Notes under the pieces: generated by a model
Told to the model about the DNA's origin: nothing
Seen by the model: only the letters and a program-made list of their open reading frames with translations
Database searches by the model: none
Part shown: one piece after another, positions 1 to 31,915 of the stretch
How the letters are laid out: each line of letters begins with the position of its first letter
How positions within the stretch are numbered: the first letter of the stretch is position 1
Translations under genes and position numbers: made by a program
Assembly (NCBI GenBank): GCA_017880745.1
Contig: JADGRR010000001.1
Span: 1 to 31,915 of the forward strand
Direction: 5' to 3'
Length of the DNA: 31,915 bases
Source of the DNA: Burkholderiales bacterium
GTDB lineage: Bacteria; Pseudomonadota; Gammaproteobacteria; Burkholderiales; SG8-39

Positions 1-301
<301 letters not shown>

Positions 302-314
302 GAGCGGTGCCCTC

Positions 315-368
315 GTGGGAGCGAGCTTGCTCGCGAATTCCATCGTTCGCGAGCAAGCTCGCTCCCAC
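315..368. repeat. REP doublet (REPIN-like inverted repeat)
   Basis: Perfect 23-bp inverted repeat GTGGGAGCGAGCTTGCTCGCGAA (315-337) / TTCGCGAGCAAGCTCGCTCCCAC (346-368), 8-nt spacer, between convergent genes. GTGG-headed REP architecture. Confidence 0.85.
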
Positions 369-419
369 AATCGATTGCCCCCGGCGCGGGGTTTGCGCAA
401 ATCGAAGCGGAAAGCGGTT

Positions 420-1334
420 TCAGCGCAAGGTCGGGGCTAGGTGCACCGAAAACTCGATGACCCCCGCGAGGTTTTCGGAGAACGGCCGCCCCAGGAGGAT
501 GGCGCCGGAGCCGCGCAGCATGGTGTCCTCGCCCACGACATGCACTGTTTCGCCGCCGCTGAAATAGATGTAAGTACCGCTGGTGCTCCGATCCGAGACA
601 AAGAACTTGCCCAGCTGATATTCCGCGATTGCATGCCGTTCCAAGACGAATTCGTCGCGGATTACAATCGCACAGGCCTCGCTGCGGCCGAGGGCGGCCG
701 TCATGCTCCTCTCGCTGACCGTGAATTGCTGATCGCGGTGGCGCAGGACCAATTGCTCCTGCTGGCCCTCGGGTTTGCGGTAGGCTGGGATGCCGACGCG
801 AACGCGCTCGCCGTCGTCGGCCCTCCATACGATCATGAACAAATCGAGTGGCTGCTGTCGGCCTTTTATGCTGGCGCGCCGGATATGGCGCGCCTTGTCG
901 CGCAATTCCGGCGGCAGCGCGTCGACCGCGGCATGGGTGGCGAGGATCTGGCGTGCACGCGCCACTTCGGTGATGCGCGCGGCCACGTTGACGGAATCAC
1001 CGTGCACGTCGTTCGCTTCACGGATCACGTCGCCGTAATTGAATCCGATGCGGATGTACATCGGCGTGTCGCCTCCCGGCCTGCCGTTGTCCACCGCCTC
1101 CTGCATGTCGCAGGCAGCGCGCAACGCCGCTTCCGCGCTGGGAAAGGTGCACATGATTTCATCGCCTATGGTCTTGATCAGCGTGCCGCGATGCGCCCCC
1201 AGCCGGCCGCTCATCAGCGCCAGGCAGCGCACGACCATCTGGCGCGCCAGCGCGTTTCCCAGCGTTTCGTACAGCATGGTGCTGCCGCTGATATCTGCGA
1301 ACAGGATCGCGAGTCTTTCGGTGTGGTGTGACAT
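420..1334 (-). CDS. Class III adenylate/guanylate cyclase with C-terminal FHA domain
   Basis: Cyclase motifs LFADISGST, IKTIGDEIM, IRIGFNYG, DVHGDSVNVAARI (both metal Asp, Lys/Asp adenine-specifying pair, Asn/Arg). C-terminal LGRS..C...H....F...D.STSGT is FHA-like. Confidence 0.9.
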   Translation of the reverse strand: MSHHTERLAILFADISGSTMLYETLGNALARQMVVRCLALMSGRLGAHRGTLIKTIGDEIMCTFPSAEAALRAACDMQEAVDNGRPGGDTPMYIRIGFNYGDVIREANDVHGDSVNVAARITEVARARQILATHAAVDALPPELRDKARHIRRASIKGRQQPLDLFMIVWRADDGERVRVGIPAYRKPEGQQEQLVLRHRDQQFTVSERSMTAALGRSEACAIVIRDEFVLERHAIAEYQLGKFFVSDRSTSGTYIYFSGGETVHVVGEDTMLRGSGAILLGRPFSENLAGVIEFSVHLAPTLR

Positions 1335-1543
1335 GCTGCCTTATGGCGACAGTTCGCTATATGGTGCCAGATAAGCGCAATTGCCGCGCTGTTTTCTAAT
1401 GCTACTATGTGAGCCGCTCAGGCGCTCCGGCACGCACAGTCCAGCGCGGGAATATACGAGAATAACGCGCGTCAGTCCACGTCTGCCACCGCACCGGTCC
1501 GGGACGCGGATGACCCGGGCACGCTCCAGACGGAGGAAAGGGC

Positions 1544-2437
1544 ATGCAACAGAGCATCTTGATGGCCGTGCTGGCGACCATGGTCTACGCCGTGTCCCTG
1601 GATCTGCGCGTGCAGGATTTCCGCTACGTTGCGCGCCATCCGCTCGCGGTGGGGGCGGGCCTGGTGGCGCAGTTCGTGCTGCTGCCGGCCGCCACCCTGG
1701 GCGTCACGCTCGTGCTCGATCTGCCGGCGGCGACCATGGCGGCGATGATGCTGGTGGCCGCCTGCCCCGGCGGCGCGCTGTCGAACGTGGTCACCTATTT
1801 CGGACGCGGCAACCTGGCGCTGTCGCTTTCCATCTCGGCGGTCTCGAACGTGCTGGCGCTCGTGTTCACGCCGCTCAACTTCAGCCTGATGATCGCGGCC
1901 AACCCGCGCACCGAGGCTTGGGCGCGCGCGATCGCGGTGGACCCGCGCGAGCTCGTCGTCAGCCTGGTGCTGCTGCTGGCGCTGCCGATGAGCGCGGCGC
2001 TGCTCACCTCGCATCGCGCGCCGCAGCTGGCAGTGCGCCTGCGCAAGCCCCTGGGACGGTTCGCGGTGGCGGCGCTGATGCTGTTCATCGTCGGAGCCGT
2101 TGCGGCGCAGTGGAAACTGTTCCTGATCGAGATCACGCGCACGCTGCCGATCGTGATCGGGCACAACGCGCTCGGCCTGGCTCTCGGCTACGGCGCGTCG
2201 GTGCTCGCGCGCCTCTCCGTCCCCGACCGGCGGGCGGTGGTCATCGAGGGCGGAATGCAGAACTCCGGCCTCGCGCTCGGCATCATCGCCGCGCAGTTCA
2301 ACTCCGATCTGGCGATGGTTGCGGTGGCGGGGTTGTGGGGCATCTGGCACATCGTATCCGGCGGCTCGCTCGCGCTGCTGTGGCGCTACCTGGACCGGTC
2401 CGCCCGCCGCGCCGCGCGCCGCTCCGGCGGCCGCTGA
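1544..2437 (+). CDS. Bile acid:sodium symporter (BASS) family transporter
   Basis: Hydrophobic 297 aa with AQFVLLP, ACPGGALSN, GNLALS and IEGGMQNSGLA motifs. SD GGAGG upstream. Confidence 0.9.
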   Translation: MQQSILMAVLATMVYAVSLDLRVQDFRYVARHPLAVGAGLVAQFVLLPAATLGVTLVLDLPAATMAAMMLVAACPGGALSNVVTYFGRGNLALSLSISAVSNVLALVFTPLNFSLMIAANPRTEAWARAIAVDPRELVVSLVLLLALPMSAALLTSHRAPQLAVRLRKPLGRFAVAALMLFIVGAVAAQWKLFLIEITRTLPIVIGHNALGLALGYGASVLARLSVPDRRAVVIEGGMQNSGLALGIIAAQFNSDLAMVAVAGLWGIWHIVSGGSLALLWRYLDRSARRAARRSGGR

Positions 2438-2455
2438 CCCGCCGACCCTGTGCGC

Positions 2456-3214
2456 CTATCCACGCCCGACGAAGGGCATTTTCGTCGCCATGATGGTCAT
2501 GAACTGCACGTTCGCATCCAGCGGCAGGTTGGCCATGTAGAGCACCGCGCTGCCGACGTGGATCACGTCCATGCGCGGTTCGATCGCGATCGAACCGTTT
2601 GCCTGCGCCACGCCGTTTTTCATGCGCTCGGTCATCTCGGTCGCGGCGTTGCCGATGTCGATCTGACCGCAGGCGATGTCGTACTTCCTGCAATCGAGCG
2701 AGATGCACTTGGTGAGACCGGTGACCGCGTGCTTCGTCGCCGTGTAGGGGGCCGAGTTGGGCCGCGGCGCATGGGCCGAGATCGAACCGTTGTTGATGAT
2801 GCGCCCGCCGCGGGGTTCCTGGCTTTTCATGATTTTGATCGCTTCCTGCGAACACAGGAACATGCCGGTGAGGTTGACATCCACCACCGCTTTCCACTGC
2901 TCGAAGCCGAGGTCTTCCATCGGGATCGCCGGTGCGCCCATGCCGGCGTTGTTGAACAGTACGTCCAGCCGTCCCCAGGCCTGCTTCAACTTGGCGAACA
3001 GGGCTTTCACCGATTCCGGATTGCCCACGTCGGCGGGCAGGACCAGCGTGTTCGCGGCCGCCGGTCCCGCATCCGCCGCCGTCTTGTCGAGCAACTCCCT
3101 GCGCCGCCCAACCAGTCCGACGCGATACCCGTCGTTGAGCAGCGCAAGCGCCGCACTCTTGCCTATGCCGGTGCCGGCGCCGGTGACGATGGCAACTTTG
3201 TTGCGAGAACTCAT
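2456..3214 (-). CDS. Short-chain dehydrogenase/reductase (SDR)
   Basis: [15 protein letters not shown] and YTATK catalytic motifs. GGAG SD upstream. Confidence 0.92.
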
Positions 3215-3318
3215 GCTTCAGTCTCCTTTTCTCGGATGGCCCGGTTCAATGGGCCAGAAACCCTTATGGTACCGCAGCGATGGCGGACGGGATCGGGGTG
3301 CGCGGCAGCAGGCCCTAG

Positions 3319-3449
3319 CAGGGCGTTGAAAAAGGGGGCACGCCCCCTTTTATACCCCCATTTCAGAGGCTGCCGAAAACCGCTTCCCTGTGAGAGGGTT
3401 TGGTTCACACGCACAGTGTTCCGCCCGGAAAGCGATTTTCAACGGCCTG
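3319..3449. mobile_element. 131-bp MITE-like element with terminal inverted repeats and CTAG target-site duplication
   Basis: Left end CAGGGCGTTGAAAA; reverse complement of right end CAGGCCGTTGAAAA (13/14). CTAG flanks both sides (3315-3318, 3450-3453). No coding capacity. Confidence 0.75.
3330..3351. terminator. Bidirectional intrinsic terminator-like hairpin inside the MITE
   Basis: AAAAGGGGG-CACG-CCCCCTTTT: 9-bp stem with A/T tracts on both sides. Confidence 0.55.
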
Positions 3450-4169
3450 CTAGGGTTTCAGGTCGAACAACTCCTCGATCCGCGCGGTCGCTTCGGGCGA
3501 CAGATTCAGGAAACGGCAGCCGGAGGTCTGCACCTGCCCGCCGTCCGGGAGGTCCACGAGCTGTGAATAGCGCACCTCCATGTCCACCACGATCGAATCT
3601 CCGTTCGAGCTGTCGATACGGCAGCCCCTGAGCACTGTTCCCGGCTCCAGGCTGATCTGCGGATCGTATTGCAGGAAGGCAATCCCGCCCTTGCTGACGT
3701 TGACCATGGTGCCGTCGAAAGGTATCACGCCGCCCTCGTCGAGGATGCAGCGCAACTGGTTCTGCGTTGGCGCTTCCATGCGTTCATCGGCGCGGCGCCG
3801 ATGGCCCACGACGAGCTCGGGAAAGCGCAAGCGGATTCCCGGAGCGCCTTCGTGCGGGGAGGTTGGCTGCGGGTCTGCCGCGGCAAACTCGACTCGCCAG
3901 CCGCCGGGTTCGGCGTGAAATGTCGCGCGCGGCCGGGCCAGCAGGGCCTGATTGGCCATTTCGTCTGCGCTAAGCTCCATGATGATGTAGGCCCACGCCG
4001 GATCGACGAAGCGCAGTCTCGAGTGGAACAGCCGCTTGCCGCCCCCCAGGTCGGAGACGATTGGCTCCCCGCGCATAACCAGCGAGTTGAGCACCCGCGA
4101 AATCTCCTCGGGCAAGCGCAGCATCTGCCCTACGAGGGAAACGGTCGGAGTCGGGTCGGGGGGCGTCAT
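3450..4169 (-). CDS. Flagellar-brake (YcgR-like) PilZ-domain c-di-GMP receptor
   Basis: N-terminal YcgR-like region, then PilZ motifs RxxxR (RADER) and NxSxxG (NVSKGG), and C-terminal GCRF. ATG at 4169 preferred over TTG 4181. Confidence 0.8.
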   Translation of the reverse strand: MTPPDPTPTVSLVGQMLRLPEEISRVLNSLVMRGEPIVSDLGGGKRLFHSRLRFVDPAWAYIIMELSADEMANQALLARPRATFHAEPGGWRVEFAAADPQPTSPHEGAPGIRLRFPELVVGHRRRADERMEAPTQNQLRCILDEGGVIPFDGTMVNVSKGGIAFLQYDPQISLEPGTVLRGCRIDSSNGDSIVVDMEVRYSQLVDLPDGGQVQTSGCRFLNLSPEATARIEELFDLKP

Positions 4170-4286
4170 GACAGCTTGCAAATGGGAGGCAAATGGGAGC
4201 CCTTCGGCGCTCTTGTCGAGAGTATAAACGCAACCGCGGATCGGCGAGCGGTCGAATCGGGCCCGCCGTCGCGATCGCGGAGGCGG

Positions 4287-6692
4287 CTAGTTACCGGTCC
4301 CGCGGGCAGCAACAGGGCGCGCAGCCCGCAGCGCGCGCCATACCCGGTTTGGCGTCGCCGGCATGTCGAGCTCGCGCACGCCCGCGGGTCGCAGCGCGGC
4401 GAGGACTGCGTTCATGGTCGCAGGCAGCGCGCCGGAGGTGCCGGATTCGCCCACGCCCTTGGCGCCGAGCGCGTTGGCCTTGGTCGGCACGGGGTGCTCG
4501 CCGCAGCGTATGCCGCGCATCCAGTCGGCGCGCGGCATCGGGTAGTCCATGAAGCTGCCGGTAAGCAGTTGCCCCGTTTCGTGATCGTGAATCGCGTGTT
4601 CGCCCAGTGCCTGTCCCACTCCCTGCATCACGCCGCCGTGCACCTGCCCCTCGACGCTGGCGCGATCGATGGCGTTGCCGACGTCATCCACGGTGGTATA
4701 GGCGAGCAGGTCCACCGTGCCGGTGTCCGCATCGATTTCGACCTCTGCGATGTGGCAGCCATTGGGGAAAGTCACGCCGAACAGGCAATCGGCGGCGCAA
4801 TCCATCGGGTGCGCTGCGCGATGCGCCGCGGTCTGCGCCGTGCCCGCAGTCGCGGCGAGCCGGCGCGACAGTTCGAACAGGCCGATGCTGCGGCCCGCCG
4901 CGTGGAAGGCGCCATCTGCGTATTCCACCGCCGGCAATTCCGCGCCCGGCACACCCTGGCCAGCGTGAAGCACCCCGTGGCCAGCGCGAAGCACCCCATG
5001 GCCAGCGCGAAGCGCTGCGGCGGCGTGCACTTTCGCCGTGTCGATGATTTTCGGCCCGAGCAGCTTGAACGCGCTGCCCGCGCCGTACAGCGAGCGCGAG
5101 CCGCCGGTGCCGTTGCCTACCTGCGGCAGATCCGGGTCGCCTTCGTGGAAATGCACACGTTCGCCTGATATGCCCAACTCTGAAGTGACGATGTTGACGA
5201 AGGTCGTTTCGTGGCCCTGGCCGCCGGACTGCGATACCGCATAGAGGTGCAGGTCGCCGTCGGCATCGAAGCGCGCGAATACCTCATCCCTGGGCGCGCC
5301 CCCCGCGCCGCTGGCTTCGAGGAAGGTGGCCATGCCGATGCCGCGCAGCCTCCCCGCGCGCGCCGATTGCTCGCGCCGCGCGGGAAATCCCGCCCAGTCG
5401 GCGAGCGCGAGCGCCTTGTCCATCACCGCGGCGAATTCGCCGCAGTCGTAGGTGGTACCGTTTGCGGTTTTGTAGGGCATGGCTTCGGGCGGGACGAAAT
5501 TCCGGCGCCGCAGCTCGACCGGGTCGAAACCGTGTTCGGCCGCAGCGTGATCGACCAGCCGTTCGATGGCGCAGGCGATGTCCGGCCGCCCGGCGCCGCG
5601 GTAGGAGGACACCGGCGTGGCGTTCGAGTAGGCGAGCCGGGCGCGCGCGTACAGCGCCGGGATGCGGTAGACGCCGCCCATGGTGATGGCGAGATTGCGC
5701 GTGCCGACCAGGGCGCCGAACATGGTGGCATAAGCCCCGAGGTCGCCGCGGTCGTCGAAGCGGATGGCGAGGAAGCGCCCGCCGGCGTCGAGCGCAAGCT
5801 CGCCCGTCAGCGACAATGCGCGGCCGTGGTTCTCCGACAGGAACAGCTCCGATCGCGTCGCCACCCATTTCACCGGGCGGCCGAGTTTCTGCGTGGCGAG
5901 CACCAGCGCGATCGACTCGGCGTAGGCGGGGCCGCGAATGCCGAAGCTGCCGCCGACGTCGCGCGTGACCACGCGCAGCTTTTCCGCGGGCAAGCCGGTG
6001 ACCTGCGCCAGCTGGCCGCGCATGCCGTTGATGCCCTGGCTCGGCGTATACACGGTGACCACGCCGCTCCCGGCGTCGCGGTCGGCGATGAAGGCGCGCG
6101 GTTCGATCGGGCTGCCGACCAGGCGCTGGCTGTTCATGGTCATGCGACTTGTGAACGCCGCACGCGCGAACGCCGCCTCGACCGCCGCGGCATCGCCCGA
6201 CTCGTATTCGAACGCGAGGTTGCCCGGCGCCTCGAGGTGTATCTGTGTTGCGCCGGCGCGCGTCGCGTCGTCGAACCCCACCGCCGCAGGCAGGTCCTCG
6301 TAGTCGAGCGCGATGTCTTCGGCTGCGTCCTGCGCGAGCAGCACGCTTTCGGCCACGACCAGCGCGAGCGGCTGGCCGACGTAGTGGACGCGGGTGCGCG
6401 CGAGCGCCGGCCAGAAGGGTTTTTTCATTTTCTGGCCGGCCACACCGTCGAACGCGATGCCCCCGGGGAGCGACTTGAATCCGGCCTCATCCAGGTCGGC
6501 GGCGGTGAGCACCAACTGCACACCCGGTCGCGCGCGCGCCGCCTGCGTGTCGATGCCGAGAATTTTCGCGTGCGCGCGGTCGGCGCGCAGAAAGTAGGCG
6601 TAGAGCTGCCGCGGCAGGTTCCAGTCGGCGGTGTAGCAGCCCCTGCCGGTCAGCAGGCGCTCGTCTTCGCGGCGGAAGGATTTTTCAGTCAC
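4287..6692 (-). CDS. Xanthine dehydrogenase-family molybdopterin-binding (large) subunit, CoxL form II-like
   Basis: RREDERLLTGRG, VGGSFG, SYRGAGRP, GQGHET, GTGGSRS and AKGVGESG motifs. GTG start at 6692 overlaps the DinB-family stop (GTGA). The ORF-track extension to 6944 overlaps the DinB gene. Confidence 0.9.
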   Translation of the reverse strand: MTEKSFRREDERLLTGRGCYTADWNLPRQLYAYFLRADRAHAKILGIDTQAARARPGVQLVLTAADLDEAGFKSLPGGIAFDGVAGQKMKKPFWPALARTRVHYVGQPLALVVAESVLLAQDAAEDIALDYEDLPAAVGFDDATRAGATQIHLEAPGNLAFEYESGDAAAVEAAFARAAFTSRMTMNSQRLVGSPIEPRAFIADRDAGSGVVTVYTPSQGINGMRGQLAQVTGLPAEKLRVVTRDVGGSFGIRGPAYAESIALVLATQKLGRPVKWVATRSELFLSENHGRALSLTGELALDAGGRFLAIRFDDRGDLGAYATMFGALVGTRNLAITMGGVYRIPALYARARLAYSNATPVSSYRGAGRPDIACAIERLVDHAAAEHGFDPVELRRRNFVPPEAMPYKTANGTTYDCGEFAAVMDKALALADWAGFPARREQSARAGRLRGIGMATFLEASGAGGAPRDEVFARFDADGDLHLYAVSQSGGQGHETTFVNIVTSELGISGERVHFHEGDPDLPQVGNGTGGSRSLYGAGSAFKLLGPKIIDTAKVHAAAALRAGHGVLRAGHGVLHAGQGVPGAELPAVEYADGAFHAAGRSIGLFELSRRLAATAGTAQTAAHRAAHPMDCAADCLFGVTFPNGCHIAEVEIDADTGTVDLLAYTTVDDVGNAIDRASVEGQVHGGVMQGVGQALGEHAIHDHETGQLLTGSFMDYPMPRADWMRGIRCGEHPVPTKANALGAKGVGESGTSGALPATMNAVLAALRPAGVRELDMPATPNRVWRALRAARPVAARGTGN
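4950..5012. repeat. In-frame 21-bp x3 tandem repeat in the molybdo-enzyme gene
   Basis: CACACCCTGGCCAGCGTGAAG / CACCCCGTGGCCAGCGCGAAG / CACCCCATGGCCAGCGCGAAG. Encodes LRAGHGV-LRAGHGV-LHAGQGV on the minus strand. Confidence 0.9.
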
Positions 6693-7192
6693 GCGGCAGT
6701 CTCCCTCAGGAAAATCGGCAGGTCGGTCAGCGGCGGGCGCGCCGGGACCTGGAAGAACAGGTCGGCGACGAAGCCGCGGTGATAGCTCGTATGGTTGACC
6801 ACATGCAGCATGATGTCGCCGCGGCGCATGGCGCCCTGGTTCCCGCCGATGAGCTTGAACTGCACGACCTCGCCGGCCGCAGTTTCCGCCAGTGCATCGC
6901 TCCAGGCTATGTACCAGCCGTCGATCGCCTGTTGCGCCTGCCAAAGTTCCCCGACATCGGCGTGCAGAACCGCACTGAGTGCCGCTATGCCGTGCTCGCG
7001 TCCCTGCAGATGCGCCTGCCAGATCAGATCGACGACGTATAGATGGTTGAGCGTGTTGACCATGTTCTTGAACAGGGTCGGACGCTCTTTCGCCGCCTCC
7101 CCGGACGGCAGGGCAATCACCGCGTCGAACAGCGCTTTATTCGCCCAGGCGTTGTAGCGCGCGAGCATGCGGATGGTTTGCGTGCCGGTCAT
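6689..7192 (-). CDS. DinB/YfiT-family putative metalloprotein
   Basis: MLARYNAWAN, TLNHL..VD..W and HVVNHTSYHRG: the His residues typical of DinB four-helix bundles. Confidence 0.88.
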   Translation of the reverse strand: MTGTQTIRMLARYNAWANKALFDAVIALPSGEAAKERPTLFKNMVNTLNHLYVVDLIWQAHLQGREHGIAALSAVLHADVGELWQAQQAIDGWYIAWSDALAETAAGEVVQFKLIGGNQGAMRRGDIMLHVVNHTSYHRGFVADLFFQVPARPPLTDLPIFLRETAA

Positions 7193-7273
7193 GGCGTAGT
7201 CCCGGAAGAAATGAGGTTGAGCGTTGATTGCGCGAACCGATTATTCTGTTTTGTGGAAGCGCCGTCTGGATTA

Positions 7274-9352
7274 TCAGGCCGAAAACATGCGTGCTCCCTC
7301 CAGCAGCAGGCGCACCGCTCCGCTCACCAGCAGCGCCACACCCACCGACAGCGATACGGAGACGAGCGCATCCTTGCGGCCGATGGTTTTGAGCATCACG
7401 GCGAAGGTGGAAATGCAGGGAATGTAGAAGGTGAGGAACAGCAGGAAGGTGGTGATCTGCACCCAGTCGAGCCGCGTGCCGACTTCGAACGTTCCGAGCG
7501 CCTGATAAATCATCAGCAGCGACAACTCTTTCCTCAGCACGCCGAAAAGGATGGGCACGCCCAGCACCACGGGGAGGCCCAGCCACCACGCAGTCACCGG
7601 CGTGAACAGCGTGTTGATCGCCGTATCGGCGCCGACGTGGTGCAGCAAGGCCAGCACCACGCTGCCTCCGACCAGGAGCGGGGTGACGATAGTGAGGATG
7701 TCCTCGGTCCGCGCCCAGGTTTCGGACAGCATCGAGCGAACGCGCGGCAGCGCGTAGGGCGGGATTTCCTGCACCTGCCCCGGGCCGAATTCGCGCCGGT
7801 TGCGCGCCAGCAGGCGGCCCATCAGCGCGACCACGACGATGGTCAGTGCGAAAATGGCGAACACGCCGCTGCCGCCCAGGTACTTGCCGGCCAGCGCGAG
7901 GATGATGGCGGAGCGCGCCGAGCAGGGAACGAAGGTGATCAGCACCGAGGCGATGACGCGCTCGCGGCCGGTGCTGACTTTCGCCGCTGCCGAGATCGCG
8001 GGAACATTGCAGCCGAGGCCGGTGAGGAACGGCACGGCGACGCCGCCGTGCAGGCCGATCTGGTGGAAGCCGCGGTCGACGACGAAGGCGATGCGCTGCA
8101 TCACGCCGGCTTCCTCCAGCGCCACCAGCAGCAGCACCAGCGGCAGCATATAGGGCACAACGATGCCGATGAGTCCAATCAGGCCATCGGCCACCGCGCG
8201 GCCGATGACCCCGCCGGTCGAAGTCGGCTGCCAGCCGGCCAGGGCGTCGACCAGGCGCGCCGAGGTCATCGCATCGAGCCAGGTGCTGACCTCGAACACC
8301 ATGAACAGTACCGCGGCAAATACCCCCAGGCTGCCGATCAGGCCCCACTGCGGATGCAGGAACAGTTCGTCCAGCCAGTAACGCCAGCCGCGGCCTTCAT
8401 GCGGTGCGCCCATGCGCGTGCTGGCCTCGAACAGGGTGGCGGCGCGATGATGCCGGTCGGCGTGCAGTTCCTCTTCCAGCGGCCGCGGGAGTTTGCCTGC
8501 GGCCTCGCTGCGCAATCGCTCCAGCTGCGGCAGGAGTTGCGGAAAATGCTGGCCCAACTCGTCGCGGAAATAAGGATCGCCCGCCGCGACCTGCATCAGC
8601 AGCAGCGGATGCGGCACGCGAAATGCCGCATGTACGTCCGGGCGGTTCAGCGCCTGGCTCAAGGGCTGGAGGCTGTCGCAGATGTGCTTGCTCGCCGGCT
8701 GCGGCAGCGGGCAGGCGGCCGCGCGCACCGCATTCACGGCGGTCTTGAACAACTCCGAGATGCCCTGCCCCATCAGCGCCACGGTGGGCACCACCGGCAT
8801 CCCCAGCAGCTTTGACAGGGCCTTGACGTTGATGTGCAGGCCTTTGTCCCATGCCTCGTCCATCATGTTCAGGGCCATGACCATCGGCCGGCCCAGCTGG
8901 GAGAGTTCCAGCGTGAGTTCCAGATGGCTCTCCAGGCGCGTGGCATCGACCACCTGCACGATCAGGTCGGGCGGCGCGAACGGCGCGGGCGGGCCCCCCG
9001 GCTCGTGCAGCGATATGGGCGGACGCTCGTCTCCCCACAGAAGATACTTCAGCGCCGGCAGATCGTCCTCGCCCAGGTGGTGCAGCGAGCCGACGCTCGC
9101 CAGCTCGATCACGCTCGCCTCGTCGAAGCCGATCTGCACCGTGCATTCTTCGTAGGCGCGATGCGTGCCGGCCAGCCGGCCGGTGCGCGGGGCCGTGCTC
9201 GACACAGCCTTGAACAGCGTGCTCTTGCCGGCGTTCGGCATGCCGACCAGTGCGATGCGCAAGCGCCGCTCGCCGCGGAACAAGGGTGTGCGCAGCGGGA
9301 TGGTGGCTTCGTGCGGCGGGCGTTTGCCGTGGATGGTCGCCGTTTTGCTCAT
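7274..9352 (-). CDS. feoB: FeoB-like ferrous iron transporter (atypical G-domain)
   Basis: G1 GMPNAGKS, G4 NMMD, membrane domain with LEEAGVMQRIAF, GLGCNVPAI, PCSAR, EIPPY and YIPCIST motifs. G2/G3 diverged. Confidence 0.8.
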   Translation of the reverse strand: MSKTATIHGKRPPHEATIPLRTPLFRGERRLRIALVGMPNAGKSTLFKAVSSTAPRTGRLAGTHRAYEECTVQIGFDEASVIELASVGSLHHLGEDDLPALKYLLWGDERPPISLHEPGGPPAPFAPPDLIVQVVDATRLESHLELTLELSQLGRPMVMALNMMDEAWDKGLHINVKALSKLLGMPVVPTVALMGQGISELFKTAVNAVRAAACPLPQPASKHICDSLQPLSQALNRPDVHAAFRVPHPLLLMQVAAGDPYFRDELGQHFPQLLPQLERLRSEAAGKLPRPLEEELHADRHHRAATLFEASTRMGAPHEGRGWRYWLDELFLHPQWGLIGSLGVFAAVLFMVFEVSTWLDAMTSARLVDALAGWQPTSTGGVIGRAVADGLIGLIGIVVPYMLPLVLLLVALEEAGVMQRIAFVVDRGFHQIGLHGGVAVPFLTGLGCNVPAISAAAKVSTGRERVIASVLITFVPCSARSAIILALAGKYLGGSGVFAIFALTIVVVALMGRLLARNRREFGPGQVQEIPPYALPRVRSMLSETWARTEDILTIVTPLLVGGSVVLALLHHVGADTAINTLFTPVTAWWLGLPVVLGVPILFGVLRKELSLLMIYQALGTFEVGTRLDWVQITTFLLFLTFYIPCISTFAVMLKTIGRKDALVSVSLSVGVALLVSGAVRLLLEGARMFSA

Positions 9353-9545
9353 GAATCATTATAAAGGCATCCCGGCCTCAGACACCCGGCGACGAGATCG
9401 CACCTGGTTCACAATCTCGGCCTGTTCCGGACAATCAGGCGCAGGCTTGACCTCGGACCAGGGTTGAATGGTGCTCTCCGCCCGCCGATCGCGGCGGTCT
9501 CGGGCGGCTTCGGGGCTTGCAGCTTTCGTTCGCCATGCGGCCAGA

Positions 9546-9574
9546 TTGCGCGATACGCCCTGCTCACATACAAT
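9546..9574 (+). promoter_or_regulatory. sigma70-type promoter for the TRAP operon
   Basis: TTGCGC-17 nt-TACAAT, followed by an 8-bp 5'UTR hairpin (9586-9607) and SD GAGGAGG before ATG 9637. Confidence 0.55.
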
Positions 9575-9636
9575 CCGATGGGACTGCGAAGCCCGGAGAG
9601 GCTTCGCCTCGATTTCAATATCCTGAGGAGGGCAAC

Positions 9637-10656
9637 ATGAAAGACGCACGCTGGTTGGGCCTGTGCACGCTCGCACTGGCGTTATGCATGGGAAATGCGA
9701 TCGCGCAGGACAAGCACATCGATCTGAAGCTTGCAACCTGGCTCCCCCCCCAGCACCCGCTCAACCCCTCGCTGCAGGCATGGGCCGAGGACATCAAGAA
9801 GGCATCCGGCGGAACCATCGCCTCCGCCTTGTTTCCCTCCGAGCAGCTAGGCAAGGCATTCGATCACTATGACATGGCGCGCGACGCGATCGCCGATTTT
9901 ACCTACGTCAACCCGGGCTACCAACCCGGGCGTTTCCCGGTGATCGCCGGTGCTTCGCTGCCCTTCCTGTTCTCCAACGGCAAGAGCGGCAGCGCCGCAA
10001 TCGATGCCTGGTACCGCCAGTACGCCGCCAAGGAAATGAAAGACGTGCATTTCTGCTTCGCCTTCGTGCACGACCCGGGCGCCTTCCACTTGCGCAAGAA
10101 AATCGTCCTGCCCGATGAAGTGCGCGGCATGAAAGTGCGGCCGGCCACGAGCACGGTCGGCCAGATGGTCACCCTGCTCGGCGGCACCAACGTTCAGGCG
10201 TCGGCGCCCGAGGCGCGCGACATGCTCGAGCGCGGCGTCGCCGATGCGATCACCTTTCCCTGGGGATCGATCGTGCTGTTCGGCATCGACAAGGTGGTGA
10301 AGTTCCACATGGACTTGCCGCTCTACACCACGCCCTTCGTCTGGGTCATGAACCAGGCGAAGTACGACGCCATGTCTGCAGCGCAGAAAAAAGTGATCGA
10401 CGCGCACTGCAGCACCGAGTGGGCGGAGAAAGTGGCGGCTCCGTGGGCCGACTTCGAGTTCGCCGGCCACGCCAAGCTTACCGTTCCGGGGCACGAGGTC
10501 TACAAGCTGACGCCGGACCAGGTGGCTGCCTGGCACAAGGCGGTCGCCCCGGTCGAGACACAATGGGCCGACAGCGTGCGCAAGGGTGGTTACGATCCGA
10601 AGGCGGTGCTCGACGGCCTGAAGCAATCCCTGACAAAATACAAAGCGGGCTTCTGA
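9637..10656 (+). CDS. dctP: TRAP transporter substrate-binding protein (DctP family)
   Basis: Signal peptide ending AIAQ, FPSEQLGK, GMKVRP and LERGVADA motifs. SD before ATG 9637. Confidence 0.9.
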   Translation: MKDARWLGLCTLALALCMGNAIAQDKHIDLKLATWLPPQHPLNPSLQAWAEDIKKASGGTIASALFPSEQLGKAFDHYDMARDAIADFTYVNPGYQPGRFPVIAGASLPFLFSNGKSGSAAIDAWYRQYAAKEMKDVHFCFAFVHDPGAFHLRKKIVLPDEVRGMKVRPATSTVGQMVTLLGGTNVQASAPEARDMLERGVADAITFPWGSIVLFGIDKVVKFHMDLPLYTTPFVWVMNQAKYDAMSAAQKKVIDAHCSTEWAEKVAAPWADFEFAGHAKLTVPGHEVYKLTPDQVAAWHKAVAPVETQWADSVRKGGYDPKAVLDGLKQSLTKYKAGF

Positions 10657-10673
10657 GCCGCGTTCTCCACGTC

Positions 10674-10715
10674 CAGGCGGGTTTGCCCGACCAGCGCGTC
10701 GGCCGGACCCGCCTG
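10674..10715 (+). other. Long intercistronic hairpin between dctP and dctQ
   Basis: CAGGCGGGT/ACCCGCCTG outer 9-bp stem, G-U middle segment, CCGAC/GTCGG inner stem. Confidence 0.6.
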
Positions 10716-10758
10716 CGTTTGAAGCCATTCCTAGCTACCGAATAGCCGGTTTCTGCCC

Positions 10759-11283
10759 ATGCAGCAAAACGTGAAGCGCAACTTCATGGATCGGGTGATC
10801 GACTCGATCGAACTGGTGGCGGCAGCATTCGTCGGCATCGTCGCGGCCGACATCTTCATCTCGGTCATGCTGCGCTATTTCTTCAGCGTTTCCATTCCGG
10901 ATGGCTACGATTTCGGGCGGCTGCTCCTCGGCATTCTCATTTTCTGGGGCATCGCGGCGACGAGCTACAGGGGCACGCACATCACGGTCGATCTGGTCTG
11001 GGGAGCCGTTGGGCCGAGGCACAAGCGCCTGATCGACATCTTTGCCACGCTCGTGCTGCTGTTCGTGGTGACGGTGCAGACGACCATGCTGTTTGACAAA
11101 GTCCGCGGCACGCTCGAGGACCACGTGCTGACCTACGACCTCGGCCTGCCGACGTGGCCGTTCTTTGCGGTCGCCTGGGCCGGCGACGTGTCCGCGGTCG
11201 TCCTGATCGCGATACGCACCTACCGGCTGATATTTCATCCGGATCTGATCGCCCCGAGGCTCCAGAGCCAACCCGATGAATGA
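10759..11283 (+). CDS. dctQ: TRAP transporter small permease (DctQ)
   Basis: Four TM segments, RYFF...IP, HITVDL motif. Lies between dctP and dctM. Confidence 0.88.
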   Translation: MQQNVKRNFMDRVIDSIELVAAAFVGIVAADIFISVMLRYFFSVSIPDGYDFGRLLLGILIFWGIAATSYRGTHITVDLVWGAVGPRHKRLIDIFATLVLLFVVTVQTTMLFDKVRGTLEDHVLTYDLGLPTWPFFAVAWAGDVSAVVLIAIRTYRLIFHPDLIAPRLQSQPDE

Positions 11284-12595
11284 GGCTTTTGCCCTGGGCA
11301 CGGACGGGGTTGCCATCACCGGCTTCATCGTCCTGTTCGTGCTGATGCTGTTGCGCGTCCCCGTGGGGATGGCGATGGGGCTGGTCGGCGTAACCGGATA
11401 CAGCTATCTGGTCGGCGGCGGCCCGGCGCTGAAGCTGGTCGGGCAAACGTCGATGCGCACGGTGACCGATTACACCTTCGGGGTCATCCCCATGTTTATC
11501 CTGATGGGGGCATTCGTCTCGAATTCGGGCGTCAGTCGCGAGCTGTTCCGGGCGGCGAATACCCTGGTCGGGCATCTGAAGGGCGGCCTTGGCATCGCCA
11601 CCGTCGTGGCGTGCGGCGGCTTTGCCGCAATCTGCGGATCTTCGGTGGCGACCGCGGCCACGTTCGCCAATGTTGCCTATCCGGAGATGCGCCGCTACGG
11701 CTATCCCCAGACGTTTTCGACGGGTGTCATCGCAGCCGGCGGAACGCTGGGCGCGATGCTGCCGCCGTCGACCGTGCTGGCCGTCTACGGCATCATCACC
11801 CAGCAGGACATCGGCAAACTGTTTGCAGCTGGCGTGCTTCCGGGCATTCTCGCGATGTCGATGTACGTGATTACAGTCGCGCTCATCGGCGTTGCGCGGC
11901 CAAAGTTCCTTCCCGCAGGCACGCCCAGCACCTGGACGCAGCGGATCAAGGGCCTGCGCGACGTGTGGGCGCCTCTGTTGCTGTTTGCGTTCGTCATTGG
12001 CGGCCTCTATGGCGGACTGTTCACCCCGACCGAGGCGGGCGGCGTCGGCGCAGGCGGCGCGTTTGTCCTGGGCGTCCTGCGCCGGCGCCTTTCGCGAGCC
12101 CTCATACGCAAGTCCCTCCTCGACGCGACCCGCACCTCTGCCGCGGTCTTCACCGTGCTCATCGGCGCGATCCTGTTCGGCTATTTCCTCACCGTCACGC
12201 AGACGCCGCAGAAGATCACGGTATTTCTGACAGGCCTGGGACTGGGCCGCTATGGCGTGTTGGTCCTGATCATGCTGATGTACCTGGTGCTTGGCTGCCT
12301 CATGGATGCCATGGCCATGATCATCCTCACCGTACCGATCATTTTCCCGGTGATCACGGCGCTCGGATTCGATCCGATATGGTTCGGCGTCATCATCGTC
12401 ATGACGGTGGAACTGGGGCTGATCCATCCCCCGGTCGGCATGAACGTGTTCGTCATCAAGAGCGTAGTGAAGGACGTGAGTTTCACCACCATATTCCTGG
12501 GCGTGATTCCGTTCGTGATTACCGACCTCATTCGCCTCGCGATCCTGATCAGCTTCCCGATTATCGCCCTCTACCTGCCGGGGCGGATGGGCTGA
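11276..12595 (+). CDS. dctM: TRAP transporter large permease (DctM)
   Basis: IPMFILMG, AICGSSVATA, GGTLGAMLPPS, FTPTEA and ELGLIHPPVG motifs. Confidence 0.92.
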   Translation: MNEAFALGTDGVAITGFIVLFVLMLLRVPVGMAMGLVGVTGYSYLVGGGPALKLVGQTSMRTVTDYTFGVIPMFILMGAFVSNSGVSRELFRAANTLVGHLKGGLGIATVVACGGFAAICGSSVATAATFANVAYPEMRRYGYPQTFSTGVIAAGGTLGAMLPPSTVLAVYGIITQQDIGKLFAAGVLPGILAMSMYVITVALIGVARPKFLPAGTPSTWTQRIKGLRDVWAPLLLFAFVIGGLYGGLFTPTEAGGVGAGGAFVLGVLRRRLSRALIRKSLLDATRTSAAVFTVLIGAILFGYFLTVTQTPQKITVFLTGLGLGRYGVLVLIMLMYLVLGCLMDAMAMIILTVPIIFPVITALGFDPIWFGVIIVMTVELGLIHPPVGMNVFVIKSVVKDVSFTTIFLGVIPFVITDLIRLAILISFPIIALYLPGRMG

Positions 12596-12653
12596 GGGGC
12601 GCTGTCGCTGCGGCGGTCCAGGACTCTGGGCGGCTGATGCCCGGTCCAGGTCC

Positions 12654-14000
12654 CTAGCCGGAGGAGGCCAGCCGCTCGCGCACCAGCTGGATGTGGCTGC
12701 GCAGCGAATAGAGTTCGTCGGCATAGGACAGGGGCACGGTGACGTGCTGCGCCTTGGCGTCGAGCTTGTTCACTTCGTCCAGCAGATCGGCCGCGGATGC
12801 CGATTTCGCCTGCAGCGCATGCTCGATTTCGCGCAGCTGCCGGTACCAGCGGAAAACGCGCGAGCGGATGCGGAACTCGTACAGCGGCGGCACCACGCGC
12901 GCGAGCGGGATCAGCAAGGCAATGATGGACACCAGCGCCACCCACATGCGGTCGATCGGGTTGGCGAGCCAGAAAGGCAGATAGCGCTGCAGCAGCGGCG
13001 GGCCGTTGCGGTAATAGCGCTCGGCTTCCTTGGCCAGCGGCAGCTCCGTGTTCTGCGGCGATGGAAATTGCCCGGCGCGCGAGAGCCAGCCGGTGCCGCC
13101 GTGGATGTTGTGCGCCGCCTGCACGAACAGTTGCAGCAGCGCCGGGTGCGTGCCCTCGCGCGCCACCAGCGTGGTCGTGGTGGCAACGAGCGGCAGGTCG
13201 TGCGCAGGCAGGTCGCGGGCGAGGTCCAGCACTCCGCGCGGCAGCACCACCGCGGAGAGGAACGGCAGGCGGCGCGAATAGGCATCGGCCTGTGCAAACT
13301 CGAACAGCTTCACCCCCGGAGTCTGCAGCAGCATCTGCACCATCAGCGACTCGGGCGCCGCGGTCATGACGAGCGCATCGATCTCGCCCGCGAGCAGCGC
13401 CACCACCGCCGGCGTCTGCTCCAGGCGGCTCGCCTGCAGGCTGTCGCGCTCGACGCCGTTGGCGTGCAGCAACTTGCCGACGAGGCCGGTTACGCCGCTG
13501 CCGCGCGCGCCCACGTTCACGCGCCAGCCGCGCAGCTCGGTGAGGCGCGTCAGCGACGCTTCGCGGTTCAGGCGCTTTGCGGTTTCGCTGCGGTAGAACA
13601 GCCATACCGGCTCGAGATAGAGGCTGCCCAGGGACACCAGCGGCACGCCGCTTTTTTCCTCGTCGGCGGCGCGCGTGGCATCGCTCGAGCCGCCGCGCAC
13701 GAAACCCAGGTCGATGGCCTGCGCGGAGTCGCGCAGCAGGCGCCGGTTCTCCGACGATCCTTCCGTGGGCTTTAGCACCACCTCGATGCCGTAGCGCTTG
13801 AGTTCGGCCGCATAGCGCTTGCCGAACTCGGCGTAGTCGCTTTGCTCCGGTCCGGTCGCCAGCACCACGCGCTTGGGCGGGGCCGGGTCGAGCAGAAAAT
13901 AGGCGCCGGCGAGCAACAGCAGGGCGAGCAGCACGAACGGCCCGGCGGCTACGACGAGGTCGCGGACCGAGACCAGCGTATTGCGCATCAGGCGGGGCAT
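12654..14000 (-). CDS. TAXI-family solute-binding protein with N- and C-terminal membrane segments
   Basis: N-terminal TM, ATGPEQSDY, TEGSSEN, LGSLYLEPVW, NVGARGSG, then a TM and a C-terminal helical tail (RIFRWY-like RVFRWY, YADELYSLRSHI). ATG 14000 preferred. Confidence 0.8.
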   Translation of the reverse strand: MPRLMRNTLVSVRDLVVAAGPFVLLALLLLAGAYFLLDPAPPKRVVLATGPEQSDYAEFGKRYAAELKRYGIEVVLKPTEGSSENRRLLRDSAQAIDLGFVRGGSSDATRAADEEKSGVPLVSLGSLYLEPVWLFYRSETAKRLNREASLTRLTELRGWRVNVGARGSGVTGLVGKLLHANGVERDSLQASRLEQTPAVVALLAGEIDALVMTAAPESLMVQMLLQTPGVKLFEFAQADAYSRRLPFLSAVVLPRGVLDLARDLPAHDLPLVATTTTLVAREGTHPALLQLFVQAAHNIHGGTGWLSRAGQFPSPQNTELPLAKEAERYYRNGPPLLQRYLPFWLANPIDRMWVALVSIIALLIPLARVVPPLYEFRIRSRVFRWYRQLREIEHALQAKSASAADLLDEVNKLDAKAQHVTVPLSYADELYSLRSHIQLVRERLASSG

Positions 14001-14106
14001 GCGGGCAAGCATAGCCGAAATCGGCGCTGATCTGGCGAATCCGCTGCGGCCGGAGGCGCGTGCACCGCGCGCGCGAACTGCAAGCGCAGCCTGAGCGTTT
14101 GCGCCG

Positions 14107-14784
14107 TCAGTCTTCACCCCGGGCCTGGAACACAAGATAATACTGGTTGGGGAGGAAGCGATGTTCGCCCTGGAGCCGGTATCCCGCCTTGGCCATTTCG
14201 GCCACCACGCGCTTGCCCGCGATGCGCTGGCTCGGCGGCGGTCCCATCGCGGATTTGGCGTTGAAGTCGACGATGGCGACGCGCCCGCCGGGTTTGAGCG
14301 ACTGCGCGAGTTTGCGAAAGTAGCCCTCGCGCTGCTCGATGTGGTGATAAGTGTCGACCATGAGGGCGAGATCGACCTTGCCCGGCAGGCGCGCATCGTC
14401 CGGCGCTCCCGCGACCGCGGTGAGATTGGCTAGGCCTTCGCGTCTGGCGCGGTCGGCGAGGTACTTCACCATGTCCGGTTCGATATCCACCGCGTAGACC
14501 CGGCCCTGAGGCACGAAATGCGCGAGGCGCACGGCGAAGTAGCCGGTGCCCGATCCTATGTCCGCCACCGTGGCATCGGGCTTGAGCGCCAGGGCCTCGA
14601 TCACCTGATGCGGCTTCTGCCAGGCATCGCGGCTGGGGTCGTCGAACACCTCGGCCCAGCGCTCGGCGCCGCCGAAGCTGTGCTGGTGGGTGTGGGGCGA
14701 CTGCGCCTGCGCCGGCCCGGGCCCGAGGCCGGCGCAGGCGAGTGCGAGCGTCAGAACCGCGGTGGACAGGGCGCGCGTCATCAT
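14107..14784 (-). CDS. Class I SAM-dependent methyltransferase with predicted signal peptide
   Basis: Motif [21 protein letters not shown]-terminal hydrophobic segment ending AQA, followed by a His-rich stretch HTHQH. Confidence 0.85.
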
Positions 14785-14893
14785 GTTTTCCGTTACTGGT
14801 CGACCGTCAGATAGACTATCCTAAACCTCATTCGCCCTGTGGGGGAACCCCGGCGCCGTCCGGCCGGGCGCGTAGCTGTCCACGACAAGTCGA

Positions 14894-14922
14894 TGGACTT
14901 ATGCACCCGGAGCCGGTAGACT
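14894..14922 (+). promoter_or_regulatory. sigma70-type promoter for prfC
   Basis: TGGACT-17 nt-TAGACT, 26 nt upstream of ATG 14949. Confidence 0.45.
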
Positions 14923-14948
14923 GCCCGCCTTTTCGCGCACCTGTGCCC

Positions 14949-16607
14949 ATGGCCGCCGCTGTCGAGCTTGTATCTTCCCCAACTGCTGAGGCCGACGCCG
15001 CGCGTGCGCCGGCCGAGCGGATTGCGCGCGAAATGGCGCGCCGCCGAACTTTCGGCATCATCGCCCACCCTGACGCAGGCAAGACCACGCTTACCGAGAA
15101 GCTGCTGCTGTTCTCCGGCGCGATTCAGCTCGCCGGCACGGTGAAGGCGCGCAAGAGCCGCCGTCACGCGACCTCGGACTGGATGGAGATCGAGAAGCAG
15201 CGCGGCATATCTGTGGCGAGCTCGGTGATGCAGTTCGAGTACCGCGGCTGCGTGGTCAACCTGCTCGACACCCCGGGGCACCAGGATTTTTCCGAGGACA
15301 CCTACCGCGTGCTCACTGCAGTCGATTCCGCGCTGATGGTGATCGACTCCGCCAAGGGCGTGGAAGAGCAAACGGTCAAGCTGCTGAATGTGTGCCGCAT
15401 GCGCAACACGCCGATCCTCACCTTCATGAACAAGATGGACCGCGAAACCCGCGAACCGCTGGCGCTGCTCGATGAAGTGGAGTCGGTGCTCAAGATCCAG
15501 TGCGCGCCGGTGACCTGGCCCATCGGCATGGGCAAGTCGTTCCGCGGCGTGTATCACCTGCTGCGCGACGAGATTTTGCTGTTCACCGCGGGCGAGGACC
15601 GCGCCGACCAGGAATTCGAGGCGATCGCGGGGATCGATAACCCGCGGCTGGCCGAGATGTTTCCGCGCGAGATCGAGCAGCTCAAGGCCGAAGTCGCGCT
15701 GGTGCGCAGTGCCATGCACCCGTTCGACCTCGGCGCCTTCCTCGACGGCACGCAGACGCCGGTGTTCTTCGGCTCGGCCGTCAACAACTTCGGCGTGCGC
15801 GAGATCCTGAACGCGCTGATCGACTGGGCGCCGGCCCCGCGCGAGCGCGACGCGACGCTGCGCATCGTGGCGCCGGGCGAACCGCGATTCTCCGGCTTCG
15901 TGTTCAAGATCCAGGCCAACATGGATCCGGCGCACCGCGACCGCATCGCCTTCCTGCGCGTGTGCTCGGGGCGCTTCGAGCGCGGCATGAAAATCAGGCA
16001 CCTGCGCCTCGACCGCGAAATCAAGGTGAACAACGTCGTCACGTTCATGGCCTCGAGCCGCGAGCAGGTGGAAGAGGCCTACGCCGGCGACATCGTCGGT
16101 CTGCCCAACCACGGGCAGATGCAGATCGGCGACAGCTTCTCCGAAGGCGAAGCGCTGCAGTTCACCGGGATACCCTATTTCGCGCCGGATTTTTTCCGCT
16201 CGGTCCGTATCCGCAATCCGATCAAGGTCAAGCAGCTGTACAAGGGCTTGCAGCAGCTCGGCGAAGAGGGCGCGGTGCAGGTATACAAACCCGTCCTCGG
16301 CGGCGATCTGATCCTCGGCGCGGTGGGCGTGCTGCAGTTCGAGGTGGTCGCGAGCCGCCTTGCGAACGAATATGGGGTCGATGCGGTGTTCGAGGGCACC
16401 CCGGTCACCTGCGCGCGCTGGGTGACGGGTGAGGACAAGCGCATGCTGGCCGAGTTCGAGAAGATGCTGGCGCACAACATCGCCCGCGATGCCGCCGGCA
16501 GCCTCGCCTACCTCTCGCCCAATAGCGTCAATCTGCAGCTGACGCAGGAGCGCTGGCCCAAGCTCAGGTTCCATGAAACGCGCGAGCACGCGCTGACGCC
16601 GGAGTGA
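14949..16607 (+). CDS. prfC: Peptide chain release factor 3
   Basis: [53 protein letters not shown] and [11 protein letters not shown] motifs. Confidence 0.96.
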
Positions 16608-16639
16608 ACAGCGGCGCGGCCGCGGCGAAGCCGCACATC

Positions 16640-16725
16640 AGAAGAGGAAGCTCCGCTCACACGGAGCCAAAAAAGTAAGCCCCGCTTGAGGCGGGGCGAA
16701 AAGGAAGCCCCGCATGACGCGGGGC
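16640..16725 (-). terminator. Three stacked intrinsic terminator hairpins facing the minus strand
   Basis: GCCCCGC-5-GCGGGGC at 16707-16725 then TTCCTTTT. GCCCCGC-5-GCGGGGC at 16679-16697 then TTACTTTTTT. GCTCCG-6-CGGAGC at 16650-16667 then TTCCTCTTCT (minus-strand reading). Confidence 0.7.
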
Positions 16726-16843
16726 CGGTGGCACCCCATTGCGGAAGTGCCGATGCCGTAGTTACGGCGCGTGCGGGGCTGGGCCCCGTTCGTAGGTGAA
16801 ACTAAAAGTCACGTTTCAGTCGATTTGCCTCCTTCTTAACTAC
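16699..16843 (-). ncRNA. Candidate small RNA (or tiny-peptide mRNA), ~145 nt
   Basis: Bounded by a near-consensus promoter and a terminator, contains four internal hairpins and AAGGAGG near the 5' end, and has no ATG ORF. Family not recognised. Confidence 0.55.
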
Positions 16844-16849
16844 ACTTAA

Positions 16850-16878
16850 TTTATAGACCCGGCGCGAGCGGAAGTCAA
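16850..16878 (-). promoter_or_regulatory. Strong sigma70-type promoter for the candidate sRNA
   Basis: Minus strand TTGACT (16878-16873)-17 nt-TATAAA (16855-16850). Confidence 0.7.
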
Positions 16879-16938
16879 GGCCGGCGAAGACGCGCATCGA
16901 GGTTTGGACCGGGCGCGACCTCAGGCTTCGGCTTGGCA

Positions 16939-16967
16939 TTGCCTCGGTCGCGGGCTTGGAGTAAATT
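16939..16967 (+). promoter_or_regulatory. sigma70-type promoter for bug-dioxygenase-rhodanese operon
   Basis: TTGCCT-17 nt-TAAATT. SD AGGAGG before ATG 17048. Confidence 0.5.
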
Positions 16968-17047
16968 GGCCGGTTACAAAAACAATGCTTGCCTGGCGCG
17001 CCGGAGTTTGTCCCGCGCCGGAGCAGGATCACCTAGGAGGGAAAACC

Positions 17048-18010
17048 ATGAAAGCAGCGTGGATTGCGGCAATCGCGCTTGCTGTGGCCGGGAGCGCGCT
17101 GGCGCAAGGCAGCTATCCGGCGCGCCCCGTCACCATGGTGGTCGGTTTCGCGCCCGGAGGCGGCACCGATACGGTGGCGCGCATCGTCGCCAAGAATCTC
17201 GGCGAGAGCCTCGGCCAGCAGGTGCTGGTCGAGAACCGCGCGGGCGCGGGCGGCTATATCGCCACCGAATATGTGGCTCGTGCGGCCCCGGACGGCTATA
17301 CGATACTGCTCGGCAACGTCGGCTCGCTCGCGGTAACGCCGCACATGATCGTCAGCCCCAGTTACGACCCATTGCGCGATTTCGCACCGATCACCATGGC
17401 GGTGGTGTTCGCCAACGTGATCGTGGTGCCGTCCTCGGTGCCGGCGCGGACGCTGGCCGAGTTTGTGAAGCTGGCGCAGGCGAAGCCGGGGACGGTCACC
17501 TACGGCACGTCCGGCATCGGCGGCGCCGGCCACCTCGCCGGCGAGCTGTTCAAGACCAGGGCAAACATCGACTTGGTCCACGTGCCTTACAAGGGCGGCG
17601 GTCCGTCGATGCAGGGCCTGCTGGGCGGTCAGGTCATGTCGAGTTTCGCGACGCCGGTGTCCGTAGTCGAGCACATTAAGGCGGGCAAACTCCGCGCGCT
17701 CGCCACCACCGGGCCGAAGCGGGCGGCGCTGCTGCCCGACGTGCCGACGGTGGCCGAGTCTGGCTATCCCGGCTTCGAGGCGATGAACTGGTACGCCTAT
17801 GTGGCACCGGCAAAGACGCCGAAGGAGATCATCGAGCGGCTGAACCGCGAACTGGTGAAGGCGCTCAACAACGCGGATGTCGCGGCCCTGCTGCACCAGC
17901 AGGGGCTCGAACCCAGCCCCAGTTCGCCCGCGGAGCTGGCCCGTTACATGGAGCGCGAGTACCAGACCTGGGGCAAGGTGGTGAAACAGGCCGGCATCAA
18001 GGCGCAGTGA
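17048..18010 (+). CDS. Bug/TctC-family (tripartite tricarboxylate transporter) substrate-binding protein
   Basis: YPARPVTMVVGFAPGGGTD, VENRAGAGG, PDGYTILL, YGTSGIGG..HLAGE and HVPYKGGG motifs. Signal peptide ending ALAQ. Confidence 0.92.
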   Translation: MKAAWIAAIALAVAGSALAQGSYPARPVTMVVGFAPGGGTDTVARIVAKNLGESLGQQVLVENRAGAGGYIATEYVARAAPDGYTILLGNVGSLAVTPHMIVSPSYDPLRDFAPITMAVVFANVIVVPSSVPARTLAEFVKLAQAKPGTVTYGTSGIGGAGHLAGELFKTRANIDLVHVPYKGGGPSMQGLLGGQVMSSFATPVSVVEHIKAGKLRALATTGPKRAALLPDVPTVAESGYPGFEAMNWYAYVAPAKTPKEIIERLNRELVKALNNADVAALLHQQGLEPSPSSPAELARYMEREYQTWGKVVKQAGIKAQ

Positions 18011-18060
18011 CGGCGAACCCGCCGCGGCTGCCGCTTGCGGCCGGGATCCGAGGAGCAACC

Positions 18061-18648
18061 ATGGACAAGACACAGGAGCGCAGCCGCGAGATCGACGCTG
18101 CCGTGGCCGATATCCGCGCCATCGAGCAGCGCGACGGCGTCACGCGCGCAAGCCTCGCGAAAATCCGCCAGCGGCTGATCCAGCTCGCCGCGCGCACCGA
18201 TCTGTTTACCGTGCAGGACTTTCCACCGCCCGCGCCCGGCGGCGCGCGCAACTCCTGCCTCTATCGCCTGGCCGAGGACGCCGACCACCGCTTCGCGCTG
18301 TATGCCAATTCCTCCCTCGGCGGTTACGCCACGCCCGCGCACAACCACACTACGTGGGCGGTGATCGTCGGCGTGAGCGGCGAAGAACTGAACCGCTTCT
18401 ACGATCGCACCGCCGAAAACGGCGTGCGCGAAAAAGGCCAGCATGTGGTGCGGCAGGGCTCGGGCGTGTCGTTCATGCCCGAGGACCTGCATTCCATCCA
18501 CATCGACGCGCCGCTGCTGAATTTCCACATGTACGGCCTCGCGCTGGAGCAGTTGCACCGGCGCGAATTCTACAAGCCCGACAAGCACGCCTGGGGAATA
18601 TTCCCGCCGCATTCCGACATTCGTGAAGCGCGAACCGGCCGCGCATGA
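18061..18648 (+). CDS. Cysteine dioxygenase-family thiol dioxygenase
   Basis: Cupin 3-His set (AHNHTTWAVI, DLHSI) and FHMYG. SD GAGGAG before ATG 18061. Confidence 0.82.
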   Translation: MDKTQERSREIDAAVADIRAIEQRDGVTRASLAKIRQRLIQLAARTDLFTVQDFPPPAPGGARNSCLYRLAEDADHRFALYANSSLGGYATPAHNHTTWAVIVGVSGEELNRFYDRTAENGVREKGQHVVRQGSGVSFMPEDLHSIHIDAPLLNFHMYGLALEQLHRREFYKPDKHAWGIFPPHSDIREARTGRA

Positions 18649-18774
18649 GCCCGCCGGGCCGCCCCAAGGGCGAATCCTTGGCGCGAAGCGACAAGGTAAT
18701 CCAATGAGCCCGCCGGGCCGCCCCAAGGGCCGCATCTTCGATATGGGCTTGGCGCGAAGCGACAAGGTATTCCA
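18645..18774 (+). repeat. Two tandem copies (59 nt, 71 nt) of a small repeat element, each encoding a coupled mini-ORF
   Basis: Shared 27-nt head ATGAGCCCGCCGGGCCGCCCCAAGGGC and 27-nt tail CTTGGCGCGAAGCGACAAGGTA(A/T)TCCA. Units are 18645-18703 and 18704-18774. Confidence 0.85.
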
Positions 18775-20382
18775 TTGACCCGCGTCATTTCGCCCGCGGC
18801 GCTGCGCGAGCTCCTGCTCTCCGCTACCGAGATCGCGCTGCTCGACGTGCGCGAGCAGGGCGTGCATTGCCAGGGGCATCCATTCTTCGCCTGCGCGCTG
18901 CCGCTATCCAGGCTGGAACTGATGGTCGGCGACCTGGTGCCGCGGAGCAGCGCGCCTATCGTGCTGATCGACGGCGGCGGCGAGGGTCTGGCCGAGCGCG
19001 CCGCGGCCAAGCTCGCCGAACTGGGCTACACCGACATCGCGATCCTCGAGGGCGGCTGCGCCGGCTGGAAGGCGGGTGGTGGCGAGCTCTTTTCCGGCGT
19101 TAACGTTCCGTCCAAGGCCTTCGGCGAATTCGTCGAACACCATTACGACACGCCGCGGGTGCCGCCGCAGGAAATCAGGCGGCTGATCGACAGCGGCAGA
19201 AAGCTCGTCATCCTCGATTCGCGGCCATACGCGGAATACCACCGCATGAGCATCCCGGGTGCGATCGATACGCCGGGCGCCGAACTGGTGTATCGCGTGC
19301 ATGACCTCGCGCCCGACCCGGAGACGCTGGTGGTGGTGAATTGCGCCGGCCGCACGCGCAGCATCATCGGCTGCCAGTCGCTCAGGAATGCCGGCATTGC
19401 CAACCAGGTCGTGGCGCTGAAGGACGGCACCATGGGCTGGGAACTCGCCGGCTACCAGTGCGAGCGCGGTTCGACCGGCGCGGCGAGCGCGCCCAGCGCT
19501 GCGGGCGAGGCGAAGGCGCGCGCCGCCGCAGAACACGTGGCGCGGCGCTTCGAAGTGAAATTCGCGACGCGCGGAGAGGTCGAGTCCTGGCGGCGCGATC
19601 CCGGCCGCACTTTGTACCTGCTCGACGTGCGCACGCGCGAGGAATTCGAGCAGGTGCGCATCGCCGGTTCGCGCCATGCGCCGGGCGGACAGCTCATCCA
19701 GGCGACGGACGAATTCGTCGGCGTGCGCGGCGCGCGCATCGTATGCATCGATCCGGCGCGGGTGCGCTCGGTGATGACCGCGTCCTGGCTCAATCAGATG
19801 GGCTGGAGCGAAGTCTATGTGCTCCAGCCCGAAGGCAGGGACGGCTTTGCCGGCTGGACGCTCGAGTCCGGCCCGCGCAGTCCAACCCCGCTCGGCTTCA
19901 AACCCTGGCGCACCGTCACGGCGCGGGAGCTGGTGCAGCGCCGGCAACAGGGCGGCGTGACGGTGCTCGATCTTGCGACCAGCCTCAGGTTTCGCGAGCG
20001 CCATATCCCTGGCGCCTGGTGGGCGGTGCGCGCGCGGCTGGATGAGGCGCGCGCGAAGCTCGCCGATGCGCAGGCGCTGGTTCTGACATCGGAGGACAGC
20101 ACGCTCGCGCATCTGGCGGCGCCAGAAGCCGCCGCACTCTGGCCGGATGCGGAAGTGAGTGTGCTCAAGGGCGGCAATGCGATTTGGTTCGCGGTGAAGC
20201 TGCCTGCCGAGACCGGTATCGCGAATGCGACCACCACGCCGGACGACGTCTGGTACAAACCTTACGATCACGACCACGCCCAGGACTACGAGAAGCACGC
20301 GCGTGCTTACCTCAGCTGGGAAGTCGCGCTGGTCGAGCAGATCAAGCGCGATCCCACGATCCGTTTCCGCTGCTACGACTGA
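18775..20382 (+). CDS. Multi-domain (four-repeat) rhodanese-related sulfurtransferase
   Basis: Four rhodanese repeats (LLDVRE, ILDSRP, LLDVRT, VLDLAT). Only repeat 2 has a Cys loop (NCAGRTRS). TTG start with AAGGT 6 nt upstream. Confidence 0.88.
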   Translation: MTRVISPAALRELLLSATEIALLDVREQGVHCQGHPFFACALPLSRLELMVGDLVPRSSAPIVLIDGGGEGLAERAAAKLAELGYTDIAILEGGCAGWKAGGGELFSGVNVPSKAFGEFVEHHYDTPRVPPQEIRRLIDSGRKLVILDSRPYAEYHRMSIPGAIDTPGAELVYRVHDLAPDPETLVVVNCAGRTRSIIGCQSLRNAGIANQVVALKDGTMGWELAGYQCERGSTGAASAPSAAGEAKARAAAEHVARRFEVKFATRGEVESWRRDPGRTLYLLDVRTREEFEQVRIAGSRHAPGGQLIQATDEFVGVRGARIVCIDPARVRSVMTASWLNQMGWSEVYVLQPEGRDGFAGWTLESGPRSPTPLGFKPWRTVTARELVQRRQQGGVTVLDLATSLRFRERHIPGAWWAVRARLDEARAKLADAQALVLTSEDSTLAHLAAPEAAALWPDAEVSVLKGGNAIWFAVKLPAETGIANATTTPDDVWYKPYDHDHAQDYEKHARAYLSWEVALVEQIKRDPTIRFRCYD

Positions 20383-20459
20383 ACATCGCGCCGCCGCGGT
20401 GCGCCCGCGGTAGAATCGTGGTGGGAACTCGTAGTTTCCGCGAGGCCATCGTCCGCACC

Positions 20460-21386
20460 ATGTATTTCATCACACCACAGGCCACCAAGGTGCTCACGCA
20501 CCCGGGCGCGTTCGCGCTGCGGGTGCTGAGGGCGTTTCGCGCCAATCAGGGCCTGCTTCTCGCCGGCGCCGTGGCGTATTACACCCTGCTTTCCATGGTG
20601 CCGGTGCTCATCCTCGTGGTGATCGCGCTGTCGCACGTGATCGACCTGGCGGTGCTGCTCGCGACCCTGCAACGCGCGCTGGAGTGGGTGGTGCCGGGGC
20701 AATCGCAGGCGATGCTGCGGGAGGCGTCGGCATTTTTCGCGCACCGCGAGGTGATCGGCTGGGTGCTGCTTGCGACCATGCTGTTCTTCAGCACGCTCGC
20801 TTTTCGTGTGCTGGAAAACGCGATCTCGGTGATATTTCTGCATCGGGTGGCGGAGCGCAGGCGCCACTTTCTGGTCTCGGCGCTGCTGCCCTTCGGTTAC
20901 ATCGTATTCATCGTCGCCGCTCTGCTCGTGGAAACCTTCGTCTTCGCAAGCCTGCTTGCGATCGGCGGAGCAAACATCGCCATCTTCGGATACAACTGGT
21001 CACTCGGCGAATTCGCGCGCCTGCTGGTGTATCTGGCCGGCGTGGGGGTGGAAATCCTGCTCATTTCCTCAATCTATTATTTCATGCCGGTGGGCCGGAT
21101 TTCGCCGAGCCACGCGCTGATCGGCGGCGCCACTGCGGGCCTGTTGTGGGAAATCATCCGCCACGCTCTGAAGTGGTATTTCGACACGCTGTCGCAAGTG
21201 AGCGTGGTGTACGGATCGCTCGCCACGGTTATCATCGTGCTGTTCAGCCTGGACTTCGCGGCCTCGCTGCTGCTGCTCGGCGCGCAAGTGATCGCGGAAT
21301 ACGAAATAATCGGCCAGGTCGATGCGCTGCGGCCGCCGGCGGCGCTGCGCACCGAGGCGGCGGGCGATCCGGCTGCGCTTATCTGA
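20460..21386 (+). CDS. YihY/BrkB-family membrane protein
   Basis: AGAVAYYTLLSMVP, LENAISVIF, IYYFMP and YGSLATVII motifs. Start uncertain (ATG 20460 or GTG 20418). Confidence 0.85.
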   Translation: MYFITPQATKVLTHPGAFALRVLRAFRANQGLLLAGAVAYYTLLSMVPVLILVVIALSHVIDLAVLLATLQRALEWVVPGQSQAMLREASAFFAHREVIGWVLLATMLFFSTLAFRVLENAISVIFLHRVAERRRHFLVSALLPFGYIVFIVAALLVETFVFASLLAIGGANIAIFGYNWSLGEFARLLVYLAGVGVEILLISSIYYFMPVGRISPSHALIGGATAGLLWEIIRHALKWYFDTLSQVSVVYGSLATVIIVLFSLDFAASLLLLGAQVIAEYEIIGQVDALRPPAALRTEAAGDPAALI

Positions 21387-22338
21387 CCAGATTGTCCGGG
21401 TCGGGCGCCTCGCCCCGCAGGTGGCGCACGATGTTGGTTGCGGCGATGGTGCCCACGCGCAGCAGCGAACCTTTCGTCGCTCCGGCGACGTGCGGCGTGC
21501 AGATGACGTTGTCCAGCGCGAACAGCGGATGCTTCGGATCGGGCGGCTCCGCCGCAAAGGTGTCCAGCCCCGCCCCGGCGAGGTGCCCGCTTCTGAGCGC
21601 GTCGGCGAGCGCGGCTTCATCGACCAGCGCGCCGCGCGCGGTGTTCACCAGCAGCGCGCCCGGAGGCATAGCCTGCAGCTGCGCTGCGCCCAGCATGCCG
21701 CGCGTAGCCGGAATCAGCGGGCAGTGCAGGCTCAGGATGTCGGCGCGGCCGAGCAGTGCCTCGAAGTCCGGCTCCACCTCGGCGCCCCCGGCGTCGGCGA
21801 TGGCGGAACGCGAATGGACCACGACGTTCGCGCCGAAGGCGGCCGCGAGTCGCGCCACTCGGCGCCCGATCTGGCCGTAACCGACAATACCCACCGTGCG
21901 GCCGCGGAACTCCCTGCCCTGAAAATGTGGCCGCTCCCAGGCACCGCTTTTCACGCCGCGGTCCAGCCGCGGCAGCTCGCGCGCAAGCGCGAGCATCAGC
22001 GCGAGCGCCAGTTCGGCGACGGCGTCGGCGTTCGCCGCGCCGGCCGTCATCACCGCGACGCGGCGCTCGGCGGCCGCTTGCACGTCGACGCTGTCCACGC
22101 CTGCGCCGTGCTTGGCGATGATCCTGAGTTGCGGGGCAGATTCGATCACGCGCCGCGTAAACGGCGGATTGCCGCGCATCAGCACCGCAGCGGGCTTGGC
22201 CCCGGCCAATGCGGCGATCGAGCTGTCTTCGGTGGTTGGCTCGGGCACGAAGGCGATTTCCAGGCCGGCGTCGCGCAGGATCTGCTGCGCCGGCTCGGAC
22301 AACTGCATCGAGGTCACGAGGACTACGGATTTGCTCAC
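21379..22338 (-). CDS. D-isomer-specific 2-hydroxyacid dehydrogenase (phosphoglycerate dehydrogenase family)
   Basis: GAGVDSVD, ANADAVAE, GIVGYGQIG, SLHCPL, VNTARG, GLDTF..EP and TPHVAG motifs. SD GAGGTG before GTG. Overlaps the yihY-like gene convergently by 8 bp. Confidence 0.9.
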   Translation of the reverse strand: MSKSVVLVTSMQLSEPAQQILRDAGLEIAFVPEPTTEDSSIAALAGAKPAAVLMRGNPPFTRRVIESAPQLRIIAKHGAGVDSVDVQAAAERRVAVMTAGAANADAVAELALALMLALARELPRLDRGVKSGAWERPHFQGREFRGRTVGIVGYGQIGRRVARLAAAFGANVVVHSRSAIADAGGAEVEPDFEALLGRADILSLHCPLIPATRGMLGAAQLQAMPPGALLVNTARGALVDEAALADALRSGHLAGAGLDTFAAEPPDPKHPLFALDNVICTPHVAGATKGSLLRVGTIAATNIVRHLRGEAPDPDNLVR

Positions 22339-22454
22339 GGTCTCACCTCATTCGGCCCAGACCAGTCTAACGCAAGCTTCGCCGGAGCGCGAACGCCTCC
22401 GGGGCGTTGCGCCTGCGGCGAGGGCAACGCGGCGCAGGCGCGCTGTTCCCCCCG

Positions 22455-22519
22455 CGCCTCACTCAACCCTTATCCCGGTCGCCGCGGCCACGCGCGTCCA
22501 TTTTTCCACGTCGGCCGCG
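22455..22519 (-). pseudogene. Orphan 3'-end fragment of a bug gene (direct repeat of 25489-25553)
   Basis: Translates to AADVEKWTRVAAATGIRVE* versus AADVEKWTRVVAATGVKVE* at the end of the 25493-26464 gene. 57/65 nt identical. Confidence 0.85.
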
Positions 22520-22571
22520 CCGCGGCCCAAGCGGCGCGGAGGGGTCCCATCCCCTCTTCGGCGCAATGCGG

Positions 22572-24143
22572 TTACAAATGTGATTCTTTGTAGTCGAGTT
22601 CCTCTTCGAATTCATGCAGCACATCATCGCTGATCTGGTTTTCGAGCCAGATGCGAATCAGCTCCTGCCGCTCGGCATTGATTGCGGCGTGCCTGAGCCG
22701 GCGCGCGAACTCGGCGTGGCTTTCCGAAACAGACGCATCCGCATCGCCAGCGGCGTTCTTCTCGGCGAATTCGGCGCTGATCCGACCTGCCAGGTCAGGC
22801 GCAATGTCATCCTGATGCGCGAGTGCGTCGATGGCGGCAATCGCCGCCTTGCTCATGGCGTTGCGCGCGTTCTCCTGCTCGTCTCGCAGGCTCCAGTCGA
22901 TCCCGACACGCAGCCAGCGGATCAGAGCCGGCAGCGTCAAACCCTGCAGCACCAATGTCGCCGCGATGATCGCAAAGGTGAAAAAGATGATGACGTCGCG
23001 GTACGGAAACGGCATCCCGTCGGCGAGCGTGATCGGCAGTGCCAGAGCGGCCGCCAAAGACACGATGCCGCGCATGCCGCACCAGCTCATGATGAAAAAC
23101 TCCGCCTCGGGCGGTGCCGCCTCGCTCTTCCGGAGCGAGGCGCTCAGCTTGCGCGGCACGTACAGCGCCGCATAGACCCAGGCAAAACGGACGATGATCG
23201 CAACCGCGCTCAGCAGGGCTGCGTCGGACATAAGTCTGGCCGCCGAGTACCCTACCAGGCGCGCAACGCTGCCCGAAAGCTGCATACCGATCAACACGAA
23301 AACCAGCGTGTTCAGCAGGAACACTATCACGTTCCACATCGAGCGCGAAAGAATGCGCATTTCCGCCGATACCACAACTGGCGTGTGACGGCCGCGCACC
23401 AACCCCGCTGCAACCACGGCAAGCACTCCCGATGCGTGCACGGACTCGGCGCAGACATAGGCGACGTACGGAACGAGCAGCGACGTCAGCACTTCTATGA
23501 AGACGTCGCCAAGATGGCGGTGAATGACGATGAACACCAGCCCCGTGAGGATGCCGAGTACGATGCCCCCGATAGCCACGCCGACGAATTGCACGCTCGC
23601 ATCGAACATCGAAAAAGTCCCGGTCATGACGGCAGCGACGGCGAATTTGTAGAGCACCAGCCCCGATGCATCGTTGACCAGGCTCTCGCCTTCGAGCACC
23701 GTAACCACGCGGCGCGGAATTTTCAGCCGCGACAGGATCGCGGTGGCGGCCACCACGTCCGGAGGTGAAACGATGGCGCCGAAAACAAAAGCCGCGGCCC
23801 AGGGAATGCCTGGTAGCAGGAGCTTGAGCGAAGTACCGACGGCAAGCGTGGTCACGACAACCAGGCCAATGGCGAGCAGGCTTATGGTGCGGATGCTCAG
23901 CGCGAAATCGCGCCAGGAGGTGAGCGCTGCCGCCTGATACAGGATGGGCGGCAGTACCACGATCAGGATGAGTTCGGGATCGAAGGCCAACTGCGACACC
24001 AGTGGGATGAACCCGAGCACGCCGCCGCCGATGACCAGCGCGATGGGGTAGGGAAAATTGAAGTGCCGTGCAACCCAGCAGAGCGCGACCGCGCAAAGCG
24101 ACACGAATACGGTTATCTGCAGCAGTTCCATAGCGCCAATCAT
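22572..24143 (-). CDS. CPA1-family Na+/H+ antiporter
   Basis: LPPILY, FGAIVSPPDVVA, LEGESLVNDASGL, SGVLAVV and SWCGMRGIVSLAAAL motifs, plus a cytoplasmic tail. Start ATG 24143 or 24131. Confidence 0.92.
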   Translation of the reverse strand: MIGAMELLQITVFVSLCAVALCWVARHFNFPYPIALVIGGGVLGFIPLVSQLAFDPELILIVVLPPILYQAAALTSWRDFALSIRTISLLAIGLVVVTTLAVGTSLKLLLPGIPWAAAFVFGAIVSPPDVVAATAILSRLKIPRRVVTVLEGESLVNDASGLVLYKFAVAAVMTGTFSMFDASVQFVGVAIGGIVLGILTGLVFIVIHRHLGDVFIEVLTSLLVPYVAYVCAESVHASGVLAVVAAGLVRGRHTPVVVSAEMRILSRSMWNVIVFLLNTLVFVLIGMQLSGSVARLVGYSAARLMSDAALLSAVAIIVRFAWVYAALYVPRKLSASLRKSEAAPPEAEFFIMSWCGMRGIVSLAAALALPITLADGMPFPYRDVIIFFTFAIIAATLVLQGLTLPALIRWLRVGIDWSLRDEQENARNAMSKAAIAAIDALAHQDDIAPDLAGRISAEFAEKNAAGDADASVSESHAEFARRLRHAAINAERQELIRIWLENQISDDVLHEFEEELDYKESHL

Positions 24144-24214
24144 TTTCTCAAGTGCTTGGGCGGTATTGGCTGCCCAAGAATAGACCAGTGGTGAAAGCGT
24201 TTTGTCAGGCTGCT

Positions 24215-24242
24215 ATTGTGATTTGATGTATTTCAGAGTCAA
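24215..24242 (-). promoter_or_regulatory. Candidate sigma70 promoter for the antiporter
   Basis: Minus strand TTGACT-16 nt-CACAAT in an AT-rich tract. Confidence 0.4.
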
Positions 24243-24358
24243 CGCATATTTCTGCGAGGAACGTTGTGCGGCCTGGAGGGGTGCATCGCGTGTGGAACAG
24301 ATGGGGTCACTCCGCCCCTGATGTTCTCCTCAAAACCTTTGCCGGACATTTTTCTCGA

Positions 24359-24517
24359 CTAGGCGGCCAGCCGGCCCGCCGCGAGCACATCCAGGGTCTG
24401 GCTGGCGCTTTGACCTGCCCGCTCGCCGCCGGCTGGATGACGTGCAGTGTCTCCGCGGCGCGGGTCGCGTGACCTCTCGGCGACGGCGACAAAACTGCGC
24501 AATTGGTAAAGCTCCAT
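24359..24517 (-). pseudogene. Frameshifted, truncated LysR-type regulator (HTH only)
   Basis: MELYQLRSFVAVAE in one frame, then a shift near 24475 to GHATRAAETLHVIQPAASGQVKA in another frame. Similarity ends ~24406 and there is no substrate-binding domain. Confidence 0.8.
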
Positions 24518-24569
24518 GTGAAAACCTGCTCTTGATTGCCATGTAAGATGCCATTCCAGGTTCGAATTT

Positions 24570-24601
24570 GTGCATTGCACCATATACTTAGACTAAGTAT
24601 A
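24570..24601. promoter_or_regulatory. Two adjacent perfect palindromes (candidate operators)
   Basis: GTGCA-T-TGCAC (24570-24580) and TATACTTAG-A-CTAAGTATA (24583-24601). Confidence 0.5.
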
Positions 24602-24720
24602 AGCCGGGCTAATTAACTCAATCCGAACAAGCGATTGGATTGTTCCCCGCCTAGGCCCCATGTTGCATTGATACGGCGTCTTTTCGGCGCTGGCTCCGAT
24701 AGTTAGGAAAGGACTGGAAG

Positions 24721-25080
24721 ATGAGACTCTACCCACCGATGTATCCCGGCGACAGCATGCTGCGGCCTGGAACCGTTCCAGGAGGCGATATTGTGAGTGC
24801 CTGGAATACGGCGATGTTCAGGATACCTTTTGTGCGAAGCAAAATCCGTGCGGAAGAGGCATCCGGAGTTGGAGCCGAAGCCGCGGCACCGAAGCGGCAC
24901 GCCCGCGCCACGCCCGGGGTCTGGGTCGGCAGCCAGCTGAAGCCCTACTTCGAGGCGCTGATGCGCAAGTTCGAGCGCGCCGGACAGGCCGAGATGGAGA
25001 ATTACCTGGCCGCATCGCAGAACCTCGCCGACCTGGAGGACCGCATCCGCCGCTACGAGCGCATGCAGTCGCGGAACTGA
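24721..25080 (+). CDS. Small hypothetical protein with C-terminal DUF3563-like segment
   Basis: SD AAGGA before ATG. The C-terminus EMENYLAASQNLADLEDRIRRYER resembles the DUF3563 pattern as recalled, not searched. Start uncertain. Confidence 0.55.
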   Translation: MRLYPPMYPGDSMLRPGTVPGGDIVSAWNTAMFRIPFVRSKIRAEEASGVGAEAAAPKRHARATPGVWVGSQLKPYFEALMRKFERAGQAEMENYLAASQNLADLEDRIRRYERMQSRN

Positions 25081-25128
25081 CCACGCAATGACCGCACCGC
25101 GCTACGCACACCCTATGAGGATTTCGAA

Positions 25129-25371
25129 ATGAATGCCATGACAGACAAAGCATCAAACAGGTCCAGTGTCTTCACCCGCCTGGACACGATACGCATGAGC
25201 CAAGAGCAACGCAGGCAGGCCAACGCGAGCTTGCGCGACGCCGAACTCATCGCCGGACTTGTGCTGCGCGCGACGGCCGACATGCGTGCCATCGCGCGCG
25301 GCGTCGAGCATGCCGCTGTCAGCCTGGCGAGCGGCATCAAGGCGATGTTTGCCAGGCCCGTCAAGCACTGA
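25129..25371 (+). CDS. Small hypothetical alpha-helical protein (80 aa)
   Basis: SD GAGGA 7 nt before ATG, host-like codon usage, amphipathic helical pattern. Confidence 0.6.
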   Translation: MNAMTDKASNRSSVFTRLDTIRMSQEQRRQANASLRDAELIAGLVLRATADMRAIARGVEHAAVSLASGIKAMFARPVKH

Positions 25372-25492
25372 TCCCCGGCCGCACGGTATCCAGGACGCCA
25401 GCGATGCCCATGCAAAGGAACCTGCAGCGCATCGCCGTCGGTCTCGTCCACTGGCCAAGCTCGACGACATTGCCGAACCGGTGCCGCCCGCC

Positions 25493-26464
25493 TCACTCCA
25501 CCTTCACCCCGGTCGCCGCGACCACGCGGGTCCACTTCTCCACGTCGGCCGCGATATAGCGCGCGAACGCTTCGGGGGTGTTGCCACCGGGCTCGGCGCC
25601 GAGTTCGAACAATTGCTTCACCATGTCCGGCTGCTTCAAGATGTCGCCGATGTTCTTGTACAGCAGGTCGATGACGGGCTTGGGGGTGCCGGCGGGCGCG
25701 AGCAGGCCGAACCAGGCCGAAACTTCGTAGCCGGGCAGGCCGCTCTCGGCCATGGTCGGGACATCGGGCGCGCCCGGCCAGCGCTTCGTCGTGGTCACTG
25801 CGATCGCGCGCAACTTGCCCGAGCGTATGTGCCCGATCGAGGAGGGCATGTTGTCGAAGCCCATCTGGATCTGCCCGCCGACGAGGTCGATCAGCATCGG
25901 TCCTGCGCCTTTGTAGGGGATGTGCGTGATGTCGATGTTCGCCATGGTCTTGAACAGTTCGCCCGCCATGTGCGGCGATCCGCCCGGGCTGGTCGAGCCG
26001 AAATTCAGCGTGCCCGGCTTGGCGCGCGCCAGCGCCAGCAGTTCCTGCAGATTCTTCGCCGGGACCGAAGGATGCACGGTCAGCACGTTGGGCGTATTCC
26101 CGACGATGGTGATCGGCGCGAAATCCTTCACCGCGTCGTAGGGCAGGTTCTTGAACAGCGCCGAGTTGATGCCGTGCGTGCCGATCGTGCCCATGCACAG
26201 CGTATAGCCGTCGGCCGGCGACCTGGCCACGGCCTGCGTGCCGATCGCGCCGCTCGCACCGCCGCGGTTCTCGACGATGAATGACTGCTTCAGCCGCTCG
26301 GTGAGGCGCTGGGCAATCACGCGCGCAAGTATGTCCGTAGTCCCGCCGGGCGGATAGGGCACGATGATTTTCACCGGCTTGTCCGGGTACTCGGCGAGTG
26401 CGCTCGCCGCCGCGCAACACAGCGCGACGATGATCAAGCCGAGAAAACGCTTCAGATTATTCAT
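25493..26464 (-). CDS. Bug/TctC-family substrate-binding protein
   Basis: YPDKPVKIIVPYPPGGTTD, VENRGGASG, ADGYTL and HIPYKGAG motifs, signal peptide. ATG overlaps the upstream TGA. Confidence 0.92.
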   Translation of the reverse strand: MNNLKRFLGLIIVALCCAAASALAEYPDKPVKIIVPYPPGGTTDILARVIAQRLTERLKQSFIVENRGGASGAIGTQAVARSPADGYTLCMGTIGTHGINSALFKNLPYDAVKDFAPITIVGNTPNVLTVHPSVPAKNLQELLALARAKPGTLNFGSTSPGGSPHMAGELFKTMANIDITHIPYKGAGPMLIDLVGGQIQMGFDNMPSSIGHIRSGKLRAIAVTTTKRWPGAPDVPTMAESGLPGYEVSAWFGLLAPAGTPKPVIDLLYKNIGDILKQPDMVKQLFELGAEPGGNTPEAFARYIAADVEKWTRVVAATGVKVE

Positions 26465-26829
26465 GTTGTGCTCCCTCTAGCCTGCCCCATCCCGCGCAAC
26501 TTCCCCTTCAAAGCATCCGGCACCTCGATCTCGAATCCCAGCACCGCCGCCGACAGTGCCTTGCCGTAATTGTCCAGGCACAGGCTCCTCGACACGCCGC
26601 CGCCCAGCGCCCCCTGTGCGACGAAGTTGAGCGCACCGATGCCGTCGACCGCATAGCGATCCACCCGGCCCTTCACCGTGCCCGCGTAAAACGCCTTGAA
26701 GCGCTCGGCGGTGAGCTGCTGCTTCAATAGCGGGTAGAACTCCGGCGCGTAGGCGATCACCATGATATTCGAGGTGTCGCCCTTGTCGCCGGAGCGCGCG
26801 TGCGCGAGGTGCTGCAGTTTGACTCGCAT
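26461..26829 (-). CDS. Small AtuA-related protein (homologous to AtuA C-terminal domain)
   Basis: LAHARSGDKGD.SNI.VIA...LNFV..GALGGG.SRSL.LD..GKALS, in frame from ATG 26829. The upstream part of the ORF-track entry overlaps AtuA. Confidence 0.8.
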   Translation of the reverse strand: MRVKLQHLAHARSGDKGDTSNIMVIAYAPEFYPLLKQQLTAERFKAFYAGTVKGRVDRYAVDGIGALNFVAQGALGGGVSRSLCLDNYGKALSAAVLGFEIEVPDALKGKLRGMGQARGSTT

Positions 26830-26831
26830 GA

Positions 26832-28190
26832 TCAGCTCTCGAAGTAGTTGATGGAAGGATGCACCTTCTCGCGCGGCACCAGCGCCGACCAGACGCCGAT
26901 GATTTCGCGAAACCGGTCCTGGTGCGGCACGCGCTTGCCCGTATGCGCGACACCGGACACCGCCATGCCGTCGACTTCGCGCCCGACCTTGATCGCTTCT
27001 TCCCTCGTTTTCGTCCGCGCCGCCACGCGCACCGCGACCTCGTAGGGCTCGGGGCCGTTTTTCGGCGACATCTCGCCGTGGATGGCGTTGACGCCGAGGA
27101 AGTCGATGCGCAGGTCGTCGGCTTTGAGCTTGACGATCTTGAAGCGCTCTTCGAGGATTTTCTTCGCCAGCTGCGCGCGGCGCAATGCGCCGGGCCCGGC
27201 GTAGAAGAACATGTCCTCGCCGATGAAGCCCTCGGTGCAGCCGATCGAAACCTTCAGCGTCGGCGTGCGCGGTTTGCCGGAGATGTTGGAGACGCGCACG
27301 CGGTCTCCGCCCAGGTCTTCCAACCTGATGGTGGTGAAATCCACCACCACATCGGGCGTGATGTAGTTGGCCGGGTCGTGCACTTCGTACAGGCACTGCT
27401 CCTTCACCGTCATCAGGTTGATCGCCCCGCCCGTGCCCGCGACTTTGGAAAGGATGCAACCGCCGTCGGGCGAAACCTCGGCGATCGGGAATGCCAGGTT
27501 CCATGGCTCGGGTACGTCCTTGAAGCCGGGGTCACTGAAATAGCCGCCGGTGACCTGCGCGCCGCATTCCATCAGGTGCCCGATGCCGGTGCCCGGGCCG
27601 AGGTGCATGTGATCCATCGCGTCCCAGCCGAATTCATACATCATCGGCGCCAGGAACAGCGACGGGTCGGCGACGCGCCCGGTCACCACGATCTGCGCGC
27701 CTGCTTTCAATGCGTCGACGATGGGTTCGGCGCCGAGATAGGCTTCGGCGGAAATCAGGTTGGGCGCCAGCGTTCTTGTCGGCTCGCCGTTCTCGAGAAT
27801 CCTGTCGGTCAGCTCCAGCACGCGCTCGGTGATCAGCGCGCCGTTCACCGCGGCCACCTTCACTCCTTTCGCGCCGAAATGACGCAGCCAGTGCACGATG
27901 CGTTCGGCCGCGGCGTTGGGGTTGATCCAGCCCTGGTTGGTTATTATCTTTGTGCCGCGTTTCAGGCAACCCGGCAGCACGCCCTTGATGCGGTCATCCA
28001 GGTACGTGTCGTAGCCGGGAAAGGACGGGTCGCGGCGCGCTCTCACCTGGGCGGCCGAGACCGTGGCTTCGGCCATGGTTTCGAAGCAGAGATAATCGAG
28101 GTCGCCTTTGTCGGCGTTGAGGATGGCGGGCTCGACGCGATCGCCCCACCAGGCGGCGCCGGAGCCAATTCGGATTACTTTACCGGACAT
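26832..28190 (-). CDS. Acyclic terpene utilization AtuA-family protein (DUF1446)
   Basis: IRIGSGAAWWGDR, DYLCFETMAE, AYLGAEPI..AL..GA.IVVTGRVADPSL, GHLMECGAQVTGGY and EQCLYEVHDP.NYITPDV motifs. Confidence 0.88.
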   Translation of the reverse strand: MSGKVIRIGSGAAWWGDRVEPAILNADKGDLDYLCFETMAEATVSAAQVRARRDPSFPGYDTYLDDRIKGVLPGCLKRGTKIITNQGWINPNAAAERIVHWLRHFGAKGVKVAAVNGALITERVLELTDRILENGEPTRTLAPNLISAEAYLGAEPIVDALKAGAQIVVTGRVADPSLFLAPMMYEFGWDAMDHMHLGPGTGIGHLMECGAQVTGGYFSDPGFKDVPEPWNLAFPIAEVSPDGGCILSKVAGTGGAINLMTVKEQCLYEVHDPANYITPDVVVDFTTIRLEDLGGDRVRVSNISGKPRTPTLKVSIGCTEGFIGEDMFFYAGPGALRRAQLAKKILEERFKIVKLKADDLRIDFLGVNAIHGEMSPKNGPEPYEVAVRVAARTKTREEAIKVGREVDGMAVSGVAHTGKRVPHQDRFREIIGVWSALVPREKVHPSINYFES

Positions 28191-28512
28191 CGGGATTCCA
28201 ATAAGTTGCGCTGGTTGACTGCCTACTCGGGTACGCATCTCTGCCACCTCAAATGGTTCCGGCATCGATTTTGTCGTACTCACAGTGCGTGCCTACGAAC
28301 CTACCATGTTCCTAAAACGGGAGCAACGGCGCCGGCGGCGATCGGGTCCCGTCCCGCATGGTTCGGCTGCTTTGAGGTATCGACCCGCACGCGCGCGGCC
28401 GGGTCAGGATTTCCCGGTTTCTTTGACATGCGACAAGTCCGGCGCCGTCCGATTGGCGATAATTCGACCGGCGAATGCAGCACGTTTTCAACTTGACCGG
28501 ATCGAGGGACAT

Positions 28513-29367
28513 ATGGACATCAGGCAAATCGGGATCATAGGCGCGGGTACCATGGGCAACGGCATTGCGCAGGCCTTTGCAATCTGCGGTTTTGACGTAA
28601 CGATGACGGACATTTCCGCGGCGGCCGTGCAGCGCGGACTGAAGGCGGTCGATGGCAGTCTGGAACGCCTGGTGAAAAAGGAAAAACTGACCGCGGAGGC
28701 CAAGGCCGCGGCGCTGGGGCATATCAAGACTGCGACCGACGTGAACGCCGTACGCGGCAGCGATCTCATCATCGAGGCCGCAACCGAGAATCTGGACCTC
28801 AAGCTGAAAATCTTCGCGCAGCTCGCCGAACTCGCCGGCGACACGGCGATCCTGGCGACCAACACGTCCTCGATCTCGATCACGCGGCTCGCGGCTGCAA
28901 CCAAACTTGCGGACCGGGTGATCGGCATGCACTTCTTCAATCCGGTTGCGGTGATGCAGCTGGTCGAGTTGATTCGCGGCCTGCAGACCTCGGACGCGAC
29001 CTATGCCGCAGTGGCGGCAGTGGCGAAAAAGATCGGCAAGACGCCGGTACAGGTGAAGAACAGCCCGGGCTTCGTCGTCAATCGCATGCTTTGCCCGATG
29101 ATCAACGAGGCGATTTTTGCGTTTGCCGAAGGTCTGGCGAGCGTCGAGGAGATCGACAACGCGATGAAGCTGGGCGCCAATCACCCGATCGGGCCGCTCG
29201 CGCTATGCGATCTGATCGGCCTCGACGTGGAACTCGCGGTAATGAACGTGCTGTTCGAGGGCTTCAAGGATCCGAAATACCGGCCCGCGCCGCTGCTGGT
29301 GGAGATGGTGGAAGCGGGCTATCTCGGACGCAAGGCCGGGCGCGGTTTTTTCAACTACGCGAAATAG
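28513..29367 (+). CDS. hbd: 3-hydroxybutyryl-CoA (3-hydroxyacyl-CoA) dehydrogenase
   Basis: GIIGAGTMGNGIAQ, IIEAATEN, ATNTSSISIT, GMHFFNP, PGFVVNR and HPIGPL..DLIGLD motifs. ATG 28513 with GAGG SD. Confidence 0.92.
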   Translation: MDIRQIGIIGAGTMGNGIAQAFAICGFDVTMTDISAAAVQRGLKAVDGSLERLVKKEKLTAEAKAAALGHIKTATDVNAVRGSDLIIEAATENLDLKLKIFAQLAELAGDTAILATNTSSISITRLAAATKLADRVIGMHFFNPVAVMQLVELIRGLQTSDATYAAVAAVAKKIGKTPVQVKNSPGFVVNRMLCPMINEAIFAFAEGLASVEEIDNAMKLGANHPIGPLALCDLIGLDVELAVMNVLFEGFKDPKYRPAPLLVEMVEAGYLGRKAGRGFFNYAK

Positions 29368-29646
29368 ACGCCAGATGTGCTGGTAGCCCGCCGGCACGCC
29401 GTCCGCGAGTGCTATGCACCTGCGCCATTCGGGGTGATTTTCGAACGTGAGAGGGTACAGGCGCATGCCCCTGTCACGCAGTGCAGACTGGCCGGAGGCC
29501 CAATAGACACGGGCTTCTTCGCGTTTTTGTGGCGGCGTTTCCCCGCGCCGGACGGACAATCCTCCAGCGCAAATTACGCACCGAGCATGACCCAACTCGA
29601 GCGCAGGATGATGTAATCTATTGCGAGCCTGGGTTTCGTCCTGAAT

Positions 29647-31260
29647 ATGTTTTCTCACCTGTTGGAGAATGCCTTGCCGCTGCGATCGCTGCGCTTTGCT
29701 GCCAGGCTGAATCGAGCCACCGCATTGTTGTGCATAACCATTGGTACCTTTCTGCTGGCGGGGTGCGGTGGCGGTGGCGGTGGCGGCGGCGGCTCATCCG
29801 GCTCAACTGCGGCGGCAGTTGGCATTCAGCCCTCCGCGCAGTTCCAGGGCCTGCTGGTGAACACCGCGCCGGGCGGCGGCGCCCTCGCGAGCGACTGGAG
29901 TGCGACGACCTGCACTGACAATCGGCAGAAGAACTGGGTACGTTCCTGGCTGAATGAAAACTATCTGTTCTACCGCGACGCGCCGCTGACGAGTATCGAT
30001 CCGGATACTTACACCAACACGGTAGACAACCTGTTTCTCGACTACACGGTACGTGGAGTACCGTTGAAGGATCGCTTCAGCTTCGTGTTGCCACAGGCGG
30101 AGGCCGACGCGGTTTTTCAAAGCGGCACCGCGACGAGCGTTGGCTTTACCGTGAGGCGTGACACCGACAATGGCGGCATCATTCGTATTGCGTACGTGGA
30201 TCCGAACGGGCCCGCGGCGGCCGCCGGGTTTGCGCGCGGCATGGTGCTCGCCACGGTTGACGGCGTAGCCACATCGTTTTCCATACCGCCGGCACTGTCC
30301 GACCAGTTGTTCAACAGTGCCGCCGGCACCTCGTCCGTAGTTGGCGTGCAGGATACACCGGGCGGACCGGTGCGGACATTGACCGTGGCCAGCGCGAACT
30401 TTGGCACCTCACCGCTCATCGTCGATCGCGTTTTGCCCGACGCCACCACGGGTTATCTGGCTTACAACAGTTTCGCCACGCCCGTGGGCGAGGTGCAGCT
30501 GGCGGATGCGTTCAAGCGTTTTGCCGCGGCGGGCGTCACCGATCTGGTCGTCGATCTGCGCTACAACGGCGGCGGCTTTATCGATATCGCTGCGCAGCTT
30601 GGCTATATGGTCGCGGGCCAAGTGCAAAGCAGCGGCAAAGTATTCGAATCCTTTGTCTTCAACGACAAACGCAGCACCGAGAACATCGATATCGAATTCG
30701 TCAGCGCGATCACCGGGTTTTTCGGCAACAGCGCTCGCGCGGGCGAGCCCCTCAGCGCGCTGAACCTGCGGCGAGTTTCGGTCCTGACGAGCGGCAGCAC
30801 CTGCTCGGCGAGCGAGGCATTTATCAGCGCGCTGCGCGGCATTGATATCGATGTGGTACTGGTGGGCGGCACCACTTGCGGCAAGCCATACGGATTCACG
30901 CAGGCCGACAATTGCACTCTGGCGTACTTCGGCCTCGAGTTCGAAGGCCGCAACAACAAAGGTGTGGTGACCCCGGTTACCGGCATCCCGGCGACCTGCG
31001 CTGCCACTGATGATCTCGATCACGCCCTGGGCGATCCCGCCGAACGCATGCTCGCCACGGCCCTCAGTTACCAACTCGCGGGCAGATGTCCGGCACCGAC
31101 GCTGGTGGCCGCGTCTGACACGCTTTCGCTGCTCGCGGGCAGCGCACAGACTACCGCTTCGATAAATGCCCGCGCGCAGAATCCCAACGCCCTGAACGCC
31201 GACATGGAATTCATGACGCGTCCGCTGGAGACCGTCAAACTGTACCGCAGGGCCAAATGA
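29647..31260 (+). CDS. S41-family peptidase lipoprotein with PDZ-like domain
   Basis: Lipobox LAGC plus poly-Gly linker, KDRFS, AYVDPNGPAAAAG..RG (PDZ-like), DLVVDLRYNGGG, TCSASE (catalytic Ser), TTCGKPYG. Confidence 0.85.
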   Translation: MFSHLLENALPLRSLRFAARLNRATALLCITIGTFLLAGCGGGGGGGGGSSGSTAAAVGIQPSAQFQGLLVNTAPGGGALASDWSATTCTDNRQKNWVRSWLNENYLFYRDAPLTSIDPDTYTNTVDNLFLDYTVRGVPLKDRFSFVLPQAEADAVFQSGTATSVGFTVRRDTDNGGIIRIAYVDPNGPAAAAGFARGMVLATVDGVATSFSIPPALSDQLFNSAAGTSSVVGVQDTPGGPVRTLTVASANFGTSPLIVDRVLPDATTGYLAYNSFATPVGEVQLADAFKRFAAAGVTDLVVDLRYNGGGFIDIAAQLGYMVAGQVQSSGKVFESFVFNDKRSTENIDIEFVSAITGFFGNSARAGEPLSALNLRRVSVLTSGSTCSASEAFISALRGIDIDVVLVGGTTCGKPYGFTQADNCTLAYFGLEFEGRNNKGVVTPVTGIPATCAATDDLDHALGDPAERMLATALSYQLAGRCPAPTLVAASDTLSLLAGSAQTTASINARAQNPNALNADMEFMTRPLETVKLYRRAK

Positions 31261-31631
31261 GGCGTCTTCTGGCTAGCTCGCTCATTTGCCTGCTGGGCAG
31301 CCCGCTGATGGCGAGTTGTGAGAGCGCCGCCCCGCGCGCGCCGTCGACACCGGCTGTGCTGATCGAAAGCACGGCGCAATGTCGCGCGCAACTGAACGAC
31401 GCGGTACGCGAGCTGCGTGGCAAGGCCGTGACGCTCGCTGCCGATGCGTTCACGCAGAATGATGCCGTTGTGCTGTCGACGGTCGGTCAGTCGGCAAGCG
31501 GCCGCATGATGCCGCCGACGGAGATTCTGCGCTTGCAACTTGCGTCACCAGGCTGCCAACTGCAACTTGACGGTCGCGACCGGGTGGTGGCGTTGCCGCA
31601 CTGTACCTGCCGCGCTGTCGCCGGCAAATAG
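31257..31631 (+). CDS. Hypothetical lipoprotein
   Basis: Signal peptide with lipobox-like LMASC. ATG overlaps the peptidase TGA (ATGA). Four further Cys residues. Confidence 0.72.
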   Translation: MRRLLASSLICLLGSPLMASCESAAPRAPSTPAVLIESTAQCRAQLNDAVRELRGKAVTLAADAFTQNDAVVLSTVGQSASGRMMPPTEILRLQLASPGCQLQLDGRDRVVALPHCTCRAVAGK

Positions 31632-31725
31632 TCAGACAGACCGGAGACCCAATAGGGACGCGCTTCTTCCGGTATGTGTCACGGCGTTGCCCGGCGCCGT
31701 CCTAGTTTCGATGTCCGCGCTGCGC

Positions 31726-31915
31726 CTATTTCACATCCAGTAGTTCGACGTCGAATACCAGGGTCGCGCCCGGCGGGATCAGGCCGCCCGCGCCGCGTTG
31801 CCCGTACGCGAGTTCGCTCGGAATGATCAGCGTGCGCTTGCCGCCGACCTTCATCCCGGCCACGCCCTGGTCCCAGCCCTTGATCACCCTTCCCGCGCCC
31901 AGCGGAAAGCTGAAC
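31726..31915 (-). CDS. FKBP-type peptidyl-prolyl cis-trans isomerase, 3' end only
   Basis: Manual translation [62 protein letters not shown]. Not in the ORF track because the start lies outside the window. Confidence 0.92.

Follow-up and report, generated by a model that had tools for sequence, protein, structure and literature searches.

The spacer between prfC and a TctC/Bug-family gene of an uncultured member of the Burkholderiales very likely contains a bona fide small RNA (sRNA) gene on the minus strand. We analyzed a 31,915-nt stretch of DNA, referred to here as the window, which derives from a MAG of 612 contigs that is 77% complete. The predicted primary transcript is about 147 nt long and occupies 16698..16846 of the minus strand, with its start at 16843-16846 and its end at the U-tail of terminator 1. 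Covariance model R1 matches the window at 16699-16846 with 152 bits, and the fold energy of the sRNA is -60.2 kcal/mol (z = -2.8). The gene was previously uncatalogued, and its product forms a new family of a known kind of RNA. Regarding its function, we give roughly even chances to an Hfq-associated regulatory sRNA that acts in trans through a 5' module composed of GGAGGC and AUCGACUG. The evidence for the gene, its conservation and distribution, and the competing views of its function are presented below.

Promoter and genomic setting of the transcription unit

The sRNA is preceded on the minus strand by a -35 box, CTTGACT, at 16873..16879 (TTGACT, 16878-16873) and a -10 region, TCTATAAA, at 16850..16857 (TATAAA, 16855-16850), which are 17 nt apart. 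The initial annotation had proposed a TTGACT-17-TATAAA promoter on this strand, and it was found exactly there. We compared it in a set of 38 distinct homologues drawn from same-genus genomes and metagenome contigs. In this set, TTGAC(T)-17-TATNNN and the 17-nt spacing between the two boxes are retained in 38/38 sequences; the -35 hexamer is TTGACT in 36 and TTGACA or TTGACC in two, and the -10 hexamer is TATAAA in 21, TATACA in nine, and another TATNNN sequence in eight. This promoter was not listed by the consensus promoter scanner because the scanner demands T as the last -10 base. The promoter spacer shows 57% pairwise identity among the 38 homologues, whereas GGAGG and the next 11 nt show 88%. 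Conservation sets in about 10 nt before the -35 box and does not extend past the terminators. Judging from the constant promoter and spacing, this difference in identity, and the limits of alignability, the locus is a self-contained minus-strand transcription unit under purifying selection.

The unit lies in a spacer (16608-17047) between two plus-strand genes. One of them, prfC (14742..16607, plus strand), encodes release factor 3 (Pfam GTP_EFTU, EF-G_D2, and RF3_C) and is convergent with the sRNA gene. The other (17048..18010, plus strand, ATG at 17048) encodes a TctC/Bug-family periplasmic receptor (Pfam TctC, 1.7e-78); it is the divergent upstream neighbor and is outside the sRNA unit. Besides the window itself, convergence with prfC was observed at 18/18 same-genus loci with flanking sequence and on 25/25 metagenome contigs (43/43), and the end of terminator 1 was 24-202 nt from prfC on the 25 contigs. 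Only about half of the homologous loci have a TctC gene upstream of the sRNA. In the window, the tail of the last terminator ends at 16640 and the prfC stop codon ends at 16607. The terminators were previously proposed to insulate prfC, which is plausible. A terminator scan of the window detected no plus-strand intrinsic terminator between prfC and the next gene, so that transcription could conceivably run on from prfC into the sRNA gene. The sRNA is absent from two genomes, G005 (L174) and G020 (L175), both of which have prfC; there, a same-strand gene directly follows prfC within about 100-130 nt, with no obvious terminator. As for prfC itself, its longest open reading frame begins with GTG at 14742 and encodes 621 amino acids, with about 90 residues preceding the GTPase domain, since the Pfam GTP_EFTU match begins at residue 100. 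An internal Met around 14949-15030, downstream of 14742, is probably the real start.

The host is, judging from the database records, an uncultured Burkholderiales genus, since those records with the same RNA carry only the names "Burkholderiales bacterium," "Betaproteobacteria bacterium," or "Proteobacteria bacterium." The genus is common in permafrost, soil, and sediment metagenomes, and permafrost metagenome runs were the best DNA holders of the sRNA sequence.

Conserved elements of the RNA

Three hairpins follow one another in the 3' part of the sRNA on the minus strand. Hairpin 1 (CGGGGC-CCA-GCCCCG, 16774..16788) has 96% of alignment cells paired and two compensatory pairs; hairpin 2 (GCCGU-AACU-ACGGC, 16755..16768), whose sequence is almost invariant, has 99.5% paired and one compensatory pair; and hairpin 3 (GGCACUU...GGGGUGCC, 16730..16751), which contains CUUCC within its 5' arm and loop, has 99% paired and one compensatory pair. 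Together with terminator 1, the three hairpins are 96-100% paired with six compensatory pairs as assessed by RNAalifold and explicit pair counting, and slid controls were about 40% paired. The observed covariation, in a count that also took in a proposed 5' helix, was reached by 0/500 shuffles; covariation is limited because the stems are so conserved. The three hairpins, which had been predicted from the window at 16788-16774, 16768-16755, and 16751-16730, are thus present and accompanied by compensatory changes in relatives.

A fourth predicted hairpin, the first in the transcript (16820-16801), did not hold up in the same way: it is weak and particular to this genome. The related helix proposed across the alignment of the 5' arm was rejected, with only 67% of cells paired; the arm lacks a conserved fold, and single sequences fold there at between -6 and 0 kcal/mol (mean z, -0.67). 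RNAalifold also suggested a long-range pairing between GGA of the Shine-Dalgarno (SD)-like sequence and UCC of the CUUCCUUUU tail; we rejected it for want of covariation, the tail being variable with no compensatory changes. About 55 nt long, the 5' arm contains the GGAGGC and AUCGACUG motifs, followed by an AU-rich stretch. The SD-like sequence AAGGAGG (16828..16834, minus strand) had been noted at 16834-16828 and is indeed there, within the region lacking a conserved fold; in the 38 homologues, GGAGG is invariant at its first four positions and nearly so at the fifth. The second half of the module, AUCGACUG (16817..16824, minus strand), is near-invariant as well. In the most divergent homologue (G001, 97 bits), the module AAAGGAGGCAAATCGACTG...GACTTTTAG is retained letter for letter and the hairpin sequences differ, which identifies the 5' module as the most constrained part of the sRNA. 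The 3' end of 16S rRNA is not present in the window's MAG.

In the window, a CUG-initiated frame of five codons and a stop (LKRDF; CTG AAA CGT GAC TTT TAG; 16802..16819, minus strand) begins 8 nt after the SD-like sequence. The initial annotation had pointed out these codons at 16819-16802 and equated the frame with the 16820-16801 hairpin. The frame is present as described, and its ends recur in the homologues; its coincidence with a hairpin is not a conserved feature. The start position reads CUG in 37/38 and CAA in one; AUG, GUG, and UUG do not occur there. The stop occupies codon 6 in 36/38, where TAA, TAG, and TGA interchange and TGG never occurs, and lies two codons later in 2/38. Codon 4 alternates among GAC, GAT, and GAA and codon 5 between TTT and TTC; codons 2 and 3 vary freely. 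Given the short CUG frame and its conserved stop, ribosomes may engage the sRNA, a point that tells against the preferred trans-acting model. A UGA in another frame (alignment columns 37-39) is also conserved, however, so that a conserved UGAYUUYURR motif accounts about equally well for the stop pattern, and AUCGAC upstream of the UG is as conserved as CUG. A longer frame of 16 codons, from (A/G/T)TG at alignment column 36 to TAA in the loop of hairpin 2, was also considered and rejected: 1-nt indels shift it in 13/38 homologues, and an NTG codon is missing at its start position in 8/38. Since 1-nt indels break this frame in about a third of the homologues, we regard the body of the sRNA as non-coding.

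Terminator 1 (16698..16726, minus strand) comprises a hairpin at 16726-16706 and the tail UCCUUUUC; it was found by the terminator scanner and is 100% paired in the 38 homologues, with two compensatory pairs. The scanner also found copy 2 (16697-16669, minus strand; hairpin 16697-16679). Copy 3 (16668-16640, minus strand; hairpin 16668-16649) is degenerate and ends in a T-rich tail. Only on the minus strand are the three hairpins followed by T-rich tails. The terminator unit is 28 nt long and tandemly repeated; repeat analysis of 16640..16697 gave a period of 28 with 2.0 copies. The triple terminator described earlier is correct for this genome but not general, because the homologues carry from one to five hairpin-plus-T-tail units in a variable tandem array. 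The terminator loops are nearly identical inside several lineages and different between lineages, for example five TTCAT loops in L188, five GTCAA loops in L187, and three GATTA loops in L181, indicating that expansion and contraction of the array were recent and independent. This variation between close relatives represents natural terminator amplification at a convergent gene pair.

Distribution, novelty, and expression

BLASTN matched the region in 19/22 further genomes of the genus; within the family, no genus besides this one gave a match. A pattern built from hairpins 2 and 3 only retrieved 25 metagenome contigs, all of which (25/25) matched R1 at 111-174 bits; a looser first pattern had matched at least 119 stretches, and among the 80 loci checked with the covariance model five were real. 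R1 scores in relatives range from 97 to 174 bits. Among 150 genomes of the family, R1 gave strong matches only in the host genus (6/8 sampled); matches in other genera of the family were weak (24-39 bits) and never beside prfC, and 150 genomes of the order yielded only three matches, at about 28 bits. On these searches, the sRNA is confined to one uncultured Burkholderiales genus, and the matches in other genera are weak and doubtful. The proposed independent minus-strand small-RNA gene, which is conserved in relatives and has a promoter and stacked terminators of its own, is well supported by BLASTN, the covariance model, and promoter conservation; the RNA contigs described below add weakly to it.

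The Rfam comparison suggested in the initial annotation was carried out, and no family of Rfam 15 matched any part of the window at the gathering score. Relaxing the cutoff to E ≤ 10 brought up only partial, terminator-like matches, including anti-hemB with 23.4 bits against a threshold of 49.5. The same comparison of the weakly related loci returned nothing relevant, and a literature search found no description of this RNA. The locus thus adds a well-delimited sRNA family absent from Rfam, from a kind of uncultured lineage in which riboregulation is almost unstudied.

The weak R1 matches correspond to two other RNA types. In sister genera, an RNA of about 250 nt follows a promoter of the form TCTTGACA-17-TAAnTT (L031:1200-1665 in G080, L032, L034-L038, L040, L044, L045, and L048). 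It has a conserved 5' domain (…GGGUUGCCCAGCCGCG…CCGGGCGACCGUCCGG…), a hairpin loop that displays AAGGAGG, three further hairpins, and a GCCCCGC terminator; no Rfam family matches it, and prfC is not nearby. The third RNA type occurs in three other genera (L205-L211 and L217; G164, G184, G035, G228, G216, G116, and G064) and has an almost exact hairpin 2 (GCGCCGUAACUACGGC; GCGCCGUAACUACGGCGC), a GGAGGC motif, and a terminator built in the same way. Its 5' hairpin and its locus differ from those of the window sRNA. Homology of both types with the sRNA is possible, and the third type may be a distant relative. Within the host genus, one genome (G010) has, at a contig end (L023, C140), a second, truncated copy of the promoter and 5' arm in addition to the main locus (L011, C298). 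The two copies are identical from the transcribed region on and differ around and upstream of the promoter; the second probably reflects strain heterogeneity or an assembly duplicate.

Two metatranscriptome libraries contained contigs derived from relatives. Contig X21 aligns with 16678-16819, and its end, at about 16841, is near the predicted start; contig X22 aligns with 16699-16790 with only two mismatches. Depth in these libraries was zero over the promoter, the upstream spacer, and 16606-16673. In a DNA-like run, whose library type is not on record, a single contig spans 16730-17300 continuously. This pattern fits a discrete transcript, as weak evidence, since the assembled contigs are unstranded, of low depth, and from other strains.

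Functional models and comparison with known systems

Among the three functions offered by the initial annotation, a trans-acting sRNA fits best and a CsrA-type decoy is disfavored. In the model that we prefer, the near-consensus sigma-70 promoter would start an RNA of about 147 nt at about 16843-16846, and the tandem intrinsic terminators would stop it just short of the convergent prfC. Its rigid 3' body would consist of the three hairpins and a terminator with a U-tail, and the hairpins, the AU-rich stretch, and the U-tail would confer stability and chaperone binding. The purine-rich 5' module would pair with pyrimidine-rich, CCUCC-containing sequences in other RNAs, possible partners being C/U-rich sRNAs or, in mRNA leaders, anti-SD segments by which ribosome-binding sites are masked. 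We infer the trans action, the binding to Hfq, and the nature of the partners from a free-standing conserved unit, a 5' module without a fold, U-tracts confined to the minus strand, and the presence of Hfq. Of the genomes of the genus, 21/23 encode Hfq, among them the window's own and 9/9 of the high-quality ones; ProQ is found in 0/23, and CsrA in 1/23 but not in the window's own genome.

Complementarity scans, by contrast, gave no target above background and count against this model. Ungapped complementarity with G-U pairs between the 5' module and the window's own genome (77% complete) did not exceed background, and the top matches were antisense to gene starts or inside open reading frames. 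RNAduplex comparison of the sRNA with the 5' regions of prfC and TctC was uninformative, and the best complement in prfC, CAGTCGATT (15319-15327), equaled the median of random segments. A resemblance of another kind was found at C555:3518-3550 (plus strand), where the translation-initiation region (TIR) of a Bug/TctC paralogue, GGAGGGAAATCGACGTG GTG AAA AAA, closely resembles the 5' arm of the sRNA, GGAGGCAAATCGACTG AAA. The idea that the 5' arm mimics Bug/TctC TIRs was rejected because 38 Bug TIRs share just a generic SD, and the AAATCGAC motif is not general among them. The likeness to the paralogue may be a clue to the evolutionary origin of the sRNA rather than to its function.

The alternative that retains most weight, although we consider it unlikely, is an RNA that engages ribosomes. 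Here, the SD would recruit the 30S subunit, and either the CUG minigene would be translated or the SD would serve as a 5' stabilizer or 30S decoy. The invariant AAGGAGG 8 nt before CUG provides good SD-start spacing and lies outside any conserved helix; the constancy of CUG (37/38) and of the stop position (36/38) and the codon-like third-position variation (GAC/GAT/GAA and TTT/TTC) point in the same direction. Nevertheless, no homologue has an AUG, GUG, or UUG start and one has CAA; a start codon would not explain the equal conservation of AUCGAC; codons 2 and 3 are unconstrained, and the UGA in the other frame may underlie the conservation of the stop. Furthermore, the absence of TGG among related sequences is statistically not compelling, and the longer 16-codon frame is non-coding, with indels in 13/38. 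Whatever the answer, a perfect SD with a CUG mini-frame offers a clean test case for SD-mimic, 5'-stabilizer, or minigene functions of sRNAs.

That the sRNA is linked to prfC without exception (43/43) suggests a possible cis relationship, which the trans model does not need. In such a relationship, which we judge rather improbable, the convergent promoter and RNA would set the 3' end of prfC and thereby tune the RF3 mRNA level, through transcriptional collision or through pairing with read-through prfC transcripts, and the terminators would block antisense transcription into prfC. The convergent arrangement persists at 18/18 and 25/25 loci even though the upstream neighbor changes in about half of them, the scan found no plus-strand terminator after prfC, and the terminator array reaches up to five copies, all of which suit this explanation. 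Against it, conserved 5' motifs and hairpins would be superfluous for a purely cis-antisense RNA, whose complementarity is automatic; synteny within one genus may be mere inheritance; and G005 and G020 have prfC without the sRNA. A further reading, in which the locus is an abundantly transcribed ribosome-directed minigene or 30S decoy rather than a base-pairing regulator, would be a long shot. In it, the consensus SD and the CUG-started pentapeptide frame, whose stop codon is strictly kept, would engage both ribosomes and termination factors. If it were true, the fixed position beside prfC would reflect a functional circuit for sensing or buffering termination, the capacity for peptidyl-tRNA drop-off, or the supply of free 30S subunits.

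It is very improbable that the locus is a non-functional relic, in which a decayed gene such as a Bug/TctC paralogue has left its promoter, leader, and initial codons fused to terminators. The 5' arm does look like ordinary Bug-gene TIRs, one paralogue having GGAGGGAAATCGACGTG before its start codon, and the frame in the window opens with K-R in the manner of a signal peptide. Yet the promoter, module, and hairpins are under strong purifying selection in 38 homologues, whereas neighboring non-coding DNA drifts; AAATCGAC is not general among the 38 Bug TIRs, and such an origin would be compatible with a present function. Finally, a protein sponge of the CsrB/RsmZ type, or one for another GGA-recognizing protein, has scarcely any probability: AAGGA is unpaired and the weakly matching RNAs of other genera show AAGGA(G/C) in a hairpin loop, but the single GGA motif together with the occurrence of CsrA in 1/23 genomes and not in the window's own largely refutes a decoy for CsrA, and ProQ is found in 0/23.

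Several known RNA classes resemble the sRNA in part. CsrB, RsmY, and RsmZ likewise carry GGA-containing purine motifs in unpaired RNA, but the window sRNA has one such motif and 22/23 genomes of the genus lack CsrA. GadY, at gadX-gadW, is a convergent cis-antisense sRNA at the 3' end of a gene, and the window sRNA gene similarly faces the 3' end of a protein gene in an invariant position. Unlike in that class, the terminators in the window end the RNA at least 33 nt before the prfC stop codon, so that an overlap would require read-through of prfC, and the motifs are conserved beyond the needs of antisense pairing. STAB-SD, the 5' stabilizer of the Bacillus thuringiensis cryIIIA mRNA, also places a consensus SD near a 5' end without a canonical start codon after it. 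By analogy, the SD of the sRNA could protect the RNA by pairing with 16S rRNA at its 3' end; STAB-SD belongs to a Gram-positive mRNA leader, whereas the present element belongs to a proteobacterial sRNA.

Dual-function and small-ORF RNAs include SgrS/SgrT, RNAIII/hld, and SR1/SR1P, and the E-peptide is encoded by a pentapeptide minigene in E. coli 23S rRNA. The sRNA shares with this group a strong SD properly spaced from a very short frame in a structured RNA, and its frame has the five codons of the E-peptide class. It differs in that its frame starts with CUG in all but one homologue and just the last two residues are conserved, and the predicted peptide does not resemble the hydrophobic E-peptide consensus.

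The Hfq-dependent trans-encoded sRNAs, to which we tentatively assign the RNA, are exemplified by RybB and MicA of E. coli and by ncS35 and h2cR of Burkholderia cenocepacia. Base-pairing sRNAs usually have C/U-rich seeds, and a G-rich, SD-like seed is atypical; the module of the window sRNA is purine-rich and SD-like rather than C/U-rich, and the sRNA matches no Rfam family in sequence or structure. In other respects it resembles this class, having an intergenic, free-standing gene with its own sigma-70-type promoter, a conserved 5'-proximal module that lacks a conserved fold, an AU-rich stretch, a 3' body with stable structure, and an intrinsic terminator ending in a U-tail, in a genus that encodes Hfq.

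Follow-up and report, generated by a model that had tools for sequence, protein, structure and literature searches.

Short hairpin repeats at stop/start overlaps in a genus of uncultured Burkholderiales and their relation to dispersed betaproteobacterial repeats

In the window, the 31,915-nucleotide stretch of Burkholderiales DNA analysed here, a dioxygenase gene and a rhodanese gene are separated by two repeat units, both bounded by stop/start overlaps. This arrangement raises the question of what the units are, how they entered so tight a gene junction, and why the junction tolerates them.

The dioxygenase–rhodanese junction

The upstream gene (18007–18648 in the ORF list; this and all further features lie on the forward strand) encodes a thiol dioxygenase relative resembling mercaptosuccinate dioxygenase, the enzyme of PDB 8vni, which its product matches with E 7e-29; searches of Pfam and NCBIfam with this gene gave no match. 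Its stop codon (TGA, 18646–18648) belongs to an ATGA at 18645–18648, which also supplies the start of a first mini-ORF and is the original stop/start overlap of the junction, the orthologous sites of nine genomes reading ...GCGC ATGA NNN with no element. The downstream gene (18775–20382; ORF list and domain search) encodes a four-domain rhodanese sulfurtransferase and starts with TTG, as opposed to ATG in the closest relative, G008, and in a relative from a peat metagenome.

Unit 1 (18645–18703) is a short form of 59 nt, that is, 55 nt and one ATGA, and exactly these positions are missing from the peat relative. Unit 2 (18704–18774), which G008 lacks, is a long form of 71 nt whose extra 12 nt lie within 18731–18747, a 17-nt internal segment that is replaced by 5 nt in unit 1. 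These lengths and segments had been read correctly from the sequence alone, and so had the chain leading from the dioxygenase stop to the rhodanese TTG, which sequence and translation bear out. Mini-ORF 1 (18645–18707) comprises 20 codons and ends in a TGA that forms, together with the following ATG, the ATGA at 18704–18707, and mini-ORF 2 (18704–18778) comprises 24 codons and a TGA that overlaps the rhodanese start within TTGA (18775–18778). As a side observation, an open frame of 20 codons is by itself not rare in sequence of 68 % GC.

Folding and loop counts place three hairpins in unit 1: H1 (18649–18659, GCCC-GNC-GGGC), H2 (18660–18672, CGCCC-CNA-GGGCG) and H3 (18676–18696), which has a GNA triloop and a GCGNAGC mini-hairpin core. 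The loop centres of H1 and H2 vary among copies, and C-to-T changes in H2 convert pairs into G-U pairs. H3, with the sequence CCTTG-G-CGC-GAA-GCG-A-CAAGG, has a folding energy of -8.3 kcal/mol as RNA and of -7.4 kcal/mol (z -4.15) as single-stranded DNA. Its 3' arm contains the Shine–Dalgarno (SD)-like tetranucleotide AAGG (18693–18696), 7 nt before the next ATG, while the H3 of unit 2 (18747–18767), located by pattern search and folding, carries AAGG at 18764–18767. The earlier observation that AAGGT lies 6 nt ahead of each next start and within a hairpin is thus matched by both sequence and fold.

Copies, empty sites and target context

Further copies are found in the same genome at a livM/livG-like and an era/recO junction, and the 23 genomes of the genus, all of them metagenome-assembled genomes (MAGs) of uncultured Burkholderiales in which repeats are often under-assembled, contain 64 units in 55 arrays at approximately 27 junctions. 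Because the repeat recurs at several junctions of the genome and of the genus, the observation in the window is more than chance. The head-and-tail search that the sequence-only reading had proposed was performed with head and tail patterns, including a tail-only pattern that does not require ATGA, which yielded no true copy outside (A/G/T)TGA junctions in the genus genomes; true copies at these junctions are 59 or 71 nt long. At their 5' end the units carry ATGA in 54 instances, GTGA in four and TTGA in one; the corresponding counts for the 3' tetranucleotide are 56, four and two. A frame of at least 100 codons ends in the 5' TGA at 22 of the 27 sites, and frames of that kind flank only 603 of 21,724 ATGA sites in the genome on both sides, while about five sites look like plain start codons with no stop overlap. 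The proposal of a non-autonomous element that targets or duplicates (A/T)TGA junctions is therefore sustained with regard to placement, by the junction-only copies and the empty sites, but not with regard to stop overlap as a strict requirement. Arrays of two or three tandem units are present at other junctions. The occupied junctions, which include those of ABC transporters, era/recO, a two-component system and the thiol dioxygenase, are functionally unrelated.

Length and frame are closely conserved. Units of 59 nt (n=30) and 71 nt (n=28) both follow the rule 3n+2, and the rare units of 60 or 72 nt are confined to the leading position of tandem arrays and are fused in frame there. An unbroken relay, in which an intercistronic ORF starts on the upstream stop and stops on the downstream start, is kept in 52 of 55 arrays, and AAGG is present in 47 of 58 units. 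Even the decayed copies of G021 and G007, which have lost the hairpins, remain 59 nt long with the relay intact. The earlier suggestion that strings similar to PPGRPKG appear as odd terminal extensions in annotated proteins is plausible, given that the frame of 60-nt relatives continues into the following gene and that in one copy (L078) the upstream ORF enters the element; peptide strings of this sort, for instance GEYRSAQ and GRPKGE, gave no match in a literature search. The head of the element, with various flanks, is also present in metatranscriptome contigs, which may include carried-over DNA.

A comparison with orthologous empty sites, likewise suggested beforehand, showed that these are direct ATGA overlaps. 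Since these sites contain a plain, single ATGA and filled sites have ATGA on both flanks, each insertion adds 55 or 67 nt together with a 4-nt ATGA duplication. Gains were repeated and in part recent: two insertions are specific to G021, at sites that are empty in three to five other genomes, and the two copies are identical except for 1 nt. In the gene tree, the filled clades (G000, the window's genome, with G008, support 95/91; G021 with G007, 98/93) are separated by empty lineages. The number of tandem copies also differs between strains, as in a variable-number tandem repeat (VNTR), the window's junction holding 59 plus 71 nt in G000, a single 59-nt unit in G008 and, in the peat relative, just the long unit.

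The preferred site is GC|ATGA|GC, with C at -1 in 89 % (baseline 41 %), G at -2 in 67 % (30 %), G at +5 in 81 % (23 %) and C at +6 in 74 % (45 %), and the orientation of the units relative to the genes is always identical. Terminal inverted repeats are absent, as the reverse complement of the end after the 5' ATGA (GCCCGNCGGGCC...) does not match the end before the 3' ATGA (...AAGGTARTCCA); of the two hallmarks of inverted-repeat MITEs, only the target duplication is present. The concentration at junctions could reflect selection acting on random ATGA insertions instead of targeting.

Proposed coupling, hairpins and possible routes of spread

These units are likely to be copies of a small dispersed repeat that is non-autonomous, can expand in tandem, inserts at the ATGA of start codons and is tolerated because coupling is kept. 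The entry point is a start-codon ATGA, usually one that overlaps an upstream TGA stop, in the context GC|ATGA|GC, with duplication of the ATGA upon insertion and a constant orientation to the genes. Tolerance is presumably provided by the layout of the element, which would keep the flanking genes translationally linked. The duplicated ATG, using the former initiation signals of the downstream gene, would open the 20- or 24-codon frame, and the 3n+2 length places the TGA of the mini-ORF on the next ATG. The AAGG located 7 nt before that ATG may be masked in the 3' arm of H3, which a translating ribosome would open, allowing re-initiation. The three conserved triloop hairpins are probably needed either by the mobilising machinery or by the mRNA. 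In a bolder version, to which we assign a low probability, BRE-type repeats (see below) would form a widespread mobile class that actively homes to start codons in overlaps by means of an orientation-locked GC|ATGA|GC target and an enzyme- or RNA-mediated route, with the relay as an evolved 'stealth' device (mini-ORF and hairpin-masked SD) that some hosts would have recruited for adjusting protein ratios in operons.

An unlikely alternative is that the repeat is a domesticated cassette whose hairpins and mini-ORF benefit the host by adjusting the protein ratio, the stability or processing of the mRNA, or the conditional translation of the downstream gene. The same junction is indeed filled across many species (the two-component junction in eight genomes and livM/livG in six), and the SD-like sequence, conserved as noted above, is found in the 3' arm of H3 in both this family and the sister family described below despite their different sequences (AAGG and GGAGG). 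However, the host junctions share no common function, most orthologous junctions work in the absence of the element, short and long forms substitute for each other at one site, and the hairpin-less copies of G021 and G007 have retained only length and frame.

Another explanation to which we assign little probability is a single-stranded DNA hairpin element of the IS200/IS605 (PATE) or REP/RAYT type, in which recognition of the subterminal hairpins by a Y1 HUH transposase would lead to cleavage on the 3' side of ATGA and to integration directly after a target ATGA. On this model, one ATGA would be the target and the other the right-end cleavage site, so that no duplication would be involved and the relay would be a by-product. 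Consistent with this idea are the fixed orientation relative to an asymmetric tetranucleotide, the hairpins close to both ends in the absence of inverted terminal repeats, the end of H3 7 nt from the 3' ATGA, and the GNA triloops, which form the GCGNAGC core, a very stable single-stranded DNA mini-hairpin (PMC13037366). Compared with shuffled sequences, the short unit also folds better as single-stranded DNA (z -2.81) than as RNA (z -1.06). Yet the 3n+2 length would be left unexplained, the preference for +5 G and +6 C beyond the insertion point is not expected from reading of the 5' target alone, and the left hairpin abuts the ATGA. The left hairpin of IS608, by comparison, is spaced from its tetranucleotide. 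As to the enzyme, the HUH/RAYT or IS200/605 partner suggested earlier gained no backing: Pfam Y1_Tnp (PF01797) genes are present in 16 of the 23 genomes, including G000, but were not found in the MAGs G002 (96 % complete, at least five copies of the element), G010 (seven copies) and G008 (four copies). The presence of Y1_Tnp does not appear to track the element in these MAGs, and neither a transposase or other partner gene in the genus genomes nor, among the 23 genomes, a longer autonomous parent with the same head or tail was identified.

The lack of a partner gene in these genomes would also suit an enzyme-free spread, in which the ATGAGC(C) of a junction and the identical ATGAGC(C) at the start of every unit would serve as partners for illegitimate recombination or microhomology-mediated template switching, followed by slippage into tandem arrays. 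We regard this route as improbable as well, even though a 3' flank of ATGAGC, identical to the first 6–7 nt of the element, occurs at about 20 of 27 sites (baseline 15 %) and tandem arrays with gain and loss of units are common. For some targets, among them the ATGACC at the window's own junction, identity with the element does not extend beyond ATGA. The strong -1 C and -2 G preference concerns positions that have no homology to the 3' end of the element, and repeated ectopic events would have to depend on a very short match of 6–7 nt.

A functional micropeptide, MSP(T/P)GRPKGESLARSDKV.., as the product of the mini-ORFs is very improbable and was rejected on codon-position variation. Nearly all copies have an open frame and their peptides look alike, but third codon positions show no excess of variation (50/43/33 by position in the short form, 70/53/58 in the long form), +1 variants read most of the unit in another frame, the sister family retains the DNA while reading a different frame into a different peptide, and decayed copies preserve length only.

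Nucleic-acid structure rather than peptide is thus conserved, because variation is located at the three triloop centres, and not at third codon positions; the remaining variable positions are the mismatch pair and the linker. Pairing is kept in 83.6 % of cells, compared with 29–45 % in slid controls, and one base pair changes from UA to CG between the two repeat families. RNAalifold retained only H2 and the inner H3 stems, with little covariation. The whole-unit RNA folding energies are unremarkable (z -1.06 and +1.09), as is that of a 176-nt region (z 0.19), and an Rfam scan of 18300–19100 gave only two sub-threshold chance matches. A switch based on pairing of CCAAGG with CCTTGG was also considered; its fold lies 1.1 kcal/mol above the three-hairpin fold, and the coincidence of the variable sites with the three-hairpin loop centres does not favour it.

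Relation to known repeats and significance

The novelty suggested at first was overstated, in that mycobacterial MIRUs share the design (PMC12548453) and the sequence family seems to be related to the Beta-proteobacterial repeat element (BRE; PMC3110155). The relay layout is already known from MIRUs, and the sequence is part of a little-studied betaproteobacterial repeat family. BREs, described by Hot et al. in 2011 with a similarity criterion of >70 % identity over ~40–90 bp, are dispersed in betaproteobacterial chromosomes, mostly in intergenic regions and at times with an overlap of a few bases with ORF ends; 'partial' forms of 40–60 bp were reported in Polaromonas, Delftia and others, no function was proposed, and neither ATGA placement nor mini-ORFs were mentioned (PMC3110155). 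The genus element is dispersed in the same manner, with all 64 units of the 23 genomes at gene junctions, and shares with BREs the head motif CCGCCGGGCCGCCCCAAGG, GC-rich modular hairpins, a GCGCAGCG-type tail hairpin and tandem VNTR behaviour. In contrast, canonical Bordetella copies are ~83–90 nt long, have T-runs after terminator-like hairpins and lack ATGA bounds. In an nhmmer search of 12 Bordetella and Achromobacter BRE loci, the genus profile aligned at every copy, but only over positions 7–25 (the 19-nt head) and with E ~3; the Bordetella copies read GCCGCCGGGCCGCCCC, and a pattern taken from the BRE supplement gave no matches. No follow-up papers on BRE were found among the papers searched.

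A closer relative is a 59/60-nt ATGA-bounded repeat found in Variovorax, Polaromonas, Piscinibacter, Ramlibacter, Caldimonas and other Burkholderiales, dozens of copies of which match the genus profile over its full length (positions 1–75; nhmmer E 1.5e-7 to 1e-3). Judging from this match and from a MAFFT alignment of both families (83 % mean column identity), the two are homologous throughout. They have the 59-nt unit, the ATGA bounds and the hairpin positions in common, as well as an SD that precedes the 3' ATG by 7 nt, and 71 of 77 arrays of the sister family preserve the relay. The sister family differs in its tail arms and SD (ACCGC.../...GGAGG as opposed to CCTTG.../...CAAGG), in its long forms, which carry other inserts, the 71-nt form of the genus not being seen there, and in a head that is 1 nt shorter and compensated elsewhere, resulting in a different mini-ORF peptide. 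The genus repeat therefore seems to be a lineage-specific member of a BRE-related family that extends across Burkholderiales.

MIRUs (mycobacterial interspersed repetitive units; Supply et al. 1997) are, according to their summary in PMC12548453, likewise short, dispersed and often tandem repeats of variable copy number, located at start codons inside operons, and their internal ORF is coupled via a -4 (ATGA) overlap to the gene that follows; they are thought to be mobile and to be tolerated as coupling is kept, and no transposase is known for them or for the genus element. The genus element differs in belonging to another phylum, in its shorter length (59/71 nt), in its three triloop hairpins and in its extended GC|ATGA|GC target. 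The likeness seems to be an analogy of layout between apparently unrelated sequences. REP/BIME-RAYT systems and IS200/IS605 PATEs are similar as short GC-rich hairpin repeats that adjoin a conserved tetranucleotide and lack inverted terminal repeats. However, REPs are extragenic, usually follow stop codons, occur in both orientations and are not known to show mini-ORF phasing, and the Y1 transposase partner of REP/RAYT and PATEs is not supported for the genus element. Rickettsia palindromic elements (RPE) are small palindromic repeats inserted in frame inside genes with reading frames kept, and Correia/NEMIS elements, which supply expression signals, are bounded by inverted terminal repeats and use TA as their target. 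Both are further examples of small repeats tolerated at sensitive places, although neither is known to be tied to stop/start overlaps.

What is new relative to the published description of BRE is the placement rule, which comprises the ATGA bounds, the 3n+2 length and the GC|ATGA|GC context. The element would account for odd N- or C-terminal extensions and for small 'hypothetical proteins' in annotations, and the repeat is usable as a VNTR-type marker. ATGA overlaps are the tightest joints of bacterial operons, and precise landing together with a rebuilt joint illustrates how selfish DNA can enter essential operons without harm. The spread of such repeats over Burkholderiales, including cultured Variovorax and Polaromonas, constitutes a natural repeated experiment on termination–reinitiation coupling.

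The units at the dioxygenase/rhodanese junction

On the forward strand, the upstream gene terminates with the TGA of an ATGA at 18645-18648, the ATG of which (18645) opens a mini-ORF of 20 codons. The TGA of this mini-ORF lies in a second ATGA at 18704-18707, and the ATG at 18704 opens another mini-ORF, of 24 codons, whose TGA forms part of the TTGA (18775-18778) at which a four-domain rhodanese protein of 535 aa begins. The two units measure 59 and 71 nt and differ by a 5-nt versus 17-nt internal segment; in both, AAGGT stands 6 nt upstream of the next start, within a GAA-triloop hairpin. The sequence-only reading had described these coordinates, mini-ORFs, lengths, spacing and hairpin correctly. 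The upstream 213-aa protein has no match in Pfam or NCBIfam; since it matches mercaptosuccinate dioxygenase 8vni (E 7e-29), the earlier name 'dioxygenase' is a fair one. At one locus of the genus (L213, G012:C293) dioxygenase and rhodanese are fused in a single 923-codon open frame, with neither a stop nor ATGA at the junction. At another (L008, G008:C216) the rhodanese frame downstream of the element ends after 51 codons, owing to a frameshift or else to misassembly of that metagenome-assembled genome (MAG).

The window contains other repeats. A perfect 23-nt inverted repeat with an 8-nt spacer at 315-368 (GTGGGAGCGAGCTTGCTCGCGAA and its complement) looks like a REP-type palindrome; Y1_Tnp/RAYT-like genes are present in the genus. 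Three tandem 21-nt units at 4942-5011, approximately 75-93% alike (repeat search, family D4), are possibly an in-frame 7-residue repeat within a gene, while a 70-nt direct repeat of 86% identity at 22450-22519 and 25484-25553, 3 kb apart (family D1), probably represents the ends of paralogous genes.

Placement, reading frame and structure of dispersed copies

The window's genome, a 3.6-Mb MAG of 612 contigs from a permafrost metagenome (77% complete), carries two further copies, both ATGA-bounded: a long form (71 nt) between livM-like and livG-like genes, and a short form (59 nt) between era and recO. The 23 genomes of the genus, all uncultured Burkholderiales MAGs, were searched with a head pattern and with a tail-only pattern lacking ATGA. 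Retrieval of all matches yielded 64 non-redundant units in 55 arrays. Matches with both head and tail were all at gene junctions, and head-less pattern matches were dismissed as chance similarity inside genes. At the 5' end, 54 units carry ATGA, four GTGA and one TTGA; at the 3' end, always 7 nt past the tail, the counts are 56, 4 and 2. The proposed enrichment at such overlaps was thus borne out, as two-ended copies of 59 or 71 nt are confined to NTGA junctions in the 23 genomes. The arrays occupy approximately 27 distinct junctions between unrelated genes, and at 22 of the 27 the 5' TGA closes an upstream frame of 100 codons or more. About five resemble plain start codons, one with AGGAGG 5 nt upstream, and the constant feature is therefore the start codon rather than the stop overlap. 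The genome holds 21,724 ATGA sites, at most 603 of which have long in-register frames on both sides.

Across the genus, units are 59 nt (n=30) or 71 nt (n=28) long, in agreement with the suggested 2 mod 3 rule. The few 60- and 72-nt units are each the first member of a tandem array, where the extra base brings frame 1 into phase with unit 2 and the chain still reaches the downstream start. The mini-ORF chain is unbroken in 52 of the 55 arrays, and decayed copies in G021 and G007 have lost their hairpins yet still measure 59 nt and keep a frame that is open and stops in the right place. Third codon positions show no excess of variation (50/43/33 by codon position in the short form, 70/53/58 in the long form). 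The reading frame is kept; the mini-ORF peptide is not. At L078:3678-3740 the 5' end reads TGGA in place of ATGA, so the upstream frame, with 674 or more open codons, continues into the element and stops at the TGA overlapping the next start, and the upstream protein gains a 20-residue C-terminal extension of repeat sequence. The head of another copy (L047, G011:C98) is enlarged by internal reiterations of GGGTCGCCC-type segments, with its end still on the downstream ATGA.

The variable positions are mostly the central bases of the three triloops GNC, CNA and GNA, one mismatch pair and a 7-nt linker. For the second and third hairpins (H2 and H3), 83.6% of cells pair, compared with 29-45% in slid controls. 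GNA loops with a C-G closing pair form the GCGNAGC mini-hairpin, a structure of very high stability in DNA (PMC13037366). In comparison with shuffled sequences, folding of the short unit is favoured as single-stranded DNA (z -2.81) and not as RNA (z -1.06).

Recurrent insertion and its proposed consequences

Nine genomes of the genus have an empty orthologous junction between dioxygenase and rhodanese, reading simply GCGC ATGA, which confirms the direct overlap anticipated in the sequence-only reading and implies that each insertion adds another ATGA together with 55 or 67 nt. The junction is filled in the window's genome (59+71) and in G008 (59), with decayed 59-nt copies in G021 and G007. 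In the gene tree these two pairs fall into different supported clades, divided by empty lineages, which points to a minimum of two gains at this one ATGA or else to several losses that were precise. Another two insertions in G021 are identical but for one base, and the other genomes examined have an uninterrupted ATGA at those junctions; the element therefore moved recently. G008 retains one short unit alone, a contig from a peat-metagenome relative lacks exactly 18645-18703 and retains only the long unit, and other shared sites likewise hold both forms; the arrays evidently expand and contract in the manner of a VNTR.

Relative to a baseline of candidate overlaps, the flanks of 27 insertion sites are enriched in G at position -2 (67% versus 30%), C at -1 (89% versus 41%), G at +5 (81% versus 23%) and C at +6 (74% versus 45%), giving the insertion context GC/ATGA/GC. 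The downstream GC is identical to the element's own beginning (ATGAGC), which leaves room for a longer duplication or a microhomology-driven mechanism. No inverted terminal repeats are present in the element and no parent element was found in the 23 genomes; occurrence of Y1_Tnp genes among these MAGs does not track the element, and no HUH partner emerged from them. Metatranscriptome contigs contain the element head in abundance and next to a wide range of flanking sequences, which may reflect DNA carry-over.

The element is most likely a mobile repeat of near-neutral effect, laid out so that termination-reinitiation coupling is restored, and the overall earlier interpretation is supported; use of the element by hosts for tuning is a possibility. 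After insertion, the former initiation signals of the downstream gene would start the mini-ORF; a ribosome translating it would unfold H3, stop at its TGA and presumably restart at the overlapping ATG, aided by AAGG.

Related repeat families

The Beta-proteobacterial repeat element (BRE) is a repeat of approximately 90 bp, with 40-60-bp partial forms, known from Bordetella, Polaromonas, Delftia and others; it shows VNTR behaviour, and its description includes neither function nor placement rule (Hot et al. 2011, PMC3110155). Its head motif is common to the element and real Bordetella copies, although past the head the element profile does not match these significantly, and Bordetella copies are flanked by T-runs whereas the element's units are ATGA-bounded. 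Canonical BRE arrays of Bordetella bronchiseptica (L232, L235, L244, L249) repeat every 80-83 nt, with 2 to 5 or more units each, and are not bounded by ATGA; where the start is visible, they begin at or just past a T-run. Several stand behind a terminator-like hairpin, and their placement is unlike that of Comamonadaceae-type units. The element shares the design of the mycobacterial interspersed repetitive unit (MIRU). Judged by sequence, it is a modestly novel member, specific to its lineage and marked by 59/71-nt forms and an AAGG tail, of a BRE-related betaproteobacterial repeat family. The rule of its placement, the context of its targets, its repeated gain and its frame-preserving indels merit recording, as none of them is covered in the BRE paper.

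A copy in G019 has a tail unlike others of the genus, and the matches listed for its core include more than 120 contigs (Variovorax, Polaromonas, Piscinibacter, Ramlibacter, Caldimonas, Rubrivivax and others), almost all of these listed matches being 59-nt units bounded by ATGA, in which GGAGG precedes the 3' ATG by 7 nt. The element profile matches units of this sister family over their full length (E 1.5e-7), the joint alignment has 83% column identity, and one stem pair switches from UA to CG between the two. The relay of mini-ORFs is kept in 71 of 77 sister-family arrays. Eight units are 60 nt long and in frame into the next gene; 60-nt or other 3n-length units in frame with the downstream gene are seen at L147, L149, L152, L095, L130 and other loci. 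If the first ATG of such units is used, the downstream protein would acquire a repeat-derived N-terminal extension of approximately 20 residues, and the 60-nt units would explain odd terminal extensions in annotations.

Follow-up and report, generated by a model that had tools for sequence, protein, structure and literature searches.

A diverged duplicate of a bug gene 3′ end flanks a mosaic insert in a Burkholderiales genome

Gene content of the locus and the repeated bug_Y end

The window analysed here, a stretch of 31,915 nt from Burkholderiales bacterium (GCA_017880745.1, JADGRR010000001.1:1-31915), carries the minus-strand operon atuA-atuAC-bug_Y, whose last gene matches PF03401 (TctC) over the whole mature protein (E 5.6e-65, profile positions 2–273 of 274). 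The operon is kept at eight loci of relatives, among them L033, L124 and L123, the last of which is the closest operon relative and served as reference for the divergence profile of bug_Y. The features of the locus are listed in Table 1.

Table 1. Features between the BrkB/YihY-family gene and the atuA operon, in window coordinates
Feature	Position	Strand	Remarks
BrkB/YihY-family membrane protein	20490..21386	+	convergent on HADH, as in L203 and L205
D-2-hydroxyacid dehydrogenase (HADH)	21379..22338	-	ancestrally translationally close-coupled to bug_H
bug_H end relic	22347..22355	-	last two codons and stop, GCC GAA TGA
bug_H upstream-region relic	22362..22396	-	32/35 match to L203 positions -73 to -39 before bug_H
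Relic A (left-hand repeat copy)	22450..22519	-	final 19 codons with the TGA stop, plus ~9 nt of 3′ flank, from a bug_Y-type TctC gene
Antiporter 3′ flank	22520..22571	-	52 nt, short GC hairpin
CPA1 Na+/H+ antiporter	22572..24143	-	intact, 523 aa, PF00999
Antiporter upstream region, AT-richer	24144..24404		one promoter-like site, 24242-24215, minus strand
LysR stump	24405..24517	-	codons 1-38 only; 2-nt deletion at codon 15
DUF3563-like small protein	24721..25080	+	weak Pfam match
ORF80	25129..25371	+	conserved small ORF, second gene of the DUF3563 module
Spacer, ORF80 to bug_Y stop	25372..25483		module homology to a soil relative ends near 25434, leaving the last ~49 nt outside it
Right-hand repeat copy	25484..25553	-	3′ end of intact bug_Y; 65/66 identical to L123
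bug_Y	25493..26464	-	intact periplasmic TctC/Bug solute-binding protein, 323 aa; last gene of the operon
Putative recombination breakpoint in bug_Y	26387..26389	-	about codon 26; max chi-square 21.4
atuAC	26461..26835	-	small protein, AtuA ferredoxin-like domain, PF23544
atuA	26832..28283	-	acyclic terpene utilisation family, PF07287, E 2.7e-140

The 3′ end of bug_Y occurs twice in direct orientation. A repeat search of the window gave two copies of 70 nt at a spacing of 3034, identical at 60/70 positions (86%), with 14 nt as the longest identical run common to both; the 65-nt repeat of the original prediction (22455–22519 and 25489–25553; 57/65, 88% identical by BLAST) is present and thus extends somewhat further. 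The left-hand copy, relic A, has neither a start nor any 5′ part. Its minus-strand reading is AADVEKWTRVAAATGIRVE-stop, while the live gene ends in AADVEKWTRVVAATGVKVE-stop.

Relic A covers only the last 19 TctC residues and was assigned to bug_Y by nucleotide identity, which over 60 nt amounts to 52/60 with the live end, 50–51/60 with L123 and L124, and 34–43/60 with more distant orthologues. The pentapeptide KWTRV is common to relic A, bug_Y of the window and L123; L124 reads KWIRV here, and the orthologues further away read KWKKV or KWRKV. A search of 400 genomes of the order gave no match to relic A above about 82% over 45 nt, and nothing in these genomes or in about 190 additional loci was closer to it than the bug_Y clade. 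Relic A is thus closest to the bug_Y clade, with a weak assignment to any particular allele because only 60 nt can be compared. In its own genome, the only match of relic A apart from itself is the live bug_Y end (E 1.3e-16), and among the 39 bug 3′ ends of this genome that of bug_Y alone has an orphan copy.

Neither chance nor conservation within the family accounts for the repeat. Short spurious repeats are numerous in this GC-rich DNA (families D2-D14) and the genome is a fragmented MAG, but the match between the two copies keeps the reading frame, lines up with the stop codon and is the best in more than 400 genomes. Moreover, each of the two junctions is covered by a Logan contig of its own from the source sample (20270–22718 and 25318–26803), which makes a mis-join of the MAG unlikely, and identical stretches of at most 14 nt are not long enough to confuse an assembler. 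Accidental similarity or an assembly artefact is thus hardly credible as the source of the repeat.

The eight coding differences between relic A and the live end are those originally listed, namely four synonymous changes, V>A, V>I (2 nt) and K>R; at third positions the copies diverge at 5/19 sites (26%). Their attribution to selection at the protein level holds weakly, the chance of at most three residue changes and no stop arising from eight random substitutions being p about 0.04. On the other side, five differences lack a counterpart in L123 or L124 and are private to relic A, and in 5/8 a G of the live gene is replaced by A or T (GAA, AAA, ATA, GTT), a pattern that looks like decay. Two states of relic A (GAA and an Ile codon) match L124 and not the live end. 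Both copies have a TGA stop followed by GGCG; in L123 and L124 the stop is TAG and the flanks are unrelated.

The shared stop and GGCG would be accounted for if the 70 nt had been duplicated in situ at insertion, for example during repair of a staggered break, by template switching or as a tandem duplication that was trimmed afterwards, and had then diverged with relic A as the neutral copy. Likewise, private changes and a G to A/T bias are expected for decay in a GC-rich genome, and neutral decay since about the time of the window–L123 split would fit the divergence of 13%. However, the two L124 states are absent from the live end, the small number of residue changes is mildly unexpected under pure decay, and 70 bp is far above the target duplications of known transposition mechanisms, with neither a transposase nor terminal inverted repeats present. 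An origin of this kind is regarded as improbable.

The DNA between the repeats

The gene content between the two copies agrees with the original prediction and comprises the CPA1 antiporter, the AT-richer tract, the broken LysR gene and two small ORFs, which form a DUF3563 two-gene module; ORF80 had no Pfam match. At the position of the LysR stump, relatives carry a gene of 305–331 aa with an extra GC at 24475, and within the genus the DUF3563-like gene stands divergent from a LysR gene. Copies of the antiporter that are 89–91% identical adjoin BrkB at one locus of the relatives and lie between genes for an acyl-CoA dehydrogenase and DsbA at another, with homology confined to the ORF, give or take about 10 nt at its ends. 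Its upstream region (24144–24404) had no match elsewhere.

The nearest copies of the cargo genes are found in related uncultured Burkholderiales. Relatives with 89–97% identity have the antiporter, the DUF3563 module and bug_Y each in surroundings other than those seen in the window, and at 89–92% identity the pieces of the insert lie in unrelated chromosomal contexts; a cargo travelling as one unit was rejected on these grounds. The composition of the insert is native as well, its tetranucleotide distance falling at the 47th percentile of the genome. The proposed islet is a patchwork with internal breakpoints of its own and not a discrete element. Since the cargo itself is mosaic, its pieces were either joined before transfer or brought together in several steps. 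In the latter case the junction between relic A and the antiporter flank (22519/22520) could postdate the arrival of the present bug_Y end and be unrelated to it. This junction is probably illegitimate. It is GC-rich with GGCCG-type repeats on either side; an illegitimate join would be expected to show a microhomology of 3–10 bp between donor and recipient.

Integrative elements that insert into gene 3′ ends leave direct repeats over the end and an intact target gene. The layout observed here resembles this arrangement and led to the proposal of an att-like islet, for which the bug 3′ end would have served as attB and been restored on insertion, with an integrase that is now lost or acts in trans; the position directly after the bug_Y stop is, in addition, a breakpoint in three related genomes. 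A site-specific element with an identical att core was nevertheless rejected, as the copies are 86–88% alike and their identical runs do not exceed the 14 nt given above. Tyrosine recombinases (PF00589) are encoded on seven other contigs of the genome and none on the contig of the window (C225), and the 2,964 bp between the repeats offer no room for one, with all ORFs assigned and only 586 nt non-coding. Together with the native, patchwork cargo and the lack of a second case among the 39 bug ends of this genome, which also speaks against bug paralogues as generic landing pads, these findings leave a site-specific islet very unlikely.

Gene order in relatives and a recombination tract in bug_Y

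Beyond relic A, the window continues with 62 nt, the bug_H upstream relic, GCCGAATGA, a conserved RBS directly after the bug_H stop relic and the start of HADH. In five related sequences (L205, L207, L208, G001 and the contig carrying P0008) bug_H and HADH form a fixed pair, and bug_H has been cleanly deleted from the window. The position of relic A 62 nt before the bug_H relic implies that this pair was formerly preceded by the end of a bug_Y-type gene. Three lineages show independent disruptions of bug_H, which lies there at the border of variable DNA. The 135-kb contig L203, which is syntenic with window positions 5603–22356 at 89–93% identity, retains a 204-nt atuA relic (88%) on the same strand as HADH and 7.6 kb upstream of it.

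Comparison of these arrangements suggests an ancestral order of atuA-atuAC-bug_Y, a spacer of about 135 nt and (bug_H)-HADH, with BrkB convergent on HADH. An older order close to the one proposed originally, in which the bug gene directly precedes the dehydrogenase, is therefore plausible in view of the position of the bug_H relic and the linkage of atuA to HADH, and so is an insertion into the bug_Y end. However, no contig among the relatives examined has bug_Y directly before bug_H-HADH, so that the empty site is reconstructed and not observed. In L123 and L124, BrkB lies upstream of atuA, a differing order that displacement of a bug_Y end does not explain.

The sequences of L123 (92.5%) and L124 (89.7%) agree with the window, and with one another, as far as the stop codon of bug_Y, past which all three are completely different. 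Within bug_Y, divergence from L123 falls from 9.2% upstream of 26387–26389 to 4.0% from there to the stop (permutation p ≤0.001), and third-position divergence from 20.1% to 8.4%; against L124 the drop at the same breakpoint is much smaller (24.2% to 18.3%). This halving of divergence at about codon 26 points to a recombination tract that runs into the insert. In the non-exchanged part (atuA, atuAC and bug_Y codons 1–28) third positions are 19–29% divergent, and with its 26% relic A looks like the resident allele. Alternatively, an exchange in the L123 lineage instead of the window lineage could be the cause of the low divergence in the bug_Y core. A 97% identical bug_Y core is furthermore found on contigs of three other metagenomes, so that this allele may just be spreading independently.

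The main rival is the deleted paralogue already considered in the original prediction. A second bug_Y-type gene would have stood between the DUF3563/LysR module and bug_H-HADH, and the event that brought the antiporter and truncated LysR would have removed its first ~304 codons. The antiporter segment clearly destroyed its neighbour on the other side, as seen from the LysR stump beside it, and a single replacement could thus have cut into genes on both sides. Tandem bug-bug pairs beside bug_Y homologues (L126, L128), a bug C-terminal fragment beside bug_Y in L033, and the scarcity of residue changes noted above, which fits two once-functional genes, point in the same direction. Yet no gene with the A-type end (KWTRVAAATGIRVE) was found in the relatives, on the other contigs of this genome or in the 400 genomes of the order. 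As relic A has the lineage-specific KWTRV of bug_Y, such a paralogue would have to be very young, although a full copy survives nowhere; the breakpoint within bug_Y would be left unexplained. A lost paralogue thus seems rather unlikely, albeit the most serious of the competing explanations.

Displacement of the bug_Y end and its relation to known systems

The best reading of the locus, held with about even confidence, is a homologous crossover in bug_Y combined with an illegitimate or short-homology join, by which the resident 3′ end was displaced. DNA from a related strain, consisting of a bug_Y allele followed by other chromosomal genes, would have recombined homologously inside bug_Y near codon 26, while its far end joined codon -19 of the resident gene illegitimately or by very short homology. 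The incoming allele would now complete bug_Y, followed by a cargo of about 3 kb with the DUF3563 module, the LysR stump and the antiporter. Relic A would be the displaced original 3′ end of the resident bug_Y, its last 19 codons having been left behind the cargo to decay as non-coding DNA, and bug_H would have been lost later by a separate clean deletion. No recombinase would be needed for such an event, which could have resembled homology-facilitated illegitimate recombination or a Campbell-type single crossover of a circle with a short gene piece.

Two features expected of such a scar are seen at the locus. The tract of apparently different ancestry in the homologous anchor, beginning at 26387–26389, directly adjoins the insert, and behind the insert the displaced end lies in the same orientation, followed by the old neighbour (bug_H relic and HADH). 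The repeat, the patchwork of the insert, the relics, the variability of the flanks among relatives and the breakpoint within bug_Y are directly seen; arrival of tract and insert in one event, as well as the lineage that received the tract, are both inferred, and among the relatives examined no donor was found in which the DUF3563 module and the antiporter come after bug_Y. On balance, the locus is read with about even confidence as a recombination scar in a very changeable region, holding ~3 kb of ordinary chromosomal DNA from relatives; that it is the attachment site of a mobile island is very unlikely.

Homology-facilitated illegitimate recombination (de Vries and Wackernagel 2002; Prudhomme et al. 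2002; Meier and Wackernagel 2003; as cited in PMC5361080) likewise introduces DNA beside a homologous anchor without a site-specific recombinase and with an illegitimate join at the other end, and integration that is homologous at one end and illegitimate at the other has been described (PMC3240628). Single crossovers of circles leave a duplication of 109–950 bp of the homologous piece around the insert (PMC3240628), comparable to the direct duplication of part of the homologous locus found here. Unlike those cases, however, the event in the window is deduced from a natural genome, and the duplication measures only 70 nt and is already 13% diverged.

A further parallel comes from Rhs, CDI and T6SS effector loci, where 'orphaned' 3′ ends remain after C-terminal displacement (Jackson et al. 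2009; Kirchberger et al. 2017; PMC5361080); for T6SS and Rhs loci, a homologous plus illegitimate route has been proposed (PMC5361080). In these loci too, a module recombines in the conserved upstream part and provides a new 3′ end, while the old end persists downstream as an orphan. There, however, the new end brings a different toxin domain, in a diversifying process, whereas the old and new 19 residues of bug_Y are almost alike; moreover, the gene in the window encodes a solute-binding protein and the cargo consists of housekeeping-type genes. From gene-end integrative elements, the window differs by the lack of an integrase, of an identical core, of element-like cargo and of recurrence elsewhere.

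Three genomes diverge exactly at the bug_Y stop, bug_H is disrupted in three lineages and L033 carries a bug fragment, observations that hint at a wider role of these genes. It is conceivable, though doubtful at present, that the numerous, partly conserved Bug/TctC genes of Burkholderiales are recurrent homology anchors at which related strains swap cassettes of chromosomal genes without an integrase, with displaced bug 3′ ends as markers. If true, bug-anchored swapping would be a housekeeping-gene counterpart of the C-terminal displacement in Rhs and T6SS loci.

The repeated bug_Y end

The direct repeat of a bug 3′ end around about 3 kb is real. Positions 22450–22519 and 25484–25553 are identical at 60 of 70 sites, and at 57 of 65 in the core originally described. 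The right copy is the end of the live bug_Y gene, which closes the atuA-atuAC-bug_Y operon. The left copy, termed relic A, has this end as its single match in its own genome (E 1.3e-16), and its A-type end codons read …KWTRVAAATGIRVE. Both junctions are covered by separate Logan contigs of the source sample. A search with relic A through 400 genomes of the order and about 190 fetched loci yielded nothing comparable.

Over 60 compared positions, relic A shows 8 differences from the live end and 10 and 9, respectively, from loci L123 (92.5% nucleotide identity) and L124 (89.7%), which are the closest relatives of the operon; for more distant orthologues the number is 17–26. The state KWTRV is common to relic A, the window bug_Y and L123 (KWIRV in L124, KWKKV or KWRKV in more distant orthologues), which argues for relic A as an allele of bug_Y, or else a copy made very recently, and against an old paralogue. 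Two states, GAA and an Ile codon, are common to relic A and L124. An in-situ duplication followed by decay is possible, and the TGA-GGCG common to both copies speaks for it. The third-position divergence between relic A and the live end (5/19) equals the 19–29% of the operon outside a bug_Y tract described below, which fits relic A as the putative end of a resident allele belonging with the present atuA and atuAC.

Divergence under protein-level selection, as originally suggested, is weakly supported. Residue changes number three, only mildly fewer than random (p about 0.04). Five differences are private to relic A and five read A/T where the live gene has G (the sets overlap partly), indicating that part of the divergence is decay.

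A further candidate, piece B (22387–22410 versus 25561–25584, 21/24), corresponds to bug_Y codons just upstream of the repeat, yet lies downstream of relic A. An initial reading as one more bug relic, with the order permuted, was dropped, since much of piece B is homologous to the region upstream of bug_H, another bug paralogue, in locus L203; it is probably ancestral spacer, with some chance similarity. Rfam and tRNA scans of the window gave no match, and RNA folding of 22339–22575 gave z = -1.0.

Features of the rearranged region
Feature	Position	Strand	Description
BrkB	20490..21386	+	BrkB/YihY-family membrane protein, convergent on HADH
HADH	21379..22338	-	D-2-hydroxyacid dehydrogenase
bug_H deletion scar	22347-22396		removed: from ~38 nt before the start to just before the last two codons
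Relic A	22450-22519	-	the same 19 codons as the bug_Y end, TGA stop and ~9 further bases; no earlier gene part
CPA1 antiporter	22572..24143		homologues convergent on BrkB (L210) or between acyl-CoA dehydrogenase and DsbA (L209)
LysR stump	24405-24517		codons 1-38 only; GC lost at codon 15 (2-nt deletion), present in relatives
bug_Y	25493..26464	-	intact, 323 aa, TctC/Bug, PF03401 E 5.6e-65; its end is the right repeat copy

DNA between the copies

The interval of 2,964 bp between the copies is not one unit. Homologues of its antiporter are 89–91% identical and their similarity to the window ends within about 10 nt of the ORF. A second CPA1 antiporter is present in the same genome (G000:C540:2374-4029; 65% amino acid identity, GC3 0.93 versus 0.77 for the window copy), and of the two, that in the window may have arrived later. 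The remaining DUF3563 gene and ORF80 form a module, which across the genus is divergent from a LysR gene of full length. Even the closest relatives of the DUF3563 gene are at most 77% identical, and they are situated on very short contigs. In this strain the reduction of LysR to a stump has deprived the divergent pair of the regulator presumed for it. Three other metagenomes cover HADH, BrkB, the module and bug_Y at 90–97%, but leave the antiporter almost uncovered. An exact 17-mer common to six loci (25451–25467) was rejected as a relic, as it encodes a conserved histidine-kinase motif (LAKLD) with no similarity beyond.

A true integrative element is unlikely: no recombinase was found on the contig, there is no spare coding room between the copies for one, the repeat cores are not identical and the cargo is not a unit. 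The tetranucleotide profile of the interval is typical of the genome (47th percentile), and its GC is only slightly low (10th percentile). Possibly, relic A is what remains of another bug_Y-type gene, since lost. At its opposite end the antiporter segment has demonstrably truncated LysR, and bug genes occur as tandem pairs in L126 and L128; however, no such second gene was seen anywhere. No joint linking 22455 to 25489, as in an excised circle or an empty-site variant, was among those reported for 19500–29000 in the contigs of the source-sample run and three others, which, from contigs alone, speaks neither for nor against such forms.

A recent tract in bug_Y and the proposed insertion

The window, L123 and L124 are mutually alike up to the bug_Y stop codon, and all three are unrelated after it. 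Sliding identity alone gave an unclear picture of the preceding sequence; third positions and a max-chi-square test were needed. Compared with L123, the latter places a break at 26387–26389, around codon 26 of bug_Y (permutation p 0.001 or less), across which divergence falls from 9.2% to 4.0% at all sites and from 20.1% to 8.4% at third positions (Fisher p 7e-6). Since divergence from L124 drops only slightly across the same break (24.2% to 18.3%), a slower rate of bug_Y does not explain the drop. Moreover, contigs of three other metagenomes carry a bug_Y core of 97% identity, with other genes at 90–93%. In combination, these cores and the uneven divergence from L123 indicate a tract of more recent common ancestry, which extends from about codon 26 to the gene end and abuts the insert. 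One soil-metagenome contig (run X6) links 26582 directly with 25487 apart from 14 intervening nt of other sequence, and could represent a tandem repeat of a partial atuAC and bug_Y unit in a relative.

The best-supported reading is an insertion by recombination that required no site-specific enzyme. A single crossover would have occurred within bug_Y, and an illegitimate or very-short-homology join to codon -19 of the resident bug_Y would have closed the far end, displacing the resident 3′ end. We infer that tract and cargo arrived jointly, with this lineage as the recipient, and that assembly of the mosaic cargo had preceded the transfer. Experimentally, integration that is homologous at one end and illegitimate at the other does occur, and after single crossovers with circles the insert is flanked by a duplication of part of the homologous segment (PMC3240628). 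For T6SS and Rhs loci, a similar route to orphaned 3′ ends has been proposed (PMC5361080). The original interpretation is partly supported: an insertion that entered the end of bug_Y and displaced its 3′ end is plausible, but the site is a recombination scar in a hypervariable stretch and not the att site of a mobile islet.

Older gene order and significance

Close relatives of HADH are 87–93% identical. In L205, L207, L208, G001 and the contig carrying P0008, HADH follows 10 nt after the end of a full-length bug_H, which shares about 44% identity with bug_Y. In the window, the final two bug_H codons and the stop persist along with the ribosome-binding site, directly joined to 35 nt matching L203 at 73–39 nt upstream of bug_H. 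The bug_H ORF was therefore cleanly deleted, possibly via GCCG microhomology. As bug_H is also internally deleted in L203 (56-aa ORF) and a pseudogene in locus L204, three independent losses have occurred. A joint 22357–25662 in two other metagenomes resembled an empty site at first, but the presence of bug_H before HADH accounts for it better, the aligner catching a conserved Bug motif.

L203, a 135-kb contig, is syntenic with window positions 5603–22356 at 89–93%. An internal piece of atuA (204 nt, 88%) survives there as a relic, 7.6 kb upstream of HADH and in its orientation; the interval is occupied by a gene for 775 aa and by an ABC transporter operon. In the window, relic A ends 62 nt before the bug_H promoter relic. 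Together with the bug_H-HADH pairing and the bug_H remnants, the simplest ancestor would have been atuA-atuAC-bug_Y, a spacer, bug_H-HADH and BrkB convergent on HADH; different DNA would since have entered between these units in L203 and in the window. Conservation of the atuA-atuAC-bug_Y operon extends to Diaphorobacter, Comamonas and Pollutimonas, where the genes that follow it are unrelated.

Further rearrangements were observed around these units. At L203 1–2400 the atuA relic abuts a DNA-methyltransferase/DndB-like cluster, resembling a defence-island insertion in the same variable spot. In the MAG locus L032 (1701–8001) atuAC and the bug_Y homologue lie about 6.3 kb apart, whereas they are adjacent in every other operon copy seen. 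In L123 (1–400) and L124 (1–900) BrkB (76–83% nucleotide identity to that of the window) lies divergently upstream of atuA; the window BrkB is situated about 4 kb past the other end of the operon, a circular-permutation-like placement without explanation in the displacement model. Of the 213-aa gene and rhodanese-repeat gene (18775..20382) within 18007–20382, L203 has short remnants only (11939–12125), and G008:C216, a contig of another genome, retains only about 85 nt of the rhodanese gene, from its 3′ end. Such brief remains of gene ends occur frequently in this lineage.

The window comprises all of contig C225, which belongs to a fragmented MAG of 3.6 Mb in 612 contigs (completeness 77%, 63.6% GC). 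Public runs containing it come from a permafrost metagenome, segments at 92–97% identity are present in soil and groundwater samples, its nearest named records are uncultured Burkholderiales, and an exact-protein look-up with bug_Y returned solely a contig identical to the window. The event is of a known kind, in a new gene family and lineage, and provides a clean natural case from uncultured Burkholderiales of soil and permafrost in which no mobile-element machinery was needed to reshuffle gene order. Owing to the orphan gene end, the promoter relic and the regulator stump, the earlier order can be partly reconstructed. The case also cautions that 3′-end direct repeats around a few kilobases are insufficient for calling an integrative island.

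The idea that bug genes serve as generic landing pads found no second example, the bug_Y end being the only one of 39 bug ends in this genome with an orphan copy. A weak version is kept open by the independent disruption of bug_H in three lineages, a bug fragment beside bug_Y in locus L033 and the stop-codon breakpoint in three genomes. With one scar as present evidence, general interest is modest; if bug genes were frequent recombination anchors, this would help to explain why these genomes are so fluid and how the very large bug family turns over.
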